Shown piece by piece: positions 1 to 64,000 of a stretch of DNA of 64,000 nucleotides (position 1 is its first letter; the number at the start of each line of letters is the position of its first letter). The notes under the pieces are model-generated. The model ran no database searches. It was given only the letters and a program-made list of their open reading frames with translations, and had not been told where the DNA came from. Source of the stretch: Desulfosporosinus sp. (GTDB lineage: Bacteria > Bacillota > Desulfitobacteriia > Desulfitobacteriales > Desulfitobacteriaceae). The stretch is from positions 37,369 through 101,368 of the forward strand of contig JARLHV010000050.1 of assembly GCA_031292055.1 (NCBI GenBank). Reading direction: 5' to 3'. The position numbers and the translations under genes are program-made.

Positions 1-2
1 CG

Positions 3-740
3 AAGTCTTTTGGTGGTTTAAAAGCGGTTTCGAATTTAAATATTGAGATTAACGAAGGCGAACTGATCGGTTTGATTGGTCCAAACGGAGCGGGAAAAAC
101 TACCGTCTTCAATTTACTCACAGGAGTTTATGATAAGACTGAAGGAAAAATGGAATTTCAGGACAAAAATATTAGCGGGCTTAAACCATATCAAGTTACC
201 CAGCGGGGGATGGCACGAACATTTCAAAATATTCGTTTGTTTAGTGATTTAACTGTCATCGATAATGTCAAGATTGCCTATCATCAACGGACGTCATATA
301 GCCTGGTAAGTACGCTTTTTCGTCTTCCGAGCTATTATTCAGGGGAAGAAGAAATGCAGCACAAAGCCATGGAGTTATTAAAGATATTTAACCTTGAAGA
401 TAAAGCAGAAGAGACGGCTAAAAACTTACCCTACGGAGAACAACGCCGCTTGGAAATCGCCCGTGCCTTGGGAACAGAACCTAAACTTCTGTTGCTTGAC
501 GAGCCAGCTGCTGGTATGAACCCCCAGGAAACACATGACTTAATGAATCTTATTCGTTGGATCAGGGAACAGTTTAAGCTAACGATTCTCTTAATCGAAC
601 ATGATATGTCCTTAGTGATGGGCGTCTGTGAACGCATCTATGTCTTGGATTATGGTATGATTATCGCGCAAGGTACACCAAGCGAAATTAAGAATAATCC
701 TAAAGTCATTGAGGCTTATTTAGGGGAGGAGGTTGTCTGA
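3..740 (+). CDS. livG: Branched-chain amino acid ABC transporter ATP-binding protein (5'-truncated by window edge)
   Basis: Frame is open from base 3 (KSFGGLKAVSNL...). Walker A GPNGAGKTT, signature variant LPYGEQRRLEIARAL, Walker B LLLLDEP; adjacent to livF. Confidence 0.93.
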   Translation, partial: KSFGGLKAVSNLNIEINEGELIGLIGPNGAGKTTVFNLLTGVYDKTEGKMEFQDKNISGLKPYQVTQRGMARTFQNIRLFSDLTVIDNVKIAYHQRTSYSLVSTLFRLPSYYSGEEEMQHKAMELLKIFNLEDKAEETAKNLPYGEQRRLEIARALGTEPKLLLLDEPAAGMNPQETHDLMNLIRWIREQFKLTILLIEHDMSLVMGVCERIYVLDYGMIIAQGTPSEIKNNPKVIEAYLGEEVV

Positions 741-1444
741 TGCTGGTACTTGAAGAGGTTAATGTTTATTACGGTGCCATTCATGCTCTAAAAGGGATCT
801 CCTTCGAGGTCAATCAGGGAGAAATAGTTACCCTTATTGGTTCAAATGGCGCAGGGAAAAGCACGAGTCTTAAGACAATCTCAGGATTATTGCGCCCAAA
901 AACGGGTAATATTACTTTCAAAGGTAAGAATTTGGCCAGCATTGCGCCTCAAGTGATTGTAGCTCAAGGGATATCCCAGGTTCCGGAAGGACGGCATGTG
1001 TTTGCTAATATGACGGTTATCGAAAACCTGGAGCTTGGGGCTTATTTGCGTAAGGATAAAGCAGGGATCAAGCAAGACATGCAACGCGTTTATGAGTTGT
1101 TTCCCCGTCTTCTCGAACGTAATGCACAAATTTCGGGTACCTTGTCCGGTGGGGAACAGCAAATGCTGGCTATGGGGCGGGCCCTTATGTCGAAACCTCA
1201 GCTCCTTCTTCTCGATGAGCCCTCCATGGGTTTAGCACCTATTTTAGTTAAACAAATTTTTTCAATTATCAAGGAGATTAATGCAAGTGGAACGACTATT
1301 TTACTTGTAGAACAGAATGCTCATATGGCGCTTTCAATTGCAAATCGGGCCTATGTACTTGAGACAGGAAAAATTGTGCTTTCTGGAGATTCCAAACAAT
1401 TAGCGGCCAGCGAAGAAGTTCGCAAGGCCTACCTTGGGGGATAA
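740..1444 (+). CDS. livF: Branched-chain amino acid ABC transporter ATP-binding protein
   Basis: GSNGAGKST, LSGGEQQMLAMGRALM, LLLLDEPSMGLAP; start overlaps the livG stop (TGATG). Confidence 0.93.
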   Translation: MLVLEEVNVYYGAIHALKGISFEVNQGEIVTLIGSNGAGKSTSLKTISGLLRPKTGNITFKGKNLASIAPQVIVAQGISQVPEGRHVFANMTVIENLELGAYLRKDKAGIKQDMQRVYELFPRLLERNAQISGTLSGGEQQMLAMGRALMSKPQLLLLDEPSMGLAPILVKQIFSIIKEINASGTTILLVEQNAHMALSIANRAYVLETGKIVLSGDSKQLAASEEVRKAYLGG

Positions 1445-1484
1445 GATCCCAGCCTGAATTCAAAAGAGAAAGGGGTAAAGTAAA

Positions 1485-2111
1485 ATGTATGTGCGCCAAT
1501 TCATGACATCTCAGGTTTTTACGGTAAGTCCAGAGAAATCTATCGCAGATACAATGACCTTTATGCGCGAGAAAAGAATCAATAAGTTGCCGGTTCTAGA
1601 GAAGGGTAAACTTGTAGGTTACCTGACAGATGGGGATCTTCGCGAGGTTTCTCCTTCTCCCGCTACAACGTTAAGTATTTTTGAACTTAATTATCTCATA
1701 GCGAAAACTCCTATTCGTGAAGTAGCGGTGAAAAAGGTGATGAGCTGCCATCCCGACACAACGATTGAGGATGCTGCTTTGTTAATGCGGGAACATAAAA
1801 TCAGTGGATTGCCTGTACTTGAAGAGGGTAAATTGATCGGTATTATTACAGCATCCGATATTTTAGATGCCTTTCTAGATATTATGGGATTTCGCAGTCC
1901 CGGCCAGCGTGTGGTAATAGAAACAAAGGATGGAACTGGTGTCATGTTGGACCTTGCCGTTACAATCAAGCAATTTGATGTTGATATTGCGAGTTTCGCA
2001 GTATACCATCTGAAGGAGAATCAGGTTCAGATTCTTGCACGCCTCCAGGGTGAACAAGTAGCTGAGGTTAAAGCCTCCCTAAAAGAAAAAGGGTATCGCG
2101 TTAGAGATTGA
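1485..2111 (+). CDS. CBS-pair + ACT domain protein (AcuB-like)
   Basis: Two CBS repeats (LPVLEKGKLVG, LPVLEEGKLIGIIT) and a C-terminal ACT-like segment; usual neighbour of liv operons in Firmicutes. Confidence 0.85.
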   Translation: MYVRQFMTSQVFTVSPEKSIADTMTFMREKRINKLPVLEKGKLVGYLTDGDLREVSPSPATTLSIFELNYLIAKTPIREVAVKKVMSCHPDTTIEDAALLMREHKISGLPVLEEGKLIGIITASDILDAFLDIMGFRSPGQRVVIETKDGTGVMLDLAVTIKQFDVDIASFAVYHLKENQVQILARLQGEQVAEVKASLKEKGYRVRD

Positions 2112-2128
2112 TATCTGAATAAAGGAAT

Positions 2129-2164
2129 AAAGAAAGTTACTGGATGAATCCAGTAACTTTCTTT
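2129..2164. terminator. Intrinsic terminator, probably bidirectional
   Basis: Perfect inverted repeat AAGAAAGTTACTGGA-tgaa-TCCAGTAACTTTCTT after the CBS gene. Confidence 0.85.
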
Positions 2165-2239
2165 ATTCGTAATACAGGATATAATATGAAGTAAGTTATT
2201 ATGAAGAAATAGGTTAGAGGAAGATGAGGAGATGGGCCA

Positions 2240-2665
2240 ATGTATCTTTTTAATCGTTCTATTTCTGTCAATGTCTGCTTAGAAGGCGAAACAACGCTAA
2301 TAGTGAATGGAGTTTTTATAGACAGTAACCATGAACTCTGTATAACTCTTGCAGCCGATCTAAAGAGTTATACGATTACTTCAGCTGATGGTGAACTTCG
2401 GCGCGCTCCCCATCCAGATTGTGTACACACTCAGAAACTAATTAGAGAGCTTGTAGGGGTTAACCTGAATCATAACGTCCGAAGGCAGATTCAAGCGGCA
2501 GTCGGGTTAGAGCACGGCTGTACTCATTTAACGGATCTAACACTTGAATGTGTGAAAGGGTTACTTCAGGCCAAATTTCAGTTGATGCATCGTACAATGT
2601 CGCCTGCTGAAATGACGATCCAAGCGGAACAAAAGCTCAAAGGAAGCTGTTTACACTATAAGTAG
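2240..2665 (+). CDS. DUF2889-like protein
   Basis: Conserved GCTHLTDL motif, HELCITL and PHPDC segments, C-terminal SCLHY. Confidence 0.7.
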   Translation: MYLFNRSISVNVCLEGETTLIVNGVFIDSNHELCITLAADLKSYTITSADGELRRAPHPDCVHTQKLIRELVGVNLNHNVRRQIQAAVGLEHGCTHLTDLTLECVKGLLQAKFQLMHRTMSPAEMTIQAEQKLKGSCLHYK

Positions 2666-2693
2666 GATTAGATCATCACAAGAGATAAATTCA

Positions 2694-2837
2694 CTATTTT
2701 TGTCCGGGCTTGGAATAAGCAATTAAGATGGTCTCTTGACCTGTGGGATGAGATGTATTGAATTTTGTTTCTAAAGCCTTAACATCATCAATTTGGTTGT
2801 TCGATAAATCAGAAAACAAGATTTCACTGCGGTCCAT
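2694..2837 (-). CDS. Small hypothetical protein, 47 aa (absent from ORF track)
   Basis: RBS GAAAGGAG 8 nt before ATG; MDRSEILFSDLSNNQIDDVKALETKFNTSHPTGQETILIAYSKPGQK, ends in TAG. Confidence 0.55.
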   Translation of the reverse strand: MDRSEILFSDLSNNQIDDVKALETKFNTSHPTGQETILIAYSKPGQK

Positions 2838-3071
2838 AGTAATAACTCCTTTCATTTACATTACTTGCGCTTGCGTTTAATCAAGTACTTAAACATACTT
2901 TGAAACTAAAGAAAAAAACAAACTAAACATGGCTACATACTCATTGTGCCCAAATTCATAGAAGTATATACCTTCTAATCTTTATGATATCCAGGGCAAG
3001 AATATATATTCAATAATTTGATATGTACTTTCATAATAAGAGGGAATGTGTTATATTATTGTCGACAGAAT

Positions 3072-3169
3072 GGGGATGGATGGTGGCTGGTGCTGCTCCC
3101 GGACTTCAAATCCGCGTGTCGGGACGCAGAACGTTCCGAGGTGTGTTCGATTCGCACGCATCCCCGCCA
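3072..3169 (+). tRNA. selC: tRNA-Sec (anticodon TCA)
   Basis: 98 nt; GGACTTCAAATCC anticodon arm, long variable arm, GTGTG-TTCGATT-CGCAC T arm, acceptor GGGGATG/CATCCCC, ends GCCA. Confidence 0.92.
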
Positions 3170-3434
3170 TTAGTCGTAGTTTGCAATTTAAACACGCCTC
3201 AAGATATGCTTATCTAAACTTGAGATAGAGGTAAAATTTCTCTCAACACTAATTCTTCAATAAGGTTTCAGTGTCAAGGCAGCGAAAAGCTGTCTTTTTG
3301 ATTTCCCTGGTTGACAGTTGCTTTATCCGGCAGGATTTTTGATAGTTTAAACCGAATATTATGAGTTAGTTAAACGATGAGTTGAGCTGAGTTGACTTAA
3401 TTAGGAAACAGCGATCAATTTATTAGGGAGGAGA

Positions 3435-4178
3435 ATGCAAATGAATCTTATTGATGTGCTCATTTTAGGGTTTGTTTTGTTGGGAGCCTTACATGGTTAT
3501 CAAAGAGGGCTTATAACAAGCATTGTCAATTTTTTGAGTAGCATTGTAGGCTTTGTAGTAGCGTCATGGGAATACATGGTTGCCCTTCACTGGGCTGAAC
3601 AATATTTTTCACTTCAGTCATGGTTAGAACCTGTGATCTATCGAGCGATCCTACCATCAGTTCAGTCCAAAGCTTCATCTTTGCAACAACAGGCTTTAGG
3701 AAATATTCTGGGGGCTCTACCTCCCGAATGGAGCAACATTTTTGCTTCGTTGAACCTAGATGGTGTACAGATGCCACAAGCTATAGAACAAGTGACACAT
3801 CGTTTGGCGGGGACGCTCGCAGAGCGCATTCTAAGCCTCATCGCCTTTGTCTGCGTTTTTTTTGTGGTGGTGATGGTGATTCAGTTGTTGGTCGCGATTC
3901 TTCTGCGTTCTTTTGGTAGTTGGGGTGGGGCTTTTAATCGCGGCGGAGGTCTATTGTTTGGGGGGTTAAGTGCTCTGATTGGTCTGGCTGTTTTGGCGGG
4001 GGTGTGTTCCCCTCTTTTGAAATTGGGGGCAGGTGGAAGTATTCCGGATCTCATTCAGAATTCAAGCTTCTATCCTTATTTAGTGGGGATCTTTCAGGCC
4101 TTGGACCAAGCATTTTCCGCTCAACTCAGTCAAAAACTACTCGAACCGCTTTCACTTGGCAAAGGGGTCTGGTTTTAA
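3435..4178 (+). CDS. CvpA-family membrane protein
   Basis: N-terminal NLIDVLILGFVLLGALHGYQRGLI and later NRGGGLLFG motif; several hydrophobic segments. Confidence 0.8.
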   Translation: MQMNLIDVLILGFVLLGALHGYQRGLITSIVNFLSSIVGFVVASWEYMVALHWAEQYFSLQSWLEPVIYRAILPSVQSKASSLQQQALGNILGALPPEWSNIFASLNLDGVQMPQAIEQVTHRLAGTLAERILSLIAFVCVFFVVVMVIQLLVAILLRSFGSWGGAFNRGGGLLFGGLSALIGLAVLAGVCSPLLKLGAGGSIPDLIQNSSFYPYLVGIFQALDQAFSAQLSQKLLEPLSLGKGVWF

Positions 4179-4307
4179 ACGTAAACCAGCGCTACTGCTA
4201 AGGGCATGTGGTTTAGCACAGCGAATATATTGAACGGAGAAGTAGCAAACTTAGGTTGATAATGAAAAACGAATTAAAGGATAGTATAGAAGAGAGCGAT
4301 TTAGACG

Positions 4308-5195
4308 ATGAATGTCTCATGGATTCCAGAAACTATCAGTGATTTAAATTGGTATAAATTAGGAATTGATGTTTTAAATACCGTACTTTATCTTATAGTT
4401 GTTATTGTTGTAGCACGTCTTGCGTACGGATTGGCTATTTATCTGCTAAAGCGTGTGTTAGTGGATCGAAAAGGTAAACATCTTCTGGATGAACGCAAAG
4501 GAAATACGCTATTTTCGCTCTTCCGAAGTTTATTATTTTACTTGATTAGTTTTACGGCTTTATTGTATAGTCTCAAACGCCTTTTTGACATTGATACAGG
4601 AGCATTACTAGCATCGGCTAGCGTTTTGGGGGTGGCATTAGGATTTGGTTCGCAGAGTTTGGTTAAAGATATTATTGGCGGTTTTTTTATCCTTTTTGAG
4701 AACCAGTTTTCAGTTGGAGAGACAGTAAAAACAGGAGAATTCATGGGGACGATTGAAGAAACTGGAATTCGGACGACCCGTATCAGGGCTTGGGGTGGAG
4801 AACTCCACATCATTCCCAATGGTAGCATTACAGCAGTTACGAACTTTAGTCGAGGAAAGATGTTAGCTAAGGTGGAAATTCAGATCCCCTATGATGAAGA
4901 TCTTGACCGCGCAATGGCAGTAATGAGTACTGTTTGCGAAGAAGTCAGCGCAGAGTTTGGTGAGAAAATTGTTGAAGCTCCTACAGTCCAAGGTGTAACC
5001 CAGTTTGGGGAGCGTAATGTTGTTTTACGTGTGGTTGCTTTCACCCAACCTGATGAGCAGTGGGGTCTGGAACGTGAACTACGTCGGCGCATCCACAGTT
5101 CCTTTTTAAAAGAAGGAATTCGTACACCACAATTCCAAAGTGTTATTATGACAGACCCTCTGAAGAGTTCATTCCAAGACGATAAAGTACGTTAA
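4308..5195 (+). CDS. Small-conductance mechanosensitive channel (MscS family)
   Basis: LGFGSQSLVKDIIGGFFILFENQFSVGETV, IIPNG, NFSRG motifs. Confidence 0.9.
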   Translation: MNVSWIPETISDLNWYKLGIDVLNTVLYLIVVIVVARLAYGLAIYLLKRVLVDRKGKHLLDERKGNTLFSLFRSLLFYLISFTALLYSLKRLFDIDTGALLASASVLGVALGFGSQSLVKDIIGGFFILFENQFSVGETVKTGEFMGTIEETGIRTTRIRAWGGELHIIPNGSITAVTNFSRGKMLAKVEIQIPYDEDLDRAMAVMSTVCEEVSAEFGEKIVEAPTVQGVTQFGERNVVLRVVAFTQPDEQWGLERELRRRIHSSFLKEGIRTPQFQSVIMTDPLKSSFQDDKVR

Positions 5196-5240
5196 AACTC
5201 TTTTGCAGTAAGTATAGTGTTATGTCCTAAAATCTCGCAT

Positions 5241-5573
5241 TTTTTTATACCTACAAGGAGAAACACTGTAAATACGCCTTGGAGAATTCTGAACGGGGAA
5301 CCACAGATTACACAGATTACACAGATTACGAACGATTCGATAGAAACACACAGACAAAGGATAAAGGGGATATTGAGTTACAAGCGATTTGTAGGTTAGA
5401 GCCAAAATGTATTTATTCTGTGTTAATCTGTGTAATCTGTGGTTGATTAACTGAGTACCTGAATAGTCACAAAAATAATGATTCGTAATTTAATTTGTAG
5501 GTATAATTTTTATACCTACAAAAACACCAAAATGCCAGTAAAATCAGGGTTTATTAATGTAGGTATAATTTTT
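5241..5573. repeat. Nested repeat cassette: 9-mer tandem inverted arms plus TATACCTACAA motifs
   Basis: CACAGATTA x3 (5302-5328) with reverse-complement arm at 5417-5444; TATACCTACAA or its reverse complement at 5246, 5495, 5511 and 5558. Confidence 0.8.
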
Positions 5574-5682
5574 CACGGGAATCAAGGTTATGTAACTTAG
5601 CGGAACAAAATGTGCGAAGTGCGAAGCGAAGTAAGATACTCAAGATTCGAACCTCGAACCGCGATTAAGGGGGAGCAAAGAG

Positions 5683-5886
5683 ATGATTCCGTTGAATGTA
5701 GGGGATATTGTTCGTCTTCGTAAACCGCATCCTTGTGGAAGTCTCGATTGGAAAGTGATGCGAACAGGGATGGACTTTAGGATTCAGTGTTTAGGCTGTC
5801 AACATCAAGCTTGGATTCCGCGTATCAAACTCGAACGCAATTTAAAGGAGATTTTAAAGCGGGCCGCTGAAAATGAGATGGATTAG
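5683..5886 (+). CDS. DUF951 (YyzM-like) protein
   Basis: VGDIVRLRKPHPCGS...RTGMDFRIQCLGC; conserved position upstream of ychF. Confidence 0.88.
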   Translation: MIPLNVGDIVRLRKPHPCGSLDWKVMRTGMDFRIQCLGCQHQAWIPRIKLERNLKEILKRAAENEMD

Positions 5887-5947
5887 TAGGGGAAAATCAC
5901 TTATAATCTGTAAAGATGGTTTGTCATATTTAAAGAGGAGGTAAAGC

Positions 5948-7048
5948 ATGACGTTACATGCAGGAATTGTTGGTTTGCCAAATGTCGGTAAATCAACGTT
6001 ATTTAATGCAATTACCCAAGCGGGTGCGGAGGCAGCAAACTACCCATTTTGCACCATTGATCCAAATGTGGGAATGGTAGAAGTGCCTGATTCCCGTTTG
6101 CAGAAACTAGCGGATATGGTTCATCCCAAAAAAATTGTTTCAGCTACCGTTGAGTTCGTGGATATTGCCGGACTCGTAAAGGGTGCCAGCAAAGGAGAAG
6201 GATTAGGAAATAAATTTCTATCCCATATCCGTGAAGTCGATGCTATTGTGCATGTTGTACGTTGTTTTGAGGACGAGAATGTGATTCATGTCGAGGGAAA
6301 TGTTAACCCTAAACGGGATATTGAGACGATCGATCTGGAGTTGGTCTTAGCGGACATGGAGAGTATCGAGCGGCGAGCGGATCGTTCGTCGAAACTCTTA
6401 AAGACAGGAGATAAAAAGGCTCAAGGTGAAGTAGCTCTTTTGGAACGTCTAAAGGAAGTCTTTAATCAGGGCAAAGGGGCTCGTTTTTTGACTTATACGG
6501 ACGAGGAGCGAGCAATTCTGAAAGGGATTGCGCTTTTAACTCTAAAACCAGTGCTCTATGTCGCGAATGTCAGTGAAGATGGCCTCGCTAAGGCTGCGGA
6601 TAATCCCTATGTTCAACAAGTTATGGCGATCGCGGCGGAAGAGGGCGCAGAAGCTGTTGTGGTTTGTGCCCAGATTGAAGCAGAGATCGCGGAACTTGAA
6701 GAGGATGAGAAAGAGGTTTTTTTACAAGACTTAGGGCTCGGAGAGTCAGGACTGGACCAATTGATTAAGGTTGCTTTTCATTTGTTAGGACTGATGACGT
6801 TTTTCACTGCCGGTCCTATGGAGGTCAAAGCATGGACAATTCATCAAGGCACGAAGGCACCCCAAGCTGCAGGGGTAATTCATACGGATTTTGAACATGG
6901 ATTTATTCGGGCTGAAGTTGTGGCGTATAAGGATTTCGTCGCCAACAATGGCTTAAACGGTGCTCGGGATAAAGGGTTAGTCCGCTTGGAGGGAAAAGAC
7001 TATATTATGCGCGATGGGGACATTGTTCACTTCCGGTTTAACGTTTAA
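5948..7048 (+). CDS. ychF: Redox-regulated ATPase YchF
   Basis: [38 protein letters not shown]-terminal [11 protein letters not shown]. Confidence 0.97.
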
Positions 7049-7059
7049 CAATAAAATGA

Positions 7060-7088
7060 TTGCTTTTCGGAAAATATAATGGTATAAT
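7060..7088 (+). promoter_or_regulatory. SigA promoter of the rpsF-ssb-rpsR operon
   Basis: TTGCTT-17 bp-TATAAT with extended TG. Confidence 0.75.
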
Positions 7089-7110
7089 TTCTGCTTGGTA
7101 GTATAAATAT

Positions 7111-7157
7111 CCCTGCTCCGTTTAACGGGGCCGCTTAGTCCGAGGGGAGGTGCAAAT
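7111..7157 (+). ncRNA. S6:S18 ribosomal protein autoregulatory leader
   Basis: CCCTGCTCC...GGGGCCG...GGAGGTGCAAA directly before the rpsF ATG; resembles the Firmicute S6:S18 leader in which a conserved CCG precedes the stem that sequesters the RBS. Confidence 0.7.
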
Positions 7158-7445
7158 ATGAAAGCGTACGAATTACTTTATATCATCCGGCCAGATCTGG
7201 ATGAGGAGGCGACCACTGCACTGGTCGACCGTTTAAGTGGGCTCGTAGCCAGCAATGGCGGCGATAACTTGACGGTAGAAAAGTGGGGTAAACGTCGATT
7301 GGCTTATGAAATCCAAGACTATAAAGAAGGCCAATATATCCTGATGAACTTTGAAGGCGAAGGCCGTACATCTCAAGAAATCGAGCGGGTTATGAAAATT
7401 TCTGACGATGTAATCCGTTTTCTGACCGTAAGAAAAGAAGACTAA
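7158..7445 (+). CDS. rpsF: 30S ribosomal protein S6
   Basis: MKAYELLYIIRPDL...WGKRRLAYEI...VIRFL. Confidence 0.98.
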   Translation: MKAYELLYIIRPDLDEEATTALVDRLSGLVASNGGDNLTVEKWGKRRLAYEIQDYKEGQYILMNFEGEGRTSQEIERVMKISDDVIRFLTVRKED

Positions 7446-7463
7446 AAGGACGGTGGGGCACAT

Positions 7464-7874
7464 ATGTTGAATCGAGTCGTTTTGATTGGCCGTTTAACGA
7501 AAGACCCCGAGTTACGCTATACACCAAGTGGTGTAGCCGTTGCTAATTTTACTCTAGCGATTGATCGAAATTATAAAAATGCTCAGGGAGAACGAGAGAC
7601 GGATTTTATTCCTTGTGTGGTCTATCGCCAGCTTGCTGAGTTCTGTGCCAATTATTTGTCTAAGGGGAAAATGGCAGCCGCAGATGGTCGAATCCAGATT
7701 CGTACGTACACTGGCCAAGATGGCCAAAAACGATGGGTTACAGAGGTTATTGCAGAAAATGTTCATTTACTAAGTCCAAAGGACAGCGGGGGTGGGAGCA
7801 CGGAAGCGGGCTCTCCCAACAGAGCTGGCTCATTTGGACATGAAGTAAATTTGGATGATGACATCCCATTCTAA
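7464..7874 (+). CDS. ssb: Single-stranded DNA-binding protein
   Basis: [21 protein letters not shown]-terminal DDDIPF. Confidence 0.98.
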
Positions 7875-7896
7875 GTAAGGGAAGGGGAGAATTAGT

Positions 7897-8127
7897 ATGA
7901 AACGTGAACGCGGACGTCGCCCACGTAAGCGGGTATGCAGTTTTTGTGTGGATAAAGTTGTGTCTATGGATTACAAAGAGACACATAAAGTGCGCAAGTA
8001 TGTTACGGATCGTGGCAAAATATTGCCTCGCCGTATTTCGGGAAACTGCGCAATGCATCAGCGCCAAGTGACTTTGGCGATCAAACGGGCTCGAAGTATT
8101 GCCTTGTTGCCATATAGTGTCGAGTAG
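7897..8127 (+). CDS. rpsR: 30S ribosomal protein S18
   Basis: DYK...[18 protein letters not shown]...[13 protein letters not shown]. Confidence 0.98.
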
Positions 8128-8153
8128 AAAAAGGGAGCGAGAGCTCCTTTTTT
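8128..8153 (+). terminator. Intrinsic terminator after rpsR
   Basis: AAAAAGGGAGC-gaga-GCTCCTTTTTT. Confidence 0.8.
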
Positions 8154-8368
8154 CAATTTTGAGTTTGTTACTTATTCCCCCCAGTCGCAGCGCAGCATAA
8201 CGGATGAAACGGATTGGCGAAATTTTCATGCTTGTGAAGTGCAGGAGATTTGGATGCTTATCACGAACTGTTTTATATAGTAGCTTTATATAGCAGCGTT
8301 TGAGTGATAATGTTCTGCATTAGTTGAACGAATGCACTGAGAAAAATGGACTTTAGGAGGGGGCAACC

Positions 8369-8680
8369 CTGGAACATGTTGAAGTTGATGTTGTAAAAGC
8401 CTTAAGAGCTATTGATGAACTAAAGGTCAATTTAATTCAGGCACAGTGGCTTATCCAACATGGCACACTGTGTGGTTCAGAGGCAGAGATGGTTCAGGGG
8501 TTGGCTGATCTTGTGGGAATGAGTTATTTGTTAGCAAGACGGTTGGGGTTTGACTTTTCCCGGCTGGATCGCATGCTTTTACAACGCCTTGAGGGATTAA
8601 GAGACGAAGATGAGATGAATCTTGAAAAGCAGTGGGGAGATCTAAGCTTGCTCTTGAGCTATCTCGCTCCTGAAGACTAA
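8369..8680 (+). CDS. MazG-like family protein, probable CTG start
   Basis: Frame is open from CTG at 8369 after RBS AGGAGG; (M)EHVEVDVVKALRAIDELK...GLADLVGMSYLLARRLGFDF. The ORF track shows only the last 63 aa. Confidence 0.65.
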   Translation: MEHVEVDVVKALRAIDELKVNLIQAQWLIQHGTLCGSEAEMVQGLADLVGMSYLLARRLGFDFSRLDRMLLQRLEGLRDEDEMNLEKQWGDLSLLLSYLAPED

Positions 8681-8702
8681 ATGTGTAGGAGAATGGGTAA
8701 CG

Positions 8703-9638
8703 ATGTATTTAAGTGATAAAACGGTTATGTACTATTTAGCTGGGGGGGTCCTAGTAACCTTTCCTTGGTTGGGGGTCACTTGGGGAACTTGGGGAATTCT
8801 TTGGGAAGCGCTCATGTTACTCGCCGTTTTTTTGGTTGGCCATCGAAGAGGGGTGTTTCTAGCCGCCGTTTTGCTGGCAATTGGCTACGTTACGCCGTCG
8901 GTTGTTTTAGGAATAACAGCCTTTAATCAGATGAGCTTCGTTCCTTTAGCGGGGTTAATAGGTGTTCTGGGTTTGCGTAAACATTGGCCAGTGCGCAGAA
9001 CCTTCTTCTGGGGTGCTATGTTGGCTGCAGTTTTAGGGGCGATACCAACTTTTTCTTTCCTGACACAAGGATTTGATGCCAACACTGTAAGTGACACGAT
9101 TAATACAATCGTTCAGCAATATCAAACGTCGGGATTATTGGTAGTGATGCAACAACAAGGGATTAGCGAGCTACAAGTTCGAGATTTACTGCAACAAGGA
9201 ATTCGCTTTTATGCTCTCATCATTCCCAGTTTTGCAGCGTTGTCTGCTTTTGTTGAGTTTGGCTTGGTTTTCTATATTGTTAGGCGTTGGTTTAAAGATG
9301 ATGAAGGGCGGATTCCCTTCACGCGTTGGAGTTTACCGTGGTATGCGGTTTGGGGTGCGGTTTTGGGAATTGCTTGCTATCTATTAGGTGATCAATTTTC
9401 GTGGATAATTCTGCGTGGCTTAGGAATCAACTTAATGGTTGTTTATGGGGCCGTAACCTTAGTGCTGGGGACTTCTGTTTATTTGTATTTGTTACAATCG
9501 CCTAAGATCCCTCGCTTTCTTAAATTCGCCTTAATCATAGCCAGTTTTCTTTATCTCTTCTTCAGTGTTATTAGTCTAATCATGTTTGGATTATTTGATC
9601 TTGTTTTTAATTTTCGTCGTTTACCAGAAGAATCGTAA
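8703..9638 (+). CDS. DUF2232 / YybS-family membrane protein
   Basis: Multi-TM protein with FTRWSLPW and GLFDLVFNFRR motifs; conserved position before rplI. Confidence 0.85.
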   Translation: MYLSDKTVMYYLAGGVLVTFPWLGVTWGTWGILWEALMLLAVFLVGHRRGVFLAAVLLAIGYVTPSVVLGITAFNQMSFVPLAGLIGVLGLRKHWPVRRTFFWGAMLAAVLGAIPTFSFLTQGFDANTVSDTINTIVQQYQTSGLLVVMQQQGISELQVRDLLQQGIRFYALIIPSFAALSAFVEFGLVFYIVRRWFKDDEGRIPFTRWSLPWYAVWGAVLGIACYLLGDQFSWIILRGLGINLMVVYGAVTLVLGTSVYLYLLQSPKIPRFLKFALIIASFLYLFFSVISLIMFGLFDLVFNFRRLPEES

Positions 9639-9650
9639 GGAGGAATTCAC

Positions 9651-10097
9651 ATGAAGGTTATTCTTCAAGCAGATGTCAAAGGAACAGGTAAAAAGGGACA
9701 GATTTTTGAAGTCGCTGACGGATATGCCCGAAATTTTCTTTTTCCTAAAAAGTTAGCGATTGAAGCGACTACTGGAAATATTCAGGATATCTCACATAAG
9801 AAAGTGCTGGAAGAGCGCCGCAAGGAAAAAGAAAAAGAAGACGCCATTGAATTAGCAGCTAAACTGAATGCTCTCCAGATTGAAGTTAAGACGAAGACGG
9901 GTGAAGGTGGGCGTTTATTTGGTTCAGTGACCAGCAAAGAGATTGCTGATGCGTTGAAAAAACAGCATGGGGTTGAAGTGGATAAACGCAAGTTAGAAGT
10001 AAAAGAACCGCTGAAGGCGCTTGGCAGTTATGAGGTTCATGTCAAAATTCATCTGGACGTGATCGCGAAGCTTCAAGTGCATATTGTGGCAATCTAA
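9651..10097 (+). CDS. rplI: 50S ribosomal protein L9
   Basis: [16 protein letters not shown]...[20 protein letters not shown]. Confidence 0.98.
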
Positions 10098-10122
10098 ACT
10101 GATCCACGAAAGGGGATCCCTC

Positions 10123-12027
10123 ATGAAAGGGCTTTTGACAAAATGGCTAGCTCATACGAATCTCAATGAGCGGTTACAGGATGAGGAAGAGTGGCGCCGA
10201 GAAGTCGATACACTCTATGTGTTGCTTTCGAATTATCATGGAACCGACAAGCTAGTTCTTAAGGCCAGCAGGTTGGAAGCGCTCAAACTTATGCGTTCGG
10301 ATGAACTCGTCGAACGTGTTGCGGGTTTACGCAAAATTGTTTCCGATGATCCTACTGTCCAGACGATTCCGACGTTGCAGGAAATTCCGCAGCTTTTGGA
10401 CGAAATTGAAGAACAGATCGCAGAACTTATTGCCAGGCGATCTGTCGAAGAACGGTTGGAACGTGTTGTTTTAGAAAAGATGCAGGTTCGACATGAGGAT
10501 TATGTCAAAGAAATCAAGATTCAAGTTCTTCAAGAAACGTCTGGGCCAGAAAATGCTCAAACGCTTAAGAAGCTAGCGGTACTCGAAAAGATGAATACTA
10601 TTTCATTGAACCGTTCCGCGTTTGATGTATTGCGTCCGCAAACTGTAGCCGAGATTATAGGGCAAGAAAGCGCTGTCCAAGCCTTGTTGGCTAAGTTGGC
10701 AACTCCCTATCCTCAACATATCTTGATGTATGGTCCGCCTGGAGTCGGCAAGACGTCTGCAGCTCGGGTTGCGTTAGAAGAGGTTAAGAGTCATTCCCAT
10801 TCGCTCTTTGCTAAAGAGGCTCCTTTCGTCGAAGTGGACGGGACGACGTTACGATGGGACCCTCGGGATGTAACTAATCCTCTTTTGGGATCGGTACATG
10901 ATCCAATCTACCAAGGAGCGAAAAATGACTTAGCAGATATAGGCATCCCAGAGCCTAAAATGGGGTTAGTGAGCGACGCTCATGGAGGCATCTTATTCAT
11001 TGACGAAATAGGGGAAATGGATCCTTTACTTTTAAATAAATTGCTCAAAGTACTGGAAGATAAACGGGTATCCTTTGATTCTTCGTATTATGATCCGGGT
11101 AACCCTCAGCTTCCTCAGTGGATTAAAAAACTCTTTGAAGAGGGGGCGCCTGCTGATTTTGTCCTCATCGGAGCTACGACACGAGATCCTTCCGAGCTCA
11201 ATCCTGCCCTGCGTTCCCGCTGTTCGGAAGTCTTTTTTGTTCCTCTTGAGCCAAGAGATGTTCAGCATATTATTCGTCAAGCTGCCCAAAAACTTGGAGT
11301 GGCTTTGGACGACAATGTGCCTGAAATCATCAGTGAATATGTGATCGAAGGACGGAAAGCGAATAGTATTCTAACTGATGCTTACGGCTTGGCGAGATAT
11401 CGCAACTCAAATCAGGAAGATGTTAAGGTGACAAGTGCCGATGTTTATGAAGTCTTGCGCTCGGCCCGACTTACCCCGTATATTTTTCGAAAAGTCCAAC
11501 CTACTTTGGAAATAGGGAGAATCTTAGGATTGGGTGTCGCTGGATTTTTGGGCTCGGTGTTGGAGATCGAGGCGATTACCTTTAGAGGACGGGATGGCAA
11601 AGGAACGGTACGTTTTAATGAAACGGCAGGAAGTATGGCTAGAGATGCAGTGTTTAATGCTACTGCGGTTATCCGTGATCTGACAGGGGAAGATTTGCGC
11701 AATTACGATGTGCATGTTAATGTGGTCGGCGGGGCAAAAATTGACGGCCCTTCAGCGGGGTTGGCAACAACGCTAGCCATTTATAGCGCCTTAAAAAAAC
11801 AGCCACTACACCAAGATGTTGCCGTAACTGGGGAGATTTCTATTCAGGGTAAGGTTAAACCCGTCGGTGGCATTTACGAAAAGATTTTCGGAGCGAAGCA
11901 GGTTGAAGTTCGCAAAGTTATAATCCCCCTGGAAAATATGGCGGATGTACCACAGAGTTTGCAAGGAATTGAAGTGGTGGGAGTCAGTACGATCGAAGAG
12001 GCTATTAAACATATTTTTAACACTTGA
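10123..12027 (+). CDS. lonC: Lon-family ATP-dependent protease (LonC type)
   Basis: AAA Walker A GPPGVGKT, Walker B ILFIDEIG, protease DGPSAG and PVGGIYEK (Ser-Lys dyad); ATG at 10123 follows RBS AAAGGGG. Confidence 0.85.
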   Translation: MKGLLTKWLAHTNLNERLQDEEEWRREVDTLYVLLSNYHGTDKLVLKASRLEALKLMRSDELVERVAGLRKIVSDDPTVQTIPTLQEIPQLLDEIEEQIAELIARRSVEERLERVVLEKMQVRHEDYVKEIKIQVLQETSGPENAQTLKKLAVLEKMNTISLNRSAFDVLRPQTVAEIIGQESAVQALLAKLATPYPQHILMYGPPGVGKTSAARVALEEVKSHSHSLFAKEAPFVEVDGTTLRWDPRDVTNPLLGSVHDPIYQGAKNDLADIGIPEPKMGLVSDAHGGILFIDEIGEMDPLLLNKLLKVLEDKRVSFDSSYYDPGNPQLPQWIKKLFEEGAPADFVLIGATTRDPSELNPALRSRCSEVFFVPLEPRDVQHIIRQAAQKLGVALDDNVPEIISEYVIEGRKANSILTDAYGLARYRNSNQEDVKVTSADVYEVLRSARLTPYIFRKVQPTLEIGRILGLGVAGFLGSVLEIEAITFRGRDGKGTVRFNETAGSMARDAVFNATAVIRDLTGEDLRNYDVHVNVVGGAKIDGPSAGLATTLAIYSALKKQPLHQDVAVTGEISIQGKVKPVGGIYEKIFGAKQVEVRKVIIPLENMADVPQSLQGIEVVGVSTIEEAIKHIFNT

Positions 12028-12082
12028 AGATTTTCAGTTTACAATGTTATAGAGATTAAGGACGACCGGGAGGAGAGAGGTT

Positions 12083-13417
12083 ATGGAACTAATAAAAGTT
12101 CCACCCCAGAATTTAGAGGCCGAACAGGCGGTCTTAGGTGCGATGATGCTCGAACCGGAGGCCGGAAGTTCAGTCTTTGAAATGCTTCAACCGGAAGATT
12201 TTTACAGAGATAATCACCGTTTGATTTTTTCCGCGCTTCGAGATCTCTTCGAAAAAGGTGATCCGGTTGATCTTGTCAGTGTCGCGGAGATTTTGCGTCA
12301 ACAGGGGCGTCTGGAACAGGTCGGCGGGATTTCCACAATCTCAGAGATTGCCCGTTCCGTTCCTTCAGCGGCTAATGTGGAGTATTATGCTAAATTAGTG
12401 ACGGAGAAGGCCCTTCTTCGTCAACTCATTCGTGCGACAAGCAGCATTTTAGAACGGGGATATGAGCCGGGGGAAGAAGCGCGTGGTCTCTTGGAAGAAG
12501 CAGAGAAACTTATTCTTGATCTTTCGCGGCGGCGTGTTAAAGATGGGTATAGCTTCATTCGCGACGTTCTCTTAGAGACGTTTGAAAAAATTGAGTATCT
12601 CTATGCTAATAAAGGTAATCTCACAGGTGTTCCCACCTTTTTTACGGAATTAGACCGGATGACATCGGGGTGGCAGGCGTCTGATTTGATAATTATTGCT
12701 GCTCGGCCGTCGATGGGAAAAACAGCTATGGTTTTAAACATGGCTCAAAATGCGGCAGTTCGAGCCAAGGTCCCGGTTGCTATTTTTAGTTTAGAAATGT
12801 CCAAAGAACAGCTGGTGCAACGGATGCTTTGTGGAGAAGCGATGGTTGATCAACAGCGCGTAAGGACTGGGGAATTGCTGGATGAAGATTGGCCGAAACT
12901 GACGCGGGCGGTAGGGCCGCTTTCGGATGCCCCGATTTTTATCGATGATACGGTAGGAATTTCCTTGGCCGAGCTTCGCTCAAAGGCTCGTCGAATGAAG
13001 ATGGAACATAATCTGGGCATGATCGTTATTGACTATCTTCAGTTATTGTCAGTTGGGAAAAAAACAGAAAGCCGACAGCAAGAGGTGGCTCAAATCTCCA
13101 GAACTCTCAAAGGGCTTGCTCGGGAACTGAAAGTTCCAGTCATTGCCCTGTCCCAGCTCAACCGGGGGGTTGAGCAACGCCAGGATAAACGGCCAATTAT
13201 GTCAGATTTATTGGAATCTGGAGCGATTGAAGCGGATGCGGACGTGATTTCATTTATTTACCGGGATGAGTATTATAATCATGAATCGGAGAAAAAAGGG
13301 ATTGCCGAGTTGATTATTGCCAAACACCGCAATGGTCCGGTAGGAACTATCGAATTAGGTTTCCTTAAAGAGTTTACTAAATTTGTAAACCTTGACCGAC
13401 AACATCAAACGGCTTAA
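12083..13417 (+). CDS. dnaB: Replicative DNA helicase
   Basis: PPQNLEAEQAVLG, IIAARPSMGKT, IVIDYLQL, SQLNRGVEQRQDKRP. Confidence 0.97.
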   Translation: MELIKVPPQNLEAEQAVLGAMMLEPEAGSSVFEMLQPEDFYRDNHRLIFSALRDLFEKGDPVDLVSVAEILRQQGRLEQVGGISTISEIARSVPSAANVEYYAKLVTEKALLRQLIRATSSILERGYEPGEEARGLLEEAEKLILDLSRRRVKDGYSFIRDVLLETFEKIEYLYANKGNLTGVPTFFTELDRMTSGWQASDLIIIAARPSMGKTAMVLNMAQNAAVRAKVPVAIFSLEMSKEQLVQRMLCGEAMVDQQRVRTGELLDEDWPKLTRAVGPLSDAPIFIDDTVGISLAELRSKARRMKMEHNLGMIVIDYLQLLSVGKKTESRQQEVAQISRTLKGLARELKVPVIALSQLNRGVEQRQDKRPIMSDLLESGAIEADADVISFIYRDEYYNHESEKKGIAELIIAKHRNGPVGTIELGFLKEFTKFVNLDRQHQTA

Positions 13418-13660
13418 GCTTGTATCCCCTTGCCAATTCGTGGGCTGGGGGATTTTTAACGCCTTTTTTAGCAAGACTATATCCCAGACTTTCAGTTTGA
13501 AATAATAGGAAGTTAGAGTGTCGAATGTTTTATGTATTATTACGCTTAATGTTCGATAACTGGATTGACAATGAGGTAGAGGATTGTTAAGATGAAATTG
13601 TTTGTCAGGAGAGGTCCTTTGCCAGTAGGCAAAAGTGAACGGCTCTAGGAGGGAATACAA

Positions 13661-15073
13661 TTGAAACATGAAGTGGATGTCTTAATTATCGGAGCCGGTC
13701 CTGCCGGGATTTTCACGGCGTTAGAGTTATCAAAACTCAATAGTGATTTAAAGATTCTTATAGTTGATAACGGAAGAACCATTGATAAGCGAAAGTGTCC
13801 AGCTCGTACTACTGGAATTTGCGTCGGGTGTAATCCTTGCGCTATTACCAGAGGCTGGTCGGGGGCAGGGGCATTTAGTGATGGAAAACTCTCTTTAAGT
13901 CCTGCAGTTGGTGGCCGATTAACGGAATATATGCGAGAAGAACAAGCTCAGGACCTGATTAATTATGCGGATTCTAAATACCTTCAATTTGGAGCACAAG
14001 AAAAAGTGTACGGTTTAGATACCCGCCGTGTGGAAGAAATTCAATATGAGGCATCACGCCATAACATTCAGTTAATTCATTGTCCTGTACGCCATTTAGG
14101 AACCGAGCTAGCCTATGATGTCTTAAAGGGCATGTATGAGTATCTGATGAACAAGACGAAGACAACCTTTTGGGAACTTGCTGAAGTTAAGGATATTTTA
14201 GCTTCCCCAGAAGGGGTTAGAGGAGCAACCATTCAACGCAGAGATCAACAAGAACTCGATGAAGTTTCCGCTCGTTTTGTGGTTGCTGCCCCAGGTCGTG
14301 GGGGTGCGAATTGGCTCGCGGCGCAGGCTATTCGGCTAGGTGTGGTAACAGAAAACAATGAAGTAGACATCGGAGTACGTGTTGAAGTTCCAAACTCTAT
14401 TATGGATCATCTAACGCGGGATCTTTATGAACCCAAGCTGGTTTATTATTCGGACACGTATGATCTGAAAACTCGTAGTTTCTGTGTCAACCCCGGTGGT
14501 GTCGTTTCCGAAGAGCACTACGATGGCGATATTGCCGTGGTGAATGGGCATAGTTATGCTGATCCCGCTCAGAAGACTAAGAACACAAATTTTGCTTTAT
14601 TAGTATCAACTCGCTTCACAGAGCCTTTTAATCAACCAATTGAGTATGGGCGCTATGTTGCCCGACTTGCGAACATGTTAACAGGGGGCGGAGTGATGGT
14701 TCAGCGCCTGGGAGACCTTCTCCGGGGAAGGCGGACAAATAAAAGTCGTCTGAGTCGATCGACGACTATTCCGACGCTTATCTCTGCAGTGCCTGGAGAT
14801 CTCAGCTATGTATTGCCGGAGCGGTATTTGACCTCCCTGATCGAAACACTAAAGGCCTTTGATAAAATTGCTCCTGGTATGTATTCCAGAAATACGTTGT
14901 TGTACGGAGTTGAGGCTAAGTTCTATTCTTCAAAAGTAAAAGTTGACGCAAATTTTGAAACAGCGATTCCCCGCTTATACGCCATTGGTGATGGAGCGGG
15001 AATTACCCGTGGCTTGATGCAAGCTTCGGCGACGGGTGTTGTCGTGGGTCGAGATATTGTAACTAAGGTATAA
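13661..15073 (+). CDS. FAD-dependent oxidoreductase / uncharacterised flavoprotein
   Basis: GAGPAG Rossmann motif, GWSGAGAFSDGKL, YAIGDGAGITRGL; TTG start after GGAGGG. Confidence 0.85.
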   Translation: MKHEVDVLIIGAGPAGIFTALELSKLNSDLKILIVDNGRTIDKRKCPARTTGICVGCNPCAITRGWSGAGAFSDGKLSLSPAVGGRLTEYMREEQAQDLINYADSKYLQFGAQEKVYGLDTRRVEEIQYEASRHNIQLIHCPVRHLGTELAYDVLKGMYEYLMNKTKTTFWELAEVKDILASPEGVRGATIQRRDQQELDEVSARFVVAAPGRGGANWLAAQAIRLGVVTENNEVDIGVRVEVPNSIMDHLTRDLYEPKLVYYSDTYDLKTRSFCVNPGGVVSEEHYDGDIAVVNGHSYADPAQKTKNTNFALLVSTRFTEPFNQPIEYGRYVARLANMLTGGGVMVQRLGDLLRGRRTNKSRLSRSTTIPTLISAVPGDLSYVLPERYLTSLIETLKAFDKIAPGMYSRNTLLYGVEAKFYSSKVKVDANFETAIPRLYAIGDGAGITRGLMQASATGVVVGRDIVTKV

Positions 15074-15143
15074 CCTATTTGTCAGGCGGAAGCTAATGAG
15101 GACTCACAATTTGCAGATGCTATGAATTGACAGGGGGCGAAAG

Positions 15144-17748
<2,605 letters not shown>

Positions 17749-17987
17749 TACTCTCAGTTAACCAAGTGAAATGCCCTGCCAGGGCTTCTAAGAGGCATGT
17801 GTACTAGTCAAGCAGGCGTCATTTAATAAAGGGATATTATGTCGGGATGAAATTGTCTGATCCGGCATAACAAACCCGTGTGTTGTCTAAGCTTGATGAT
17901 TAGATAATGCTCAACTAGCAACTAGGGAGTGCGAAAGATAGCGAATCAACAATTTTAACGAGATTAAAGGAAATATTATAAAAGGTC

Positions 17988-18016
17988 TTGACGGATAGGA
18001 TACTTTAGTATAGTAT
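17988..18016 (+). promoter_or_regulatory. SigA promoter of the tRNA cluster
   Basis: TTGACG-17 bp-TAGTAT, 23 nt before tRNA-Lys. Confidence 0.7.
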
Positions 18017-18039
18017 TTAAATTCGTGGTGTACTCATTT

Positions 18040-18116
18040 GAGCCATTAGCTCAGTTGGCTAGAGCACCTGACTTTTAATCAGGGTGTCCCGCGTTCGAGT
18101 CGCGGATGGCTCACCA
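18040..18116 (+). tRNA. tRNA-Lys (TTT)
   Basis: GAGCCATTAGCTCAGTTGG...CTGACTTTTAATCAG...GTTCGAGTC...TGGCTCACCA cloverleaf. Confidence 0.97.
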
Positions 18117-18239
18117 TTTTAGAAGACAGTGATCGGAAGTCAGAAGTCAGCAAATTTGTTGAGTCTGACATTTGTTACAACTGGCATCTGAATTATGCTT
18201 CGATCTGATATCTAACTTCTGATATCAGACGTCTGTTGC

Positions 18240-18315
18240 GGCCCGTTGGTCAAGCGGTCTAAGACACCGCCCTTTCACGGCGGTTACACGGGTTCGAATC
18301 CCGTACGGGTCACCA
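18240..18315 (+). tRNA. tRNA-Glu (TTC)
   Basis: GGCCCGTTGGTCAAGCGG...CCGCCCTTTCACGGCGG...GTTCGAATC...CGGGTCACCA. Confidence 0.97.
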
Positions 18316-18327
18316 AAATTATTTTAT

Positions 18328-18403
<76 letters not shown>

Positions 18404-18761
18404 CTTTAGTCTTGATGAATAGGTATTTGCGCACTGGCCAGCGAGCCTCAAAACGTAAATTGGGATATTTGTGCCCTATAACAGGCTTATAGAAACACTG
18501 ATATAAAAGGTTCTGACGATTTCCTTCAGAGGAAAAATCAGAACTTTTTTGTTATAGCTTTTAGTCATAAACCGTTAAATTAGGACTATCCTTTTCTTTA
18601 AGAGAAAAGAGAAGCTAGTGTTCCTTTTAACCGAGCATTCATTGTGGATACTAACTTTGCATATTTTTTTGTTAAAGTATGTATATTGGCTCTTGAAGGG
18701 ATTAGAATATTGGTAAACTAATTGTAGGGACCGGACTTTTAGATCAAAAACTATTAAAGGG

Positions 18762-19109
18762 GTGCATAGTGTGGAAAAAGATAAACTGGTGGATATTATC
18801 CAGTGGGAAAAAGAGAGATATGAAAAAATCAAAACAGAATATTTGAAAAAGTATTTATTGAAAAAAGGAATAGAAGCCACTGAAGACAATATTAAGCTCG
18901 CTGAATATGATTTTGATTTTGATTTTTCAGATGGCTTAAAGCATGCAATCAACGAAAGTAATTTAATTAGTTTAATTAGAGATGGAAATGAGGTTGTCTC
19001 ATACGGCTTAAATAATAATACGATTCAGTTACATTTTTCAAAGAGCGATTCCATAGAGTTTTTTGTTGATACGAACGGAAAAATTCAAACGAAACTTATC
19101 CAAATGTGA
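18762..19109 (+). CDS. Hypothetical protein
   Basis: 115-aa AT-rich ORF; no recognised motif. Confidence 0.45.
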   Translation: MHSVEKDKLVDIIQWEKERYEKIKTEYLKKYLLKKGIEATEDNIKLAEYDFDFDFSDGLKHAINESNLISLIRDGNEVVSYGLNNNTIQLHFSKSDSIEFFVDTNGKIQTKLIQM

Positions 19110-19188
19110 TTTAAACTCAACATACACGCCTGTGAAAACATTTTGAGAACTATTGTTGCAAAAAGTTAAATTTATCAAGCAATATGAG

Positions 19189-19217
19189 TTGACATATTGC
19201 ATCTCTAAGTTTATAAT
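19189..19217 (+). promoter_or_regulatory. Consensus SigA promoter upstream of tRNA-Gly
   Basis: Perfect TTGACA-17 bp-TATAAT. Confidence 0.85.
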
Positions 19218-19290
19218 TCTCTTTGTTGGGAAAAGGGAGTTCGATGGCCTGATCAGGACTGATAACTGAACCCCTCTTTTTATACATCAT

Positions 19291-19365
19291 GCGGACGTGG
19301 CTCAGCGGTAGAGCATTGGCTTCCCAAGCCGAGGATCGCGAGTTCGAATCTCGTCGTCCGCTCCA
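19291..19365 (+). tRNA. tRNA-Gly (CCC); integration target
   Basis: GCGGACGTGGCTCAGCGGTAGAGC; anticodon arm TTGGC-TTCCCAA-GCCGA; GTTCGAATC; ends CGTCCGCTCCA. Confidence 0.96.
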
Positions 19366-19528
19366 TACGTATTATCAACGGTCTCACGGTTTTCAGTGAA
19401 TGAAAGCGTGAGGCTTTTTTGTATATGCCGAGGCTCTGAACGTGGTATCTCGGACTAGGCGATTTTGACTATGCCGAGGCTCTGTTAACGCCCATTTCTT
19501 GCAATAAATATTGCAGGAGTGATGTTAA

Positions 19529-20473
19529 ATGGCAAGGCTCAGACGAATTGATGGAAAGAAATTTTTAACGAGAGAAGAGTGTTTAAAGGACTTTACGTTG
19601 TTTAAACTTGCTCAGGGTGTTTCCGAACGCACTATAAAGGATTACGAGTGGCACCTAGGTCATTTCTTTAAGGAGTTCCCTGAGGGGTGGGGGGATTATA
19701 CTACAGTCAAGAAGGCAGTAATTCATTATTTTGCGAATGGAAATCATTTAGCTCCAGCTACACACAATATGAGACGTAAGTATCTAAAATGTTTTTTTTC
19801 TTGGATGGTACAAGAAGGCACATTGACCTCAAATCCTGTCGATGGCATTCGACAGCGTAGAGAGGAGCCAAGGGTAAGAGAAATAGATGAGATCAAACTC
19901 AAAGAATTGATAGCCATTTTTGATCGTAAAACATATTCAGGGTTACGTGACTATGTGCTGCTGTGTCTGACGATTGATACGGGGATTAGGCCAAAAGAGG
20001 CATTAGCGTTGCTCTCAGAACATTTTAATCAGCGTGGGATGGAAGTACACATTCCTGCAGCAATTGCTAAAACAAGAATAAGCAGAACATTACCTTTGCT
20101 TCCCCTAACTGTAGACGGTATAAGAAAGCTTCTTTCCGTTCGGCCAGAAAGCTGGGGCAATGCTCCGCTCTTTGCTTCTTCTGAAGGAAAAGCTATGGAT
20201 ACTCATGCCTGGTCATTAAGGTTACGCCGATATGGAGAAAAACTAGGCTTTAAGATTTCAGCATATGATCTTCGTCACGCCTTTGCGTTAATGTTTTTAC
20301 GAAACGGTGGGCATGCTTTGGCACTACAAAGGACATTGGGGCATACTGATTTAACTGTTACAAAAAGGTACGTGGCACTAACACAGCAAGATTTGCGTGA
20401 ACAGCATACCGCTGCCTCACCGTTAAATTCTATTGTTCAGAAGCAAGACCGTATGAGAAAGTTGAAGAGTTAA
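19529..20473 (+). CDS. Tyrosine recombinase/integrase of element 1
   Basis: RDY...TGIRPKE (box I), AYDLRHAFA, LGHTDLTVTKRY (R-H-R-H-Y catalytic set). Confidence 0.93.
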   Translation: MARLRRIDGKKFLTREECLKDFTLFKLAQGVSERTIKDYEWHLGHFFKEFPEGWGDYTTVKKAVIHYFANGNHLAPATHNMRRKYLKCFFSWMVQEGTLTSNPVDGIRQRREEPRVREIDEIKLKELIAIFDRKTYSGLRDYVLLCLTIDTGIRPKEALALLSEHFNQRGMEVHIPAAIAKTRISRTLPLLPLTVDGIRKLLSVRPESWGNAPLFASSEGKAMDTHAWSLRLRRYGEKLGFKISAYDLRHAFALMFLRNGGHALALQRTLGHTDLTVTKRYVALTQQDLREQHTAASPLNSIVQKQDRMRKLKS

Positions 20474-20908
20474 TATATTTTTGGGCTACCTTACGGGGTG
20501 GCTCTCTATATTTTAGGCTTTCAACGTGGCTCTTCGTCCTAACCATTCCCTATAATAAAAGTACTGAGCCATATCTCCGTTTAGGTTTAATTACTTCTTT
20601 AAGCGTTTGTACTCCTCGCTCCGCTCGGAGTACAGTGGCAAAACTTCCTGCGGGAAGTTTCACCACAAATTTAGAAAAAGATAAGTTTGTTTGTTATTCT
20701 TCCTAGGTGAAAATATGGGTAGTAACGTATAGACGTTAGTATCAAGTCTTAACGCCCCCTGCTTTAAATACGATCAAACGAACTCATCAAATATCCTATA
20801 TAAGAAGTAATATACAGATGAAATTGATGACTTTACGTTCCTTATGATTCGTTATTACGGTACTTTATTGAAAATAACAGTTAACTCGTACCGGCAAAAT
20901 AGTTGATA

Positions 20909-22690
20909 TCAAAACCTGGTAACTGTTTTAGGATTTATTTTAATAGCTCCACTGTCTTCTAATTTACTTAAACTAGGATGCTTCCATATCCGATTCAGGT
21001 TTGGATCTTTCCTGTTCCAACCTAAGAGACCACACAGATATTTCTTCTCATAATTGCCAAGTGGCTGTTCCAATATTAATGAAGCCATTTGAGCTGCTTT
21101 GATATCAGTTTTACTTTCCTTTCGTGGAGCCGTTTTAGAATGAATATTTAGGTCAATCGGTTCACCAATTTGTATCCCAGGAAAGTTCCTTATCACCTCA
21201 TCAATAACCAACGGATTACTTTGAACAAGGAATATTTCTGAGCAGGGCTGTTCATTCCGATCAATACGTTTGATGGCTTGATAGATGTCCTTGGCTATAG
21301 AGCCAACCCTAATTTTTTCATATTGTTCGTCAATGAATCCGAAGCCACCAGTTACGTTATCCATTAAAATCTCGTTATCTACTGGCTCAACCTGTGAAAA
21401 GAAATGCTGATACGTGGCATAAAGTTCCATTTTCAATATATTGGTAGCAACGATCCAAACCTGATTGAAGTCTCTCCAATGGTTCTTACCAATCAAATTG
21501 CCATAATACGTAACAGCAATGTCCTGACCGTTATACTCATCACAAATACCGATATCTTGAAATCCCTGTTTCTTAAGATGAGCTACAATTTCATCTTTTT
21601 TATCTTTATGGACGACTACCAAAGTCTTATCGGTGCTGGATTTATACTTCCTAATTGCCTCACAAATCTTCTCAGGATAATCGATAGCATTTATTATACT
21701 GCCCTTACTCGTGCTGAACTTGTCCACTCGGATGACCGATTTCGTGTTATCGATTATTCTTGGTTGAATATCTACTGTCATATTAGGAGAGCAGTCATAT
21801 AGACGATCAATTCCTGCACTTGCATCCAGAATGATATTGTTCTGCAGTGACCATAACTTTAGACGGCTGTCGATGGCAGTAATTCTACCTTGGTAAGAAA
21901 AGCAAAGAGATGAACCTAGGATGCCTACCATTTCGAGAAATTCTTTAACTGATTTAAGGTCTTTAACTTTGCTTCTATTTGCCATTACATGGTTACGAAA
22001 TTCTATAAGTGATGCAAGGTCTACAGTTGGCCGACATGCAATTACACTTTTGCTTTTTGCAGTACCAAGGGTAATTTCATCAAATAAACCTGAACATAAT
22101 TCCGAAAGTTTATCTTGTAGCCAACGGCTTTTGAGAAAGGCAACGTGTTCCAAATATTCAACTTCAGTAAATGTATGAGTTGGAGGTTCAATTTGTTCGT
22201 CAATAACTAGAGTGTGTCTTCCTTGTTCAAAAATGGACCGTTTCTTCTCATCAAGGCATAAGTCAAGATACCTAGAGTGTGTAATGATAACAACTGGAAA
22301 GCTTGGGATAAGGTCAATATTTTTTCTGTCCTCTTCCCAGGTATCTCCGGTTATCCCTAGAGCAACCGTTTTCCCTACTAAATTGTTAATTCTTGTAACA
22401 CTATCAGTGACCTCGGGTTTGAACTTTTTTACCAATAGAAACTTACGTGTGCCACCCCTCAGACGGTACACGCCAATTGCGTTATCTGTCCCAAGAGATT
22501 TTCCGATCCCAGCTTCTATTCCTAACACAGTGAACCGCTCGATCCCGGTCTCACCAATAATTAGCAAATCACGAAGATGAGCCATCTGTATATTTTTGAG
22601 GATATGATCTTGGTCTGCTAAACCATCATGCCCAGCTTGGACCGTTTCCTCCTTGTTAATGGCGTAAACAGGTATATTTGACTCCATCAT
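20909..22690 (-). CDS. SF2-helicase-like protein, possible replication protein
   Basis: Walker A-like EAGIGKS, Walker B-like LVIDEQ, motif III-like ILDASA, late motif YQAIKRIDR; 593 aa. Confidence 0.55.
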   Translation of the reverse strand: MMESNIPVYAINKEETVQAGHDGLADQDHILKNIQMAHLRDLLIIGETGIERFTVLGIEAGIGKSLGTDNAIGVYRLRGGTRKFLLVKKFKPEVTDSVTRINNLVGKTVALGITGDTWEEDRKNIDLIPSFPVVIITHSRYLDLCLDEKKRSIFEQGRHTLVIDEQIEPPTHTFTEVEYLEHVAFLKSRWLQDKLSELCSGLFDEITLGTAKSKSVIACRPTVDLASLIEFRNHVMANRSKVKDLKSVKEFLEMVGILGSSLCFSYQGRITAIDSRLKLWSLQNNIILDASAGIDRLYDCSPNMTVDIQPRIIDNTKSVIRVDKFSTSKGSIINAIDYPEKICEAIRKYKSSTDKTLVVVHKDKKDEIVAHLKKQGFQDIGICDEYNGQDIAVTYYGNLIGKNHWRDFNQVWIVATNILKMELYATYQHFFSQVEPVDNEILMDNVTGGFGFIDEQYEKIRVGSIAKDIYQAIKRIDRNEQPCSEIFLVQSNPLVIDEVIRNFPGIQIGEPIDLNIHSKTAPRKESKTDIKAAQMASLILEQPLGNYEKKYLCGLLGWNRKDPNLNRIWKHPSLSKLEDSGAIKINPKTVTRF

Positions 22691-22998
22691 TTGTTACCTC
22701 TTGCTTTCCATAGAGGGGAAGGTATTGACACATTTTATTAACACATGGGTAAAAATCATATCCATGTTGTACATTACGTACCTCCTTAAATAAATGAAAA
22801 GGGGATGCCTTTGAAAGACACCCCAAAAAATAAATATGATTAATTTTTGGAACTATGGAACTCATGACTAACTGTTAGGATAGGAAAAGCTGACTGATCT
22901 TGCTCAAATATCTTTAGATGAAAGAAGGGGAGTCCGCCATGGACATCCCCTTCTAAACTAATATTTCTCTTAATTTTTTCGGGAACGATCTAACCCCT

Positions 22999-23979
22999 CT
23001 ACTCCATAACCATTTCCTTCAAGATATTTATCACATCCACGTATTTTGAATGTCCGAGCAAATCGTTATATTCTGCTTCAACAAGTGCACGTAGGAACGG
23101 CCCTTGTTGTCTGGTTTTTCCATCTGCTCCCATTTCTAATGGGTATGTACCTGTTATCTCTCCGAACGATGGTTTATACTCTCCGTCACCATCCGTAATA
23201 TTGACATTAAACCAAGCTCTGGCATCAATAATATCTTGGACACTGACCCCCAATAGTGTTGCATAGTCCTGGTCAGATGCTACGGTTTCAAAGAGGTCTA
23301 ATAAATGAAATATCAGTTCTCCAATTAGACCTAATGCACGATTAGCTAGACTATATTGTTCCTCAATTTTTTGAACTATCTCCGTTATTTGTTGTTTTTC
23401 ATAAGAATCCTTTTTCCCTTGTTCAATTTCCCAATCCAAGAAAGTGTTTAACTCTTTCAATCCTTTGCTAGTTGCTGACATAAGATTTATCGATTCTTCT
23501 GCCTCATTTCGTGCAGTTATCAGGAGATTCTCGACCACTCTTTTCATCAGGCTTTTTCTGAGGATTATGGGGGTAGAAAGATCGATGGCCCTGAAATATG
23601 ACTGCAAATCATCGGGGGATAACATTTCTATCACTTCGGAAAATTGTGAAAGGGGTGTTGTTATGGTTACTGATGGGACTGGTAGGATCGGCACTTCAAC
23701 TACCTTAAAATAACCTTGCTCAACATAATATGGATATGGACGATTATTCTCATCAAATATCCCTTCTGTTCTAAAAAATTCAAGCAACCGTTCGGGTTCC
23801 ATATCATAATCACGGGCAACTTCTTCGAAAGTGAAATTTTCGGCTGACTGATTCAAATTCGGCATTAAAACCTGTTTTGGATTGTGTTTAGAAGTTTTGT
23901 TTATTTTATTTACCCCTCCCATTATTAGGCTTAAATTTGTGTTACTTTTAGGTGAACCGTGCTTAGTGACTTTTTTCAT
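22999..23979 (-). CDS. Phage antirepressor KilAC-domain protein
   Basis: FEEVARDYDMEPERLLEFFRTEGIF...PYPYYVEQGYFKVVE matches the KilAC/ANT pattern. Confidence 0.7.
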   Translation of the reverse strand: MKKVTKHGSPKSNTNLSLIMGGVNKINKTSKHNPKQVLMPNLNQSAENFTFEEVARDYDMEPERLLEFFRTEGIFDENNRPYPYYVEQGYFKVVEVPILPVPSVTITTPLSQFSEVIEMLSPDDLQSYFRAIDLSTPIILRKSLMKRVVENLLITARNEAEESINLMSATSKGLKELNTFLDWEIEQGKKDSYEKQQITEIVQKIEEQYSLANRALGLIGELIFHLLDLFETVASDQDYATLLGVSVQDIIDARAWFNVNITDGDGEYKPSFGEITGTYPLEMGADGKTRQQGPFLRALVEAEYNDLLGHSKYVDVINILKEMVME

Positions 23980-24024
23980 TTTATTACCTCCAAAATTTAG
24001 AATTGTGTTTAACGTTTTTAATTG

Positions 24025-24395
24025 CTAATGAGTGACGGCAGAAGAAAATATAAATCTCAAATAAGATAAAGTTGACCACAATCATTTTCGTAAGGCACAG
24101 GATGTGGTCAAATTTTTTACTTAAGAACAGTAGCCCTTTTGGAGTTGTTAATGTCACAGGAAAGACGTGGGTTTTGCCATTGAAATACTTCGTTGTATAT
24201 CTGATGTTGAAGTAACCTCTATCAAGGTATCTCTGGTAATACAGGCTAAGCGTCCTTTGAATATTGAAGATTGAAGATTGGTCTCAAAAGCACAACAAAA
24301 AATCCGTCTGGTTTAAATCCCACACGGTCTAATGCTTGTTAGGTTTGGTAGAAGAAAATGATTGCCTTTTTGTCCAGGGAATTACTAGTGGACAT
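24025..24395 (-). pseudogene. Degenerate KilAC antirepressor fragment
   Basis: ATG after GGAGGTG meets an early stop; another frame reads YYQRYLDRGYFNIRYTTK...VTLTTPKGLLFL (KilAC C-terminus). Confidence 0.55.
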
Positions 24396-25113
24396 CACCT
24401 CCTTTAATGACTCTTTCCAAAGTGAGAGAGCTATCGTTTCAGAGATTTTGTTTAACCCTTACACCTTGTCATTGTCGTAATACGCACTAAAGTCACTTAC
24501 AACCGGAAACATTTTTAATAAAGAACTACTGATGAAATGTCTTCCCCTCAATAGCTCTCTCCTAGATAAAATTCAATTTTCATTATCCCTTCTTTTTTGT
24601 AGGTGATGTTCCCTCTAATAGGTTATCCCTCACAAATCATCCGAAAGTGACTCTTTTCTGAAATGTTTTCAATGAGAATTAACAGCTGGGTAACAATAAT
24701 CACAAATATAGAAACAGCTTTAGCATCTTTGATAATTTTGGTTTTTATCTTCGCAAAGCCGCATAGGAAGAAAGTCTAGTTCTGTAACAATGACTTCTTT
24801 AATTACACTTTTGGTGGGGAGTTTCATTTTCGACATACCCGTAGATAGAACTAAATCACTTTTAATTTTCCTAAGTTATAGAGAATACTGTCCTTTAGTG
24901 AACCTCATCCCATTGCATATCCTTCTGAATTTCAGCACAGAATTTGCCTCAGTTCATCTTGTCTGCCATAATTTCCGCACTACTATGTTATGAAAGGTAG
25001 GACGGTGTCCAGAATCTTGCAATGTCTGTTTGCTCCACGTTCTGAACAGAGGTGAAGATGGGAACCACGTATATCCATGGGGTCGATAATATCGACATCA
25101 TACTTAAACGGTC

Positions 25114-25341
25114 TCAATTCTTCACTTTGAATCGGATAATATGTTTGCCCTTGATCAATTTGACGTAAGGGCAATACCATACTTGTGCTGTCGGGATATT
25201 GGCTTGGTATAAGGAAATCACTGAAGGGAAAATTTCCTTGAGTGGAAAATTCATACCCTTGATGCTTTTCACCAAATCGCAGTGTTGCTTTCCCACCTTT
25301 ACAGCTACGTCACGAGTTGAAATCACCCCATAGGGAGACAC
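25114..25341 (-). pseudogene. Rha-family phage regulatory protein fragment
   Basis: ISTRDVAVKVGKQHCDLVKSI resembles the Rha N-terminal motif (SREVAEMVGKxHxxLxRxI); short, no clear RBS. Confidence 0.5.
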
Positions 25342-25552
25342 CGGATTCTGTCTGTTAACAGACGGTTATACAAGGGGGTGAATTAAAGTAGCCCCTTTCA
25401 ATCGAAGGCAATGGGATTCACTAAGCTCAAAATTGAGGGCAGTGGACCTTCTATGAGCTTGTTAGGTTTGCAGGTTCGGTATGATTTTCCCATGGATCAG
25501 CCAAAAGGCAGCACGACACCACCTGGGCTATGGCACTAGCAGCAGCTTTTTT

Positions 25553-25616
25553 AAATGAGAAAAACGCCCCCACGTTTAAAACTTGAGAAGGCGTTGTTTA
25601 TATTTCGAGACAATGA
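25553..25616 (-). repeat. Structured leader motif, copy C
   Basis: Minus strand TCATTG...AACGCCTTC-TCAAGTTTTAAACGT-GGGGGCGTT-TTTCTCATTT; homologous to 26016-26082 and 29162-29240. Confidence 0.8.
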
Positions 25617-26015
25617 TTATTTAGTTAGTGTTCCTGCCAGACGTAGTTAACGCCCTGGCCTTTACTAGTCCGCCGATCATTTCAACTACCCACAAGTTGT
25701 TGGAGGTTGGAACGACTACCCTTTGAAGGGGGCCGTTCATTTCAGCTATTCGCAATTTACGGAACACTGGCTTGGGGGGGATCAATTATCGGCCACCCCC
25801 TTTGCCGGGTGGCCAGATTAAACTGGGAAAGACCAACCTACCCGAGTAACTATCAAACTGTCCGTTACTGCTGAAGAACCTTACTTAAGGGGTCTGTGAG
25901 CCTTCGTATATGCCAGTTCGGATTAGATTGCCCCTTGGATCGGCCAAAAGGTTGAGATGGCGTTATAAGCACGAACCCACTTGGGCTATGGTCCTATGGT
26001 CCTAGCACGTTATTC

Positions 26016-26082
26016 AAATGAGAACAACGCTCTTCCACGTTTGAAAACTTAAGAGAGCGTTATTAATAATTCAAAACAATGA
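26016..26082 (-). repeat. Structured leader motif, copy B
   Basis: Minus strand TCATTG...AACGCTCT-CTTAAGTTTTCAAACGTGGA-AGAGCGTT-GTTCTCATTT. Confidence 0.8.
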
Positions 26083-26159
26083 AGCCCCTTATTAGCACCA
26101 ATTGCACTTTGTTCTAAATGGGTCGTTATGAAGGTTAAGTTGCCATAGTGTCAGCTCGC

Positions 26160-26306
26160 CTAAGGGGCAGTTACTGTCACAGTGCAAGTAGCGATCTTAC
26201 AACCATCTTGTGAAGTTGCCGTAATGGTCGTTGTTCCTGCACTTACCCGGGTAACTATACCATTAGTGACTACAGTAGCTTTGTCGACTGTGAGGGACAA
26301 TGCATT
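26160..26306 (-). pseudogene. Orphan Ig-like (Big_2) half-domain relic
   Basis: KATVVTNGIVTRVSAGTTTITATSQDGCKIATCTVTVTAP*; resembles the Big_2 segment of the upstream gene but is out of frame with it and has no start. Confidence 0.6.
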
Positions 26307-26319
26307 GGATTAAGGCTTA

Positions 26320-28959
26320 TTACTTAGGTGCATTTTGGCTACCCCAGTTCAAGAGAACAGATCCCATTTTCCATACTTGGGCTGAATCAGAGAAGATTCT
26401 CAGTTGGTGGCTGATTGCTGTTCCAGGGTCTATTTTATAACTGTTATTTGCAGTAGTCGATGCGGTATTAGCAACATAGGTTACGTTGCCATCTGCCAAA
26501 GTAACGGATACTGTGCCATCGTCACCTGTTGTTAAGGCAACGACTGGGGTAGTGTTGTTATTTAGATCAGTAGCAGTTAATCCTGTGACTGACACACTTG
26601 AATAGGCGGGAGCACTAGCCAAGGTCCCAAGATTGAAGAGTGGGACAGGCGTATTGACCGTCTGCATTGATGGCGAAGAGGTTGTACCCATGTTAACACT
26701 TCCGGTAATGGCTTTTCCGTTAACCTGTGTAATCCACAAGCCCGGAATCCCTGTTCCAAGGTATAGGGTTTGATTAGCAATCGGATTGCCATAGGCATCC
26801 TGAAAATTCAAGGTTATATTTTGTGAGCCACCCAGGACATCGTTAACGCTCGATGGACTTATTTTTATAGGCGTAAGACTACTGCTCACTGCGGTAAAGC
26901 TGGTGGTGACTGTTGCGGTTTTGCTATTAAGCGAGTTGCTAATAGTGATTATCGGAGTTTCTGAATACTTGTCACTTGCATACACTTGTGCAACCTCGAC
27001 AGGGGCGAATACACTAGCAGCTAAGGTGGATACACTGATTGAATAAGGAGCAAAGCTATTATGGTTCGCGAAGTAGCTGGCCACCATAGGTTGTAATTGT
27101 CCTTTGGAATTCACGTTAAAGCCGAGAAATTCTTCAAAGTTACCTGGTAAATTGGTTGAAGGCAAAGTCCATGTACCAACAGTAGCAACTTGTGATCCAG
27201 AAGATCCGATTTTATATACATTAACCCCGATAAAATTAGTCGGATCCGACATACTTTCTTCAATTAGTGTTGCTGAACCACTTGGTGAACCAGACGTATA
27301 GCCAACAACCTTATAACCTGACTGAGCTTTCCAGAGTTGAACAGTGTTAACACTAACTTCGCCAGAACTGTTTACATTGACTGTCACATTGGTAGGATTA
27401 GAAGGAAGAGTGTAGCCATCAACATTTGTAATTACTTCGTTCTTATCTGAACTCATGTTCATAGTCAACCCTTGGCTAGGAACAGTACTCATAGCTGGGT
27501 GAGAGTTGAAGGGAGCAACTACAAAACTAGCATTCTTTGTACTATCATAAATATTAAATGTTGGTAGGGCAACTCCAGCTACAGTGAGAGTTGCTACAGG
27601 AGTCGCATTGCTTGCCAGCAATGGATAGTATTGGGTAAATCCACTCAGATCGGCGGCTACACCAAGATCTCCACTTGTTACAGGTCTTACTGTCACAGTG
27701 CAAGTAGCTGTTTTTGCTCCATCGTCGGTTGTTGCTGTAATAATCGTCGTCCCTGTTTTTAATGGAGTTACTACTCCGTTTACAACCGTTGCTACAACTG
27801 CATTACTCGTTGTCCAAGTAACTGCTTGGTTTGTAGCATTGGCAGGAGATACGGTAGCAACTAGTGGGCCAGTGGCACCACCAGGTGTTAGAGATAATGT
27901 AGGATAATTAAGACTTACTCCTGTTACTGCGATCACCGATGGGGTCACATTATCACTTGAAGACCCGCCTCCCACAGATGAGTTAAAAGAAGTTGTAATT
28001 TGTGCAACATCGGCATCAGTGACCAGGGCGTGACCGCCAAGAGCAGTTACTACTGACGTTGAACCTAGCTTACTATTAATACTACTAGAAGCAATTGAAC
28101 CGTCTCCATTGGAGTCATTAAGAACAATGGGTGAATTTGTCTTAGCTGCGAGAGATGATGCAACGAGAGAGTCAACCAAGTGAGTGTCTGTGCCGTTAGC
28201 AACATAGACATTGTCATATTTATAGGTTAAGGCTTTGAGGACGGCTAGATTCGTAGCGAAGCGATCTGCACCAAAGAGACGAGTAGCACCAGGGATATCT
28301 GCTACGAGAGTAGGTCCTCCAATGAGGTACGTAGTAGCACCTTTATAAGCAGTCTTCGAAACTGGTAGGGTCCCATCAGGGTTTGCCACTAAGATTAAAT
28401 AGTTGTTGGCAGCGGCGTAAGAAGCTATGGATAATGCATCAGCTAAAGCCCCATAACCTACTACGAAAGAACCTGTTGGATTAATTAATTTAGCAGAAAT
28501 CTCATTCGCTGTTGCAATTCTATCTGCACCCTCCAGTACTGTAGTATTTACACCGTTTATCGCGTTGACTTGATCAATAACTGATTGACTAATAGATCCA
28601 ACCGCATAAACTTTCTTTACACCAAGTTTGATTAATTCAGCTTGAGTAGAAGACGACAGGGTATTATTGTCCGTTAACAAGATCGGAGATGTTTTACCTG
28701 CTAAGGGTGCAGCCAATAATACATCTACTAAATCAGCATCGTTAGATGAAGCTAAGATAGCTGTGTCAGCAGTCGTCCAGCCAGCATCTGCTACTGCAAT
28801 GGCGGTTCCAATTCGGTCGGAACCGAACAGTCGTGCAGTCGTTCCAGTGGTTGTAAAATTAAATGGGGTCCCAATGTCTGCAAAGGCATTAAACGGAGCC
28901 ATTGTTAGAGCCATACCCGTAATAGCTATAGAAGCTAAGGCTTTTTTTGCTATTTTCAT
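26320..28959 (-). CDS. CWB2 (cell wall binding repeat 2) surface protein with Ig-like Big_2 domain
   Basis: Signal peptide (…PFNAFA), three CWB2 repeats (RLFGSDRIGTA, LEGADRIATA, RLFGADRFATN), VTGVSLN...VTWTTSN...TATCTVTV Ig-like domain, Thr/Ser-rich C-terminus. Confidence 0.88.
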   Translation of the reverse strand: MKIAKKALASIAITGMALTMAPFNAFADIGTPFNFTTTGTTARLFGSDRIGTAIAVADAGWTTADTAILASSNDADLVDVLLAAPLAGKTSPILLTDNNTLSSSTQAELIKLGVKKVYAVGSISQSVIDQVNAINGVNTTVLEGADRIATANEISAKLINPTGSFVVGYGALADALSIASYAAANNYLILVANPDGTLPVSKTAYKGATTYLIGGPTLVADIPGATRLFGADRFATNLAVLKALTYKYDNVYVANGTDTHLVDSLVASSLAAKTNSPIVLNDSNGDGSIASSSINSKLGSTSVVTALGGHALVTDADVAQITTSFNSSVGGGSSSDNVTPSVIAVTGVSLNYPTLSLTPGGATGPLVATVSPANATNQAVTWTTSNAVVATVVNGVVTPLKTGTTIITATTDDGAKTATCTVTVRPVTSGDLGVAADLSGFTQYYPLLASNATPVATLTVAGVALPTFNIYDSTKNASFVVAPFNSHPAMSTVPSQGLTMNMSSDKNEVITNVDGYTLPSNPTNVTVNVNSSGEVSVNTVQLWKAQSGYKVVGYTSGSPSGSATLIEESMSDPTNFIGVNVYKIGSSGSQVATVGTWTLPSTNLPGNFEEFLGFNVNSKGQLQPMVASYFANHNSFAPYSISVSTLAASVFAPVEVAQVYASDKYSETPIITISNSLNSKTATVTTSFTAVSSSLTPIKISPSSVNDVLGGSQNITLNFQDAYGNPIANQTLYLGTGIPGLWITQVNGKAITGSVNMGTTSSPSMQTVNTPVPLFNLGTLASAPAYSSVSVTGLTATDLNNNTTPVVALTTGDDGTVSVTLADGNVTYVANTASTTANNSYKIDPGTAISHQLRIFSDSAQVWKMGSVLLNWGSQNAPK

Positions 28960-29161
28960 GTAGTGAATCTCTCCTATCGTCTTTGACTAGCAGGGGTGAT
29001 TTCTGTTCTCATAGGGTGGAAAGAGAATCATTTCAACCACTCCGTCCATCAACTCCATTAATTTCTATTTATGGTCTATTCTCCATGGCTATACATGTAT
29101 CCTTCCTGATCTGACTGGTTCAACACAACTTCTCCATATCATAAGCAAATTATCTGGAATT

Positions 29162-29240
29162 AGATGAGAAAAACGCTCTCCCACGTTCTAAAAACTTGAG
29201 AGGGCGTTGTTTTTATGTTGTTTATATTGCAAAACAATGA
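29162..29240 (-). promoter_or_regulatory. Structured leader motif, copy A, ~200 nt upstream of the large CWB2 gene
   Basis: Minus strand TCATTG...AACGCCCTCTC-AAGTTTTTAGAACGTGG-GAGAGCGTT-TTTCTCATCT; preceded by a TTGACT -35 candidate. Confidence 0.65.
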
Positions 29241-29417
29241 ATATTCAGTTGGTATTCTGAGTCAAATGTATTTTACGTACTGGCTTTTTGCCGTATATAA
29301 AATATTTGTTAATTTTGCAGGAATATTTAGGAAACGTGTAGAAGGTTTCTTTTAGTCGATTTAGTCTGACTCAAGAGGATGTTGAGTCCTTTGCTAGAAG
29401 AGATGGGAGGAGAAATA

Positions 29418-30785
29418 ATGAATAAACTACTGGGCGTGGTACTAGCAACTATACTGGTTTTATTAGTGTCAGTAGTACCCGTGTCGGCAGAAACGGTCAA
29501 TGGAATCAACGCAACATCACGTCTAGCAGGACAAGACCACTATCAAACATCCGTAGCCATTGCCGAAGCTTACAACCATAACGGTGATTGTGGTAATGTA
29601 ATACTCGCATCAGGAGATAGTTTTCCCGATGCCTTGTCGGCCAGCATATTATCAAAAAAAATGAATGCTCCCATTTTGCTCGTTGGTTCTACAGTAAATG
29701 CTTCAAGTGATACGTTCAATTATCTCTATACACACGCATCCCAGCAAAGGGGGAATGTTTATATCGTCGGTGGAACAGGGGTAATTGGGCCGGATTTTGA
29801 AACAAAGCTAGCTTCGATGGGGTATAGTAACATCAAACGGCTAGGCGGTACGGATCGCTATGACACGAATATGCTCCTCGTTAATGAGGTTAATGTTACC
29901 CAAGGTACGCCAGTTTTTATTGCCTCAGGTGAAAATTTCCCCGATGCTTTGAGTATTTCCAGTTTTTCAGGCTCAAAACAATACCCAACGCTTTTAGTCG
30001 GAGTAGATTATTTACCGGACAAAACAAAAGGTTATCTCCTAAATGAAAAGCCATCTGCTGTCTATATTGCAGGAGGGACATCCGTTGTTTCGCAAGACAT
30101 TGAAAACCAAATAAATGCCTTAGTTCCGGGTGCTACGGTTACACGTCTGGCCGGTGATGATCGGTTCGGGACAAATGCCGCCGTCATAAACGAGTTTTCA
30201 TCTACTCCTGATACAATTTATCTTGCTAACGGAGATGATTTTCCGAATGTCCTCGCTGGGAGTGCTTTAGCAGCTAAAACAGGAAATCCAATTATTCTAG
30301 TAGATAATCAACTTTCGACCCTTCCCTCTGCAGCCGAAGCTTATCTGAATGAACTCAACGATTCAGGGATTCAAGCTAATTCAATAGCTTTGGGTGGAAC
30401 AGATGTCGTTTCAGATGACCTGATACAACAGTTTGAAAATGCTTTTTATGCTGATAGAAAAATACCATTTCTACCACTTGATTATAAGAATGTTGACAAT
30501 ATACAGGTAACGGGTAACGCCAATAAAATATACTCAGAAAAATATATAATGCAAATTGTAAAAATTATCAATGGAATAAAGAGTTATGAGAGTATAGACA
30601 TACCTGTTTACCATTCAACTCCAGCACCTAACTTATCTTTAATGATAACGACAAAAGAAAATAAATATATTATGATTTATGAGGATTATGATCTAAAAGA
30701 TAAAATAAGTGATGGGCATACTTCCTACATTATTAATCACTCTGCTATAGAACAAATATTTTCAAACTATGTTTTAGACAACTGA
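29418..30785 (+). CDS. CWB2 cell-wall-binding protein
   Basis: ATG after GGAGGAG; signal peptide (…VPVSA); three repeats RLAGQDHYQTS, RLGGTDRYDTN, RLAGDDRFGTN with xASGxxFPDAL and PILL motifs. Confidence 0.9.
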   Translation: MNKLLGVVLATILVLLVSVVPVSAETVNGINATSRLAGQDHYQTSVAIAEAYNHNGDCGNVILASGDSFPDALSASILSKKMNAPILLVGSTVNASSDTFNYLYTHASQQRGNVYIVGGTGVIGPDFETKLASMGYSNIKRLGGTDRYDTNMLLVNEVNVTQGTPVFIASGENFPDALSISSFSGSKQYPTLLVGVDYLPDKTKGYLLNEKPSAVYIAGGTSVVSQDIENQINALVPGATVTRLAGDDRFGTNAAVINEFSSTPDTIYLANGDDFPNVLAGSALAAKTGNPIILVDNQLSTLPSAAEAYLNELNDSGIQANSIALGGTDVVSDDLIQQFENAFYADRKIPFLPLDYKNVDNIQVTGNANKIYSEKYIMQIVKIINGIKSYESIDIPVYHSTPAPNLSLMITTKENKYIMIYEDYDLKDKISDGHTSYIINHSAIEQIFSNYVLDN

Positions 30786-31426
30786 TCCTGCATCAATATC
30801 AGCCTCTCAAACGACTCCTGCTCCTTAATAACAACATCACGATGGCTGAGTTCAATCAGATCAAAAATGGTATGACTTATGATGAGTTATGATAAGCTTT
30901 ATGTGTAGTAGATAATAAACAGCTAGAAACTTCTTTTACAGACGCTCCTAGCTGTTTTTCTTCCTTTTAAAAATGTCACTAACTGCTAGGATCGGAGTTT
31001 AAGCAGCTAGTTCCGAAAGAGTGTCGGTAGTTAATTAGGATAGCTCGGATAGTTTCGTTATGTGACGCATAGGACTGATAAATAAATGTTTGATCGGAAG
31101 GGGGCCGATCTTTTTTCTCCAAAAAAATTTAATAAACCGTAAATCCACTTTTCATAATAGGCTATTTTGTGAATGGGGTGGCCCTACTCACGTTCATATT
31201 ACTGAGGCATATGTGCATCGTTAGATTCGTTAAGGGCCGTATCTATATATTAGTGAATGTATTTTCCCTGCACCAGGCATAGGCAAATGGATGTACCCCC
31301 AAATGTTAGCTTAGGGTGGCTTCAATTTAGCAACGTACAAATTATAATTGCTCTACCAATTCACTTATCTAACAAATTCCCAGGTGGGACATAAAAGAGC
31401 TGCTAAAAAAGAAAGGGGCACTCCCT

Positions 31427-32272
31427 TTACGAGAATGCCTTATCAATAGCTACCTCTAGATCTCTTTCTGTGGGCTTGGAATAACGTCTCGTTACATTGA
31501 TATCAGCATGTCCACACAGATCAGCTACAGTGGAGAGATCCACTCCTTTACTAACCAGTTCCCGTGCAAAGGTATGTCTTAGTGCATGAGGGTGAACGCC
31601 GTAATTGCTTAACATATGTTGGACTGCTCTCACACTGATTCTCTGACGGAAATTTGAGAAGAACAATGCTGGATCATTATCATCTCTGGTCTCAAGGTAT
31701 TTACTTAGGTATAAACGTGCCTCAGTCGAGAGTGGTACACGTCTTGAGACATTCCCTTTACCATTACGGACTGTGATGGAACCAGACCGTTCTCCCGTCA
31801 CTACGTCCGATCTGTCAAGTGCTACTAGCTCAGACACACGGATGCCAGTTCGAATAAGTAGGTTCACGATGGCAATGTCACGGGAATTATCGTTTCTCTC
31901 GACTTCACGAAGTAGGTTATTCCGTTCAGTACGTTCTAACGATTCAGGTGCAATATTTTTAGCTTGACGTGCTTGTGGTAATCGTATATTCTCGATTATA
32001 TTGGGGCTACCGATGAAACGAGCAAATTGGGAGATGGCTGCAAATCGGTTATTGATCGTGCTGGCACTGTTGCCCTTTGACTCTAAGGATTGAATGAATA
32101 GTTGAACATCTATTCGGGTTAGTTTAGCCAGATCTCCATCGTTATTTTGCAACCAGTCGTTGAACATTTCTAGTGAGTGCCTGTAGTTCTTGGCTGTCAA
32201 TTGACTCTTGCCTTTGTCCAAAATGTGAACCTGAAAATCATCAATGACTTTTACGACACTTTTTTCGTCCAT
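31427..32272 (-). CDS. Second tyrosine recombinase (XerC/D-like) of element 1
   Basis: RDIAIVNLLIRTGIRVSE, VRNGKGN, HPHALRHTFA, GHADINVTRRY. Confidence 0.92.
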   Translation of the reverse strand: MDEKSVVKVIDDFQVHILDKGKSQLTAKNYRHSLEMFNDWLQNNDGDLAKLTRIDVQLFIQSLESKGNSASTINNRFAAISQFARFIGSPNIIENIRLPQARQAKNIAPESLERTERNNLLREVERNDNSRDIAIVNLLIRTGIRVSELVALDRSDVVTGERSGSITVRNGKGNVSRRVPLSTEARLYLSKYLETRDDNDPALFFSNFRQRISVRAVQHMLSNYGVHPHALRHTFARELVSKGVDLSTVADLCGHADINVTRRYSKPTERDLEVAIDKAFS

Positions 32273-32557
32273 TAGAGCACCTCTTTTGCTAGGCTTAGGG
32301 CTTTATTATAACATAAATTGTCGTATAACTCAATTTATACGACACGCATATTAGTTTTACTATCTCATATATGTTAGAATGGAGTAACGGTTTACTCCAT
32401 CGATGGACGCTAGGATAGTGGCTTACTTTTCTAATTCGAGACAATTGTGTAGTCCTGATGCTTAAAAGCTGTATACTAATGTTGCCAATTATAATAGTGG
32501 TAAAGAAGGATTTTATATATACAGTGTTGAATAACAAATAACATTAGTACTACTAGA

Positions 32558-33301
32558 ATGAAGGTAGCAGAAGTTATGGATTTAACGGCACTAAAGGGGT
32601 TAGATGAGGCTGAGCTTAAGACAGTAGTTCGAAGTTATGAAAGGTTTGAAGACCATCTATTGTCCTATGAAGGAGATAACCAAAAACAAGCATTTGAGTT
32701 ACTCCGTGTGGTGTTAGATGACGAAGAAAAACATGCACTCTTAGAATGTTTGCTTGGTGATAATGGATGGTATTGTTCTAACAATGGACGTCATGCAAAT
32801 ATGCTTAAGGTAATATCCTATGCTTTAGGTCAAACTAGTAATAGATTTTCCTTTAGGAAATATAACCAAGATGCAATTGAAGTGCTACTACGAACCATAC
32901 CTAAGGATGAACAACTCTTGCTTATGAGTTCATATATTAAACAGAAGCTAGTTACTTATTATACCTTGGTCAATAACTCTATTACGGAACTAGAACTGTT
33001 TCGGGGGTTAGACGAATATCCATTTAACGAATACTATAGTTCGTGTAATTTGGAATCATGGTCTTTAAAGTTTAACAAAGCTCGACATTTTGCTTATCCA
33101 GAGGGTGTAGTCATTAGGAAAACCATACCAATAATTGATGTCTTTGTTTATAGAGACAGCATTTTTCAGCCGGAGAATGCATTGAATTTAGATTCATTTG
33201 GTTATATTAGTACTGAAGAGGAATATATTATCGAGAACCAAGGTAGCTTATTGGAGTTAAGAGAGGGCATTACCTTCGTCAAATACCAAGATCATTTTTA
33301 G
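32558..33301 (+). CDS. Putative ADP-ribosyltransferase toxin (R-S-E clade)
   Basis: LFRG (R), ESWS (S-x-S) and TEEEYII (E-x-E) in canonical order; first gene of a TAC-like triad. Confidence 0.65.
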   Translation: MKVAEVMDLTALKGLDEAELKTVVRSYERFEDHLLSYEGDNQKQAFELLRVVLDDEEKHALLECLLGDNGWYCSNNGRHANMLKVISYALGQTSNRFSFRKYNQDAIEVLLRTIPKDEQLLLMSSYIKQKLVTYYTLVNNSITELELFRGLDEYPFNEYYSSCNLESWSLKFNKARHFAYPEGVVIRKTIPIIDVFVYRDSIFQPENALNLDSFGYISTEEEYIIENQGSLLELREGITFVKYQDHF

Positions 33302-33307
33302 AGGGGG

Positions 33308-33694
33308 ATGGATAGAATGACGATTAAATTTTTTGACGAGATACTCAGAGAAACGGAAGAACAGGGCTTTGCTTCACTTCCGCCCAATTGTGTAAGTGGT
33401 GAAGGTTACGAGGAATGGCTAAGAACCGATTCAGGCTTGCAAACAGAACTAAAAGAAGTAAGTTTACACTTGGAAAAAATCAGAAATTTTTTCTCCAAAG
33501 ATATTGAAGAATATAAAATTATAAATAAAATTATAGATGAATATAAAACAATATCGTATCCGTTAACGATTCAAACGAGGACTCTTGAAAAGTTGGAATG
33601 TAATGCCGAATTTTTATCGAACTTGTCTAAAAATGGACAAGCCATTAATAATGTAACATGGAAAGGTAGCTCTGAATATGGCCGAGCAAGTTAA
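33308..33694 (+). CDS. Putative antitoxin with C-terminal chaperone-addiction tail
   Basis: 128 aa, lies between the ART and SecB-like genes and overlaps the latter by 17 bp. Function inferred from position only. Confidence 0.5.
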   Translation: MDRMTIKFFDEILRETEEQGFASLPPNCVSGEGYEEWLRTDSGLQTELKEVSLHLEKIRNFFSKDIEEYKIINKIIDEYKTISYPLTIQTRTLEKLECNAEFLSNLSKNGQAINNVTWKGSSEYGRAS

Positions 33695-34127
33695 CGAAAC
33701 AATTGCACAGATTTCTTTTAAGGGATATAAGGTTCATAGACTTGAATTTAGACTTAATGATAATTTTTATCCTAAGGAAAAGTCTAAGATAGAGCTTGAT
33801 ATGGATTTTGATATCGATATTGGGATTGACAGACAAGAGAATATAGCAGTAATTAGCCTAAGATGCTTAATAAACAAGGAATATGAATCTATGAATCAAC
33901 CGTTGTTCTTAGATATTATTATTCAAAGTTTGTTTTCATTTGAATCGGGATTGCAAGATGAAAATCTGTATAATCTTTTGAACACCAATGCTGTGGCAAT
34001 TGTATTCCCATACTTAAGATCGGTCATTAGTACTGTTACCGTAAATTGTGGTGTGCCTCCAGTTATATTACCAACTTTAAATATAGTAGAGCTTGTGAAA
34101 AGGAAAAATAAGGAGAAAATCTCCTAA
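33678..34127 (+). CDS. SecB-like chaperone
   Basis: 149 aa; NAVAIVFPYLRSVISTVTVNCGVPPVILPTLN matches the SecB C-terminal signature (N-x-x-A-I-x-F-P-Y-x-R...P-P-x-x-L-P-x-x-N). Confidence 0.85.
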   Translation: MAEQVNETIAQISFKGYKVHRLEFRLNDNFYPKEKSKIELDMDFDIDIGIDRQENIAVISLRCLINKEYESMNQPLFLDIIIQSLFSFESGLQDENLYNLLNTNAVAIVFPYLRSVISTVTVNCGVPPVILPTLNIVELVKRKNKEKIS

Positions 34128-34733
34128 TCATCAAAAATTATGGACTTCACGTTTTTCATGCTAGGAAAATGGAGGTCCTTTTTGTTTAGTCCTAGGTTCG
34201 TTAACAATTCTTGCAATAAAAATTTTGCAGAAGTGAATCAAACAAAACAGCTTGGGTTAATGAACAACTGTGTATTCATCCGAGGAGTGTCACTCAAAGG
34301 TTAGTTTAATCGGATAGGGATAAATACTACTAAAAGAGGCACTTGCAACTACATCAAGGAAATGATTAGAAGCCGATCTGGGACGATTACTCTCAGTTAT
34401 TTACTGCTTTCTCACTTTACTATATTAAAGCAAGTTGTCCAGTTTGACGAGGAAACTAACCATAGAAATTAGTCACCACTTGAATGTCACTACTTATGTA
34501 GGTAGCTTGAAAGATCTAAACGAAGACACGCAAAAGTTAGTAGGTAACGTTTATTATGTCTGCAATAGCCCGTTTTTGGCTCTACGTTGGTATCCCGAAA
34601 TAGCTTGTTATACACGGACAAATGTCGTATAATTATTTCAGTAAGAAATGGGTACATGCCGAGGAAGTTGACGAAGCGAAAAATGCGTAGACCGTTGGTA
34701 CAGGCTGGTTTGAGGGCTTTATGACTTAGAAGG

Positions 34734-34783
34734 GGCTTCCCAAGCCGAGGATCGCGAGTTCGAATCTCGTCGTCCGCTCCATA
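34734..34783 (+). repeat. att copy 2 (tRNA-Gly 3' half, 50 bp)
   Basis: GGCTTCCCAAGCCGAGGATCGCGAGTTCGAATCTCGTCGTCCGCTCCATA, identical to 19318-19367. Confidence 0.95.
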
Positions 34784-34922
34784 TGAAATACTAGGCACTG
34801 CAAAGGATTGCGGTGCTTTTTGATTTTCCTGCTGAAGCTTCATAAGTTCTGTTTGACGACAATTTGACGACAACCAGCGTTTAGTCAACAAAAAGAGAAG
34901 CGCTGAGGGCATCCTCAGCGCT

Positions 34923-36140
34923 TTATCTAACTGACTTTAGAATAATATTACCGAGCCGGGCAACTGCTCTTACTTTACCTTCCGGGGTACTATGCCCGTA
35001 AATATCTAATGTAGTACTCATCTTGGCATGGCCTAGAAGTTCGCTGACATTTGTTACGGCTTCACCATCATCCAGGAGAAGGGAAGCTACGGTATGGCGA
35101 AGATCGTGGACTCTAACGTGTTTAAGTCCAGCCTTTTTTATAATAGAGGCGTGTTTGCGGTTCAAATTCCGTGGTTCGATAGGGGTTCCAACTTCGCTGG
35201 TAAACAGCAGCCCACTGTCCTGATATCTTGGTCCAAAGAACATTTTTTCTTGTCGCTGCATAGCTTGAAATCGCTTTATTTCTTTGACTACTTCAGGTAA
35301 TAAAGGGATTATGCGTTTGCTCTTTTTAGTTTTTGGAGTGGAAAAAATGAGTTCGGATTTTTCTTCTCCTTCAAGCTTCTTCCGCTTTAGGGTTTGTATT
35401 ATATCAATTTTCGCTTTAGTGGGGTCAAATTGATCCCTTGGAATTCCCAGCAATTCTCCACGCCTTAGTCCGGTCGTCAGCTCTAACAAAAAGAGGGCAT
35501 ATAATCGATCCTCTCGCAGTGTCTCAAGATAAATTCGGACCTCTTCTTCGGTGAACGTCTCAAACTCTTTATACTGAATACTAGGAAGCTCAACTTCGTC
35601 CGCGGGGTTAAATGATAGCATGCGCAGTTTCAAAGCTTTTCTTAGGCAGCCGTTAATTAATTGGTGCATCATGTGAAGGCGACGGGTTGACAGGCCTCCT
35701 GCCTTGCCATCCATACGCCCGGATTTGGCCTTTAGATTATAGAATTCCTGAATGGTAATACCATGTAAGTCTTGAAGTGTTATTGCCCCAAGAAGGGGCA
35801 AAATATGCTTCGTAGCGAGGCTTACATAATCCGAATTAGTTTCTGGCTTAACATTTGGTTTTATGTAAATCTCAAGCCATTCTCCGAAGGTCAATTTTGA
35901 TGATTCTATATACATTCCCGAACGGAATTGTTGTTTAAACTCCGTTAGCTTAGCCTCAACCTCTTTTTGGCTCTTGCCAAAGAGAGATTTGCGTTTCGGT
36001 TTTCCCTCGCCATTATAGCCTATGATAATCTTCGCTTCCCAGCGACCGTCTGAGCGTTGATATAATGTGCCTTCATTATTAGCCCGTTTTCCAGCCTTCT
36101 TCTTTTTCTTCTTTGCTTTCTCTTCTACCATTCTGCTCAT
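34923..36140 (-). CDS. Phage/ICE-type tyrosine integrase of element 2
   Basis: N-terminal arm-binding region NEGTLYQRSDGRWEA; TTGLRRGELLG, VRVHDLRHTVAS, LGHAKMSTTLDIYGH. Confidence 0.95.
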   Translation of the reverse strand: MSRMVEEKAKKKKKKAGKRANNEGTLYQRSDGRWEAKIIIGYNGEGKPKRKSLFGKSQKEVEAKLTEFKQQFRSGMYIESSKLTFGEWLEIYIKPNVKPETNSDYVSLATKHILPLLGAITLQDLHGITIQEFYNLKAKSGRMDGKAGGLSTRRLHMMHQLINGCLRKALKLRMLSFNPADEVELPSIQYKEFETFTEEEVRIYLETLREDRLYALFLLELTTGLRRGELLGIPRDQFDPTKAKIDIIQTLKRKKLEGEEKSELIFSTPKTKKSKRIIPLLPEVVKEIKRFQAMQRQEKMFFGPRYQDSGLLFTSEVGTPIEPRNLNRKHASIIKKAGLKHVRVHDLRHTVASLLLDDGEAVTNVSELLGHAKMSTTLDIYGHSTPEGKVRAVARLGNIILKSVR

Positions 36141-36332
36141 TTCCCCCTATCCCGTTGCAGGCTGCAGTTTAAACCATCCCAAATTTGACAATCATCCTGA
36201 AGGCAATCCTGGTAAACGTGGATCATCGAGTTACCCTTGCCTGAGAAAGGAGCTAAGAATGGACATTTTCGGATAGGGTGTTTACCTTTGATGCTCAATG
36301 TTTTCATTCCTTTTATTGGGGCTCTGAAAAAG

Positions 36333-36450
36333 CAAAAAACCCCACACTTCTCTCGTAAAAAAGAAATGTGGGGCTCGAAGGCCCTCTAATATTGACGCTC
36401 TGGCTCTCTGACCTTTCGCGAAAGGTACTGGTGCTCTGGCGCTCTCACAT
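36333..36450 (-). ncRNA. Candidate small RNA, copy 1 (~115 nt)
   Basis: TTGCGA-17-TATAAT promoter (36483-36455) overlaps the end of the upstream gene; internal hairpins; CCCCACATTTC/GAAGTGTGGGG + T-tract terminator; homologous to 39001-39120. Confidence 0.65.
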
Positions 36451-36472
36451 ATACATTATATAGAGGTATGGA

Positions 36473-36799
36473 TTAGATCGCAACTTCATTTACTTTTGTT
36501 TTATCAAGATATTCCGCAGTTAATTTTTGAAGTTCAGTTTGTCTATCAAATACGAGTTCCTTTTGACCACCTTTAGTCATATAAACGCTCCGTAGGTGAT
36601 CATCATGATTGAAGTGGTAGTGAAATATTGCTTCATTTCCATCTTCGGTCATACACTGCATTTCTGCTATAAGCCCACTTTCCTCTTTGTAATAAGTGAC
36701 GTATTTATAATTTGGCAACTTGGCGTTTTCTAAAAGGTTATACGGCGTTACTACAGGACGGTACAAAAGTTCGTAAATATTTTTAATATAGTTTTCCAT
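36473..36799 (-). CDS. Hypothetical protein (108 aa), partner of the helicase gene
   Basis: RBS GGGAGG; starts 33 bp after the helicase stop; no recognised domain. Confidence 0.7.
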   Translation of the reverse strand: MENYIKNIYELLYRPVVTPYNLLENAKLPNYKYVTYYKEESGLIAEMQCMTEDGNEAIFHYHFNHDDHLRSVYMTKGGQKELVFDRQTELQKLTAEYLDKTKVNEVAI

Positions 36800-36832
36800 T
36801 ATTAAACCTCCCTTAGGCGTTTTTATTTTAAG

Positions 36833-38637
36833 TTATGGTGTCCCAAGGTAGTCTTCTATAACCTTTTGTGCATATTCCAGAATTTCGGGGAGTTTTTCAT
36901 GTGCCATCTCGTAATCGTCTATACTCCAATTAGGCCTTTTAGCACCGACTTCTGAGTTAAGATAGTTTGCAAAATAGACGGCCAGCATACCACCGTTATC
37001 TTTAACCCTATTTTTTATCCATGAGAATCTCCCTTGAAATAATGGGCAATTTTTTAAGTTGTCACTATGTTGGTTGATAGAAAACCTGCTTATGAGTTCC
37101 GGGACAATAATTTCTTTTATTGTAACATCAATATCCTTTCGCTTACTAGCGAAATATTTGTCTGGCCGTTTGATATCTGAATCTTTATTTTCGGTTAAAT
37201 TAATTACTTTAAGAGCCTCTTCCCTGTTTATGTTGAGTATTTTTTGAATTTCGGCAATTTTCTCCTCGCGAATTTTGTCTTCTTCCTGTTTTCGCTTTAG
37301 AACAGCAGTAGTAAGATAAATATCACCGATTAGTTCTCCGGTCCCTCGCTCACTAGCATAACCAATATCTATGGGGTTTACTTTATCATTGTTCTTTGGA
37401 GAACCAGATAGTTGATCCTCAATTATATCTTGTTCTCTTAAGTGTTTTATTATCTCGCTTTCCTTCATTTCTTCCTTATAAACTTCCCACAAATCGTCAA
37501 GGCCTAGGTGCTTATGTGATACTATTTGACCGATATTATCTTCGGCTCTCAGTGCTAGCTCGTTAGGAATTGATCGCAGGATTCGTCCTATGAATTGAGC
37601 ATAAGGTAGTGGATTTCTAAAAGGTCTAAAATTGCTTGCTCTTTCAGCTCATCCGTGAGATTGCTATGAATAATGGTCGTAGGATATCCCTTGGAAACGT
37701 ACAAGTCCTTTATTTGTTCAGCATGATCAATGCTACAAGCTGTAGCAATAATCTTGTGGGGTACGTTATTGCCTCGCTCGAGCTTTTTCTCTAGTAACTC
37801 AATACTTTTATCAACTACCTTTTCAGAGCACTCTTTAGAATAGGCAACAGAACGGCTTACCCAGTCCTCGTCTTTCAGGTTCATTTTATAAATTTGATCA
37901 ACTGTGTAAGTCTTTGATGGGTCTTTGTCAATCGTGAGATATAGTTCACCGGGGATATAGGTTAGATTTTCGAGGCTTTTAACATATTCATTTGCCATAG
38001 CTTGGCTTAACTTATATATGTAAACCAGATCCCCAGCGATTTCTTTTTTGTCAGTTCGAATAGGGGTTCCAGTGACCTTAACAATTTTTGCACCTGAAAA
38101 GTGTTGGATTGCTTCCACCCATGTTCGGGCAGTTGAATGGTGTGCTTCGTCAATAATTATCATATCAAAAAAGTCAGAAGGGAGAAATTTAAGAGGCGAT
38201 GATCCTAAACGATTTTGTAACTTTTGGACATTCATCACTACAAGATTAGCTGCTTCTAGAACTTCAACCGTTGTCTTATTACTTTCAAATTCTACTAGTG
38301 ACGGTAGTGACTTTGGTCTCTCGAAAACTTTTCTCTTGAGCCAGAAGTTATCTGAGAGTTCGGGGTTTAATGCGTCGATAACGGTATCTTTAATTACAAT
38401 TTGTGGAGCGATGATTAACACTCTGCCTGAACATATGTTGTAAGGTAGTAAGCCCATGAGGCCAGTCTTTCCTACTCCTGTTGGTAAAATTATTATAGCA
38501 TGAGAGGTTTTTTTCTTTACAATGAAATGTTCATAAACGTGAAAATAGCCTTGGATTTGCGGTTCCCTTAAATCGTTATTGCCATATATATACGGTTCCT
38601 CATCCTTAAAGTAACTAGGATTGTAACCAAAACCCAT
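36833..38637 (-). pseudogene. DEAD/DEAH-box (SF2) helicase interrupted by a deletion/frameshift near 37630
   Basis: LPTGVGKT, IIIDEAHHS, VTGTPIR in the 5' ORF; the +1 frame resumes FRPFRNPLPYAQFIGRILR (motif VI) and continues into ORF 36833-37492; the motif V region is missing. Confidence 0.8.
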
Positions 38638-39000
38638 TTATAATTCCTCCGTATCTTAAATGTTTTTTAATATACCTAGCGGCCGTCTCATGAGTCAACA
38701 TAGGGTACTTCCTCAAGGAATTAGCATTAATTAATTGCTTATTCGATCTGCATAAATAATAAATACCATTTAATCCTATCTTTATATATTGTAGCATATT
38801 TATCTAATAATATTTTTTCTCTTTGAGAAAAATGTCTTGAGATCTTGCGGGCATTGCTCATTTTGTAATTTTTCTAATATAACGACTGGTCAGTTATTTT
38901 TTGAAGGCTTCTAAAATTGATGCGAATACCATCTAACATCAATAGATACCGGCCAAGTATTTTGATGCCCAATGTTTTCATCCATATATCAGGGGGCTCT

Positions 39001-39120
39001 AAAAAAACAAAAGCCCCGCATTTCTTTCCAACAAGAAAATGTGGGGCTAGTAGGCCATACAATATTGGTGCACCAGTTCTGATCTTTCTAAAAATGAGCT
39101 AGTGTATTGGTACTTTTTAT
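39001..39120 (-). ncRNA. Candidate small RNA, copy 2 (~115 nt)
   Basis: TATACT -10 (39129-39124) just after the SAS stop; same block order as copy 1; GCCCCACATTT/AAATGCGGGGC + T-tract terminator. Confidence 0.6.
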
Positions 39121-39160
39121 ATGAGTATAAGCTAGAATGTATTAGCGTTAAAGCCATCAC

Positions 39161-40126
39161 CTAAAAAGAGTATCCTAAATCTACAAATAAAGGGTGCAAT
39201 AAAGCGGGGGTGAGTGGCCAGTATTGTTTAACTTGGCTTCTTTTTTTAGCAATAAGATAATATAACACTAAAACAATAGGCTGGCGGTATAATAGGTTCC
39301 GATCATAATTTTTTTTGATCAAGTCGAAAACATATGGATGCTCTCTAAAATACGTGCTAATTTCATGCATTTGGACTGAGACCATGAGTTCTTTATATGC
39401 ATCAAGAATAAAAATGTTTAATCCCTTTTCAAATTCCGGCTCTTTGAAACTCGAATAGATTGTTGTTAATTCAGGAAGAAGTAAATGTTCATTACTATTT
39501 GCTTTTAGCATATCATTTACCTCCTCGAAAATCTTGTCCGTCGTTTCAATTAAGGCCATACTTTGAGCAATCAATCGATGCATTTTAGGTAATGTACGTG
39601 TTTTAGGCTTATAAACCGTATCGTGTGTTAGCTCGCTGTATGCATGCTGAAGCAGGGTTCTTATTTGCACTTCGCAGGGTGTACCAATTGGAATCTCTAT
39701 GTCTTCAAATTTTATCACTTTTCGATTTCTAACGATATAGTGTACAGATTGATAAGTAAATATATTAGGATTATCTAGGCGCTCTTTTTCAAAATCTCGA
39801 TCCTTCGAAGACTCCCATTCCTGTCGTTCTACAATGCATGAGAGTGTCTTTATATCATCAACCAATAGCACGACAAATCTTATACCAACTTTGTCTGTAA
39901 TGTCATCGAAAGGGTTTGAATATTCTTTTCCACAATAGAAAGCCTTCTGAATCAGAGAGTTAAGTTCTTTCACCCGGGATGTAGGTGTTATCCTAAGGAA
40001 AGTGGCGACATCTTCAACATCTTTAGTCAGTTCGGAAATTATTATTTCTTTTATGTATTCGCCCCAAGCAGTATAAATGTGTTTCTTACTATTAAACTTT
40101 TCAGTGAATTCTTGCTCTGTCATCAT
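39161..40126 (-). CDS. Small alarmone synthetase (RelA/SpoT domain protein)
   Basis: SRVKELNSLIQKA, DITDKVGIRFV, YQSVHYIV, CEVQIRTLLQHAYSELTHDTVYK; no hydrolase domain; ATG 4 nt after the upstream stop. Confidence 0.88.
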   Translation of the reverse strand: MMTEQEFTEKFNSKKHIYTAWGEYIKEIIISELTKDVEDVATFLRITPTSRVKELNSLIQKAFYCGKEYSNPFDDITDKVGIRFVVLLVDDIKTLSCIVERQEWESSKDRDFEKERLDNPNIFTYQSVHYIVRNRKVIKFEDIEIPIGTPCEVQIRTLLQHAYSELTHDTVYKPKTRTLPKMHRLIAQSMALIETTDKIFEEVNDMLKANSNEHLLLPELTTIYSSFKEPEFEKGLNIFILDAYKELMVSVQMHEISTYFREHPYVFDLIKKNYDRNLLYRQPIVLVLYYLIAKKRSQVKQYWPLTPALLHPLFVDLGYSF

Positions 40127-40130
40127 CTTA

Positions 40131-41198
40131 TCATTGCCCTTTAATAAAACCTTCAATACGTAGCGTTGTTTTTGAACCCTCATGTCCGATGATTTCGACC
40201 AATTCATCAAAGTTATCGGAGGGAGCACTTAAGCTTACGTTTGAAGAAAATGTAATCTGTCTTTTCTTTAGTTTGTTTTGTATCAGGCTAATATCTTTAG
40301 CTACAGCGTGGCTCGGAAATTCATTGGCCTCCATATAGCTGCAATAATCATCTTTTTGCTCTGGAGTAAGGTATTCATCGCCAAATGCAGAAACGTCCAC
40401 TACGTTACTTTGGGAGACTTTTAGATAAGAATGTAGTGCCGACTGAAGTTCTACTTTTTTCTCATCTTGAACATTTAAGTTATCAATATAATCTTTGGTA
40501 TGAGTATGAAAATCCATTGTCCATCTTTTATCACTTGGGGAAAATTTACATCCAAAAAAAGATTCATAGAAATAGATTGCAGCTCCCGCAGTAGTAGTCA
40601 CATTCATGTTTTGGTCATATATATAGGCTTTAAACTGTTCAGCTGTTCTGGGAGTGTTTGGTTCAGAAGCACCTTCTTTTTCGATAAACATACCAATTTT
40701 GTATAGCTTTTGTTGAGGAGTAAGGCACAAATCTGATAATAATTCTAATAGTAATTGTTCGGAATTTTGTCGCAAACTAAAGCCCTCATGGATCTCAGCT
40801 TTAATAAACCCGATATATCTATCTGAATTTGATCCAACGGTTCCATCGAAAATAACTACTACCCCTCCTGGGATATTCCTTGCGGTCTGGGCCTCAGCAA
40901 GTTTATAAGCTATGTTTTGTGATTTCACGATGAACTCCTCATCATTGGTATCTAACATCTTTGCAGCAACACCAAATGTATCGCCATCTTGTGAATTTAC
41001 AATTTCCATTTCAACACTATGTGAATTATGACCAAGAACATCAATAATCCTATTCTGAAGAATAGTTAAAGCGTTCGCATCTAAGTTGGCCAATGAATTG
41101 TTGTATCTAGGTGTCTGAATTTCCCGAGTTTCAGTTCTCTCGAAAACTTGGTGAACAATAACTCTGTTAATTAATAGATTTGCAAATTGGTTACTCAA
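40131..41198 (-). CDS. Nucleoid-associated protein (NA37/NdpA-like)
   Basis: INRVIVHQV, IAYKLAEAQ...IPGGVVVI, FIKAEIHEGF, KLYKIGMF, YFYESFFGC pattern; TTG start after AAAGGAG. Confidence 0.7.
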   Translation of the reverse strand: MSNQFANLLINRVIVHQVFERTETREIQTPRYNNSLANLDANALTILQNRIIDVLGHNSHSVEMEIVNSQDGDTFGVAAKMLDTNDEEFIVKSQNIAYKLAEAQTARNIPGGVVVIFDGTVGSNSDRYIGFIKAEIHEGFSLRQNSEQLLLELLSDLCLTPQQKLYKIGMFIEKEGASEPNTPRTAEQFKAYIYDQNMNVTTTAGAAIYFYESFFGCKFSPSDKRWTMDFHTHTKDYIDNLNVQDEKKVELQSALHSYLKVSQSNVVDVSAFGDEYLTPEQKDDYCSYMEANEFPSHAVAKDISLIQNKLKKRQITFSSNVSLSAPSDNFDELVEIIGHEGSKTTLRIEGFIKGQ

Positions 41199-41611
41199 AT
41201 TTAATTCTCCTTTCATTATAACAAATGGCCTAAAAGCGAATACCTGTCAAATTAACCAAAGCAATCTATTTCTATACTATCTAGATCGCTATTTAATGGC
41301 AGTGTTTCATAAGAAGTAATTGTGAGCTTACCATCATCACTAGAATTTTTCACTTCTATCTTGAAAATTGCTTCTATCGGTTTTTCGTAGCTATATGTTC
41401 CGATTTCACAATTTGATGTCTATCTATAAAATCCGCTAATTCATAATAAGTATTATTTAGTTTGAACTCCGCATAATTTATACCTCTATCAAAGGACCTA
41501 AATAAACAATTGGTATCTAATATTATATAATTCAATTCATTTTTACTCCTTTACTAACTAACTTCAATAGCGGGACGCACATTAAAGTCTCTTATGTTTC
41601 CTTTCATAACT

Positions 41612-42382
41612 TCATAATGATCCTCTTACGCCACACCACGCTGGCGTCTTGTCGTACATCGTCGCTATTTTTAATGGCATACACGATAACAAATATTTAC
41701 CCCACATGCGCTTAGTTTCAATCCTGAAGGGATATCCCATGACCTCAATATTTCCATCAACCTTACGAGGATTAGAGAAATAACTAACTAAGAATTCCCT
41801 AAAAGTCTCGCGGTCAAGCCTTATACTAGACGCATGATATTCCCAATCAATTCGCCCTAACGAAGGATCAACCATAACCCAAAGTCCAGGTATAATATCA
41901 GTCTCTGCTAATCTTCGCGCAGCAGCCTCCAGACTCACATCACAATACTTTGCGAGTTTATTCACCAAGAATACCAAACTATCCGAATACTTCCTCACAA
42001 AGTCTGATACAATCCACGTCGGCATTAATAAAGCCGCAGCAAAACTATCTGCCTCCTGCTTTTCGCGCTCCGACTCACCCACGCCAGGTTGCTGAATACC
42101 ACCTCTATGATCAAGAAGCACATGGCCGAATTCGTGAGCCACACCAAACCGTTGCACAGATACTGGTAAAAGAGAGTTGACATAAATCAGCGCTATTTCT
42201 TGAGCCACCATAAGTCTAGCTATTAAACCATCTGGCAAAGGGCGTCTATGGAGATGAATTTCAACATCAAGCTTCTTTTCTATGGCGTAGGCTATATGGT
42301 CTAGGGATAATGGAAATTTCTCTCTGACAAGATAACGTTCCACGAATGCTTGAGCGACTAAGTCCTCTCTTTCTCCCATCAC
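41612..42382 (-). CDS. ImmA/IrrE-family metalloprotease
   Basis: QRFGVAHEFGH (HExxH), EKQEADSFAAALLMP, VSLEAAARR. Confidence 0.9.
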   Translation of the reverse strand: MMGEREDLVAQAFVERYLVREKFPLSLDHIAYAIEKKLDVEIHLHRRPLPDGLIARLMVAQEIALIYVNSLLPVSVQRFGVAHEFGHVLLDHRGGIQQPGVGESEREKQEADSFAAALLMPTWIVSDFVRKYSDSLVFLVNKLAKYCDVSLEAAARRLAETDIIPGLWVMVDPSLGRIDWEYHASSIRLDRETFREFLVSYFSNPRKVDGNIEVMGYPFRIETKRMWGKYLLSCMPLKIATMYDKTPAWCGVRGSL

Positions 42383-42502
42383 CGCACCCCTCCAATTGTC
42401 GAAACATTACAATAATTGATGATATATGTCGAATGCATATTAAAACAAGACAACTACCCTAACCAGGGTAGTTGTTTATCTATAATATGTATATTTGGAG
42501 GA

Positions 42503-42913
42503 TCATTTTTTCTCTTGATTACCTTTCTGGCGTTCCCAACGTTCACGTTCAAGCTTGTATAGATGTTCAATCTGATCTTTAATGAGATTTTGGCTCTCTT
42601 CGGATAGATCTCTGGCTTTATAGAAAATGAGAAGTTCATCTTCGGGGGTGGGGCGAAATTCGTTTGTATTATCAGATGTAAGGGACTTGGGGTTAGTTGT
42701 TCGGCCAAGCAGATAATCAGTAGTAGTATTATAAAAATCTGCAATTTTAGAGAGCTTTTCAGCATCAGGAGTTCTTTTTCCAGACTCATATTGAGATATT
42801 GCTGCTCTGTCAAGATTAAGAAATCCAGCTAAATCTTCTTGATTTTTTCCAACACTTAATCGCAAATTCTTCATTCGTCTGGCTAAAATATTATCCAAAT
42901 TAATCACTCCCAC
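42503..42913 (-). CDS. XRE-family repressor (ImmR/CI-like)
   Basis: QEDLAGFLNLDRAAISQYESGKRTPD...TTDYLLGRT. Confidence 0.92.
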   Translation of the reverse strand: MGVINLDNILARRMKNLRLSVGKNQEDLAGFLNLDRAAISQYESGKRTPDAEKLSKIADFYNTTTDYLLGRTTNPKSLTSDNTNEFRPTPEDELLIFYKARDLSEESQNLIKDQIEHLYKLERERWERQKGNQEKK

Positions 42914-43054
42914 GATTTAGCATATCACAAATTGTTAACAAGAAGAATAACCTGAAATGGTAGTAACAAAATGTTATGAATGGCATTGACACGTAACGAC
43001 ATGTTAGGTATAATCTTAGTAACGTATTGTTAACAAAACGCAAAGGAGGGTAAC

Positions 43055-43288
43055 ATGATAGAGAAATTAAGAGAAAGACTAGGTATTACTAAGGCTGAGA
43101 TGATTAGCCGACTGGGTATAACACGTAATTACTATTCGATGATTGCAAACGGTGAACGCCCGATATCAATGAAACTTGGAATTAAAATTAGGGATGAATT
43201 TGGAATTTCGCTTGACATAATATTTTTTCCGAGCATGTTAACAATATGTTACTATCCAAGCAAAAAGCAATCTGATTTCTTAATTTAG
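43055..43288 (+). CDS. Cro-like HTH regulator
   Basis: LGITRNYYSMIANGERPIS; divergent from the repressor. Confidence 0.8.
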   Translation: MIEKLRERLGITKAEMISRLGITRNYYSMIANGERPISMKLGIKIRDEFGISLDIIFFPSMLTICYYPSKKQSDFLI

Positions 43289-43312
43289 ATGAAATGATTG
43301 AGGGGGATGAAT

Positions 43313-43660
43313 ATGAACCAAGCGGCTAAGGCAATTAGCGATCCAAAGATGATTGCAAAGAATATTTCTAACTGGGATGAGTTGCCGTTGTTTCTGACGG
43401 TTGAGCAAACAGCTCAACTTATGCAATGCGGAACTGCCCATATTTACAACTTAGCCAGAACCAAGGATTTTCCTGCCAGGCGCATGACCAAAACCATCGT
43501 TATATCAAGGGATGGTTTGCGTCAATGGGCCGAAGGTGATGAAAAGTGGAAGCAAAGTATTACAATCTGGCAGTGGCAAAATATCCTTCAGCAAATGCAA
43601 AGGATGGGTGAGGTTTTGGAAAGGATTGAAAAAGGCCGTAATTTATATACCGGAACGTAG
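43313..43660 (+). CDS. Excisionase-like helix-turn-helix protein
   Basis: LPLFLTVEQTAQLMQCGTAHIYNLARTKDFPARRM...ISRDGLRQW (HTH_17/AlpA-like). Confidence 0.75.
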   Translation: MNQAAKAISDPKMIAKNISNWDELPLFLTVEQTAQLMQCGTAHIYNLARTKDFPARRMTKTIVISRDGLRQWAEGDEKWKQSITIWQWQNILQQMQRMGEVLERIEKGRNLYTGT

Positions 43661-43677
43661 AAACGGAGGGGATATCA

Positions 43678-43827
43678 ATGAATCAAATCAGATGTCCCTA
43701 CTGCGGTAGAAAACTAGCTGAATTCAACCTACATGGAAAGCTACTATTTAAAACTAAATGCCAAAAGTGCGGGAAAATCGTAAATATCATGTTGGAATAC
43801 GGTAATAAGGGGGAGAAGCCCAGTTAA
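43678..43827 (+). CDS. Com-family zinc-ribbon protein, 49 aa (absent from ORF track)
   Basis: RBS GGAGGG; MNQIRCPYCGRKLAEFNLHGKLLFKTKCQKCGKIVNI..., two CxxC pairs. Confidence 0.7.
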   Translation: MNQIRCPYCGRKLAEFNLHGKLLFKTKCQKCGKIVNIMLEYGNKGEKPS

Positions 43828-44005
43828 TTACGATTAGTTTTAAATAAAACATTAATTATGCTATTAGGTTAGCCATATTCTACCACCCGATTTGAGTTTT
43901 AACCATGAGACAAACACACTAAGAAGTATTTATCCCTGACATTGCGTCCTGAAAGAGTCCCTTATCATTCTGAAAATTAATTAATTTTAGTGGAGTTGAA
44001 GCAAA

Positions 44006-44218
44006 TTGAAATACAACTTCAACGTAGAAATTAACGGTTATAAGCTGGGCGTTGCCGTTGATAAGCCAAGTTACTGGGGGATATACAAAATGGCACTGAA
44101 GCCATTTAGTGTTGAAACTATTAATGCGAGAGAGGCTCTATCTCACGCATATTATGCCTTAACTCATAGCGGGCGGATTCAGAGTCAATTCCTTAAGGGC
44201 AAATCTGTAAGGTTGTAA
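44006..44218 (+). CDS. Hypothetical protein
   Basis: 70-aa ORF, TTG start after GGAG, co-oriented with the early operon. Confidence 0.4.
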   Translation: MKYNFNVEINGYKLGVAVDKPSYWGIYKMALKPFSVETINAREALSHAYYALTHSGRIQSQFLKGKSVRL

Positions 44219-44241
44219 GGAAAGAAAGGGGGTCAAGAGCT

Positions 44242-45144
44242 ATGTCCATAGACATAAAAGACGCCGTGACACAATTAGAGGAAATGTTCTGCAAAATCAA
44301 TACTCAAGTATTCGGAGATAGAGCAAGGGCCAAATGGCCCGTGATCATTAACCGTTGTTTTCATCGTCAGTCTGTAAGCTATGAATACCAATATCCAGAG
44401 GCATTCTTCACGAATCTTCAATTTCAGCTAAGAATCCTTTTCCCCTACGAACTGATAAAGTCAAAATCGAATCGTCTTATCTTAGTAAAGCTGATCATCG
44501 ACAAGCGTATAAGTGGTGAGATTGATACATTTACGTACCATTTCGGAATGTTCTTAATCAATAGAAATTTACACCACAGAGAGAAGGAGGATTTCTCTGA
44601 ATCGTCCATCGGTAAAAAGAGGGCTGAGTTTGTTCAGACGCTGCCAATTTCCTACTTTTTAAGCGAGGATGATTTTATTTCAGCGATATGGTCTCAACTG
44701 ATTGAATATCGGGGGACGGAAACTAGAGAGTACCAACGAAATCCGTTTCTGAAAAATGTCCGGATTCTATTTAGCAATGAACAGTATGCTTCCGTGACAG
44801 GCGTTAGTTATTTCAGCGATGTTACTTGGGTGGAACCCATTTCAGGGAAACTCGATTTGGAATGCCGTAAATGGTCTGAAGAAAACGACCCAATGGCCCC
44901 GATTAGGATTCCAGAAGGATGGGTTCAAGGTGCTATTGTTTTGAAAAATGAAAGTTCGGGCCTGCGTCATTATGTAGAAAGTGTTCCTGTCCATGCCGGA
45001 AGCGCCATGCAGGTGAAATTCGGGAACGGATGGATTGATGGCCGGTATGAGTGGAGCTTTGATGGTAAAAATAAGATCCAGGTTCATTGTAATGATGATG
45101 TCGTTTATATTTCTGAAGGCCACCAAGTGAGAGTCAGAGGGTAG
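44242..45144 (+). CDS. Hypothetical protein with probable C-terminal DUF5348-like domain
   Basis: RBS AAGGGGG; C-terminal LRHYVESVPVHAGSAMQV...WIDGRYEW pattern. Confidence 0.55.
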   Translation: MSIDIKDAVTQLEEMFCKINTQVFGDRARAKWPVIINRCFHRQSVSYEYQYPEAFFTNLQFQLRILFPYELIKSKSNRLILVKLIIDKRISGEIDTFTYHFGMFLINRNLHHREKEDFSESSIGKKRAEFVQTLPISYFLSEDDFISAIWSQLIEYRGTETREYQRNPFLKNVRILFSNEQYASVTGVSYFSDVTWVEPISGKLDLECRKWSEENDPMAPIRIPEGWVQGAIVLKNESSGLRHYVESVPVHAGSAMQVKFGNGWIDGRYEWSFDGKNKIQVHCNDDVVYISEGHQVRVRG

Positions 45145-45171
45145 GAGTAGTAATTATTGGAGGGGTATTAA

Positions 45172-45849
45172 TTGTCTTCAAATGAAAAAATTCTTGAGAA
45201 GCTCCGTAAAATCCTAGCTAAGGCCAATAACAATCCATCGGCTGAAGAAGCTGAAACAGCTATGCTGATCGCCCAAAGAATTATGGTTGAGAACAATTTA
45301 TGTATAGATGATGTCAATCTTACTGAAGGAGACAAAATTAAGAAGGAGGCTGTAGAAGTCACCGTGTCCGATAAGATGCGTCTGGCATGGTGGGAAAGCG
45401 ATATAACAAGCATAATCGCAAAGAATTTTCGGTGTAAGTCATTTACAAGACGTTTCGCTAACCAAAAAAATATCCGTTTATGTCTTATGGGGTTAAAAGA
45501 GGATGTCGAGATTGCCAAGGAAACTATATCTTATGCTCTGAAGGCTATGAGTTATTATTCTTCACAATTTGTAAAAGCGAATAAAGGCTCAGAATTCACA
45601 ACAACGCAAATTAGGAATAGTTGGTTGAATGGGTTCATTCGAGGCCTTGGGGCTAAATTTGATAAACAAGTGAAGCAGAACAATTGGGGCCTTGTACTGG
45701 TAAAAGACAAAGTTGTTGAAGATGCAATTGAAAAGTTAGGTCTTAAAAAGAGAAGAAGTACATCTATTACCGGCGGCATAAGCTCGGCTTATCAATCTGG
45801 ATATCGTCAGGGTCAATCCTTCGAGAGTAGATCTGGTGTTATTCGTTAA
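45172..45849 (+). CDS. DUF2786-domain protein
   Basis: KILEKLRKILAKANNNPSAEEAETAMLIAQRIMVENNL; SWLNGFIRGL. Confidence 0.8.
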   Translation: MSSNEKILEKLRKILAKANNNPSAEEAETAMLIAQRIMVENNLCIDDVNLTEGDKIKKEAVEVTVSDKMRLAWWESDITSIIAKNFRCKSFTRRFANQKNIRLCLMGLKEDVEIAKETISYALKAMSYYSSQFVKANKGSEFTTTQIRNSWLNGFIRGLGAKFDKQVKQNNWGLVLVKDKVVEDAIEKLGLKKRRSTSITGGISSAYQSGYRQGQSFESRSGVIR

Positions 45850-46031
45850 AGGGGGTGGAGAGGTGCTGATATTTAAAAAGAAAAAGCCCACACTGGCGGC
45901 AACCAGAGTGAGCGAACTGGAACGAAAGCTTTATAATTTCAATTCTCATTCTAAACGAAATTCCAGGTGTACACAAGTGCTTGATAAAATTTGTGGATTT
46001 CATCCAAGCAACGAATATCGCAAGAAGCGTT

Positions 46032-46634
46032 CTAGGATTTGGCGTGCAAGGTCGTTAAGATCTCGTTGTGGCGGTTAATCATCTTGATAATGTGATTCCG
46101 GTCAACCAACTCTACTCGGTTTGCTCGGGCAGCTTCCTGGGCACCAGGCGTATAGTAGTTATTCGCGAAAACCATCATCAGAGTGAGTCCATAAATTGCT
46201 TTTGACGCAACGATGTTTTGAACAGCTTTATTGTTTACCTTGCTAGCATATCGTTTGCACTGGATACCCAGTCGATGGCCGTCGCGATAGTGAATGATAA
46301 GATCACAGCCTTGATCGCCCGTGGGGGGTGTGAACTCAGTTTTGCTGATCTTATCTTTCTCTAAGACCCTGAACAGCTTTTCAACGAATAACTCAAACTC
46401 TTGGCCGGTCATTCTGTCAACCTTAGTGATGCTGTAGGTGCCATATACCTTATCAAGTTTCTTCAAATGCTTTTCATGAATTTTTCGGGATGTCTTTTTG
46501 GACTTTTTACTTTTTTTGATAAGGTTCCGGAAGAACTTTTTAGTAAAACCTGATATTAAACCCAAGGCAATAGCTCCGAAAATTAAATAGTAAAACTCTT
46601 TTGGGGTTCTGGTAACCAAGTCGGTAAAGCTCAT
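46032..46634 (-). CDS. Mrr-like restriction endonuclease with N-terminal membrane anchor
   Basis: GQEFELFV, GDQGCDLII, GIQCKRY (D...QxK), YTPGAQEAA; one N-terminal hydrophobic helix. Confidence 0.85.
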   Translation of the reverse strand: MSFTDLVTRTPKEFYYLIFGAIALGLISGFTKKFFRNLIKKSKKSKKTSRKIHEKHLKKLDKVYGTYSITKVDRMTGQEFELFVEKLFRVLEKDKISKTEFTPPTGDQGCDLIIHYRDGHRLGIQCKRYASKVNNKAVQNIVASKAIYGLTLMMVFANNYYTPGAQEAARANRVELVDRNHIIKMINRHNEILTTLHAKS

Positions 46635-47012
46635 GGCATCAGTCCTTTAATAATTTGAACAAGAAGAATGTTTCAGTGGCAATTTTAGCACAGTTAACAC
46701 CTAGGAAAATTTTAATCCCCTTGCGCCAGTCTGGGCAAAAAACGATGTTTATTAGTATAGTTACCTATCTGTCCTATCCTCAATGGTTGATCGAGATCCG
46801 AAGTTCTGTCATTTACTTTATTTTGTCAACTTGGATGAATCCACCATTAATTTTTCGCCTTAAAGCGCGCTTTTTCCTCCTGTCCTGCAAGAAAAAAATG
46901 CTCAACTTGGCTGCTCTTTAAACTCTCGAATTTAGATAAGTTAAACGGTAGAAAGTTAAAATTGCTTTGGAGGTAATAAATTAAGGTTTATGAAGTAAGA
47001 GGGAGGAGTTGC

Positions 47013-47225
47013 ATGGATATTATCAATGTTGCTTGTGTCGTTTACGGCATTTATGTCGCATGTGACGCCGATCTTCGTCTAAAGAACTTTCGGGTAAAAG
47101 AGCTCAGTAAGGAATGGACCTTAGAGGATGCTGTCAATAAATACTGTGAATGGGAGTATCATCGAGGTTTGGTATTTGGTTGGAGCACGGTTATATATAT
47201 GACTACTAAACCTAGCCGATCATAG
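47013..47225 (+). CDS. Hypothetical protein
   Basis: RBS GGGAGGAG; 70 aa; no recognised motif. Confidence 0.4.
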   Translation: MDIINVACVVYGIYVACDADLRLKNFRVKELSKEWTLEDAVNKYCEWEYHRGLVFGWSTVIYMTTKPSRS

Positions 47226-47383
47226 CATTCAATACAAGGGGATGATGACGACAATTTTGACGACAACGACGATAAAAAAAGCATCAAAAAGACAAAAGAT
47301 TGATCTTATTTAAATCTCTAGAACCTGCACCACACAGGACTTCCTGCTCTTAGCTACTATCAAGGTGAAACATAGGAATCGAA

Positions 47384-47430
47384 TTCCCAAGCCGAGGATC
47401 GCGAGTTCGAATTTCGTCGTCCGCTCCATA
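47384..47430 (+). repeat. att copy 3 (tRNA-Gly 3' half, 47 bp, one mismatch)
   Basis: Matches 19321-19367 except C>T at 47413; starts exactly at the anticodon loop TTCCCAA. Confidence 0.93.
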
Positions 47431-47578
47431 AGTAATTTAAGCCAATAATGGCTTTAACGTAGGCTTTGAGGTATATTTGCGATTTATTCGTAGGTATACC
47501 TCTTTTGTTTATTCCTACGTAAGCCGTGGGTTTCACTCAGAGTAACGGCTACTGCCTAAATTTAAAAAAAGGTGGTAA

Positions 47579-47734
47579 AATCATGATAAATCCAACTATG
47601 CGGGGTTTCGTGACTACAGTTTGATGATAATGATATTTGGCAATGGCATACGAATTAACGAGGCAGTAAATCTAAAGTTGGATGATGTAGATTTAAAACG
47701 GAAAGTGATAACTAATTTACATTTTGCGGTTTAA
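47579..47734 (+). pseudogene. Tyrosine integrase remnant
   Basis: KSNYAGFRDYSLMIMIFGNGIRINEAVNLKLDDVDLKRKVI = box I region; no start codon, rest of gene absent. Confidence 0.75.
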
Positions 47735-47840
47735 GTCAAACTTACCCATACTCTTGACAACTGTACTACTATGTGTCACTATATACTAGTAATGAGTAAT
47801 ACTGCATACTAATTGTACGCAATAGCAAGGAGGGGTTACG

Positions 47841-48167
47841 CTGGAAAATCTAACGGAAATGCTGAAGGGTGTGCTGGAAGGCTGTGTTCTTGAAATAATC
47901 AGTCACGAGGAAATCTACGGTTACGAGATCACGCGGCGGCTTAACGCCCTCGGTTTCAAAGATGTTGTGGAAGGAACGGTGTACACTATCCTGATCCGGC
48001 TTGAAAAAAGCAAGCTGGTAGAGATCACCAAAAAGCCCTCCGATATGGGGCCGCCGCGAAAGTTTTTCGCACTCAACGACGCGGGGCGTGAGGAGCTGCG
48101 AAGGTTCTGGGAAAAATGGGAGTTCGTATCATCAAAAATTAACGAGTTAAAGGAGAAAAAACAATGA
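47841..48167 (+). CDS. PadR-family transcriptional regulator (probable CTG start)
   Basis: (M)ENLTEMLKGVLEGCVLEII...YGYEI...GTVYTILIRLE...GPPRKFFAL; RBS AAGGAGG before CTG at 47841. Confidence 0.88.
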   Translation: MENLTEMLKGVLEGCVLEIISHEEIYGYEITRRLNALGFKDVVEGTVYTILIRLEKSKLVEITKKPSDMGPPRKFFALNDAGREELRRFWEKWEFVSSKINELKEKKQ

Positions 48168-48511
48168 ATTTCTGGGAATTAATCACAGGCAGCGACATGA
48201 CCAAAGAATTGAAAACTTTTGAATTGCGAGCCAAAGAACTGCCAGCTGATTATCAAGCGGCATGGGGGAAAATTAATGCCCATCTTTGGCCGCACTCAGA
48301 TTTCACCGGTCGCAACCTCATGCCAATTCTTGACGGTGTGCTTGGCCTGCTCGAAGAAACGGCAGCGGACGGTCAGAGTGTCCAAGAGGTTTTGGGTGAC
48401 GATATCAAAGGATTTTGTTCAGCGTTGGCCGGCGAAGAAGGGGCAAAGTCTTATCGCGACAAGTGGCGCAAGCAACTCAATAATAATATCGCAAAAAAAT
48501 TAGGTAAATAG
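48164..48511 (+). CDS. DUF1048-family protein
   Basis: RAKELPADYQAAW...LGLLEETAADGQSVQEVLGDDIKGFC. Confidence 0.8.
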   Translation: MNFWELITGSDMTKELKTFELRAKELPADYQAAWGKINAHLWPHSDFTGRNLMPILDGVLGLLEETAADGQSVQEVLGDDIKGFCSALAGEEGAKSYRDKWRKQLNNNIAKKLGK

Positions 48512-48520
48512 GAGGATAAA

Positions 48521-48883
48521 ATGAACATACAAGATATCATCGAAGGCAAAAAAAAGTGGCGAGAAGAGTGGCGAACGCATATGGCGCGTGTCAAAGCGCT
48601 CCCGCAGGATTATCAGATTGTTTATAAAGAGATTCAAAGATATCTCTTTAAGGTCGGCCCTGTTGAGCTAACCGGCGGGACGGGTTTGCTCGCTGGGATT
48701 ATCGATTTTTTTGAAGAGGGCGCGGCCTTGGGGAAAGGCGTGCTCGAAGTAACGGGCAGTGACGTAGCGGCTTTCTGCGACGATCTAATCAAAGATTCAA
48801 AAACTTACGCTGACATCTATCAAGAATCTGTTGGACAAGAAGTTAGCAAAGCTATGAAAAAGGTTACGGATAAAACAAAGTAA
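48521..48883 (+). CDS. DUF1048-family protein
   Basis: ARVKALPQDYQIVYKEIQRYLF...FEEGAALGKGVLEVTGSDVAAFCDDL. Confidence 0.85.
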   Translation: MNIQDIIEGKKKWREEWRTHMARVKALPQDYQIVYKEIQRYLFKVGPVELTGGTGLLAGIIDFFEEGAALGKGVLEVTGSDVAAFCDDLIKDSKTYADIYQESVGQEVSKAMKKVTDKTK

Positions 48884-48898
48884 AAGGGGAATATCGGG

Positions 48899-49093
48899 AT
48901 GGAAAAAGCAATTGAAGTGAAAGGTCTGCTAAAGTCTTTCGAGGACACAGAAGTCCTAAAGGGCGTTGATTTTGAAGTGAAGCAAGGTGAGATTTTTGCC
49001 CTACTCGGCTCTAACGGTGCGGGTAAAACCACGATTGTCAAAATACTTACCACACTGTTGAAACCAGAATCAATATATAAACATAGTACATAA
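48899..49093 (+). pseudogene. Truncated ABC transporter ATP-binding protein
   Basis: Walker A GSNGAGKTT, then the ORF ends after 64 aa; no signature, Walker B or permease gene follows. Confidence 0.85.
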
Positions 49094-49311
49094 AAGTCAC
49101 CTCATGGATAGATTCTTCACTTCGTTCAGAATGACAAGCGAGAAAACTAAGTCCTTACATTTACTTCGCAGTTTTAGACTAATACGTAGTAATTGTTAGA
49201 AATATTATACCATTGAAGCCATTTTGTGTTGTTGTTAGGGTAGCTGGAGCGTCTTAGACTAAAAGTAGCGAGAAAAAAACTAAAAAAAGTATTGAAAATC
49301 TATTCAATATA

Positions 49312-49333
49312 TACTAATATAATTATATTAGTA
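49312..49333. promoter_or_regulatory. Perfect 22-bp palindrome, probable ArsR operator
   Basis: TACTAATATAATTATATTAGTA contains a TATAAT and lies 32 bp before the arsR start. Confidence 0.65.
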
Positions 49334-49365
49334 ATTGATAATAAAATAAACAGGAGGCTAAATGT

Positions 49366-49692
49366 TTGAGGTCAGACCTACAAATTGAGACAATGGCTGA
49401 AGAATTTAAGGTCTTAGGAGATAAAACGCGGTTGCGAATTTTATCATTACTACAGGGGCGAGAGTTATGTGTCTGTGAATTGACAGAAGTACTGGGCATA
49501 AGCCAGCCCGGGGTGTCTCAACATATGAGGCGTCTTCGTCAAATCGGATTTGTGAACGAACATCACGGAGGACAATGGGTTTATTATTCACTGAATGTAG
49601 GAAATCCACTGCTCGATTTGATTAATCCTATGTTTCTAAAGGTCGAGGAAGACGAAGAACGGCTTAACCTTGCTAAAGGCTGCTCCATTTAA
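49366..49692 (+). CDS. arsR: ArsR/SmtB-family repressor
   Basis: [13 protein letters not shown]...[25 protein letters not shown]; CxC metal-sensing motif; RBS CAGGAGG. Confidence 0.85.
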
Positions 49693-49839
49693 AAGAGTTA
49701 AAACCTCTAAGGGTTTATATTACAAGAGGATATCTCTTAAAAAATTTAAACAGCATGGTGATACGCCAAGTTCCCTTTGGAAAACTCAAACTAGAACATC
49801 TCGTAGAGGAGTATGTTTACAACATAAAAATGGGCGAAA

Positions 49840-50050
49840 CGGAATTATTTTCATCGTTAATGTGCTGATGGAAAAAGGAATGGCTTTGGGAACAGTACTG
49901 GCCTTCATGATGGCCGTAACTGCCTTAAGCCTGCCGGAAATGATTATTCTGCGCAAAGTGTTAAAACCTAAACTGCTTGGAATTTTCATAGGGATCATGA
50001 CGGTGGCGATTATTTTCGTAGGGTATTTGTTTAATTGGATCTTTGCTTAG
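49840..50050 (+). pseudogene. 3' remnant of an ArsP/DUF318-type permease
   Basis: Only the C-terminus remains: [39 protein letters not shown]; the upstream part of ORF 49670-50050 is unrelated hydrophilic sequence. Confidence 0.75.
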
Positions 50051-50194
50051 ATTGTCGTCGTTCATTGCGTTCTTGTATTCGCCCTGTATATTCTTTTATT
50101 ACTCAGCTTATGTACAGATTCAAGGGATAGCTATGGTCAGCAAATTGAGGGTCCCTAAGCGCTGATCGAGGAAGATAATTAAGGAGGAAGAGAA

Positions 50195-50434
50195 ATGGAT
50201 ATTAAAGTGTTAGGTACTGGATGTAAAAAATGCATTTCACTCTATAGTTTAGTTAATGAAGTAATCACTGAACTAGGTATTCAAGCCAATGTTGAAAAGG
50301 TGGAAGACATTGCTAAGATCGTTCAGTTTGGAGTAATGCTTACCCCCGCTCTGGTGATTAACGGAAAGGTAAAAATATCTGGAAAAGTGCCAAGCAAATC
50401 TGATGCAAAGAAATATATTCAAGAAGAAATGTAA
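50195..50434 (+). CDS. Small redox-active disulfide protein (thioredoxin-like)
   Basis: IKVLGTGCKKC...VMLTPALVING. Confidence 0.9.
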   Translation: MDIKVLGTGCKKCISLYSLVNEVITELGIQANVEKVEDIAKIVQFGVMLTPALVINGKVKISGKVPSKSDAKKYIQEEM

Positions 50435-50479
50435 TATGGCCATTCCTAATTTGTAATGTGGAAAGGAGGTGAAAATTCT

Positions 50480-50803
50480 ATGAGAATGCTGGGGGAATTT
50501 TTCCCGGAGTTCGTACAAAAGCTTGATGAGATGGATGCCTTGTATAATGAAAAGCGAATGATTGACGAAAAGACCTATCAATTCATTTGCTTTGCCCTTT
50601 CGATTAAGGCTCGTTCAAAACCTTGCGTCTTAAAGCACTTTAAAGGAGCCCTTGAAGCAGGGGCTACTGTTCAAGAAATATCGTATATTTTTGCCTTGGT
50701 AATGCGTGAGGCTGCAGGTGCCGACGACTGCTGGACCCACGATGTCATTGGTGATTGGAAAGAGATTTTGGCTGGAAATATCCACTGTGATTGTCAAAAA
50801 TAA
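50480..50803 (+). CDS. Carboxymuconolactone decarboxylase (AhpD-like) family protein
   Basis: IDEKTYQFICFALSI...CVLKHFKGALEAGAT; ATG after GGAGGTG. Confidence 0.8.
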   Translation: MRMLGEFFPEFVQKLDEMDALYNEKRMIDEKTYQFICFALSIKARSKPCVLKHFKGALEAGATVQEISYIFALVMREAAGADDCWTHDVIGDWKEILAGNIHCDCQK

Positions 50804-50966
50804 GTGTTCTAAAGGCTGTTGATAATATCAACAGCCTTTAGGGGTAGAAGAAAAAATTAGAGATGAATTTGGTAAAAACGCGACTCACTGTTGTGGTTTT
50901 AAATGGAATTATTCTAATAGGGCTGATCTGCTTAACTAATAGATTTTAATAATGAGGTGAATATTA

Positions 50967-51383
50967 ATGACCAGAATTAAGGTCGCGTTTGTTTGTGTAC
51001 ACAACTCTTGCCGATCTCAAATCGCTGAGGCTCTGGGCCAAAAACTTGCTGCAGATGTTTTGGAGTCATTTTCAGCGGGTACTGAAACAAAGCCTAATAT
51101 TAACCAGGATGCTGTTCGGATAATAAAACAGCTGTACGATATTAATATGGAAGAGACACAGTTTTCAAAGCTTATTTCGGATATTCCTACACCAGATATT
51201 GTCATTACAATGGGTTGTAATGTGGAGTGTCCCTATATACCTAGTAAGTATCGAGAAGATTGGGGCCTTGAAGATCCGACAGGCAAGAATGATGATGAGT
51301 TTGTAAAGACGGCCAGAGTAATAGAAAATAAGATTTTAGACTTAAAAAAGCGTATCAAAAACGAGCTAAAGGGACTAAGTTAA
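50967..51383 (+). CDS. arsC: Arsenate reductase (LMW-PTP type)
   Basis: FVCVHNSCRSQIAEA (CX5R), ITMGC, WGLEDP. Confidence 0.9.
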   Translation: MTRIKVAFVCVHNSCRSQIAEALGQKLAADVLESFSAGTETKPNINQDAVRIIKQLYDINMEETQFSKLISDIPTPDIVITMGCNVECPYIPSKYREDWGLEDPTGKNDDEFVKTARVIENKILDLKKRIKNELKGLS

Positions 51384-51456
51384 AAAAGAGGCAGGATGTA
51401 TGTTAAACCAAGGAGGGTATTGTGAATTAGCACTGCAGTAGAGGAGGGAACAGTTT

Positions 51457-52461
51457 ATGCAAATTTCCTCAAGAGAACTAAAGATCATTCAAACTTCAAC
51501 GCAATTGACATTTAGTGATATTTTTGGTTCTTGGAAGGCCCGTTGGGGTATTAATAGAATGAATTTCAAGGTAGAGCCCGGACTTTATAGTGTTGGGAAT
51601 CCAGGCAGCTCTTCCCCGGTTCTGGTTACAGCTAATTATAAAATGAGCTTTGACAGCCTGAGAAAAGAATTAAATGAGTTGGATGCATGGATTCTGGTTC
51701 TTGACACTAAAGGTATCAATGTATGGTGTGCTGCTGGAAAAGGAACGTTTGGAACCAAAGAACTTATAAATCGTATTGCAATAGTACAACTAGAGAAAGT
51801 TGTGTCTCATAAAACCATTATAATACCACAATTAGGCGCACCGGGTATAAGTGCTCATGAGGTTTCAAAATTTTCTGGGTTCAAAGTGTTGTATGGGCCT
51901 GTGAAGGCTAAGGATGTAAAAGAATTTATCAAGGCAGGAATGAAAGCTTCTGCTGAAATGAGGACAGTTAGGTTCAGTATTTATGATCGACTGGTCCTAA
52001 CCCCTGTGGATTTGGTAGGTACCTTTAGATTTTCCTTGATGATTTTTGGCATACTCTTTTTGTTAAATCTCCTTGGTTTTGGACCTTTTGGTTTCGTTGA
52101 TTTTTACGCCTATATGGGCGCAGTCTTGGCAGGATGTGTCTTAACTCCAGTCTTGCTGCCTTGGATTCCAGGCAGGGCTTTCGCGTGGAAGGGATGGTTA
52201 GTGGGACTCATTTGGGCCGCGTTCGTTAATGTATTCAATGGTTGGACAGCTGTTCCACTATATAGCGTATTGAGAGCTCTGGGGTATTTACTCGTTCTGC
52301 CTTCTGTATCCGCTTATTATGCAATGAACTTTACAGGTTCTTCAACGTTCACTTCCTTTTCCGGTGTCTTGAAAGAAATGAGAATAGCAGTTCCTGCGAT
52401 TGTAATATCAATATTCTTAGGGATAGTTTTGATTCTGGTTAACAGCTTTATTAAGCTTTAA
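51457..52461 (+). CDS. hgcA: Mercury methylation corrinoid protein HgcA
   Basis: Cap-helix motif TKGINVWCAAGKGTFG, VEPGLY, TANYKMSFD, plus a C-terminal multi-TM domain. Confidence 0.96.
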   Translation: MQISSRELKIIQTSTQLTFSDIFGSWKARWGINRMNFKVEPGLYSVGNPGSSSPVLVTANYKMSFDSLRKELNELDAWILVLDTKGINVWCAAGKGTFGTKELINRIAIVQLEKVVSHKTIIIPQLGAPGISAHEVSKFSGFKVLYGPVKAKDVKEFIKAGMKASAEMRTVRFSIYDRLVLTPVDLVGTFRFSLMIFGILFLLNLLGFGPFGFVDFYAYMGAVLAGCVLTPVLLPWIPGRAFAWKGWLVGLIWAAFVNVFNGWTAVPLYSVLRALGYLLVLPSVSAYYAMNFTGSSTFTSFSGVLKEMRIAVPAIVISIFLGIVLILVNSFIKL

Positions 52462-52473
52462 GGAGTTGTCTTT

Positions 52474-52773
52474 ATGAAGCATCAATATTTGAAAAATGTT
52501 TCTACATTGAAACTGAAGTCAGATCAATGTACGGGCTGTGGAAGGTGCATGGAAGTTTGCCCGCATAATGTTTTTCTGATGGAAGAGAAAAAGTCGGTCA
52601 TTGTTGATAAAGATCGATGTATGGAATGCGGTGCATGCGTCAAAAACTGTCCGTTTGATGCCTTAGAAGTAAAGCAGGGTGTTGGTTGTGCTTACGCTAT
52701 CATTATGGGCTGGCTGACCGGAACTGAACCGAGTTGCGATTGTTCAGATAACAGCAGTGGTAGTTGTTGTTAA
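52474..52773 (+). CDS. hgcB: Mercury methylation ferredoxin HgcB
   Basis: Two CX2CX2CX3C motifs (CTGCGRCMEVCP, CMECGACVKNCP), GVGCA and a Cys-rich tail ending CC; 12 bp after hgcA. Confidence 0.95.
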   Translation: MKHQYLKNVSTLKLKSDQCTGCGRCMEVCPHNVFLMEEKKSVIVDKDRCMECGACVKNCPFDALEVKQGVGCAYAIIMGWLTGTEPSCDCSDNSSGSCC

Positions 52774-52820
52774 TTACGAATTAATTTAGAGTCTGATATT
52801 TAGAGGAGGCAATGAATCTT

Positions 52821-52851
52821 ATGAAGACAAAAGTGCTATTTGTATGTATTC
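52821..52851 (+). pseudogene. 5' stub of a second arsC-like gene
   Basis: RBS GAGGAGG, then MKTKVLFVCI (ArsC start up to the catalytic Cys), followed by an abrupt switch to unrelated sequence. Confidence 0.55.
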
Positions 52852-53420
52852 CCTCCCCAAACTGGGTCGTTTTTCAGAACGATTCAGTTTTAAAACGATT
52901 AAGGACTTGGAGCCGAACCTTTGGGTAAAAATGGTATAACATGAGGACTGCCACAGGAACGGCAAGTTCCAGCATTTTTTAGGAAAAAAATTATAGGTTG
53001 GATATCAGTTATTATATCAAATGTAATTATTATATTTTATCTGGAAGGGTTCATAGGGTTCATATTTTATTCGTTTAAAGGGAATTTAGGATTTTTATTA
53101 TCATTTTTTATTGCACCAATTGGATTAATTATGGGCTATATAGGCAGAAATGAGAATAGGACTATTAAGGTCTTTGGGCAGTATGAAATATTGCTGTTAT
53201 TACTTTTGGCTTTCTTTATTGGCCCATAGGATATATTATTGAAATGTTAGTAAATAAAGCAATAAAGCAATAAAGCAATGGCCCCATGTTTAACGAGGGG
53301 GCTTTATGTAATCTTTTTATCGGACTCAAATCAAATTGTTTCCTTCACAGATCGTCCTGACAAGCATCTGAAATCATGTTACAATATAAGTGTTAAAGTA
53401 AAATTTTGGGAGTTGTTTAT

Positions 53421-53723
53421 ATGAGCGAGTTTCTCTCAAGGCTTCCGGAGGAATTTAAAAAAGATATATACTCTGCAATTGAGATACTTAAGAATGCCGG
53501 ATGCAAAGAAATATTCATTTTTGGCTCATTGGTTACGGGTACTTACAGGGAAGATTCTGATATAGATATTGCCGTAAAGGGATGTTTGCCTGAGAATTAT
53601 TTTGCTTTGTTAGGGAAATTATTGACTACATTAAGCCGTCCTGTCGATTTAATCAATTTAGATAGGGAAGATCCATTTTCACAATACCTTGAAAAGGAAG
53701 GTGATCTTTATCGCGTCTCCTGA
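53421..53723 (+). CDS. Minimal nucleotidyltransferase (MNT) antitoxin
   Basis: IFIFGSLVTG...EDSDIDIAV...PVDLINL. Confidence 0.88.
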   Translation: MSEFLSRLPEEFKKDIYSAIEILKNAGCKEIFIFGSLVTGTYREDSDIDIAVKGCLPENYFALLGKLLTTLSRPVDLINLDREDPFSQYLEKEGDLYRVS

Positions 53724-54171
53724 AAAGGCAATATCTCAAATAATTTTCGAGATACAGCAAATAGATGAATTATTTACTTCCTTCAGCGAATTATTGGAAA
53801 AGAGTAAAGTAGAGGAACCGACTTTAATCGAGCTCACCGCAATAGGCTCAATACTGCATTCCTTTTATAATGGAATAGAGAACATATTTAAAACAATCGG
53901 GAAAAATATTGATGGTGAAATTCCTAGTGGTAACCACTGGCATAGCCAACTCATAAAACAAATGACTGAATCCACATACAAACGTGATTCTATTATTTCA
54001 GATGGTTTGAAAGAAAAATTGGCAGACTACCTGGCATTCAGGCATTTTTATCGCAATTCATATTCCTTTTGGTTAAAATGGAATGAGTTAAAGAAACTGA
54101 CAGACCCTGTGATTATTGTGTGGTCAGAATTTAAGATTGAATTGAAGACATTTATGGATAACCAAATTTAG
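53689..54171 (+). CDS. HEPN (DUF86/HepT-like) ribonuclease
   Basis: LHSFYNGIENIF, HWHSQLI, YLAFRHFYRNSY; overlaps the MNT gene; exact start uncertain. Confidence 0.85.
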   Translation: MKRKVIFIASPEKAISQIIFEIQQIDELFTSFSELLEKSKVEEPTLIELTAIGSILHSFYNGIENIFKTIGKNIDGEIPSGNHWHSQLIKQMTESTYKRDSIISDGLKEKLADYLAFRHFYRNSYSFWLKWNELKKLTDPVIIVWSEFKIELKTFMDNQI

Positions 54172-54307
54172 TAATAAAAACCATCTTAATGAATGATATT
54201 ACCGCCCTAAAAGACGTTGCCAAAACGTCTTTTTTTCTTTCTTGCAAGCTGGAATAAAGTATACTTCACCAAGGGCGCATTATGAAACAAATAGGCCGAC
54301 GTTTTAG

Positions 54308-54694
54308 TTGGTATCTGTTAAAAGAATAGGAGCATTTTTTCCAGCTAAAGGAGCTGCTACTAAAGCATCAACCAAATTAGCATCCGCTGAGGAAGCTAAA
54401 ATATGCCAAGGCTGCCGTAATGAGGCTGGAGTAATCGCCGTTATTGGTAGAAACAAGCCTTGTTATGTTCATAAATGTATCCAAGAAAAGAGGATCAGCT
54501 TTTGCTGCGATTGTGCCGATTTTCCCTGTGACTACTTACATCCCTACGCTGACCAAGCAGCCCTGAGACCGCACAATACCAAAGTGTTTAACTTGTGCCT
54601 TATCAAGAGAATGGGGTTGGAGAATTGGGCTAAGGAAAAGGCCGGAAATGTCAAAGAAACTTATTATAATGGCAAACTAAAATTGGGTGACTAG
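54308..54694 (+). pseudogene. Chimeric remnant: inverted CWB2 fragment fused to the 3' part of a DUF3795-like Cys-rich gene
   Basis: Minus strand of 54308-54405 reads ILASSADANLVDALVAAPLAGKNAPILLTDTN*; plus strand from ~54405 reads CQGCR...CYVHKC...FCCDCADFPC. Confidence 0.65.
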
Positions 54695-54741
54695 CAGGTT
54701 CGTGCATGAGATGACGTTGTAAGAATTGTGTAAAGAGCAAA

Positions 54742-55239
54742 TCAAATTTTACATTGCCTTTTTTGAATCAAGTATTTATATAGATATAAATCAGACGTTA
54801 GTATTAGTAAATATATAGGAAATGAATAGTATATTTCATAGCCATTCTTATAATGGTATACTCTAAAAAGATCAGCAATATATTCGGTTCCTAGCGCACT
54901 TACACTCCATAAAAAAATGTAGATTGTGTTGTAGGAATTTTCTATTTTAAAGAAGTCATAAAAATAAACAAATAAATAGCCAAAGGGCCCAAAGGTTAGG
55001 TAAGACAAGAAATCTATAAATTGATAAGAAGAACTGTCATTAACGTCGTAATAATCAAAGGGCTTAATGCCTAGTGTATGGTCAAATGTCATTCCAAGAA
55101 AAATAAAGTACATAAAATAAACCAACGATTCTTTTAGAGGGAATCTTCTTGGAAGTTTCCACGTCACTAGAACACCTATTATTAATAGGCCTAGAATAAA
55201 CCATACATTGCTGTAAAACTTTTCATAAACCGTAAACAC
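54742..55239 (-). CDS. Hypothetical membrane protein
   Basis: 165 aa, several aromatic-rich TM segments; directly follows the 55240-55710 gene. Confidence 0.65.
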   Translation of the reverse strand: MFTVYEKFYSNVWFILGLLIIGVLVTWKLPRRFPLKESLVYFMYFIFLGMTFDHTLGIKPFDYYDVNDSSSYQFIDFLSYLTFGPFGYLFVYFYDFFKIENSYNTIYIFLWSVSALGTEYIADLFRVYHYKNGYEIYYSFPIYLLILTSDLYLYKYLIQKRQCKI

Positions 55240-55710
55240 TTATATTAGCTTCCTTTCAGGTGATTTAATGATTAGTTTCGTTATTAAAACTGCAAGTAGC
55301 ATGAGGGCCGCTAATGTAATAGCGGAAGCTAAATATAGGTTCGAACTGTCGCAAGTTAGTAGGCCAATTCTGAATGCTAATAAGTCAATAAAATATAGGG
55401 CTGAAAATATTAAGACTGTTATTATGAATTTTTTCTTTTTACTTTCGAAATTAATTATTAAATTTGCAAAAATAATGAGAGTCAAGGGAATAATAATATT
55501 TCTATGAATTAAAAAACTAATAAACATTTCCCTTTTATTGCTATGCTGAATAAGTTGTAGATTAAGATCCAGTATGGTAAATATATTAATCGTGATAATC
55601 GTAAAGAAAAAAAACAAAAGAAGGTTCTCTTCCGTACTTAATCTTTTAGGGATAAACAAATAAACGCTGATTATTACCCAAGCAATGAAGACAAAGATGG
55701 CTACAGCCAT
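55240..55710 (-). CDS. Hypothetical membrane protein
   Basis: 156 aa, about 5 TM segments; RBS GAGGT. Confidence 0.65.
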   Translation of the reverse strand: MAVAIFVFIAWVIISVYLFIPKRLSTEENLLLFFFFTIITINIFTILDLNLQLIQHSNKREMFISFLIHRNIIIPLTLIIFANLIINFESKKKKFIITVLIFSALYFIDLLAFRIGLLTCDSSNLYLASAITLAALMLLAVLITKLIIKSPERKLI

Positions 55711-56016
55711 AAGATTTACCTCATTTCGCTCAACTTTTTAACTCAATGGAATCTTAAAGACTGTAATTATAAAAACAGCAGAAACGAGTGCAATTAACCA
55801 AGCTCAATGCGGTTCTTTATAGTGTATTTAAGAGTAAACATACCTGGATTAAAACCAGAATAGGTAAGGCTCCAACCGTTTAAATGGGCAAGATGAGTAT
55901 CTGTAATGCCCACCACTTATATGATATTTTATGTCATATATCATAACCTTGAAAATGCAAATTATTCGTTACTGTAACCTTAATTATAGGACTCAATATA
56001 TATATCTTATAGCGCA

Positions 56017-56529
56017 GTGGCTTTGGATCACGTATGTTTTGCTCAATATCGTATTGTTACCTTTGATAGAGATAGTGAACTATCATCATCCATTCAGTAC
56101 TTAAACCAGCGCTCCAATATGTCAAATCGGTATGTTCGAGAACTGCTTGGGTTAATCGCAGCAGAAGAATTAGGGCATATGGAAATCATTTCAGTAGCGA
56201 TTAACAAATTAGGAGGAGAATCACTTACTTGTGTGAACTCCGAAGGCACTCCGTGGGTTATCAACTTTATTGACCAAAGCGTGGATTCTATCAACATGCT
56301 GGAGGTAGATATACAGGCAGAAACCCGGGCAAGCCGTCTATATCATCAACATTTGGAGATGACAAGTGATCCCAACATGAAGCGGATGATTAATTTTCTA
56401 ATCGGTAGGGAAGAGGTGCATAAACGTTTGTTGCAAAAAGCGCTTACGTTAATCCGCGAAACTGGTTCGCCAGAGGAATTCAACGAGTTGATTTATAACT
56501 ATAAGATGAGTTTGCAGGTTTTGGTATAA
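56017..56529 (+). CDS. Manganese catalase / CotJC-like ferritin-fold protein (N-terminus possibly degenerate)
   Basis: ELSSSIQYLNQR, AAEELGHMEII, REEVHKRL di-metal ExxH motifs. Confidence 0.75.
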   Translation: MALDHVCFAQYRIVTFDRDSELSSSIQYLNQRSNMSNRYVRELLGLIAAEELGHMEIISVAINKLGGESLTCVNSEGTPWVINFIDQSVDSINMLEVDIQAETRASRLYHQHLEMTSDPNMKRMINFLIGREEVHKRLLQKALTLIRETGSPEEFNELIYNYKMSLQVLV

Positions 56530-56760
56530 TGATCAGAGCAAAGAAAACGGTCAAATTTTCTTTAACATTTTGTTGGAGTTTGCAAGTGATTTGAGGGGTG
56601 CTAATTTAACCTTTTAAGGTCTTGAATTTCAGGATGCCAATAGTAATTAAGGGGACTGGGGACTACAAAATAACGAGCGAAACCTCATGCATTTAACGCG
56701 TGGGGTTTCGGTGTCTCTATGATTTGATATAATGTTTATATATAGGCGTTAAAAGGAAGG

Positions 56761-57699
56761 ATGAATTATATGCTGAAAGATTGTAAAAATGGAGAAAGGT
56801 TTGAGGGAACTATACTAGTCAACGAATGGAAAGAAGTTCCCTTTCGGCAAAAGCCGGGTGCCTATCTCTCTTTGATATGCCAGGATCGGTCTGGAACGAT
56901 TCAAGGGAAAATGTGGGATTATAAATCCCAAATTCTTATGCTGCTAAAAGATCAAGATATCTTTTACATTAAAGGTGTTGCTTCTGAATACCGTGGTACA
57001 CTTGATCTTACGATTGAAACGATCCGGATAGTTCCTAAAGAGGCTGTGGATTTAGCTGATCTATTACCAAGTTCCCTCATCACAGCTAAGGAGTTGGAAA
57101 ATCGCCTCAGGATTATCTTGGAGAAAATTACCACACCTGAACTCAAAGCCCTGCTGGAACAGTTTTTAACTCACCCGGAATGGGGAACAGCCTATAGGCA
57201 AGCTCCTGCCGCCATGAAAATCCATCAGGCCTATCTTCGAGGGCTTTGGGAGCACAGTGTTAGAGTAGCTGAGATTGTGGATGGAATTGCCGGGCATTAT
57301 CCAGCAATAGATCGCGATTTAGTCCTAACTGGGGCTCTTTTACACGATATGGGGAAGATCTTGGAGTATTCTTACGATAGAGGGATTAAGTTCACAACGG
57401 AAGGAAGACTCCTTGGGCATATTATCTTAGGGATCGAAATTTTAACCGAGGAAATTGCGAAGATTCCGGATTTTCCGAGGGAGTTAAGAGCTAAGTTGGT
57501 GCATATTATTACAAGCCACCATGGAAACTATGAATGGCAATCCCCTAAACGGCCGAAGCTAATGGAAGCTTTGGTGATCCACTATGCGGATGTTATAGAT
57601 GCCGATCTTTTCCAGTTTGAGCAAGCAAAAGAGAACCATCCGGATGATGAATGGTCCCCGTATATACCAAGTATGGAACGCTGTCTTTACTTGAAATAG
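56761..57699 (+). CDS. 3'-5' exoribonuclease YhaM family (OB fold + HD domain)
   Basis: QDRSGTIQGKMW, APAAMKIHQAYLRGLWEHS, LLHDMGK, SHHG, HYADVIDA. Confidence 0.9.
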   Translation: MNYMLKDCKNGERFEGTILVNEWKEVPFRQKPGAYLSLICQDRSGTIQGKMWDYKSQILMLLKDQDIFYIKGVASEYRGTLDLTIETIRIVPKEAVDLADLLPSSLITAKELENRLRIILEKITTPELKALLEQFLTHPEWGTAYRQAPAAMKIHQAYLRGLWEHSVRVAEIVDGIAGHYPAIDRDLVLTGALLHDMGKILEYSYDRGIKFTTEGRLLGHIILGIEILTEEIAKIPDFPRELRAKLVHIITSHHGNYEWQSPKRPKLMEALVIHYADVIDADLFQFEQAKENHPDDEWSPYIPSMERCLYLK

Positions 57700-57753
57700 A
57701 GGAGCGGGAGTGGGCACGATGCACCATGTTGCCTCTATGGTGAACGTGCAATT

Positions 57754-58467
57754 TTATTGGTCTTCAGCCATTAATTTGTATTCCCAAAAGCGATTAGCGA
57801 CGAGGCGCAGGCAAAAGGGATGTTTCCCCCAGAGGTCGGGGTTGTCTAGAGAAAGCATAAGGGCATAGGCTTGACGACAAGTAGATATTAAGGGGTAAAC
57901 CTTAGCAAGATGAGCCAGAACAGACAGAACAGCCTCACGCCGTTCAAGGTGAAATAAGTTCTGAATATAACGGCGACTGTGGGGCGTCAGGTGAAAATGC
58001 GTTAAATCAGACGCAAGGGGGGAGATTTCGTCTGCTGAAAAGGACACCACTCCTAATTCTGGAAGGTCGGCCAAGACATCAGATGTTGGCAAAAATCGAA
58101 TGAGGTGTTCTTGAATTTCGAACGGAGGAAAGGAGAAGACGCCGGGAGTTGCGGCTAAAATCCGAATGCGCAGCAGATTGGCTTGAATCATCGTTTCTTT
58201 TTCCATAAAGTGAGGGGAGTGCTGAGCCATGTAATGAATCAGAGCGGCTATTACTCCATTTCCCTCGCAGGCCTGCTGTTCCCAATAGGGTAACAGGCAC
58301 AGAATATCGTCCGCGAGGGGTGGACAGGACTGATCGAAGAGCTGGTATTCGATAATCGTGCTTAAAGATTCAGGAGTCGGGTTTGCTAGTAAGATGCGTC
58401 GCAGTTCAGGATGGACTGCAAGCGATGCGGATTTTTTATTTTCCGTGCGATTCATCGAAGGGGCCAC
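57754..58467 (-). CDS. Hypothetical protein
   Basis: 237-aa ORF with GGAGG RBS; no recognised motif. Confidence 0.65.
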   Translation of the reverse strand: MAPSMNRTENKKSASLAVHPELRRILLANPTPESLSTIIEYQLFDQSCPPLADDILCLLPYWEQQACEGNGVIAALIHYMAQHSPHFMEKETMIQANLLRIRILAATPGVFSFPPFEIQEHLIRFLPTSDVLADLPELGVVSFSADEISPLASDLTHFHLTPHSRRYIQNLFHLERREAVLSVLAHLAKVYPLISTCRQAYALMLSLDNPDLWGKHPFCLRLVANRFWEYKLMAEDQ

Positions 58468-58846
58468 CTCCGTATATTAATATAGTTGAAGCGTATTACT
58501 TGTAGTTTATGTGATTTGAAGGGTTCTATCCTTAAGAATTTTCCCGTTCCTCTAAATAAACAGAAGAAGAGTCATCTCCATAGACGATCATCCTCATAAT
58601 CGTATAAAGAAACTTGGCTAGCGCCAAGCCTTCGCGAAGGCGGTTCCTTCTCGCCATCCTTGGCTTCAGAGACACTTGGCTATTCATGGACAGCGGTCGC
58701 TCTGATTGCACTTGCATTTATACTTTCTGATAAGTACAAGAAAGGACAGCCTTAATGGGCTGTCCTAGGGGGTATAAGGTTAAGCTTATCCTAAGCGCTT
58801 TACTGACCGCTCTTGCTTGGAATGTTGGAAGTATACCCATTCAGAT

Positions 58847-59302
58847 TCACTGGGCATTGTTATTATGAACCTTGCGGCAATTATGACAATAACCGTATAT
58901 TTCTAAATTGTGTCCGGTAACTTCGAAATCTATCTTATTTTTTAGAGTCTGTTTAAGTTCACCGATTGGACATTCTTCAATAGAAATCAATTTGTGGCAA
59001 CTGACGCAGTAAAGATGGTGTTTGTGCTCATGCTGGTTTAGTTCATACCGTACTTTACCGTCATCTACTCTGCTAGATTTAAGAACTAGGTTCTTAGAGG
59101 TAAATGTATCGAGGGTCCTATAGACAGTCGATAGATTTATCGAAGCAGTCTTTGCCCTTAACATTATAAATAGTTGTTCTGCCGTCAGCGGAGATTCTGA
59201 CTGTTCGAGTAGTTCCAGAATGGCGAATCTGTGTTTAGTGCTTTTCATGCCTTCTTTTTTAAGTACGTCCTTATAGTTAATGTTTTCTGCCAACAAGATC
59301 AT
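58847..59302 (-). CDS. Fur-family regulator, probably Zur
   Basis: STVYRTL, HEHKHHLYCVSC, GYCHNC; divergent from znuACB. Confidence 0.88.
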   Translation of the reverse strand: MILLAENINYKDVLKKEGMKSTKHRFAILELLEQSESPLTAEQLFIMLRAKTASINLSTVYRTLDTFTSKNLVLKSSRVDDGKVRYELNQHEHKHHLYCVSCHKLISIEECPIGELKQTLKNKIDFEVTGHNLEIYGYCHNCRKVHNNNAQ

Positions 59303-59503
59303 TCCTTAATGTTTAATAGTTTTGTAAATCTCTATGTTCATTCTAATCCTTTTAAATATTTTAGCAATATTTAACTTGTCAAAAGTTGTCGAACGTTATG
59401 TATAACTGTTTTACTATGATTGCAAGAAGTTTAAAATTCACGAATAAAGAAGGAAAGAAATGGTTTACAATTATGAATGAGAGAGTATAATAAATGGAGA
59501 GAA

Positions 59504-59524
59504 TGCAAATGGAATGCATTTGCA
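59504..59524. promoter_or_regulatory. Probable Zur/Fur operator
   Basis: TGCAAATG-gaatg-CATTTGCA palindrome downstream of TTTACA-16-TATAAT and 30 bp before znuA. Confidence 0.6.
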
Positions 59525-59554
59525 AATACAAATAAAGAAGGTAAGGTATCTTAG

Positions 59555-60493
59555 ATGCATTCAAAGTCAATTAAAATTCTGGGCCTAATTATATTAAGCT
59601 TATTGGTCTTAAGTGGCTGTGGGACTAACAACGAGTCTAAGGCTACGATTAGTCAAACCACAGCTTCAAATCAAGTCACAAACAAGACTGAAAAACCGAT
59701 AACAATAGCTGCCTCCTTCTATCCTATGTATATTTTTGCGTTAAATGTTGCTAAGGACATGCCAAATGTAAATGTTATCGATATGACGAAGCCTATCACC
59801 GGATGCCTTCATGATTATACGGTTACGCCTGACGATATGAAGAATCTGGAGGGAGCGCAATTCTTCATTATAAACGGAGCGGGAATGGAATCCTTTATGA
59901 ATAAGGTTGTAAATCAAATGCCCAATTTAAAAATTATTGATTCCAGTAAAGGAATACAGTTAATTAAAGGTCAAGGCGATGAAGGAGATAATCCTCATCT
60001 TTGGGTAAGTATCTCTAATGCTATTCTACAGGTGGGTAATATTGGAGAGCAACTCTCTTTGCTAGACCCTACTAATGCTGCAAAATATAAGGCCAACACC
60101 AGTGCGTACATTAAAAAGCTCGAAGCAGAAAGAGATAAAATGCACCAAGCCTTGGATGGCGTCAAAAACCGTGATATCATTACGTTCCATGAGGCTTTTC
60201 CCTATTTCGCCAAAGAATTCAATTTAAACATAGTTGGGGTCATTGAACGTGAACCGGGTTCAGAACCCAGTGCTAAAGAATTGGCGGAAACAATAGACAA
60301 GGTAAATAGTCTAAAGGTAAAAGCGCTTTTTGCAGAACCTCAATATTCGACTAAAGCGGCAGATACAATTGCTAAAGAAACTGGTGCTAAAGTTTATACG
60401 CTCGACCCAGTCGTAACAGGCCCTATGGATGCTGATGCCTATATCAATATTATGGACAGTAATCTTAAAACATTACAAGAGGCGCTGAAATGA
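59555..60493 (+). CDS. znuA: Zinc/metal ABC transporter substrate-binding lipoprotein
   Basis: Lipobox LSGC, GCLHDY, NPHLW, TFHEAFPYFA, LDP. Confidence 0.88.
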   Translation: MHSKSIKILGLIILSLLVLSGCGTNNESKATISQTTASNQVTNKTEKPITIAASFYPMYIFALNVAKDMPNVNVIDMTKPITGCLHDYTVTPDDMKNLEGAQFFIINGAGMESFMNKVVNQMPNLKIIDSSKGIQLIKGQGDEGDNPHLWVSISNAILQVGNIGEQLSLLDPTNAAKYKANTSAYIKKLEAERDKMHQALDGVKNRDIITFHEAFPYFAKEFNLNIVGVIEREPGSEPSAKELAETIDKVNSLKVKALFAEPQYSTKAADTIAKETGAKVYTLDPVVTGPMDADAYINIMDSNLKTLQEALK

Positions 60494-61326
60494 ACATGAT
60501 ACAACAAAAATGTAGTCATAGTTGTCAAGGAACATCCTGTAAGTGTGGACTATGTTGTACTCAAATTACAAACTTTGGTATTTCGCGTGGCGGTACAGAA
60601 ATATTACGAAACGTCGATCTCCACATTCACTGTGGGGATTTGACCGCTATCATCGGCCCTAATGGTGCTGGAAAAAGCACTCTCTTAAAGGCTATCCTTG
60701 GAGAGATTTCCCATACTGGCGAACTTTTGTTTCTTGACGCCCAAAACGAAGGGACAACGAGACCGATTATTGGTTATGTCCCACAGAAGCTTGAACTTGA
60801 TTCTAGTTCCCCAACCAGCGTACTTGATTTATTTGCTGCTGCCTATACGAATATCCCTATTTGGTTGACTATTTCCAAAAAGGTGCGGGAGCGTGTTCGA
60901 AAAGGTTTAGCTCGAGTTCAAGGGGAACATTTAATAAATAAGCGCTTAGGAGCCTTATCAGGTGGGGAGTTACAAAGGGTTTTATTAGCACTTGCCCTTG
61001 ATCCAATTCCTCACCTCTTACTTCTGGATGAACCAGTTTCGGGTATTGACCAGAGAGGGTTGGAATTGTTTTATAAAACAGTTTCATTGCTGCGAGAAAA
61101 CTACGACTTATCCATTATCTTGGTTTCTCATGATCTTAATCTGGTTGCGGAGTATGCTAATCGTGTAGCGTTTGTGAATAATAAGACGATTGAATGTGTT
61201 GGAACTCCACAAGAAGTATTCAATGATGAAAAAGTAATACAAACGTTTGGTTTAGATTGGTCGAAACATTATCAAAAGGATGAGAAGGATGAGAAGGACA
61301 GGGTAGATAATGCACATTTGGTATAG
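60490..61326 (+). CDS. znuC: Zinc/metal ABC transporter ATP-binding protein
   Basis: GPNGAGKST, LSGGELQRV, LLDEP, SHDL. Confidence 0.88.
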   Translation: MNMIQQKCSHSCQGTSCKCGLCCTQITNFGISRGGTEILRNVDLHIHCGDLTAIIGPNGAGKSTLLKAILGEISHTGELLFLDAQNEGTTRPIIGYVPQKLELDSSSPTSVLDLFAAAYTNIPIWLTISKKVRERVRKGLARVQGEHLINKRLGALSGGELQRVLLALALDPIPHLLLLDEPVSGIDQRGLELFYKTVSLLRENYDLSIILVSHDLNLVAEYANRVAFVNNKTIECVGTPQEVFNDEKVIQTFGLDWSKHYQKDEKDEKDRVDNAHLV

Positions 61327-62149
61327 TCTGGTAGACTTATTGCTTCCTTTCGGATGGCTCCATCATGATTTTATGAAGAACGCTCTCTTGGGTGTTTTAT
61401 TGGTAACGCCAATTTTCGGATTGTTAGGTACAATGGTCGTTAATAATAAAATGGCCTTCTTTTCTGATTCATTGGGTCACTCTGCCTTAACAGGTATTGC
61501 CATTGGTGTCATATTGGGCATCAAAAATCCTATTTGGTCAATGCTCTTTTTTTCGGTCTTGATTACCATTGCAATTCTAGTGGTTAAAGAAGCAAATACG
61601 GCTTCGACTGATACGATCATCGGGGTGTTTTCTTCTACAGCAATGGCACTTGGAATAGTAATACTTTCGCGCAATGGAGGATTCACTAAATATTCCGTCT
61701 ATCTGATTGGAGATTTGTTGAGTATTAATTCATCCGACTTGCTGACCCTTGGAATTGTATTTGTTGTTGTTATTGTTGTATGGATTGTTATTTTTAATAA
61801 ACTTCTGCTGGCGAGCATGAATCAATCTCTAGCAGCGAGCAGAGGGATTAAGGTTCGACTTTATGAATACCTATTTGCCATGATTATGGCGGTCATTGTA
61901 ACAATTTCAATACAATGGGTTGGCATACTAATTATTAGTTCACTGTTAATTTTACCGGCAGCTTCTTCAAGAAATATTGCCAAAAACATGAGGCAATACC
62001 ATAGTTACTCTGTTTTGATTGCTCTTATTTCCGGAATATCGGGATTGATTTTATCCTACTTTTGGGGAACTGCCACTGGGGCAACGATTGTATTGATCTC
62101 ATCCGTATTTTTTGCAGTTACATTTATAATGAAGTTAAAACTTGGGTGA
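61310..62149 (+). CDS. znuB: Zinc/metal ABC transporter permease
   Basis: MAFFSDSLGHSALTG, YLIGDLL, VGILIISSLLILPA. Confidence 0.88.
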   Translation: MHIWYSLVDLLLPFGWLHHDFMKNALLGVLLVTPIFGLLGTMVVNNKMAFFSDSLGHSALTGIAIGVILGIKNPIWSMLFFSVLITIAILVVKEANTASTDTIIGVFSSTAMALGIVILSRNGGFTKYSVYLIGDLLSINSSDLLTLGIVFVVVIVVWIVIFNKLLLASMNQSLAASRGIKVRLYEYLFAMIMAVIVTISIQWVGILIISSLLILPAASSRNIAKNMRQYHSYSVLIALISGISGLILSYFWGTATGATIVLISSVFFAVTFIMKLKLG

Positions 62150-62371
62150 AGTTTGACCTGCTTTTTCCATGACATGTCATGACATAATGGCCGCTTTCAT
62201 AAATAAGCGAAGGATCACGAAGATTTGACTTAGTAGGGCCAATCTCGTGGTCTTTTTTCAGTACATGCTCCACGCTTGTCCGTTTGGCACTGTCATAGTA
62301 ATCTATAAAGCTGCAATTATGATATAATTACAGAAGCTTAGTAGCTGTAATAGTTATGGGAGTTGACCATT

Positions 62372-64000
62372 ATGAGACAAGGGATAGTTAGATTGAGGTA
62401 TGCCAATGAAAAAATAGAAATGCCTAAGGTTACAAAAAAAATGCTCGCTAGGATATTGGGCTATTTTGTTCCCTATTGGAGAAGGATGCTTCTGGTCATT
62501 GGCTCAATCATAGTGGCTTCAATTCTGGGGCTTGTACCACCGGTCCTTATTAAAAATATAATCGACAAAGCTTTACCACAAAAGGATTTAAAACTTTTAA
62601 GTCTGCTCATCTTCGTTTCCATAGGTGTCACGATCCTGCTTGGACTTTTACAAGTGGCTCAGTCCTATCTCAGTATTTGGATTTCGAAACATATAATTCT
62701 GAACATGAAAAATCAAATGTATGCTCATTTGCAGCACATGTCCCTGAACTTTTATTCTGCGGCCAAGCCTGGAGAGATTATTACTAGAATGACTAGTGAT
62801 ATTGATGGAATTGAAGATATATTTAACTCTACTGTGGTAAATGCTCTAAGTAGCGTGGTAGTTCTTAGCTCGACAGCGCTTGTATTAATAACGATGAACT
62901 GGAAACTCGCTATAGTGGGTATGATCATCTTACCAACATTTATTATCCCCACGAGGAAAGTGGGTAAGGTGAAATGGAAAATCGCTACTAAGAGTCAAGA
63001 AAAAATCAGTGAACTTAATCAGATTATTCAGGAGACCTTGAGCATAAGTGGAGTCATACTTACAAAAATATTTACTAAAGAGAAGGATGAGTATGAACGC
63101 TTCGAACAAACGAATGAAGAGGTTATAAGCCTGCAAATAAAGGAATCAGTTGCAGGTCGATGGTTTAGGATGACAATAACGACTTTTATCTCAATTGGAC
63201 CAATGCTTATTTATTTTTATGGAGGATATTTATTTATTAAGGGCGAGATATCAATAGGAAGCATCATAGCTTTTGTCGCTTTGTTGGGAAGACTCTATTT
63301 GCCAGTCTCGCAATTGTCAAATATTCACATTGATATTACAAGGTCCTTGGCCTTATTTCAAAGAATCTTCGAGTATTTTGATCAGAAGCAGGATATAGAA
63401 GATAAACGAGATGCTACCAGTTTAGAGCCCATAAAAGGTAAAGTGGATTTTGAAAAGGTTTATTTTTCTTATAATAATATGGTACAAGTTTTAGAAGATG
63501 TAAACTTTTCGGTAAAGCCAGGCACCATGGTGGCCTTAGTTGGCTCCAGTGGTGCAGGGAAAACCACAATTACAAATTTAATTCCCAGACTTTATGAAGT
63601 CATCAAAGGTAGTATTAAAATAGATGGTAAGGATATCAGAGATGTAACCTTGGAGTCGTTGCGCAACCAGATCGGTATAGTTATGCAAGAACCCTATTTG
63701 TTTAATGATACTATAGAGGAAAATTTAAGATATGGGAAACAAGATGCCACAGAGGAGGAAATCATCAAGGCTTGTAAAGCAGCCTATATTCATGACTTTA
63801 TAATGACCTTGCCGGATAATTACAAAACGGTGGTCGGAAATAGAGGCATAAAGCTATCGGGCGGAGAAAAACAAAGAGTGTCGATTGCTAGGGTAATCTT
63901 AAAAAATCCAAGAATTATTATTCTTGATGAAGCCACCTCCTCCTTAGATTCGGTATCTGAGCTGTATATCCAAAGAGCTATGGTGCCTTTGTTAAGGGAT
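62372..64000 (+). CDS. Fused ABC exporter (TMD + NBD), 3'-truncated by window edge (absent from ORF track)
   Basis: Open frame from ATG 62372 to the window end; TM domain, GSSGAGKTT, LSGGEKQRVSIAR, IIILDEATSSLD. Confidence 0.92.
   Translation, partial: MRQGIVRLRYANEKIEMPKVTKKMLARILGYFVPYWRRMLLVIGSIIVASILGLVPPVLIKNIIDKALPQKDLKLLSLLIFVSIGVTILLGLLQVAQSYLSIWISKHIILNMKNQMYAHLQHMSLNFYSAAKPGEIITRMTSDIDGIEDIFNSTVVNALSSVVVLSSTALVLITMNWKLAIVGMIILPTFIIPTRKVGKVKWKIATKSQEKISELNQIIQETLSISGVILTKIFTKEKDEYERFEQTNEEVISLQIKESVAGRWFRMTITTFISIGPMLIYFYGGYLFIKGEISIGSIIAFVALLGRLYLPVSQLSNIHIDITRSLALFQRIFEYFDQKQDIEDKRDATSLEPIKGKVDFEKVYFSYNNMVQVLEDVNFSVKPGTMVALVGSSGAGKTTITNLIPRLYEVIKGSIKIDGKDIRDVTLESLRNQIGIVMQEPYLFNDTIEENLRYGKQDATEEEIIKACKAAYIHDFIMTLPDNYKTVVGNRGIKLSGGEKQRVSIARVILKNPRIIILDEATSSLDSVSELYIQRAMVPLLRD

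Follow-up and report, generated by a model that had tools for sequence, protein, structure and literature searches.

One proposal on toxin-antitoxin-chaperone (TAC) systems is that they are built from modules: SecB serves as a "sensor" that gates toxin-antitoxin "warheads", and the latter can be exchanged. Warheads named in the literature are two RNases, HigB and MqsR, and CmdT, an ADP-ribosyltransferase (ART) of the H-Y-E type. The TAC of Mycobacterium tuberculosis (Rv1955-57) was first described as stress-responsive and not as anti-phage, while both TACs of E. coli that have been tested experimentally confer phage defence, the chaperone being titrated by phage structural proteins. HigBAC and the M. 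tuberculosis system share the T-A-C gene order and a dedicated SecB-like chaperone, and in both of them, as in a Lactobacillaceae operon that combines an HTH antitoxin with SecB, the antitoxin is extended at its C-terminus by a chaperone-addiction segment. In CmdTAC (PD-T4-9, from E. coli ECOR22 / O112ab:H26), the operon lies on a mobile element and encodes an ART-superfamily toxin first, then a small antitoxin whose C-terminal part is poorly conserved, and a SecB-like protein in third place. Here, CmdT is a diphtheria-toxin-type ART of the H-Y-[EDQ] clade with catalytic Y41 (PMC11618068), and its acceptor is the adenine in GA of mRNA. ART-superfamily toxins that are neutralised by a cognate partner, some of them anti-phage, are also found in DarTG and ParST/RES, although these comprise two genes and no chaperone. 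Among them, DarT acts on DNA and is enzymatically reversed by DarG, and ParT modifies Prs by means of its RES domain. ParT has moreover been placed apart from the R-S-E class of ARTs (PMC7827354).

The locus described below has the gene order of these TACs and, like CmdTAC, a predicted ART in first position, but it differs from all of them in its toxin and antitoxin families. In particular, the toxins of HigBAC-type systems are described as RNases (HigB, with MqsR-type toxins as a further example) and their antitoxin HigA contains a DNA-binding HTH domain, whereas here the predicted toxin is an ART and the candidate antitoxin has no known antitoxin domain.

Organisation and conservation of the cassette

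In an ORF scan of the window, by which we mean the whole 64,000-nucleotide stretch of DNA analysed, three co-oriented genes on the + strand span positions 32558-34127. The first (ORF1, 32558..33301, + strand, 247 aa) encodes the predicted toxin, an R-S-E clade, Mod-like ART; the second (ORF2, 33317..33694, + strand, 125 aa) encodes the predicted antitoxin; and the third (ORF3, 33678..34127, + strand, 149 aa) encodes a SecB-like, TAC-type chaperone. The initial annotation had described three tightly linked genes, with a gap of 6 bp and an overlap of 17 bp, and the reading frames are indeed found at these coordinates, the gap being that obtained when ORF2 begins at 33308, from where its frame is open (128 aa). 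That said, the most likely start of ORF2 is the ATG at 33317, giving 125 aa. Namely, a GGGGG Shine-Dalgarno sequence at 33302-33306 directly abuts the ATG at 33308, the gene as called in the database encodes 125 aa, and relatives start with M-[TAS]-IK. In other words, the 128-aa frame annotated before is present, but its start fits less well than 33317, and with the latter the gap between ORF1 and ORF2 becomes 15 bp. ORF1 may likewise start further downstream, at M7 (32576), since this would fit the length of its relatives (239-244 aa).

The ORF1 family comprises 35 representatives among 1.84 billion proteins, recovered by an exhaustive HMMER search, which was needed because word-indexed searches with ORF1, as with ORF2, returned nothing beyond the query itself. 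All 35 are annotated as "hypothetical" and the named hosts are Clostridia; as far as these searches reach, the family is very small, without annotation and so far undescribed. Pattern scans found one locus among GTDB species representatives (a Desulfitobacteriaceae MAG), one in JGI metagenomes and none in IMG/VR, and no relatives of ORF1 were detected by tblastn among 50,697 records of phages and 72,556 of plasmids. A copy in a cultured host is that of Clostridium pasteurianum (WP_267186996.1).

The order of toxin, small protein and SecB is kept in 10 of the 11 evaluable loci of this family, with gene junctions between -31 and +40 bp and toxin identities of 28-39%. The remaining locus (L008) has the toxin and a small ORF and no SecB, so that a small gene occupies the ORF2 position in 11/11 loci; the protein that it encodes is small and fast-evolving. 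The triad of toxin, antitoxin and SecB that had been proposed from this one locus is thus a unit kept among relatives with as little as 23-39% identity, which supports the assignment of the cassette to the TAC systems, with a predicted ART as toxin.

The predicted toxin and its relation to T4 ModB

ORF1 has the R-S-E order, with an Arg strand (L147-F-R149-G), an S-x-[ST] strand (E166-S167-W-S169) and an E-x-E motif (E220-E-E222-Y) closing an ARTT-like loop. R, S-x-S and E-x-E motifs had already been read from the sequence of ORF1, and an alignment of 24 family members adds weight to them: the consensus forms are L[YF]RG, ESW[TS] and ExE, there is no invariant His, and R149, G150, S167, E222 and E226 are invariant, the first four of which take the motifs beyond chance. 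E220 is mostly kept, and in four of the 24 members the first Glu of ExE is replaced by A, V or Y, for which reason acceptor specificity may not be uniform across the family.

In an AlphaFold (AF2) model of ORF1 (pLDDT 91, pTM 0.90), residues ~17-139 form a helical lobe at the N-terminus and residues 144-242 a catalytic lobe rich in beta structure. The strands of the catalytic lobe follow the order b1(R)-b2(S)-helix-b3-b4-loop-b5(ExE), and its ARTT-like loop spans G215-E222. What the initial annotation took for a long N-terminal extension is, in the light of this model, an integral lobe found throughout the family, and it is not an add-on, since its last helices are common to ModB. The lobe has conserved positions of its own (E57, G70-W71, K128-Q129), and such conservation suggests a role in substrate recognition. 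A Foldseek search with the model had a divided outcome: against BFVD, matches were obtained at E values of 4e-6 to 8e-4 and include annotated ARTs, ModB and ModA, together with head-morphogenesis and minor-capsid proteins, whereas against the PDB nothing was significant, the sole ART being VahC at E = 4. The predicted ART fold of ORF1 rests, therefore, on predicted viral structures and on profile homology.

This homology points to ModB of phage T4. An hhalign comparison of the ORF1 family with the single T4 ModB sequence gave P = 3e-4 over 122 columns, with three pairs of motifs in register (LYRG/LYRG, LESWT/VDSFT and ExEYIV/EQEWMI), and comparison with the T4 ModB profile gave a probability of 82% and E = 1e-5. 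The ModB score of 42.3 compares with 13.5±2.4 (maximum 25.7) in 200 column-shuffled controls, i.e., it lies about 12 standard deviations above the shuffled background, and the reversed profile scores 8.6. The same comparison with ModA found nothing. If one follows the ARTT loop positions as defined in PMC7827354, the phi position is Ile and position 6 is Glu in ORF1 as well as in ModB, and Glu at this specificity position goes with arginine on proteins as the acceptor. By this profile comparison, ORF1 is homologous to a genuine ART, T4 ModB, its nearest characterised relative, at a sequence identity of only ~19-21%, and ORF1 is absent from the ModB relatives recovered by sequence search. The two proteins share a homologous NAD-binding core and the helices before the Arg strand. 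However, ModB, an enzyme of 207 aa, serves the takeover of the host by the phage and has neither antitoxin nor chaperone, whereas ORF1 has approximately 80 additional N-terminal helical residues with their own invariants (E57, G70, W71) and is encoded within a TAC operon on bacterial islands and prophages.

One could argue that ORF1 is not an ART at all, and that the R/S/E pattern and the similarity to ModB are convergent or spurious and hide some other activity, toxic or not. In keeping with this, no significant fold match exists in the PDB, no ART family of Pfam, NCBIfam or PADLOC matches ORF1, and the hhalign probability is 82% and not above 95%. The PHROGs give no match to ORF1 either, and PDB sequence searches with ORF1 and its family profile returned chance matches only. 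The silence of Pfam carries little weight, since the same copy of Pfam also misses the genuine ModA and ModB of T4. What is more, a score so far above the shuffled background, three catalytic motifs that are in register with ModB and hold the invariant residues of the family, and significant BFVD matches with several annotated ARTs among those listed make this explanation very improbable. Weak matches to DRAT occur in two to three family members (E 0.03-0.05). A PADLOC match of ORF1 to PD-T7-3 (3e-4) is spurious, as no other member of the family matches.

A second possibility is that ORF1 kills by hydrolysing NAD+, with no transfer to a macromolecule. NAD+ depletion is a common outcome of abortive infection. 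In addition, NADase activity occurs among ARTs of both the R-S-E and the H-Y-[EDQ] clades (PMC9503650). Yet the complete ARTT-type loop with E-x-E, together with homology to the protein-modifying ModB, argues for a macromolecular acceptor, and the conserved helical lobe, if it does recognise a substrate, points the same way; we consider depletion of NAD+ an improbable mode of action for ORF1.

The small second protein and its SecB-like partner

ORF2 ends in the tail NNVTWKGSSEYGRAS, which was noted before and is confirmed in the translation, and its C-terminus reads -GRAS. It also has an internal 27-nt tandem duplication (33497-33553). The proteins of this type have only the N-terminal ~40 aa in common and are 75-183 aa long; their C-terminal part is hypervariable in both sequence and length and contains Tyr and Trp in ORF2. 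In particular, the last 25 residues of these proteins include one to four aromatics (W118 and Y124 in ORF2). In nine of the ten SecB-linked copies, the C-terminus consists of two small residues (-KAA, -EAA, -KAA, -TAA, -EAS, -RAS, -LVA, -LAC and -LCA), the exception being the copy of C. pasteurianum, which ends in -IEG; ORF2 itself has -RAS rather than -AA. These ends resemble the LAA degron for ClpXP that is found on CmdA and other TAC antitoxins, an analogy that does not imply homology. A degron-like, small-residue end, present in most relatives of ORF2, is thus a further likeness to CmdTAC, although CmdA has -LAA where ORF2 has -RAS. ORF2 has no match in Pfam, NCBIfam or PHROGs and only a chance-level match to Csn2 in PADLOC; no homology to any antitoxin and no recognisable DNA-binding domain were detected in it, and its single-sequence structure model (pLDDT 38) is uninformative.

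The third gene had been called SecB-like, and this identity stands, Pfam SecB matching ORF3 at 1.2e-8 and 35.4 bits, above the cut-off of 26. Further matches are to phrog_21664 (1.2e-20) and, at E = 0.02, to the structure of H. influenzae SecB (1fx3). ORF3 falls below all NCBIfam cut-offs for housekeeping SecB (best score 37.7 vs 143; TIGR00809, 31.6 vs 102.8), and its operon partners are toxin-antitoxin genes and not secretion genes. Firmicutes generally lack a housekeeping SecB. TAC-type SecBs occur also on Firmicute plasmids and on satellite phages of Streptococcus, and CmdTAC homologues have been reported in Gram-positives. Consequently, the Gram-positive host, which the initial annotation had put forward as a mark of novelty, is no such mark; the novelty is that of the toxin and antitoxin families. 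A triad on an Enterococcus faecalis plasmid was set aside as a relative, its toxin being unrelated to ORF1.

Could the cassette nevertheless be a true orthologue or a functional equivalent of CmdTAC, such that ORF1 would ADP-ribosylate single-stranded mRNA and block translation? The T-A-C order and the chaperone family are the same, homologues of CmdTAC are known from Gram-positives, and ORF3 matches the PADLOC profile PD-T4-9_C (CmdC) at 2.5e-24 and 84 bits. In a control, however, the same profile gave 50-58 bits for the SecBs of unrelated TACs, including one of the HTH-antitoxin type on a Lactobacillaceae plasmid. The profile being generic for TAC-type SecBs, the match is no proof of CmdC, and orthology of ORF3 with CmdC was set aside after this control. 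The PD-T4-9 profiles for the other two components are silent: that for the toxin matches neither ORF1 (E<=1) nor 24 relatives (E<=0.1), and that for the antitoxin (CmdA) matches neither ORF1, ORF2 nor the 24 family members. What is more, CmdT is an exotoxin-A-like ART of the H-Y-[EDQ] type with Y41, whereas ORF1 is Mod-like, R-S-E and without an invariant His. For this reason, the initial "CmdTAC-like" reading does not hold at the level of toxin and antitoxin; on this comparison, the cassette is not a CmdTAC orthologue, and the mRNA target of CmdT is not transferable to ORF1. It could still be argued that certain R-S-E ARTs, such as ScARP, have nucleic acids as their substrate, and that ModB handles RNA-linked NAD. 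ScARP, however, the one R-S-E enzyme with such a target that PMC7827354 describes, has Gln at ARTT position 6, where ORF1 has Glu, and the acceptor of ORF1 is more likely protein arginine. Altogether, we regard equivalence to CmdTAC as a poor prospect.

Mobile context and the proposed mode of action

An island integrated at a tRNA-Gly gene in a Clostridia-like genome carries the cassette at its distal end. On the left, this first island is bounded by its integration target, tRNA-Gly(ccc) at 19291..19365 (+ strand), followed by the island integrase (19529-20473, 314 aa), and a partial 3' end of tRNA-Gly at 34734..34790 (+ strand) is the attR of the cassette island and, at the same time, bounds the next island on its left. 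This partial copy, at which assemblies break, is 95% identical to 19318-19374 at the real tRNA-Gly, and a third copy lies at 47381-47437. The adjoining second island contains defence-like genes (PDC-S33, Mrr-like and helicase). Elsewhere in the family, the C. pasteurianum copy belongs to a prophage, and other copies have IS elements, genes for MobC/replication or a gene for a TIR protein as neighbours. The sequencing runs that hold the cassette sequence are of metagenomic DNA only, with no RNA libraries among them.

Such surroundings would also suit a plain addiction module that keeps the island or prophage in place, with neither phage sensing nor defence. Namely, the cassette is at the island edge, between a recombinase and an att site, its relatives are carried by prophages, by segments between IS elements and by elements that can be mobilised, and a TAC first described as responding to stress is precedent for a role other than defence. 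Against this stand the anti-phage activity of both E. coli TACs tested and the defence-like genes of the neighbourhood, and we find the addiction reading rather unlikely, noting that one and the same module could fill both roles.

We consider it probable, with appreciable room for doubt, that the cassette is a TAC module carried as island cargo, in which a ModB-like ART toxin and a chaperone-gated ORF2 serve abortive infection. In this scheme, ORF1 would be an R-S-E clade mono-ADP-ribosyltransferase that depends on NAD+, with the Glu at the specificity position directing it to protein arginine. ORF2 would bind and neutralise ORF1 through its conserved N-terminal ~40 residues, while its variable, aromatic-containing C-terminal part would make it dependent on ORF3, which would shield it from aggregation and from Clp-type proteolysis. 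Once the chaperone is titrated away, which, if HigBAC and CmdTAC are a guide, would be due to newly synthesised structural proteins of the phage, ORF2 would be degraded, so that the sequence of chaperone titration, antitoxin proteolysis and toxin release expected here is that of CmdTAC. Free ORF1 would then ADP-ribosylate host proteins that are essential. The most plausible of these belong to the apparatus of translation or transcription, on which ModB acts too, and their modification would arrest the cell and thereby abort the infection.

A bolder version, which is possible and which we hold only tentatively, is that Clostridial mobile elements have domesticated a Mod-family arginine ART as a SecB-gated warhead, that this is the first protein-modifying TAC toxin, and that the chaperone senses structural proteins of Gram-positive phages. 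If this were true, the toxin would modify proteins or, in the manner of ModB, attach NAD-capped RNA to them, in contrast to TAC toxins that cleave or modify mRNA. The cassette would represent an independent TAC warhead in Clostridia, made of an R-S-E ART akin to phage takeover enzymes and an ORF2-type antitoxin family, itself so far undescribed and with no relatives known. Its validation would mean that TACs have acquired ART toxins on two or more occasions, each time from another clade, and that TAC immunity operates in Gram-positive anaerobes without housekeeping SecB; it would also make C. pasteurianum (WP_267186996.1) a cultured host in which to study target, trigger and protease, and would provide profiles for two protein families missed by current defence-annotation libraries.

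Finally, a XerC/D-like tyrosine recombinase of 281 aa (31427..32272, - strand; Pfam Phage_integrase at 1.9e-32, with a SAM-like N-terminal domain) is divergent from the cassette. Its association with the cassette is uncertain, and a 31%-identical recombinase is encoded 1.2 kb from the C. pasteurianum copy. An invertible or excisable cassette between TGTCGT repeats was considered and rejected, as four metagenome assemblies contain no alternative junctions, although rare forms may escape contigs. Between the recombinase and ORF1 lies a 10-6-10 palindrome, TGTCGTATAA-CTCAAT-TTATACGACA (32319..32344), which could be a core site of the recombinase or an operator. Related half-sites are found at 32249, 34623, 34852 and 34863, the motif having seven matches where 0.68 are expected.

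Operon structure and the SecB-like chaperone

The three genes that the initial annotation had described as a linked toxin-antitoxin-chaperone (TAC) system were recovered where it had placed them, with identical junctions. Namely, ORF1, the predicted toxin (32558-33301, +, 247 aa), is followed after a 6-bp gap by ORF2, the predicted antitoxin (33308-33694, +, 128 aa as an open frame), which overlaps ORF3, the chaperone (33678-34127, +, 149 aa), by 17 bp. All the motifs listed for ORF1 are present (LFRG, 147-150; ESWS, 166-169; EEEY, 220-223), as is the quoted ORF2 tail, NNVTWKGSSEYGRAS. Most likely, ORF2 starts at the ATG at 33317, giving 125 aa, because the GGGGG ribosome-binding site (33302-33306) touches the ATG at 33308 but lies approximately 10 nt from the one at 33317, independent gene calls return 125 aa, and relatives of ORF2 start with M-[TAS]-IK. 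ORF1 may likewise start at M7 (32576), which fits the 239-244 aa of most of its relatives.

The third protein had been described as SecB-like, and indeed ORF3 exceeds the Pfam SecB gathering score (35.4 versus 26 bits), while falling far under all NCBIfam cut-offs for housekeeping SecB (37.7 versus 143 bits). It is also matched by a phage SecB-like PHROG (1e-20) and by PD-T4-9_C (2.5e-24, 84 bits), a profile from the PADLOC model of CmdTAC, the E. coli system composed of the toxin CmdT, the antitoxin CmdA and the SecB-like chaperone CmdC. As a specificity control, we scored this profile against the SecBs of other triads, obtaining 50 bits for a TAC with an HTH antitoxin on a Secundilactobacillus plasmid and 58 bits for an unrelated Enterococcus faecalis plasmid triad. 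Since the profile matches these SecBs as well and does not discriminate among them, we take the hit as a sign of a TAC-type SecB and not as one of CmdC orthology.

Inspection of the genomic surroundings of eleven ORF1-family members showed the order toxin, small ORF, SecB in the window, L004 (a Desulfitobacteriaceae MAG), L005/L006, L010, L013, L014, L015, L016, L017/L018 (Clostridium sp.) and L019 (a complete Clostridium pasteurianum genome); L007 is a cut locus. The triad is a conserved unit, with gene junctions of -31 to +40 bp across loci and identities to the window of 28-39% for the toxin and 27-45% for SecB. In most loci, the middle protein, 75-183 aa in total length, can be aligned over its first 35-40 residues alone (M-x-IK-F...EI...G...[EF]-E-x-W-L-R). 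Nine of the ten SecB-linked middle proteins end in two small residues (-KAA, -EAA, -KAA, -TAA, -EAS, -RAS, -LVA, -LAC, -LCA), the C. pasteurianum protein ending in -IEG, and this recalls the ClpXP degron LAA at the end of CmdA and other TAC antitoxins. A conserved, putatively toxin-binding head, a fast-evolving tail with aromatic residues and a degron-like end are the features expected of an antitoxin addicted to a chaperone, and such addiction is predicted here. Within the variable part of ORF2, a 27-nt tandem duplication (33497-33553, 78% identity) encodes KDIEEYKII / KIIDEYKTI, a duplicated Tyr-containing motif that might be a repeated chaperone-binding element. One further locus, L008 (1268-3392), has toxin and antitoxin genes and no SecB: a divergent ORF1-family toxin with the variant LESYT is followed by a 92-aa antitoxin-like protein ending in -ATY and then by a 359-aa protein that matches HNH_5 weakly, and this pair may be a chaperone-independent version.

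Relationship of the predicted toxin to T4 ModB

ORF1 has no match in curated family libraries, and a word-indexed search returned the query alone. When 1.84 billion representatives were searched exhaustively with HMMER, 35 proteins passed E<=1e-3, approximately 24 of them full-length (222-256 aa); every member is annotated "hypothetical protein", and all named hosts are Clostridia. Invariant in the alignment are E57, G70, W71, K128, Q129, L147, R149, G150, S167, A175, G183, E222 and E226, with E220 retained in most members and no His invariant, a pattern that is, at the sequence level, the R / S-x-[ST] / E-x-E signature of the R-S-E clade of ADP-ribosyltransferases (ARTs). The AlphaFold2 model, predicted with confidence (pLDDT 91, pTM 0.90), places a helical lobe (17-139) before a strand with R149, a strand with S167, a helix, two strands, a loop and a strand with E222. 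The Foldseek comparison proposed in the initial annotation gave a divided answer: predicted viral structures were matched significantly (E 4e-6 to 8e-4, probability 0.8-1.0), among them several "ADP ribosyltransferase domain" proteins, ModB, ModA and head-morphogenesis/minor-capsid proteins, and the PDB gave no significant match, with VahC at E = 4. The ART fold is therefore putative, its backing being predicted viral structures and profile homology to the Mod family rather than solved structures.

That homology is seen directly in profile alignments. Using hhalign, the ORF1 family aligned with the single T4 ModB sequence over 122 columns (P = 3e-4) with the motifs in register (LYRG/LYRG, LESWT/VDSFT and ExEYIV/EQEWMI for ORF1 family/ModB), and with a six-sequence ModB profile at 82% probability (E = 1e-5). 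The real score of 42.3 lies about 12 sd above those of 200 column-shuffled ModB profiles (13.5±2.4, maximum 25.7), and the reversed profile scored 8.6. Negative Pfam results are uninformative for Mod-like ARTs, because the Pfam-A copy scanned here fails on genuine T4 ModA and ModB (L011, 3909-5131); a precomputed table assigns PF26816 to ModB relatives. Taken together, the motifs and alignments identify ORF1 as a predicted R-S-E ART related to T4 ModB and not to CmdT, and we give very little credence to the reading that it is not an ART.

What would such an enzyme modify? The ARTT loop is defined as X-X-phi-X-X-[E/Q]-X-E (PMC7827354), and reads G215-Y-I-S-T-E220-E-E222 in ORF1 and M-M-I-V-R-E-Q-E in ModB, both having Ile at phi and Glu at position 6. 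This position is Gln in C3 (asparagine acceptor) and ScARP (guanine acceptor), while Glu is associated with arginine (PMC7827354). ModB itself is annotated as a modifier of ribosomal protein S1, EF-Tu and trigger factor. Given its E-x-E loop and its relatedness to ModB, ORF1 would in our view act on arginine residues of host proteins and not on mRNA, this being the least secure step of the proposal. That ORF1 acts on RNA as CmdT does is improbable, and so, to the same degree, is its being an NADase.

Putative mechanism and comparison with other TACs

The conserved toxin-antitoxin-SecB operon on mobile DNA, the ModB-related R-S-E signature of its toxin and the TAC-type SecB are observed features, and a mechanism can be proposed on the model of Mtb TAC, HigBAC and CmdTAC. 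Namely, the N-terminus of ORF2 would neutralise ORF1, while its tail would be held by ORF3 and sheltered from Clp proteolysis. Phage structural proteins would compete for ORF3, ORF2 would then be degraded, and ORF1 would ADP-ribosylate essential targets, aborting the infection. A pure addiction module would be an alternative reading of the same triad, one we regard as rather unlikely.

The initial description as "CmdTAC-like" stands for the architecture, a toxin-antitoxin-SecB triad with a TAC-type SecB, and fails for two of the three features of CmdTAC membership, the toxin and antitoxin families. In particular, CmdT is an exotoxin-A-like ART of the H-Y-[EDQ] clade with catalytic Y41 (PMC11618068), and the PD-T4-9 toxin and antitoxin profiles match neither ORF1, ORF2 nor any of 24 relatives. 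That said, the working logic appears to resemble that of CmdTAC and other TACs. Full-text searches of literature open without subscription turned up no TAC described as containing a Mod-type or R-S-E ART. If its toxin is as predicted, the locus provides TACs with a warhead of a third class and represents the second time that an ART has been recruited, independently of the first. The novelty lies in the clade of the toxin, in the class of its probable target and in the host, the architecture and logic being already expected by specialists; both the toxin family and the antitoxin family are tiny, lack annotation and occur in Clostridia.

A separate triad, of 218 aa, 89 aa and a 128-aa SecB, lies on the E. 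faecalis plasmid pNY13412 (NZ_CP104857.1; L021, 1026-2375), with a tyrosine recombinase on one side and an AbiGii gene on the other. PADLOC has no match for its first two proteins, of which the larger, of 218 aa, is not related to the ORF1 family; the triad is probably another undescribed TAC warhead in Firmicutes.

Tandem islands and mobile context

The 3' end (~50 nt) of tRNA-Gly(ccc) is present in three copies, at 19318-19374 within the real gene, at 34734-34790 (95%) and at 47381-47437 (89%). These copies mark two tandem integrative islands, of about 15.4 and 12.6 kb, and in both of them a tyrosine integrase of the island's own adjoins an att copy. Island 1 (about 19.37-34.78 kb) has its integrase beside the tRNA (19529-20473, +) and carries the TAC last before attR. 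Its other cargo includes a XerC/D-like recombinase (281 aa; 31427-32272, -), an ANT-domain protein and two CWB2 cell-wall-binding proteins, which are typical of Gram-positive bacteria and so fit a Firmicute origin of the window. A 593-aa ORF (20909-22690) has no Pfam or PADLOC match, and a 2.3-kb stretch (23980-26319) has no ORF of at least 90 aa. Island 2 (about 34.79-47.43 kb) begins with a 405-aa integrase (34923-36140, -), and its defence-like cargo (36473-46634) comprises a 349-aa ResIII helicase matching the middle of type I/III/IV restriction enzymes and possibly a fragment, a RelA/SpoT-domain protein (39161-40228; PADLOC candidate PDC-S33) overlapped by an NA37 nucleoid-associated-family protein (40131-41216), a capP/ImmA-like peptidase (41612-42382) and an Mrr-like nuclease domain (46032-46634).

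Elsewhere, the C. pasteurianum TAC lies inside a prophage that also encodes an SPP1-type portal and a Mu-F protein, and other copies adjoin IS elements, MobC/replication genes or a TIR protein. The sequence was found in bioreactor and soil metagenome DNA runs only, and the metagenome contigs holding it contain no alternative junctions around the cassette. A XerC/D-like recombinase lies approximately 1.2 kb or less from the TAC both in the window (31427-32272) and in the C. pasteurianum prophage (L019, 12315-13196), the two being 31% identical (E = 1e-42); this proximity may be fortuitous or reflect a linked function in mobility. The motif TGTCGTMWAA occurs 7 times in the window versus 0.68 expected (32249, 32319-32344, 34623, 34852, 34863, 47256), building a 10-6-10 palindrome (32319-32344) that adjoins the 281-aa recombinase, and its variant TGTCGTCAAA is found at each end of island 2, immediately within the boundary; the copies may be recombinase core/arm sites or operators. 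Finally, a tRNA-Sec gene lies at 3072-3169; it implies a selenoprotein-using organism and fits an anaerobic, Clostridia-type host.

What the first reader, a model, noticed from the sequence alone, without database searches (positions are those of the whole stretch)
36321..39152. Twin homologous small RNAs, each with its own promoter and terminator, placed directly behind two different candidate defence operons
Seen (minus strand): copy 1 (~36450-36333) starts after TTGCGA-17-TATAAT, whose -35 overlaps the last codons of the 108-aa gene; copy 2 (~39120-39001) starts after a TATACT -10 just behind the alarmone synthetase stop. They align block for block at the same distance from the -10: CCA...CAC.AG, a hairpin ending AAAG.TCAGA (ACCTTT-CGCG-AAAGGT versus ATTTT-TAGA-AAGAT), AATATT, GGC-CT.C.A-GCC, a CCCCACATTT terminator stem with compensatory changes, a T-tract and AGAGCCCC. 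Copy 1 also repeats GCCAGAGC at a 36-nt period. The two upstream operons share no protein similarity. Established: type III TA (ToxIN) and AbiF-type systems use short structured cis-encoded RNAs as antitoxins. Inference: an undescribed RNA family acting as antitoxin or cofactor for an (NA37 + SAS) module and a (helicase + small protein) module. This is the best candidate for a new system in the window.
Basis: partly seen in the sequence, partly recalled or inferred. Interest (0 to 1): 0.88.

Follow-up and report, generated by a model that had tools for sequence, protein, structure and literature searches.

The report
Conserved RNA leader before prophage integrase genes
The two look-alike small RNAs are real, but they are copies (one intact, one decaying) of a structured promoter-to-terminator leader that always sits just upstream of the integrase gene in a group of Desulfosporosinus-type prophage-like elements. 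They are not partners of the defence genes in front of them.

Summary
Two homologous ~130-nt minus-strand elements exist (c1 36447-36317, c2 39118-38992; nhmmer E~1e-16), each with a sigma70-like promoter and a terminator hairpin. The homology continues about 40 nt past the terminator, into the first codons of a small gene.

The interpretation does not hold. Pattern scans, an integrase-guided search and a covariance model found 15 distinct intact relatives plus one lacking the 5' domain, in Desulfosporosinus, Paradesulfitobacterium, metagenomes and IMG/VR. Every intact one lies 15-30 nt upstream of the start of an integrase gene, or of a 56-aa ORF coupled to it. These integrases are three tyrosine subfamilies (23-29% identical) and a large serine recombinase.

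The genes upstream are variable cargo (toxin-antitoxin, Mrr, Bro, ATPase) or simply immA. A 97-98% identical relative lacks c2. c2 and its orthologue in another contig are decayed relics (57 and 45 bits versus 104-142).

Covariation supports a 5' hairpin domain followed by an 18-bp terminator. No Rfam family matches.

Most likely this is a cis-acting leader/attenuator that limits integrase expression and terminates the upstream immunity/cargo operon. It also marks the edges of a cargo slot. It is a new candidate RNA family of a known kind; the factor it responds to is unknown.

The parts
36455..36483 (-). Promoter of leader copy 1 (TTGCGA-17-TATAAT). The -35 lies in the last codons of the 108-aa gene.
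   Evidence: A -10 box 1-8 nt (5-8 nt in all but L018) before leader position 1, and a -35 box 17-18 nt further upstream, are present in 13 of the 16 non-relic family members checked (sequences for L035-L037).
36317..36447 (-). Leader copy 1 (c1), intact. It comprises the 5' domain H1+P1 (36442-36395), an A/U linker, AGAGGGCC (36387-36380), the terminator stem-loop (36376-36337), the U-tract (36336-36327) and AGAGCCCC (36325-36318).
   Evidence: Covariance-model score 140 bits; fold -41.8 kcal/mol, z=-2.9; consensus structure and covariation; terminator scan.
36137..36307 (-). orf56, a small Cys-rich protein gene between the leader and the integrase. Its stop overlaps the integrase start (ATGA).
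   Evidence: Compared with L014 and L016, the differences are mostly synonymous third-position changes, there is an in-frame indel, and the stop is kept. No Pfam or PHROG hit.
34923..36140 (-). Tyrosine integrase of island B, the gene the leader precedes.
   Evidence: Pfam Phage_integrase and Phage_int_SAM_3.
34734..34790 (+). Copy of the 3' half of tRNA-Gly(ccc), an att repeat beside the integrase. The partner repeat is at 47381-47437 and the intact tRNA at 19291-19365.
   Evidence: Repeat family D1; tRNA.
39124..39151 (-). Promoter-like site of copy 2 (TTAACG-16-TATACT).
38992..39118 (-). Leader copy 2 (c2), a decayed relic. The terminator (about 39049-39012) is kept. The AGAG..CC repeats of the 5' domain are lost.
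   Evidence: Covariance-model score 57 bits versus 104-142 for intact members. Only 1 AGAGNNCC left versus 5 in c1. Weaker fold, z=-1.6. The orthologue L014b is even more decayed (45 bits). Absent from L016.
38961..38981 (-). Remnant of the first 7 codons of orf56 behind c2. Homology to c1 ends here, and unrelated sequence follows.
36473..36799 (-). 108-aa gene (phrog_12848, unknown function), cargo upstream of c1.
   Evidence: A 60% identical 109-aa gene lies in front of the leader in Paradesulfitobacterium. A 28-32x RNA contig covers it and runs into c1.
36833..38637 (-). ResIII helicase gene, disrupted (ORFs of 349 and 219 aa).
   Evidence: tblastn with the intact 539-aa homologue of L027: residues 1-338 fall in one frame and 364-538 in another, with the break near 37621-37639. 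Pfam ResIII.
39161..41216 (-). NA37-like gene plus small alarmone synthetase (RelA_SpoT) gene, cargo upstream of c2.
   Evidence: RNA contigs of the SAS gene end at 39054-39060, just before the c2 terminator.

Best explanation
The element is the 5' leader of the integrase gene in a family of small prophage-like integrative elements of Desulfitobacteriaceae. These elements are laid out as immR - immA - variable cargo - LEADER - integrase - att.

Anatomy (shown):
- A sigma70 promoter starts an RNA of about 125 nt.
- Its first ~55 nt form an imperfect hairpin (H1 enclosing P1). The strands of this hairpin carry 8-nt AGAG..CC repeats.
- An A/U-rich linker and AGAGGGCC follow.
- Next come an 18-bp intrinsic terminator and a U-tract.
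- The ribosome-binding site and start codon of the integrase (or of orf56 plus integrase) lie 15-30 nt further on.

How it most likely works (inferred):
- By default the terminator ends both the leader transcript and the read-through from the upstream immunity/cargo operon. This keeps integrase expression low.
- Integrase is made only by read-through of the terminator.
- Read-through is probably increased when an unknown factor binds the conserved 5' domain or the AGAG..CC repeats, and/or stabilises the small hairpin GGGC/GCCC. That hairpin occupies the four C's at the base of the terminator.

Because the leader is conserved while its neighbours are not, it also serves as the homology anchor at which cargo cassettes and integrase genes are exchanged.

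Copy 2 is a leftover of such an event. It is an old leader plus the first 7 codons of orf56 that lost its integrase. It survives mainly as the terminator of the SAS operon and as the left flank of a cargo slot.
For: Position:
- All 16 non-relic members lie directly upstream of an integrase start.
- The integrases are three tyrosine subfamilies that are 23-29% identical, with tRNA-Thr or tRNA-Gly targets, and a large serine recombinase (Resolvase+Recombinase+Zn_ribbon).
- The leaders themselves score 104-142 bits and have about 80% mean column identity.

Promoter: it is conserved in position but not in flanking sequence. There is no room for another promoter between the terminator and the start codon.

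RNA structure: 95% of cells are paired versus 57% or less for slid controls. Ten pairs show changes on both sides (0 of 500 shuffles reach this), concentrated in P1, H1 and the upper terminator.

Small hairpin: P2 (GGGC/GCCC, -6.0 to -6.6 kcal/mol) is predicted in every intact member before the 3' strand of the terminator has been made. The terminators fold at -21 to -32 kcal/mol.

Transcripts: in three metatranscriptome runs a 28-32x contig covers the 108-aa gene, the c1 promoter and the leader 5' domain, and stops at 36381-36387. Depth beyond the terminator is about 3.5x. The SAS contig stops at 39054-39060, and 38232-38912 has zero depth.

Cassette boundaries: homology between the window and L014 breaks exactly at the end of c2 (38994) and the start of c1 (36445).

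c2 as a relic.
Against: - No read-level or strand-specific RNA data were available, only assembler contigs. The 5' end, the 3' end and the existence of a discrete ~125-nt RNA are therefore not shown.
- Regulated read-through is inferred. The only candidate antiterminator is 4 bp, its bases are invariant (so no covariation), and it is about 20 kcal/mol weaker than the terminator.
- The helix between AGAGGGCC and the post-terminator AGAGCCCC shows no covariation and is missing in L036 and L037.
- L007 lacks the whole 5' domain yet has an intact integrase.
- Related integrases in Desulfolucanica have no leader.
- The covariation rests on 18 related sequences aligned to the model, and some changes may be single inherited events.
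Confidence: 0.6

Rival explanations
1. Trans-acting phage small RNA. The ~125-nt terminated RNA is the functional product and base-pairs with host or phage mRNAs. Its place in front of the integrase is only synteny, and its terminator incidentally insulates the integrase.
For: It has its own promoter, a strong terminator, an A/U-rich single-stranded linker next to the terminator hairpin, and a structured 5' domain with covariation.
Against: The distance to the recombinase start codon is fixed and very short in all members, across four unrelated recombinase types. That is hard to explain for a purely trans-acting gene. There is no room for a separate integrase promoter. No target was identified.
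Confidence: 0.15
2. DNA-level module boundary only. The element is a conserved terminator plus integrase promoter region, kept because it insulates the integrase and provides homology for exchanging modules. The RNA 5' domain has no function.
For: Mosaic breakpoints lie exactly at the leader ends. The same leader is joined to unrelated integrases and cargo. L007 has lost the 5' domain. The c2-type relics keep mainly the terminator.
Against: Compensatory changes in P1 and H1 preserve pairing. The promoter is placed to transcribe the 5' domain, not to bypass the terminator. The 5' domain decays once the integrase is lost (c2, L014b), which points to selection tied to the integrase.
Confidence: 0.12
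3. One reading: an RNA antitoxin or cofactor (type III TA or AbiF-like) for the operon upstream (NA37+SAS; helicase+108 aa).
For: In the window, each copy lies just behind a candidate defence operon and is co-transcribed with it as its 3' end.
Against: - Upstream genes differ in every locus and are absent in L015 and L036.
- L016 keeps SAS without c2.
- There is no tandem repeat array and no ToxN/AbiF-type partner.
- There is no Rfam abiF, ToxI or DUF3800 match.
- The helicase of one 'operon' is a pseudogene.
Confidence: 0.03
4. Integron-like system. The repeated structured elements are folded single-stranded-DNA recombination sites (attC-like) at which the neighbouring integrase captures cargo cassettes.
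For: Twin copies flank a cassette slot whose content differs between the window and L014, and the breakpoints fall at the element ends, next to an integrase. Structured motifs found by comparative analysis can be ssDNA sites (PMC5737381).
Against: Most loci have a single copy. The second copy is decayed and carries 7 codons of orf56, which indicates deletion or homologous exchange. The same element precedes tyrosine and serine recombinases that cannot share a site. There are no R'/R'' boxes. A conserved promoter and terminator argue for RNA.
Confidence: 0.03
5. Type I toxin-antitoxin. A small hydrophobic peptide is encoded on the opposite strand across the terminator, with the leader acting as its antisense RNA.
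For: Plus-strand ORFs MLNVFIPFIGALKKQK... (c1) and MPNVFIHISGGSKK... (c2). There are weak, non-significant sok-like Rfam hits.
Against: The antisense ORF is absent or out of frame in L016, L015, L024 and most other members. The Rfam E-values are 1.4 and 5.8.
Confidence: 0.01

Closest known systems
Protein- or ligand-controlled transcription attenuation leaders of Firmicutes (trp/TRAP, hut/HutP, pyr/PyrR, bgl/LicT-type; own knowledge)
   Same: A promoter, a structured leader and an intrinsic terminator lie immediately before the regulated ORF. Short purine-rich repeats recur in the leader, as in TRAP and HutP targets. A small hairpin overlaps the 5' base of the terminator.
   Different: No binding protein or ligand is known. 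No Rfam family matches. The candidate antiterminator is only 4 bp. The regulated gene is a phage integrase of any type, not a metabolic operon.
Lambda int retroregulation (sib/tI; own knowledge)
   Same: An RNA hairpin-terminator decides how much integrase is made, depending on the transcript that carries it.
   Different: sib lies downstream of int and acts through RNase III on read-through transcripts. Here the element is upstream, has its own promoter, and shares no sequence with sib.
Lacto-int and other phage- or integrase-associated candidate RNA motifs (Weinberg et al. 2010, PMC2864571; 2017, PMC5737381)
   Same: A candidate structured RNA found by comparative analysis next to integrase genes in prophages, with unknown function.
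   Different: Lacto-int is listed for Lactobacillales and phages, and the paper's motif table gives it no Rfam accession. It could not be compared directly. The present family is from Desulfitobacteriaceae and includes a terminator and a promoter.
Type III TA antitoxin RNAs (ToxI) and the abiF RNA motif
   Same: A short structured RNA with a terminator in a defence-rich mobile-element region.
   Different: There is no tandem repeat array, no ToxN/AbiF partner and no Rfam match. The RNA lies downstream of the variable genes, and its constant partner is the integrase.
Integron attC sites
   Same: Repeated structured elements at cassette borders next to an integrase.
   Different: There are at most two copies, and one is decayed. 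There are no R'/R'' boxes and no IntI. Promoter and terminator are conserved. The element also occurs with serine recombinases.

Membership tests
Type III toxin-antitoxin (ToxIN-like) RNA antitoxin | Tandem array of near-identical short repeats (for example 36 nt, several copies) | tested here: not met
   Tandem Repeats Finder gives 0 rows over 36200-39300. Only 8-nt AGAG..CC motifs are present, and they form the two strands of a hairpin.
Type III toxin-antitoxin (ToxIN-like) RNA antitoxin | RNA encoded immediately upstream of a ToxN/AbiQ-type endoribonuclease gene that it neutralises | tested here: not met
   No such domain in the neighbouring proteins (Pfam and PADLOC). The constant downstream gene is an integrase.
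abiF / DUF3800 RNA motifs (Rfam) | Match to the Rfam covariance model | tested here: not met
   cmscan at gathering threshold and at E<=10 on c1, c2 and L003 gives no such hit.
Type I toxin-antitoxin | Conserved small toxin ORF overlapped by an antisense RNA | tested here: not met
   The antisense ORF is not conserved across members.
Transcription-attenuation leader (cis-regulatory 5' leader with intrinsic terminator) | Promoter followed by an untranslated leader directly upstream of the regulated ORF | tested here: met
   Promoter hexamers sit at a conserved position in 13 of the 16 non-relic members checked, and in both decayed copies. The RBS and start codon lie 15-30 nt after the element.
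Transcription-attenuation leader (cis-regulatory 5' leader with intrinsic terminator) | Intrinsic terminator (GC-rich stem plus U-tract) inside the leader | tested here: met
   18-bp stem, -21 to -32 kcal/mol, followed by a U-tract in all members. RNA contig depth drops about 8-fold across it.
Transcription-attenuation leader (cis-regulatory 5' leader with intrinsic terminator) | Mutually exclusive antiterminator structure, or a factor that prevents terminator formation | tested here: inconclusive
   Only a 4-bp hairpin (GGGC/GCCC) overlaps the terminator base. It is present in all intact members but invariant, so it shows no covariation. No factor was identified.
Known riboswitch classes | Match to a described aptamer family | tested here: not met
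   No Rfam 15 match.
Integron (attC cassette array) | An array of cassettes, each ending in an attC with R''/R' (GTTRRRY) boxes, next to an IntI integrase | tested here: not met
   No GTTRRRY/RYYYAAC pair can be seen in the element sequence. There are at most two copies. The element also precedes serine recombinases.
Lacto-int RNA motif | Sequence and structure consensus of the published motif | not testable with these tools
   The motif is listed in PMC2864571, and that table gives it no Rfam accession, so no model was available to search with.

The most novel reading that the evidence does not exclude
The leader is a true sensing riboregulator. Its conserved 5' hairpin with AGAG..CC repeats would bind a cellular or phage factor, protein or small molecule. 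That binding would switch the terminator off, coupling integrase synthesis to a physiological signal. The same sensor would have been grafted in front of both tyrosine and serine integrases.
Probability: 0.22. Interest if true: 0.75.

Novelty: new member of a known kind. Interest (0 to 1): 0.5.

Why it matters
How temperate elements of Firmicutes set integrase levels is poorly understood outside a few models. Here one portable RNA leader precedes integrases of two unrelated enzyme superfamilies. That points to a shared control input that can be tested directly with reporter fusions, termination assays and pull-downs.

The leader is also a practical landmark. It marks the integrase-proximal edge of a cargo slot that holds toxin-antitoxin, restriction-like and alarmone-synthetase genes. 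It therefore helps to delimit defence hotspots in these genomes.

The work also removes a tempting but wrong annotation of these RNAs as antitoxins.

Tried and rejected
- Rfam at gathering and permissive thresholds: nothing relevant.
- blastn against the phage collection: only 26-nt chance matches to Streptomyces phage tRNA-Thr, E=0.05.
- Two viral pattern scans gave 0 hits.
- Exact look-up of the window integrase: not on record.
- Viral scans with integrase proteins found almost nothing new.
- Guide-RNA idea, with the leader complementary or identical to the tRNA att target as in bridge RNAs: local alignment scores are no better than shuffles for the tRNA-Thr and tRNA-Gly groups.
- Arm-type integrase binding sites: AGAGNNCC clusters only in the leader, not near the att ends.
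- Antisense peptide (type I TA): not conserved.
- PyrR-binding-loop resemblance (CAGAGAG): seen only in some members, with no Rfam PyrR hit.
- The helix between AGAGGGCC and the post-terminator AGAGCCCC was predicted by RNAalifold, but it is invariant and absent in L036 and L037, so it is not claimed as established.
Full report
1. THE OBSERVATION

On the minus strand there are two homologous elements, c1 (36447-36317) and c2 (39118-38992). nhmmer with either copy finds the other at E=6.6e-16 and 3.8e-17 in the 64-kb window, and finds nothing else. Searches give the alignment.

A consensus scan finds TTGCGA-17-TATAAT (36483-36455) and an 18-bp terminator (36376-36337) for c1, and TTAACG-16-TATACT (39151-39124) for c2. 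c1 folds at -41.8 kcal/mol (z=-2.9). c2 folds more weakly (z=-1.6).

The GCCAGAGC repeat with a 36-nt period is real. It turns out to be the two strands of one helix.

The similarity continues beyond AGAGCCCC into ATGAAAACATTGRGCATCAAA. In c1 this is the start of a 56-aa ORF (36307-36137) whose stop overlaps the start of a tyrosine integrase (36140-34923).

2. THE SETTING

tRNA-Gly(ccc) at 19291-19365 is followed by two copies of its 3' half, at 34734-34790 and 47381-47437. Two islands are therefore integrated in tandem.

Island B (34790-47437) reads, on the minus strand:
- an HTH repressor and an ImmA-like M78 peptidase;
- NA37 and a small alarmone synthetase;
- c2;
- a ResIII helicase and a 108-aa gene;
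- c1;
- orf56 and the integrase;
- the att repeat.

Cro-like and excisionase-like genes lie on the other side. The helicase is disrupted. An intact 539-aa homologue aligns in two different frames, with about 25 residues missing near 37621-37639.

3. RELATIVES

Rfam has no match.

Relatives came from several searches:
- Pattern scans built from the conserved blocks found true relatives in IMG/VR (L003), in three Desulfosporosinus genomes (L005-L007) and in metagenome contigs (L013-L016, L018, L024). Chance hits were removed by inspection.
- A covariance model built from nine members was run on contigs fetched through integrase homologues. It added Paradesulfitobacterium aromaticivorans (L027), Desulfosporosinus sp. 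PR (L029) and L030. L034 carries a leader identical to that of L013.
- A scan for the 5' domain alone added L035-L038.

In all there are 15 distinct intact leaders (104-142 bits). L007 lacks the 5' domain through a deletion between two AGAGCGCC repeats (81 bits). Two copies are decayed: c2 (57 bits) and L014b (45 bits).

4. WHAT IS CONSTANT AND WHAT VARIES

Constant features:
- In 13 of the 16 non-relic members checked, a -10 box lies 1-8 nt (5-8 nt in all but L018) before the first conserved base. A -35 box lies 17-18 nt further upstream, often with an extended TGn. The surrounding sequence is not conserved.
- In all 16, the RBS and start codon of a recombinase gene follow 15-30 nt after the element. 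In the window, L014 and L016 this is orf56 followed by the integrase.

The recombinases themselves are of four types:
- three tyrosine-integrase subfamilies that share only 23-29% identity, which target tRNA-Thr(cgt) or tRNA-Gly(ccc);
- in L035-L038, a large serine recombinase with Resolvase, Recombinase and Zn_ribbon domains.

What varies is the gene upstream:
- a Panacea-domain TA pair (L018, L029, L037);
- Mrr plus RhuM (L005);
- Bro-N (L013, L034);
- unknowns (L006);
- HSDR_N plus an intact helicase plus a 109-aa gene (L027);
- nothing at all in L015 and L036, where the leader follows immA directly.

The RNA therefore belongs with the integrase, not with the operon in front of it.

5. STRUCTURE

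RNAalifold and the model alignment give four features:
- a 5' domain in which AGAGCGCCAGAG(C/G)ACC pairs with AGAGA(G/C)CCAGAGCGCC (H1), around a hairpin P1;
- an A/U-rich linker of variable length;
- AGAGGGCC;
- an 18-bp terminator.

On 18 sequences, 95.2% of cells pair, against 27-57% when partners are slid. Ten pairs have changes on both sides (0 of 500 shuffles reach this). Four of these are among the five P1 pairs, three are in H1 and three are in the terminator. Examples are C-G to U.G to U-A in L035/L037/L036, and A-U to G-C in L027.

The alignment is fitted to the model and the sequences are related, so this is good but not overwhelming support.

A helix between AGAGGGCC and the post-terminator AGAGCCCC is predicted. 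It is invariant and is missing in L036 and L037, so I do not rely on it.

Before the 3' strand of the terminator exists, every intact member is predicted to form GGGC/GCCC (-6.0 to -6.6 kcal/mol). This small hairpin uses the C's at the terminator base. The terminators themselves fold at -21 to -32 kcal/mol.

6. TRANSCRIPTS

Three metatranscriptome runs from the same study hold the locus, as assembler contigs only.
- A 28-32x contig covers 37005/37139 down to 36381-36387 in all three runs. This spans the 108-aa gene, the c1 promoter and the leader 5' domain.
- Nothing is assembled across the hairpin and U-tract.
- Contigs downstream, over orf56 and the integrase, have depth about 3.5.
- The SAS contig ends at 39054-39060, at the same relative position in c2, and 38232-38912 has depth 0.

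The upstream operons therefore read into the leaders and stop at their terminators.

These data cannot show a discrete small RNA, its ends or its strand.

7. COPY 2

c2 has lost four of the five AGAG..CC motifs. It scores far below the intact members. It is followed by only seven codons of orf56 before unrelated sequence begins.

Contig L014 is a relative of island B, 92% identical over NA37, SAS and c2. It has the same twin arrangement, but two things differ:
- Its c2-type copy is more decayed still, with deletions in the 5' domain and the ATG lost.
- The slot between its copies holds an AAA_15/AAA_21 ATPase and a 346-aa gene on the opposite strand.

Homology between the window and L014 breaks at 38994 (the end of c2) and resumes at 36445 (the first base of the c1 leader).

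Contig L016 is 97-98% identical to the window. It joins 39157 directly to 36919, so it lacks c2 and most of the helicase while keeping SAS, the 108-aa gene and c1.

The simplest history is this. An old leader-orf56-integrase module lost its integrase after a tandem insertion or a recombination event. Its terminator was kept for the SAS operon. The two leader copies now frame a cassette slot that is exchanged by recombination in the conserved flanks.

8. MECHANISM

Shown:
- the position in front of the integrase;
- the promoter and the terminator;
- a structured 5' domain;
- a drop in RNA depth across the terminator;
- mosaic breakpoints at the leader ends.

Inferred:
- integrase is expressed by read-through of the leader terminator;
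- read-through is modulated by a factor that recognises the highly conserved 5' domain or the AGAG..CC repeats, or that stabilises the small GGGC/GCCC hairpin.

The same leader serves unrelated recombinases. The factor is therefore unlikely to be the integrase itself. A host protein, a conserved phage protein or a small molecule are all possible.

Rivals are listed separately: a trans-acting small RNA, a DNA-level boundary only, the antitoxin model, an attC-like site and a type I TA. The antitoxin, attC and type I TA models each fail a direct test made here.

9. NOVELTY

No Rfam family and no paper found with the searches made describes this element. Candidate integrase-associated RNA motifs are known in other lineages, for example Lacto-int (PMC2864571). 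Attenuator leaders are a classical kind.

This is therefore a new family of a known kind. Its unusual feature is that it is shared by tyrosine and serine integrases, and it doubles as the edge of a defence/cargo slot.

I score interest at 0.5. It is above ordinary, because the leader is a clean and testable regulatory element.

Noticed in passing
window 19291-19365, 34734-34790, 47381-47437: tRNA-Gly(ccc) is followed by two direct copies of its 3' 57 nt (95% and 89% identical). This indicates two integrative islands in tandem, A at 19366-34733 and B at 34791-47437.
   Followed up: partly
window 19411-19484 and about 19530 onward (+): Island A starts with two 28-nt direct repeats (..ATGCCGAGGCTCTG) 46 nt apart. 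They lie just upstream of an integrase-like ORF (MARLRRIDGKKFLTREEC...). This integrase has no copy of the leader.
   Followed up: partly
window 36833-38637 (-): The ResIII helicase is a pseudogene. Compared with the intact 539-aa homologue in Paradesulfitobacterium (L027 2586-4205, 74% identical), about 25 residues are missing and the frame shifts near 37621-37639.
   Followed up: yes
window 36137-36307 (-); L014 280-453; L016 886-1056: orf56 is a conserved Cys-rich 56-57-aa protein (C15, C35, C40, C48) translationally coupled to the integrase. The substitutions are mostly synonymous, and it has no Pfam or PHROG family. Its function is unknown.
   Followed up: partly
L035 12858-14635; L036 4415-6274; L037 and L038: The same leader precedes a large serine recombinase in IMG/VR contigs. 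In L036 and L037 the post-terminator AGAGCCCC is missing.
   Followed up: yes
L007 4380-4465 (Desulfosporosinus metallidurans OL): A natural deletion of the whole 5' hairpin domain lies between two AGAGCGCC repeats. The promoter, terminator and integrase are still intact.
   Followed up: partly
L014 792-3209 (+): In a relative of island B, the slot between the twin leader copies holds an AAA_15/AAA_21 (AbiEii/OLD-like) ATPase plus a 346-aa protein on the opposite strand. The SAS gene there is split into ORFs of 137 and 185 aa.
   Followed up: partly
window 34783 (RNA contigs of runs X9 and X10): Some RNA contigs carry the tRNA-Gly 3' end followed by AGTATTTGCAAGGACTTTGCG, a sequence not present in the window. 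This suggests a differently occupied or empty tRNA-Gly site in the community.
   Followed up: no
window 39161-40228 and 40131-41216 (-): The listed SAS ORF (GTG start) overlaps the NA37 ORF by 98 nt. The real SAS start is probably the internal MMTEQEF. PADLOC matches the SAS only to candidate family PDC-S33.
   Followed up: no
window 46032-46634 (-) and 3072-3169 (+): An Mrr_cat restriction-endonuclease-like gene lies at the far end of island B. A tRNA-Sec gene lies near the start of the window.
   Followed up: no

What the first reader, a model, noticed from the sequence alone, without database searches (positions are those of the whole stretch)
39161..41198. Nucleoid-associated protein + hydrolase-less small alarmone synthetase operon on a mobile element
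Seen: an NA37/NdpA-like gene coupled (4-nt gap) to a RelA/SpoT synthetase-only gene with intact DxxGxR, YxSxH and ExQxRT motifs plus a ~120-aa helical C-terminal extension, followed by sRNA copy 2; no hydrolase gene nearby. Established: mobile toxSAS enzymes make (pp)pApp or pyrophosphorylate tRNA and act in phage defence. Inference: NA37 senses phage DNA or proteins and the SAS is the effector. I do not recognise this pairing as a named system.
Basis: partly seen in the sequence, partly recalled or inferred. Interest (0 to 1): 0.75.

Follow-up and report, generated by a model that had tools for sequence, protein, structure and literature searches.

The report
NAP-activated alarmone synthetase phage-defence pair
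The two coupled genes are real and form a widespread module, but an April 2026 preprint already named and tested this pairing as the type I PANGU anti-phage system, so this is an untested Gram-positive member carried on a small integrated island.

Summary
On the minus strand, a 355-aa YejK/NdpA (NA37) nucleoid-associated protein gene (40131-41198) lies 4 nt upstream of a 321-aa RelA/SpoT synthetase-only gene (39161-40126). The synthetase has intact DxxGxR, YxSxH and ExQxRT motifs and a ~115-aa helical C-terminal domain. No SpoT-type hydrolase lies nearby.

The pairing is not chance. In 78 of 78 related loci from many phyla that had upstream DNA, the NAP gene sits directly upstream of the synthetase, usually with a 4-nt overlap.

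The pairing is now named. bioRxiv 10.64898/2026.04.06.716658 calls it type I PANGU (Pag1A sensor, Pag1B/GRel effector). [quoted passage not shown] It then binds the effector's C-terminal domain and switches on pppGpp synthesis, which aborts infection. It is not a toxin-antitoxin pair.

The cue, the expected product and the proposed toxicity test were not correct.

The locus sits on a 12.6-kb island at tRNA-Gly in a Desulfosporosinus genome. The "sRNA" is a duplicated terminator-bearing intergenic element that brackets a variable cargo slot; an RNA function is unproven.

Verdict: new member of a known kind, modest interest.

The parts
40131..41198 (-). pag1A-like gene: YejK/NdpA (NA37) nucleoid-associated protein, 355 aa from TTG 41198. 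An in-frame ATG at 41216 would give 361 aa.
   Evidence: Pfam NA37 E=5.9e-11. The AF2 model (pLDDT 86) has E. coli YejK 9BE2 as its only significant PDB match, E=9.7e-9 over 359 columns. RBS AAAGGAG at 41213-41207. Homologues are 352-358 aa.
39161..40126 (-). pag1B-like gene: synthetase-only RelA/SpoT homologue (SAS), 321 aa.
   Evidence: Pfam RelA_SpoT E=1.6e-16. 1874 homologues, and the 120 listed are nearly all full-length at about 320-340 aa. 39% identical (E=1e-78) over its whole length to the NAP-linked 'GTP pyrophosphokinase' of E. coli SCU-102.
39512..40126 (-). SAS catalytic (SYNTH) domain plus linker helix, residues 1-205. Includes D78/G81/R83, G-loop Y125, H129 and E152/Q154/R156.
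   Evidence: Foldseek best matches are RelQ/SAS1 5DEC and RelP 6EX0 (E about 1e-10, TMt 0.75-0.80). CapRel 7ZTB is weaker at 1.5e-6. Residue conservation.
39164..39499 (-). SAS C-terminal helical domain, residues ~210-321. It corresponds in position to the NAP-binding 'DMK' domain of Pag1B.
   Evidence: AF2 predicts a helical bundle with no PDB match. HMMER against 1.84 billion representatives finds the domain only at the C-terminal end of the hits: same-family SAS proteins of roughly 310-340 aa, plus many shorter proteins (63-280 aa) that I take to be truncated gene calls but did not check. Mean identity is 28%, against 50% for the catalytic domain.
39001..39048 (-). Intrinsic-terminator hairpin plus U-run downstream of the SAS gene. 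It is the core of 'sRNA copy 2'.
   Evidence: Sequence AGCCCCACATTTTCTTGTTGGAAAGAAATGCGGGGCT followed by TTTGTTTTTTT.
38960..39160 (-). Repeat element, SAS-proximal copy ('sRNA copy 2'): a -10-like TATACT, small hairpins, the terminator, and ATGAAAACATTG.
   Evidence: The same element type follows the SAS in L084.
36290..36490 (-). Repeat element, integrase-proximal copy ('sRNA copy 1').
   Evidence: Conserved next to the integrase in L082 and L084.
36833..38637 (-). Disrupted ResIII/DEAD-type helicase gene (pseudogene). It is the variable cargo between the two repeat copies.
   Evidence: Pfam ResIII E=1.2e-21 on the 349-aa ORF. Helicase motif VI (QFIGRILR) continues in another frame into the '219-aa ORF'. 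The segment is absent from L082.
34923..36140 (-). Tyrosine integrase of the island.
   Evidence: Pfam Phage_integrase plus Phage_int_SAM_3.
34737..34783 (+). att core, an exact copy of the 3' 47 nt of tRNA-Gly(CCC). Left end of the 12.6-kb island.
47384..47430 (+). att core with 1 mismatch. Right end of the island.
41612..42913 (-). Lysogeny-type regulators upstream of the module: ImmA/IrrE M78 peptidase (41612-42382) and Xre repressor (42503-42913).
   Evidence: Pfam Peptidase_M78 E=5.4e-16 and HTH_3 E=9.1e-15.
46032..46634 (-). Mrr-type restriction endonuclease on the same island.
   Evidence: Pfam Mrr_cat E=4.2e-23.

Best explanation
The locus is a two-gene anti-phage module of the type recently named type I PANGU. 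It consists of a YejK-like nucleoid-associated protein (Pag1A-like, the sensor) translationally coupled to a small alarmone synthetase with a C-terminal NAP-binding domain (Pag1B-like, the effector).

The proposed mechanism is taken from tested gammaproteobacterial homologues and is inferred, not shown, for this locus. In uninfected cells the NAP dimer is held on chromosomal DNA and the SAS sits as an inactive oligomer. When a phage degrades the host chromosome, the freed NAP binds the SAS C-terminal domain and forms an active complex. That complex converts ATP and GTP (also GDP or GMP) into AMP and (pp)pGpp, which shuts down transcription and translation and aborts the infection.

Here the module is cargo in the integrase-to-repressor region of a 12.6-kb island integrated at tRNA-Gly in a Desulfosporosinus genome.
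For: Shown here:
- Both domains and all catalytic motifs are intact.
- The NAP model matches only YejK. The SAS catalytic domain matches the pppGpp synthetases RelQ and RelP best.
- In 78 of 78 related loci with upstream DNA, the NAP gene is immediately upstream of the SAS, and 65 of them have a 4-nt overlap. These loci span Bacillota, Pseudomonadota, Verrucomicrobiota, Acidobacteriota, Leptospira, Campylobacterota and Nitrospinota.
- NAP and SAS pairwise identities correlate at r=0.94 over 75 pairs.
- The C-terminal domain occurs only at the C-terminal end of this SAS family's members.
- Identity is 39% (SAS) and 33% (NAP) over full length to the E. coli int-SLATT-NAP-SAS island. SLATT is upstream in 11 of 80 loci, which matches the preprint's description of Cluster 1.
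- In L003 the NAP gene is split by an IS transposase while the SAS is intact. This fits an activator role, not an antitoxin role.
- The context is defence or mobile: an Mrr endonuclease and a dead helicase on the island, BrxL-like genes next to the 68%-identical relative, and an AAA_15/AAA_21 ATPase pair in L084.
- The island is 92-98% identical to L082 while the host flank is only 83.6% identical, which indicates recent horizontal transfer.

From the literature: defence, pppGpp synthesis, the A2B complex, the T4 denA escape mutants and NAP relocalisation are shown for the F. futtsuensis, P. aeruginosa and E. coli systems in bioRxiv 10.64898/2026.04.06.716658. A YejK-domain protein was independently validated in E. 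coli defence (PMC13092281).
Against: - No experiment exists for this locus or for any Bacillota member. All tested systems are gammaproteobacterial and only 33-43% identical.
- The mechanism rests on a single preprint.
- The reference sequences and PDB 9UFP were not available here, so the interface residues (R258, R306, H314) and the DNA-contact residues (K200, R203, K204) could not be mapped.
- The C-terminal domain here is only weakly acidic (net -2, pI 6.1; family median pI 5.3), so 'DNA mimicry' is not evident from sequence.
- RSH subfamily placement (GRel versus the Firmicutes 'cloRel' of PMC3153485) could not be tested.
- The operon promoter was not identified.
Confidence: 0.8

Rival explanations
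1. It is a classical type II toxSAS toxin-antitoxin pair. The SAS would be a constitutively toxic enzyme making (pp)pApp or modifying tRNA, and the upstream NAP would be its antitoxin.
For: The SAS is a mobile, hydrolase-less enzyme tightly coupled to an upstream gene, as in the FaRel, PhRel and CapRel systems (general knowledge). It gives a weak PADLOC hit to PDC-S33, catalytic domain only, E=2e-10.
Against: In tested homologues the SAS alone is non-toxic and needs the NAP for activity, and no tRNA labelling was seen. In L003 the NAP gene is destroyed by an IS insertion while the SAS ORF is intact, which is hard to reconcile with an essential antitoxin. The catalytic domain is structurally closer to RelQ and RelP than to CapRel.
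Confidence: 0.05
2. It is a non-defensive regulatory module. A stress-responsive SAS would make an alarmone that acts on, or is controlled by, a nucleoid protein to remodel the chromosome of the host or of the island.
For: YejK is a housekeeping NAP in E. coli. The SAS fold is closest to the housekeeping enzymes RelQ and RelP.
Against: The module is sporadic and island-borne: 4 of 5426 E. coli genomes, next to an integrase at tRNA-Thr. Here it lies between att repeats and is linked to restriction and BREX-like genes. Homologues give 3-4 logs of protection against phage.
Confidence: 0.07
3. It has the same architecture but a different output or trigger in this Bacillota clade. For example, it might make (pp)pApp, or be activated by a phage protein that displaces the NAP instead of by chromosome degradation.
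For: Identity to the tested systems is only 33-43%. The C-terminal domain is the fastest-evolving part (28% mean identity) and is barely acidic here. In the preprint, T1 and T5 degrade host DNA yet are not restricted, so the trigger is not fully understood.
Against: The catalytic residues and the overall architecture are conserved across the whole family. Nothing in the sequence points to a different substrate.
Confidence: 0.08

Closest known systems
Type I PANGU (Pag1A NAP + Pag1B/GRel toxSAS), bioRxiv 10.64898/2026.04.06.716658 (April 2026)
   Same: A YejK/NdpA-like NAP of ~355-365 aa lies immediately upstream of, and is translationally coupled to, a ~320-330-aa SAS. The SAS has an N-terminal SYNTH domain, a linker helix and a C-terminal helical domain. 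A G-loop Tyr is present (Y125 here, Y129 in the F. futtsuensis protein). Protein sizes match (40.7 and 38.1 kDa here, against 40.6 and 37.5 kDa for the P. aeruginosa pair). The context is an island or defence island, and the family spans many phyla including Bacillota.
   Different: This member comes from a Desulfosporosinus (Bacillota) island and is untested. It is 33-43% identical to gammaproteobacterial members. It has a 4-nt gap where most members have a 4-nt overlap, no SLATT gene, and a C-terminal domain that is only weakly acidic. RSH subfamily label not verified.
CapRel(SJ46), a fused toxSAS toxin-antitoxin (PDB 7ZTB)
   Same: A prophage- or island-borne SAS with a C-terminal regulatory domain, used for abortive infection. 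The catalytic fold is shared (Foldseek E=1.5e-6).
   Different: CapRel is a single polypeptide. Its C-terminal domain auto-inhibits the enzyme and senses phage capsid protein, and it pyrophosphorylates tRNA. Here regulation is in trans by a NAP, the C-terminal domains are unrelated, and there is no sequence-level hit.
Housekeeping small alarmone synthetases RelQ/SAS1 and RelP/SAS2 (PDB 5DEC, 6EX0)
   Same: These are the best structural matches for the catalytic domain (E about 1e-10, TMt up to 0.80). They share the motifs and make (p)ppGpp.
   Different: About 20% identity. RelQ and RelP are ~200 aa, lack the C-terminal domain, are chromosomal core genes and have no NAP partner. The NCBIfam YjbM score of 34.9 is far below the 320 cutoff.
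E. coli YejK (PDB 9BE2), a standalone nucleoid-associated protein
   Same: It is the only significant fold match for the NAP (E=9.7e-9, whole length), and both hit Pfam NA37.
   Different: 11% identity, and the domain arrangement differs (TM about 0.4). YejK is a standalone core gene, whereas this NAP is always paired with the SAS.

Membership tests
Type I PANGU (Pag1A/Pag1B) | The NAP is a YejK/NdpA (IPR007358 / PF04245) protein with HMM E<1e-10 and length >=300 aa (criteria in the preprint's Methods). | tested here: met
   Pfam NA37 E=5.9e-11, 355 aa. Fold match to YejK 9BE2 at E=9.7e-9.
Type I PANGU (Pag1A/Pag1B) | Bicistronic operon with the NAP and effector genes adjacent and less than 40 bp apart. 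| tested here: met
   4-nt gap on the same strand. The same order is seen in 78/78 related loci.
Type I PANGU (Pag1A/Pag1B) | The effector is a SAS with an N-terminal toxSYNTH domain carrying the catalytic G-loop Tyr, a helical linker and a C-terminal domain. | tested here: met
   RelA_SpoT domain at residues 50-175; Y125 at least 95% conserved; helix 180-209; helical bundle 213-316.
Type I PANGU (Pag1A/Pag1B) | Homology of both proteins to the canonical or tested systems (F. futtsuensis, P. aeruginosa, E. coli). | tested here: inconclusive
   The reference sequences and PDB 9UFP are not available here. By proxy, the SAS is 39% and the NAP 33% identical over full length to an E. coli SLATT-NAP-SAS island, and 43% and 38% to Pseudomonas loci.
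Type I PANGU (Pag1A/Pag1B) | The C-terminal 'DMK' domain is acidic and DNA-mimicking and binds the NAP. | tested here: inconclusive
   The domain is homologous across the family but is only net -2, pI 6.1 here, against a family median pI of 5.3. Binding is not testable with these tools.
Type I PANGU (Pag1A/Pag1B) | NAP-dependent pppGpp synthesis, abortive-infection defence, and NAP release on chromosome degradation. | not testable with these tools
   Experimental features reported only for gammaproteobacterial systems.
GRel subfamily of SAS (RSH classification, PMC3153485 and later) | Best hit to the GRel subfamily HMM or placement in the GRel clade. | not tested
   No RSH subfamily HMMs are available. 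gRel was defined as gammaproteobacterial, and a Firmicutes 'cloRel' group also exists. The family is continuous, with E about 1e-67 to 1e-107 from this protein to the 80 related loci, mostly proteobacterial NAP-linked SASs.
Classical toxSAS toxin-antitoxin (FaRel, PhRel, CapRel types) | The SAS is toxic on its own and is neutralised by the neighbouring or fused antitoxin. | tested here: not met
   Indirect only. In L003 an IS-disrupted NAP coexists with an intact SAS. Tested homologues are non-toxic alone. Not tested experimentally for this locus.
Housekeeping RelP/RelQ | Scores above the NCBIfam equivalog cutoff, is ~200 aa, and is a core chromosomal gene. | tested here: not met
   NCBIfam GTPPhKinYjbM score 34.9 against a cutoff of 320. 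The protein is 321 aa with an extra domain and is island-borne.

The most novel reading that the evidence does not exclude
Two readings remain open. First, the ~120-nt promoter-like and terminator element found in two diverged copies (int-proximal and SAS-proximal) may be a functional unit and not just a terminator. It could be a small RNA, or a recombination anchor that defines an exchangeable defence-cargo slot. That slot holds a dead helicase here, an AAA ATPase pair in L084, and nothing in L082. Second, the Bacillota NAP-SAS clade may respond to a different trigger or make a different nucleotide from the tested gammaproteobacterial PANGU systems.
Probability: 0.12. Interest if true: 0.55.

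Novelty: new member of a known kind. Interest (0 to 1): 0.3.

Why it matters
NAP-SAS modules illustrate a defence logic based on guarding genome integrity: a chromosome-bound protein acts as the alarm when phage nucleases destroy host DNA. This locus adds an untested Gram-positive (Desulfosporosinus) example on a small, recently transferred tRNA-Gly island, sitting in a slot that exchanges other defence cargo.

It could be used to test whether the mechanism found in E. coli and T4 holds in Bacillota. It does not open a new question. The near-perfect gene linkage, and the natural IS knock-out of the NAP with the SAS left intact, are independent genomic support for the preprint's activator (non-TA) model.

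Tried and rejected
- Sequence search of the PDB with both proteins and Foldseek of both models, to find the Pag1A-Pag1B cryo-EM entry 9UFP. It is not in the local copies, so interface and DNA-contact residues could not be mapped.
- The preprint has no supplementary text held, so no reference sequences or accessions were available.
- PADLOC gave only a weak catalytic-domain hit to PDC-S33 and nothing for the NAP. NCBIfam scores were far below cutoff.
- Megablast of the island against phage genomes found no match. PHROGs on downstream ORFs found only unknown-function families. The island is therefore not a recognisable intact prophage.
- The sRNA idea: no meaningful Rfam match at E<=1 (the single sub-threshold hit, a miRNA family far below its gathering score, lies inside the helicase pseudogene). 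No copy was found in viral contigs, and only two further contigs were found in metagenomes. RNAalifold supports only the terminator stem, with a covariation term of +0.48. The single-sequence z-score is -2.65 for copy 1 but only -1.09 for copy 2.
- A TATAAT at 41220-41215, preceded by TGT, looked like an extended -10 promoter. It lies too close to the RBS and the TTG start to serve the operon, so I do not claim it.
- I asked whether the C-terminal domain occurs in other architectures. It does not.
- RNA-seq evidence: only DNA metagenome runs hold the sequence.
Full report
**1. What is there**

Both genes lie on the minus strand.

An AAAGGAG ribosome-binding site sits 8 nt upstream, and homologues are 352-358 aa.
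- The NAP stop TGA (40133-40131) is followed by 4 nt and then ATGATG. This starts a 321-aa protein ending at 39161.
- That protein has one Pfam domain, RelA_SpoT (residues 50-175, E=1.6e-16).
- The DxxGxR (D78, G81, R83), YxSxH (Y125, S127, H129) and ExQxRT (E152, Q154, R156, T157) motifs are present. Seven of these residues are at least 95% conserved in 75 family members; S127 and R156 are conserved in at least 90% of a 68-sequence alignment.
- An AlphaFold2 model (pLDDT 93.5) shows the alpha/beta catalytic domain, a long helix (180-209) and an all-helical C-terminal bundle (213-316).
- None of the ORFs I scanned around the locus has a SpoT-type hydrolase domain.

**2. Is the pairing more than chance?**

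The SAS has 1874 detectable homologues, and those listed are nearly all full-length at about 320-340 aa. A scan of one genome per species returned 80 loci from several phyla: Bacillota, Alpha-, Beta- and Gammaproteobacteria, Desulfobacterota, Verrucomicrobiota, Acidobacteriota, Leptospira, Sulfurovum and Nitrospinaceae.

- tblastn with the window's NAP finds a homologue immediately upstream of the SAS in all 78 loci that include upstream DNA.
- In 65 of them the two genes overlap by 4 nt (ATGA), the signature of translational coupling.
- Pairwise identities of the NAPs and SASs correlate at r=0.94 over 75 pairs.
- The C-terminal domain, searched alone against 1.84 billion representative proteins, is found only at the C-terminal end of the hits. 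These are same-family SAS proteins of roughly 310-340 aa plus many shorter proteins that I take to be truncated gene calls.

This is a fixed two-gene module.

**3. What it is**

The NAP model's only significant PDB match is E. coli YejK (9BE2, E=9.7e-9, whole length). The SAS catalytic domain matches the pppGpp synthetases RelQ/SAS1 and RelP best (E about 1e-10). The tRNA-modifying CapRel is a weaker match (1.5e-6). The C-terminal domain has no PDB match.

A full-text search found that exactly this pairing was described in April 2026 (bioRxiv 10.64898/2026.04.06.716658). The authors name it type I PANGU, with Pag1A as a YejK-like NAP and Pag1B as a 'GRel' toxSAS with a C-terminal 'DMK' domain.

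For systems from F. futtsuensis, P. aeruginosa and E. coli, the authors report:

- 3-4 logs of protection against T4 or Bas34, with both genes required.
- No toxicity of either gene or of the pair without phage.
- NAP-dependent conversion of ATP+GTP to AMP+pppGpp, with no tRNA pyrophosphorylation.
- An inactive Pag1B tetramer that is converted into a Pag1A2-Pag1B heterotrimer through the C-terminal domain (cryo-EM).
- T4 escape by denA (EndoII) mutations.
- Release of the NAP from the nucleoid during infection.
- Toxicity when the NAP cannot bind DNA.

Their Cluster 1 spans more than five phyla including Bacillota, and some operons add a SLATT gene.

My data reproduce those family traits independently:

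- A SLATT gene lies upstream of the NAP in 11 of 80 loci.
- E. coli SCU-102 carries int-SLATT-NAP-'GTP pyrophosphokinase' at tRNA-Thr. Only 4 of 5426 complete E. coli genomes have the pair.
- The window's proteins are 39% (SAS, E=1e-78) and 33% (NAP, E=2e-64) identical over full length to that E. coli pair.
- Protein masses are 40.7 and 38.1 kDa, against the 40.6 and 37.5 kDa reported for the P. aeruginosa pair.
- A YejK-domain protein was also validated independently as defensive in E. coli (PMC13092281).

**4. Independent evidence on mechanism**

In L003 (a Thermodesulfobacteriota isolate), a 1.6-kb insertion encoding a 443-aa transposase splits the NAP gene, while the SAS ORF is intact. An intact toxin without its antitoxin should not persist. 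This natural knock-out therefore favours the activator model over a toxin-antitoxin reading. It is a single case and only supportive.

The C-terminal domain evolves much faster than the catalytic domain (28% against 50% mean identity). Even so, it tracks the NAP (r=0.90), as expected for a co-evolving interface.

**5. Caveats on membership**

- I could not obtain the reference sequences or PDB 9UFP, so the published interface and DNA-contact residues could not be mapped.
- The RSH subfamily label (GRel versus the Firmicutes 'cloRel' of PMC3153485) could not be tested.
- The C-terminal domain here is barely acidic (net -2, pI 6.1).
- All experiments are on gammaproteobacterial systems and come from one preprint.

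I therefore file the locus as a member by architecture and homology. I treat the mechanism as inferred.

**6. Context**

The host is a Desulfosporosinus sp.: its purB falls in the same 90% cluster as Desulfosporosinus spp.. The sequence occurs in bioreactor and peat metagenomes.

The 47-nt 3' end of tRNA-Gly(CCC) occurs three times, at 19321-19367 (within the tRNA), 34737-34783 and 47384-47430. Two islands therefore sit in tandem:

- Island A (19.4-34.7 kb) has its own integrase, an ANT-domain protein, CWB2 cell-wall-binding proteins and a second recombinase.
- Island B (34.8-47.4 kb, 12.6 kb) carries, in order: the integrase, the repeat element, a dead helicase, the repeat element, SAS-NAP, ImmA, Xre, a Cro-like HTH, an HTH_17 protein, a DUF2786/DUF7168 protein and an Mrr endonuclease.

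No packaging or structural genes were seen, and there is no match in phage genomes. Island B is therefore a prophage remnant or a satellite-like island.

A peat-metagenome relative (L082) has the same island directly at tRNA-Gly. The NAP-SAS block is 98.3% identical, the island flanks are 92-96% identical, and the host genes are only 83.6% identical. This shows recent horizontal transfer of the island.

**7. The 'sRNA'**

A ~120-nt element occurs downstream of the SAS (38960-39160) and next to the integrase (36290-36490). It consists of a -10-like hexamer, small hairpins, a strong terminator hairpin with a U-run, and a conserved ATGAAAACATTG.

Across three contigs it comes in an int-proximal type and a SAS-proximal type. 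In the window and in L084 the two copies bracket different cargo: a frameshifted ResIII helicase here, and an AAA_15/AAA_21 ATPase plus a 346-aa partner in L084. L082 has one copy and no cargo.

There is no meaningful Rfam match and no covariation beyond the terminator stem. The simplest reading is a terminator-bearing intergenic module that marks a cargo-exchange slot and terminates the NAP-SAS transcript. An RNA function is neither supported nor excluded.

**8. Verdict**

The sensor and effector assignment is right. However, the system is already named and mechanistically described. The sensed cue in tested homologues is loss of host DNA, not phage DNA or protein. The product is pppGpp. The proposed 'toxicity' refutation test would mislead.

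Novelty: new member of a known kind. Interest: about 0.3.

Noticed in passing
window 36833-38637 (-): The ResIII/DEAD-type helicase gene is a pseudogene. The 349-aa ORF stops after motif IV. Motif VI (QFIGRILR) continues in another frame and runs into the '219-aa ORF', which implies an internal deletion plus a frameshift. The whole segment is absent from the 98%-identical relative L082.
   Followed up: partly
window 36290-36490 and 38960-39160; L084 400-620 and 3330-3540; L082 11480-11700: Two diverged types of a ~120-nt element with a promoter-like hexamer and a terminator bracket a variable cargo slot between the integrase and the SAS. The slot holds a dead helicase in the window, an AAA_15/AAA_21 ATPase plus a 346-aa protein in L084, and nothing in L082. 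It may be a recombination anchor for defence-cargo exchange.
   Followed up: partly
window 19321-19367, 34737-34783, 47384-47430: Three direct copies of the 3' 47 nt of tRNA-Gly(CCC) show two islands integrated in tandem at the same tRNA. Island A (19.4-34.7 kb) has its own integrase (19529-20473), an ANT-domain protein, two CWB2 cell-wall-binding proteins and a second XerC-like recombinase (31427-32272).
   Followed up: partly
L003 3245-6004: In Thermodesulfobacteriota bacterium B35 the NAP gene is split by a 1.6-kb IS encoding a 443-aa transposase, while the downstream SAS is intact. This is a natural knock-out that fits the NAP being an activator, not an antitoxin.
   Followed up: yes
L083 (E. 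coli SCU-102, NZ_CP051753.1 869675-873935): tRNA-Thr, integrase, SLATT, NAP and 'GTP pyrophosphokinase' lie in order, followed by DprA-like and RecQ-like genes. The pair is present in only 4 of 5426 complete E. coli genomes.
   Followed up: partly
L084 3532-4599: In this metagenome relative (92% identical module) the SAS reading frame is split into two ORFs (185 and 137 aa) while the NAP is intact. This is either decay of the effector or an assembly error.
   Followed up: no
window 46032-46634 (-); L082 7949-8899; L084 5658-6617: Mrr-type restriction endonuclease genes occur on the island. A second, weakly Mrr-like ~316-aa gene sits directly upstream of the NAP in L082 and L084. In the window that gene is replaced by 436 nt of unrelated sequence (41232-41667).
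   Followed up: no
window 53689-54171 (+) and 3072-3169 (+): A HepT-like (toxin-type) protein lies outside the islands, and a tRNA-Sec gene lies near the start of the window.
   Followed up: no
window 41215-41223 (-): TGTTATAAT (an extended -10-like sequence) overlaps the upstream in-frame ATG. It lies only ~2 nt from the RBS of the TTG start, which is too close to serve as the operon promoter. The real promoter of the NAP-SAS transcript was not found and may be read-through from immR-immA.
   Followed up: partly

Follow-up and report, generated by a model that had tools for sequence, protein, structure and literature searches.

An arsR gene stands upstream of hgcAB in a Desulfosporosinus-like bacterium of bioreactor origin, and the locus raises the question whether mercury methylation is under ArsR control in this strain and, if so, by which route. 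The window (the whole stretch of DNA analysed, 64 kb) holds, in order, a 22-bp palindrome, arsR, an arsP pseudogene, arsE, an AhpD/CMD-like gene, a 33-bp hairpin, an LMWP-type arsC, hgcA, hgcB and an arsC stub. All features named in an earlier sequence-only reading were recovered in place, co-oriented on the + strand. The locus is a chromosomal mosaic of two parts, a decayed arsR-[arsP pseudogene]-arsE-AhpD-like module and an arsC-hgcA-hgcB(-arsC stub) core.

Composition of the hgcAB locus

The rearranged segment is bounded on the left by a truncated ABC-transporter ATPase gene (48899–49093, + strand, 64 aa), located 3' of PadR-DUF1048-DUF1048 and limited to the Walker A region (PF00005 profile positions 1–39 of 137). 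At the truncation point lies a short repeat (core 49106–49141) of very high abundance in the metagenome, with a DNA contig depth of 300–670 vs. about 25 in the flanks and many loose ends at 49106–49181. The repeat occurs once in the window and in none of the 85 fetched loci.

Within the first part, arsP (about 49716–50050, + strand) has lost its N-terminal ~135 codons and the remnant is frameshifted, leaving only the last two helices intact. PF03773 matches solely at profile positions 231–293 of 294, and the intact ArsP proteins of relatives align to the remnant only from about residue 136 on, across two reading frames. A combined ORF and profile search of 49–53 kb revealed neither acr3 nor arsB. 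The locus had been described as an arsenic-resistance-like operon; it is not a working one, as its sole transporter gene is a pseudogene and an intact efflux transporter (Acr3, ArsB or ArsP) is missing. The thioredoxin-like arsE (50195–50434, + strand) belongs to the MTH895/ArsE family (TIGR00412, 108.2 bits vs. a cut-off of 62; PF13192, 97 bits) and carries its CKKC motif near the N-terminus (GTGCKKC); it is 86% identical to its counterpart in a related locus (L002). The small redox protein encoded by the AhpD/CMD-like gene (50480–50803, + strand; ORF 50456–50803, start likely at 50480) scores 24.5 bits against PF02627 (cut-off 23) and gives weak matches to AhpD-domain selenoprotein families. 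In its redox motif SKPCVLKH replaces CxxCxxxH, the first Cys being exchanged for Ser, and the C-terminus reads HCDC.

The second part opens with arsC (50967–51383, + strand), a thioredoxin-type arsenate reductase of the LMW-phosphatase type (PF01451) with the P-loop CVHNSCRS (Cys10-X5-Arg16) and resolving cysteines in GCNVECP (Cys84, Cys88). Its best solved relative is 3t38 (C. glutamicum arsenate reductase), in which GCGDVCP aligns with GCNVECP, and relatives at 75–82% identity carry the name ArsC across the Desulfitobacteriaceae. Scores below the pI258-type equivalog cut-offs (TIGR02691, 62.7 vs. 174.3; NF010053, 71.3 vs. 215) thus place it in a different ArsC subfamily.

The mercury-methylation corrinoid protein HgcA (hgcA, 51457–52461, + strand, covered by RNA contigs) matches NF040863 over its full length with 507.5 bits (NCBIfam equivalog cut-off 275), and remains below cut-off for the HgcAB_like (199.9 vs. 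285) and CdhD-type (77 vs. 306) models. The cap-helix motif NVWCAAGK is present (GINVWCAAGKGTFG) and agrees with N(V/I)WCA(A/G)GK, which contains the corrinoid-ligating Cys and is accompanied by a membrane-spanning C-terminal domain; here the C-terminal half is hydrophobic, with hydropathy peaks at residues 184–239 and 303–334 in a crude scan that does not resolve all five helices. Starting 12 nt 3' of the hgcA stop, hgcB (52474–52773, + strand) encodes the 2x[4Fe–4S] ferredoxin partner of HgcA (NF040864, 137 bits vs. an equivalog cut-off of 99), with two CX2CX2CX3CP motifs (CTGCGRCMEVCP, CMECGACVKNCP), GVGC and a C-terminal CC (...GSCC). With both proteins above their equivalog cut-offs, the proposal that the strain is a likely Hg methylator holds as far as sequence can show, and methylation activity would be expected. 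The arsC stub (52812–52928, + strand), a remnant of a second LMWP/arsC gene, begins MKTKVLFVCI... behind its own GGAGG ribosome-binding site. The stub on its own is weak evidence; at the matching position 3' of hgcB, Desulfosporosinus sp. OT (L019) carries MKTKVLFICIHNS* and another locus (L028) an intact, full arsC.

The acr3-type ArsR and its putative operator

The arsR gene (49366–49692, + strand, TTG start) encodes a 108-aa repressor of the ArsR/SmtB family that has a winged-helix HTH_5 domain (PF01022, 64 bits; NF033788, 92.5 bits vs. a cut-off of 55). Its thiolate motif RELCVCEL matches the ELCVC(D/E)L signature of As(III)-responsive ArsR proteins with their Cys site in helix alpha-3; in R773 ArsR two Cys residues are enough. 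Orthologues of 75–80% identity head arsR-acr3 or arsR-metallophosphatase-acr3 operons in other Desulfosporosinus. Judged by these relationships, the ArsR of the window is an orthologue of the arsR-acr3 repressor and not of the hgc-type ArsR encoded upstream of hgcAB in relatives (see below). It was brought to the locus by rearrangement.

Upstream, a sigma-70-type promoter-like site (49292–49320, + strand; TTGAAA-17 nt-TAATAT) recurs with the layout TTGnAA-17-TAATAT in front of orthologous arsR genes (L082–L084), and high-depth RNA contigs start at 49345–49420. The perfect 22-bp palindrome (49312–49333; TACTAATATAA|TTATATTAGTA) spans the −10 box as well as the presumed start of transcription; its core ATATAA|TTATAT occupies the same position in the arsR promoters of D. 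burensis and D. metallidurans. Autoregulation via such an inverted repeat would be typical of an arsR heading an arsenite-efflux operon; in the window, no efflux gene lies 3' of arsR. Perfect palindromes with arms of at least 9 occur only twice in the 64 kb, at 49312–49333 and at 50809–50841 (16+1+16). A dinucleotide shuffle is expected to hold about 0.07 palindromes with arms of at least 11, and when the local AT-rich spacer was shuffled 5000 times, this length was reached in 3 cases; both palindromes are non-random. The 22-bp palindrome is a putative ArsR operator, and As(III) or a similar thiophilic species the presumed ligand.

Transcript levels across the internal hairpin

Transcription was followed in four metatranscriptomes from the same bioreactor as the bacterium, with the depth of RNA contigs, which carry no strand information, as a crude expression measure. 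The hgcAB genes are transcribed in situ. Depth is 35–75 across the well-expressed arsR module (49345–50752) and about 2–11 across the hgc unit (50862–53083), i.e. it drops about 10x at the hairpin. DNA contigs show an even depth of about 25, and the flanking stretches of zero RNA argue against DNA carry-over as the source of the signal. RNA contigs bridge arsC/hgcA (51269–51596), hgcA/hgcB (52203–52548) and hgcB/stub (52752–53083); the genes of the hgc unit are co-transcribed. A terminator scan places a hairpin with T-run at 52956–52980 (+ strand), probably the end of the arsC-hgcAB transcript; RNA contigs stop by 53083, and depth is 0 across 53084–53274 in all four runs. The depth ratio of hgc unit to arsR unit is ~0.10–0.13 in each of the four runs, four similar samples that cannot show co-regulation.

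Palindrome scan and RNA folding identified the element at the step as a 33-bp perfect palindrome (50809–50841, + strand) that forms an RNA hairpin with a 17-bp stem (−23.3 kcal/mol, z-score −6.2). The U-tract of a terminator is absent, AGGGGTAGAAG comes next, and the terminator scan does not list this hairpin. In the related locus L002 an identical hairpin is followed by TTTTTAAAT, a T-run, and homology to the window stops at 50839. The missing U-tract is explained by this break, which falls on the 3' base of the stem. From the comparison, the hairpin is best read as the ancestral terminator of the arsE-CMD module, its U-tract lost at a recombination joint. A possible uncoupling of the 3' genes by the hairpin, raised in the sequence-only reading, agrees with the ~10x lower depth behind it and the lack of bridging contigs in the four runs. 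A role of the 33-bp palindrome as the site of a dimeric regulator of arsC-hgcAB, and not as RNA hairpin or terminator, is very improbable. Its perfect 16+1+16 symmetry is far longer than a terminator requires and it lies about 125 nt 5' of arsC, but the L002 copy stands after the last gene of its unit, followed by the T-run and unrelated DNA. Moreover, several co-occurring strains with differing downstream flanks keep the palindrome together with the 3' end of CMD, and RNA depth drops at this very position.

The data are best explained by a single ArsR-gated promoter with a strong step-down at the hairpin that lost its U-tract, an assignment made with about even confidence. In this scheme, ArsR would sit on the 22-bp palindrome over the −10 box and start of the only recognisable promoter (49292–49320) and would be released by As(III)-type thiophilic ligands via its ELCVC site, allowing transcription to proceed across arsR-arsE-AhpD. 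About nine tenths of the RNA signal would stop at the hairpin, where the recombination joint would have taken away the U-tract of the module terminator, and the rest would read through or survive processing to give a low-level arsC-hgcA-hgcB-stub transcript that ends near 52980–53080. If so, hgcAB is expressed weakly and under indirect ArsR control, and the hgc-type ArsR and two-box operator of relatives have been lost. ArsR control of hgcAB thereby depends on read-through, for which the probability as source of the hgc transcripts appears evenly balanced. As no RNA contig of any variant covers 50753–50861 in the four runs, read-through is not sighted directly. Furthermore, a 17-bp hairpin that lacks a U-tract is not expected to halt 90% of transcription, and part of the step may be due to a separate promoter or to unequal RNA stability. 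Intra-operon hairpins are known to set unequal mRNA levels, e.g. in the puf operon of Rhodobacter and, as REP elements, in malEFG of E. coli. The window resembles these systems in having a stable stem-loop between cistrons with, by contig depth, much more RNA upstream than downstream; unlike them, its hairpin originated as an ordinary terminator.

The main rival to read-through is a separate weak promoter, probably constitutive, within 50842–50966. The arsR module would stop at the hairpin and arsC-hgcAB would form an independent unit, on which ArsR and arsenic would therefore have no influence. This arrangement is possible but rather unlikely. It is favoured by hgc-unit RNA contigs that begin just 3' of the hairpin (50862, 50872 and 50920) and never span it, by L002, in which the hairpin is a true operon end, and by a window scan that found no second copy of the 22-bp operator near arsC-hgcAB. 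Conversely, the promoter scan returned no scoring site in 50842–50966, where inspection by eye gave only a weak TCAACA-17-AAAAAA, nothing homologous to the segment exists among relatives' promoters, and RNA gaps about as long are seen at other places in the low-depth hgc unit.

That the two halves of the locus are adjacent relies on the window's own assembly, which passes through a short repeat. The RNA gap and the adjacency are partly assembly-dependent, because k=31 graphs branch at 50545–50580 and 50702–50797, a further CMD remnant shows genome depth, and the hairpin is common to related strains. An assembly artefact would have joined arsR-arsE-CMD and hairpin-arsC-hgcAB from different places via ~100 nt of shared CMD 3' end. 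In line with such a join, DNA unitigs break at 50545–50580 and 50731–50767, a 74-nt unitig (50723–50796) has about 2x genome depth, a truncated CMD copy at genome depth differs in its left flank and skips 76 nt, and an independent contig joining both sides was not found. Still, an artefact is improbable: the exact shared stretch is shorter than an Illumina read and is thus resolved by larger-k assemblers, the CMD frame is unbroken across the joint, and its product is 96% identical to the L002 protein over the whole length. L002, too, has arsE-CMD-hairpin adjoining hgcAB.

Relation to other ars-hgcAB loci

That ars genes and arsR are linked to hgcAB in other methylators, as noted in the sequence-only reading, is already published, as is ArsR control of hgcAB; the locus is therefore a well-documented but ordinary further example. 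An arsR2-hgcA-hgcB arrangement is described for Pseudodesulfovibrio mercurii ND132 (Gionfriddo et al., bioRxiv 10.1101/2022.10.17.512643; AEM 2023), where that of P. hydrargyri BerOc1 is cited from Goni-Urriza et al. 2020. Both have, like the window, an ArsR/SmtB-family gene upstream of and co-oriented with hgcAB, and arsenic-responsive repression of hgcAB is the shared proposal. In ND132, however, arsR immediately adjoins hgcAB and is co-transcribed with it, other ars genes not being nearby (10.1101/2022.10.17.512643), whereas the window has four ORFs and a strong hairpin in between, a repressor of arsR-acr3 type whose thiolate site reads ELCVC, and arsC inside the hgc unit. Firmicutes are not listed among the taxa with the arsR-hgcAB arrangement in that study.

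As in the window, arsR, arsC, arsP and arsE occur in one gene string with hgcAB in other Firmicutes and in the neighbourhoods compiled by McDaniel et al. 2020 (PMC7438021, Fig. 6). Examples among our loci are arsR-acr3-arsC-hgcAB (L013), arsR-arsC-acr3-hgcAB (L024), arsR-arsP-arsE-acr3-hgcAB (L034), arsR-acr3-hgcAB-arsC (L028) and arsR-arsC-hgcAB (L019). These Firmicutes operons are compact and hold an intact efflux gene; with acr3 missing, arsP broken, an internal hairpin and a foreign arsR, the window is a rearranged, decayed derivative. Its first part follows the organoarsenical module arsR-arsP-arsE (e.g. "operon C" of ND132) in the order of arsR, PF03773 permease, PF13192 thioredoxin-like protein and small redox protein. 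The permease being a pseudogene, only the regulator and two redox proteins are retained.

In most relatives the arsC-hgcAB core is preceded by a different control region, which the window lacks. We define this hgc-type ArsR regulon by two features, an ArsR of its own clade encoded immediately 5' of (arsC-)hgcAB and a pair of TATAGAC-N4-ATCTATA boxes, one on either side of the −10 box; no description of it was found in the literature searched. Among relatives, the 1-kb stretches 5' of hgcA contain 29 boxes, spread over 16 loci, vs. 4 in the other 1.14 Mb. The hgc-type loci of Desulfosporosinus and Desulfitobacterium share hgcAB (71–88% identity) and arsC (76–82% identity) with the window, from which regulator and boxes are missing: neither a match to the hgc-type ArsR (MKYSYAEY...GEMCACQLL...) nor a box with up to one mismatch was detected in the whole 64 kb. 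Tentatively, and with somewhat less than even confidence, we propose that Desulfosporosinus, Desulfitobacterium and allied Firmicutes control hgcAB via a dedicated ArsR clade on paired operators bracketing the −10 box. The strain of the window would then be a natural regulator-swap variant, its hgcAB receiving low-level transcription from a canonical As(III)-ArsR promoter across a recombination-crippled terminator. The bioreactor also contains an L002-like strain whose arrangement differs, and, if the proposal is true, comparing such natural variants in one bioreactor could reveal the signals that set hgcAB expression.

Composition of the hgcAB locus

All features between 49.1 and 53.1 kb lie on the forward strand. 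A promoter-like TTGAAA-17-TAATAT site (49292–49320) and a 22-bp perfect palindrome (49312–49333) precede arsR (49366–49692), which is followed by an arsP remnant (about 49716–50050), arsE (50195–50434) and an AhpD/CMD-like gene ending at 50803, together referred to as the arsR module. Beyond a 33-bp perfect palindrome (50809–50841) lies the hgc unit, comprising an LMW-phosphatase-type (LMWP) arsC (50967–51383), hgcA (51457–52461), hgcB (52474–52773) and a 38-codon stub (52812–52928), with a terminator-like hairpin and T-run at 52956–52980. HgcA scored 507.5 bits against a cut-off of 275 and contains NVWCAAGK; HgcB scored 137 bits against a cut-off of 99 and shows two CX2CX2CX3CP motifs and a C-terminal CC (NCBIfam equivalogs in both cases). 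Apart from the 22-bp and 33-bp sequences, the 64 kb contain no perfect palindrome whose arms reach 9 or longer, and shuffles give an expectation of 0.07 palindromes with arms of at least 11 per window. Gene calls, profile scores and the comparison with shuffles bore out every feature that the sequence-only reading had listed for its proposed ArsR-controlled, arsenic-resistance-like operon.

ArsC carries a CX5R P-loop and a GCxxxCP cysteine pair, aligning with the arsenate reductase of C. glutamicum (3t38). A specialised, hgc-specific paralogue was considered and ruled out, as the protein belongs to the same family as the ordinary ArsC of Desulfitobacteriaceae, including D. hafniense-type genomes. 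The stub 3′ of hgcB is the remnant of a second LMWP gene. At the same position, MKTKVLFICIHNS followed by a stop is kept in D. sp. OT, and an intact arsC is found in locus L028. A riboswitch or other RNA element near hgcA was rejected on the basis of an Rfam scan of 46–56 kb (E up to 1), which returned nothing but one spurious lncRNA match.

The arsR module and the regulators of related loci

The locus is a mosaic of the two modules. The window ArsR carries an ELCVCEL motif and is 75–80% identical to repressors of D. burensis, D. metallidurans and D. sp. BICA1-9, which head arsR-acr3 or arsR-metallophosphatase-acr3 operons. The promoters of these orthologues have the same TTGnAA-17-TAATAT layout, with an ATATAA|TTATAT palindrome core over the −10 box. 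This phylogenetic footprint supports the assignment of the 22-bp palindrome as the putative operator of the window ArsR. The full palindrome occurs once when up to 3 mismatches are allowed, and half-site matches are confined to 33–44 kb; a second ArsR operator near arsC-hgcAB was rejected on these grounds. In place of acr3, the gene 3′ of arsR in the window is an arsP pseudogene that lacks the N-terminal ~135 codons and is split over two reading frames; arsE and the AhpD-like gene come next. The arrangement matches the arsR-arsP-arsE “organoarsenical” module of Pseudodesulfovibrio mercurii ND132, except that the transporter has been destroyed in the window.

A distinct ArsR clade (MKYSYAEY...GEMCACQLL..., here termed hgc-type) is encoded directly upstream of hgcA or arsC-hgcA in 12 of the 20 closest loci, and its members are only 34–47% identical to the window ArsR. 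Their promoters contain two TATAGAC-N4-ATCTATA boxes, 34–41 nt apart, bracketing TATAAT. Such boxes were found up to 1 kb upstream of hgcA in the fetched loci L001, L004, L005, L007, L009, L011, L012, L014–L020, L022 and L025, usually followed by the hgc-type ArsR gene and then (arsC-)hgcAB. In L014–L016, representing three species, they are kept directly before hgcA with no adjacent regulator gene. The motif is enriched about 100-fold upstream of hgcA (29 matches in 16 loci vs 4 in the other 1.14 Mb). A by-product of this comparison is a putative two-box operator of the hgc-type clade, of which no description was found in the papers searched. Neither the hgc-type ArsR nor its boxes were found anywhere in the 64-kb window, and tblastn revealed no remnant of its gene between the hairpin and arsC. 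Tentatively, and with somewhat less than even confidence, we suggest that this dedicated clade controls hgcAB as a regulon and that the window strain is a natural regulator-swap variant.

Complete operons in other Firmicutes show the orders arsR-acr3-arsC-hgcAB, arsR-arsC-acr3-hgcAB, arsR-arsP-arsE-acr3-hgcAB and arsR-acr3-hgcAB-arsC. In the closest relative, L002, the order is arsR, a CoA-disulfide-reductase-like gene, hgcA, hgcB, the last 15 codons of arsP, arsE, CMD, the hairpin and TTTTT. The arsE-CMD-hairpin block thus follows hgcAB in L002 and precedes arsC-hgcAB in the window. Homology between the two stops at the 3′ base of the hairpin (50839), and the joint in the window has swapped the hairpin’s U-tract for AGGGGTAG. 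The additional L002 gene (8254–9906) encodes, as judged from sequence, a 550-aa protein with a rhodanese-type C-terminus, and is a further example of a thiol-redox gene taken up by an hgc operon.

Transcription in situ and control of hgcAB

Four metatranscriptomes of the same study were available as assembled contigs only, so that the depths quoted here are crude and carry no strand information. The arsR module was covered at a depth of 35–75, from 49345–49420 to 50752, and this start fits transcription initiation just 3′ of the −10 box. The hgc unit was covered at about 2–11, from 50862–50920 to 53003–53083, beyond which RNA depth was zero up to 53274. DNA depth was flat at about 25, and the zero-RNA flanks argue against DNA carry-over. 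Contigs span the arsC/hgcA, hgcA/hgcB and hgcB/stub junctions, placing all four genes in one transcript, and the depth ratio of hgc unit to arsR unit was 0.10–0.13 in all four runs. No RNA contig from this strain or related variants covered 50753–50861 in any run. The contig end at 50752 is identical throughout and falls on a branch of the k=31 graph. Most plausibly the gap represents a short dead end clipped by the assembler, in which case most transcripts would stop at the hairpin (17-bp stem, −23.3 kcal/mol), no more than ~100 nt from 50752.

With about even confidence we favour a model in which ArsR would gate a single promoter through the 22-bp operator, followed by a drop of roughly tenfold at the hairpin that lacks its U-tract. 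This drop may reflect partial termination, stabilisation of the upstream RNA by a 3′ hairpin, or both, and read-through would then provide low-level expression of arsC-hgcAB. The loss of the U-tract and the constant depth ratio across runs support this model. So does the lack of any other promoter-like site, which speaks against the main rival, a weak independent promoter just 3′ of the hairpin that would render ArsR irrelevant to hgcAB and that we regard as rather unlikely.

We consider it improbable that the two halves lie apart in the genome. The k=31 DNA graph does branch inside the CMD gene and an independent bridging contig was not obtained, but a single read is longer than the exact stretch in common, and the CMD reading frame continues unbroken through the joint. 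The branching arises because a truncated second CMD copy is present at genome depth and the hairpin is common to related strains. An exact HgcA look-up returned solely a 2.7-kb Logan contig starting at 50767, no Nanopore runs were found that could confirm adjacency, and two JGI metagenome scans (for the bridging pattern and the arsC-side joint) were empty. Depth over four DNA samples, compared to see which CMD copy joins the hgc side, was the same for all segments and favoured neither copy. Three other variants of 50545–50800 were seen in DNA runs X1–X4 of the bioreactor: the truncated CMD 3′ copy with a 76-nt skip, an L002-like Desulfosporosinus at about 5–7x, and a variant at about 18x with the same hairpin and different downstream flanks.

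Expression control and native role of hgcAB are open questions in mercury biogeochemistry, and ArsR control and an arsenic link are leading hypotheses whose tests have so far used one Desulfovibrionaceae model. In Pseudodesulfovibrio, arsR is reported to lie upstream of hgcAB and to be co-transcribed with it, and ArsR control as well as responsiveness to arsenic or S-adenosylhomocysteine (SAH) was shown for ND132 (Gionfriddo et al., 10.1101/2022.10.17.512643). Flanking acr3, arsC, arsM and arsR genes were described by McDaniel et al. 2020 (PMC7438021), and among 31 confirmed methylators a survey counted 14 with arsR no more than 3 ORFs away from hgcA. These cases confirm the linkage to ars genes in other methylators invoked by the sequence-only reading; the general claim of linkage and ArsR control is therefore already established. 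Specific to this locus are its mosaic and decayed state, the acr3-type ArsR in place of the hgc-type regulator, the internal hairpin and the transcript evidence. It contributes a Firmicute case, with transcripts recorded in situ, from a lineage in which ars-hgcAB linkage was repeatedly reshuffled (at least five gene orders among relatives), and offers candidate operators open to testing, one for the window ArsR and one for the relatives’ hgc-type ArsR. The picture of hgcAB control is refined rather than changed.

Genomic surroundings

HgcA is 71–88% identical to homologues in Desulfosporosinus genomes and MAGs, and the bioreactor metagenomes contain the exact sequence. DNA-level sharing with relatives is limited to hgcAB, sometimes with arsC, and the flanks differ in every species. 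Despite these mosaic, island-like contexts, a tblastn search of PLSDB (E up to 1e-5) returned no HgcA homologue from plasmids.

The neighbourhood is a patchwork. A decayed integrative-element-like stretch (41612–47734) contains an IrrE/M78 peptidase, an HTH_17 excisionase-like gene, DUF2786/DUF7168, an Mrr restriction endonuclease and, at 47621–47734, a 37-aa tyrosine-recombinase (integrase) fragment. Upstream of the locus lies a PadR-DUF1048 operon in which the ABC ATPase gene breaks off at 49093. Exactly at this truncation sits a short repeat, GGATAGATTCTTCACTTCGTTCAGAATGACAAGCGA (49073–49263, core 49106–49141; in frame RFFTSFRMT), present once in the window and in none of the 85 fetched loci. 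In four metagenomes its DNA contig depth was 300–670 vs about 25 in the flanks, and it joined many different flanks. Downstream, an MNT nucleotidyltransferase/HepT-like toxin-antitoxin pair (53406–54171; PF18765, PF20797) was transcribed at a contig depth of 12–28 in the metatranscriptomes. Further on, at 58847–62149, a Fur-family regulator adjoins a ZnuA-ZnuC-ZnuB-type metal ABC uptake system, and the two probably constitute a Zur regulon.
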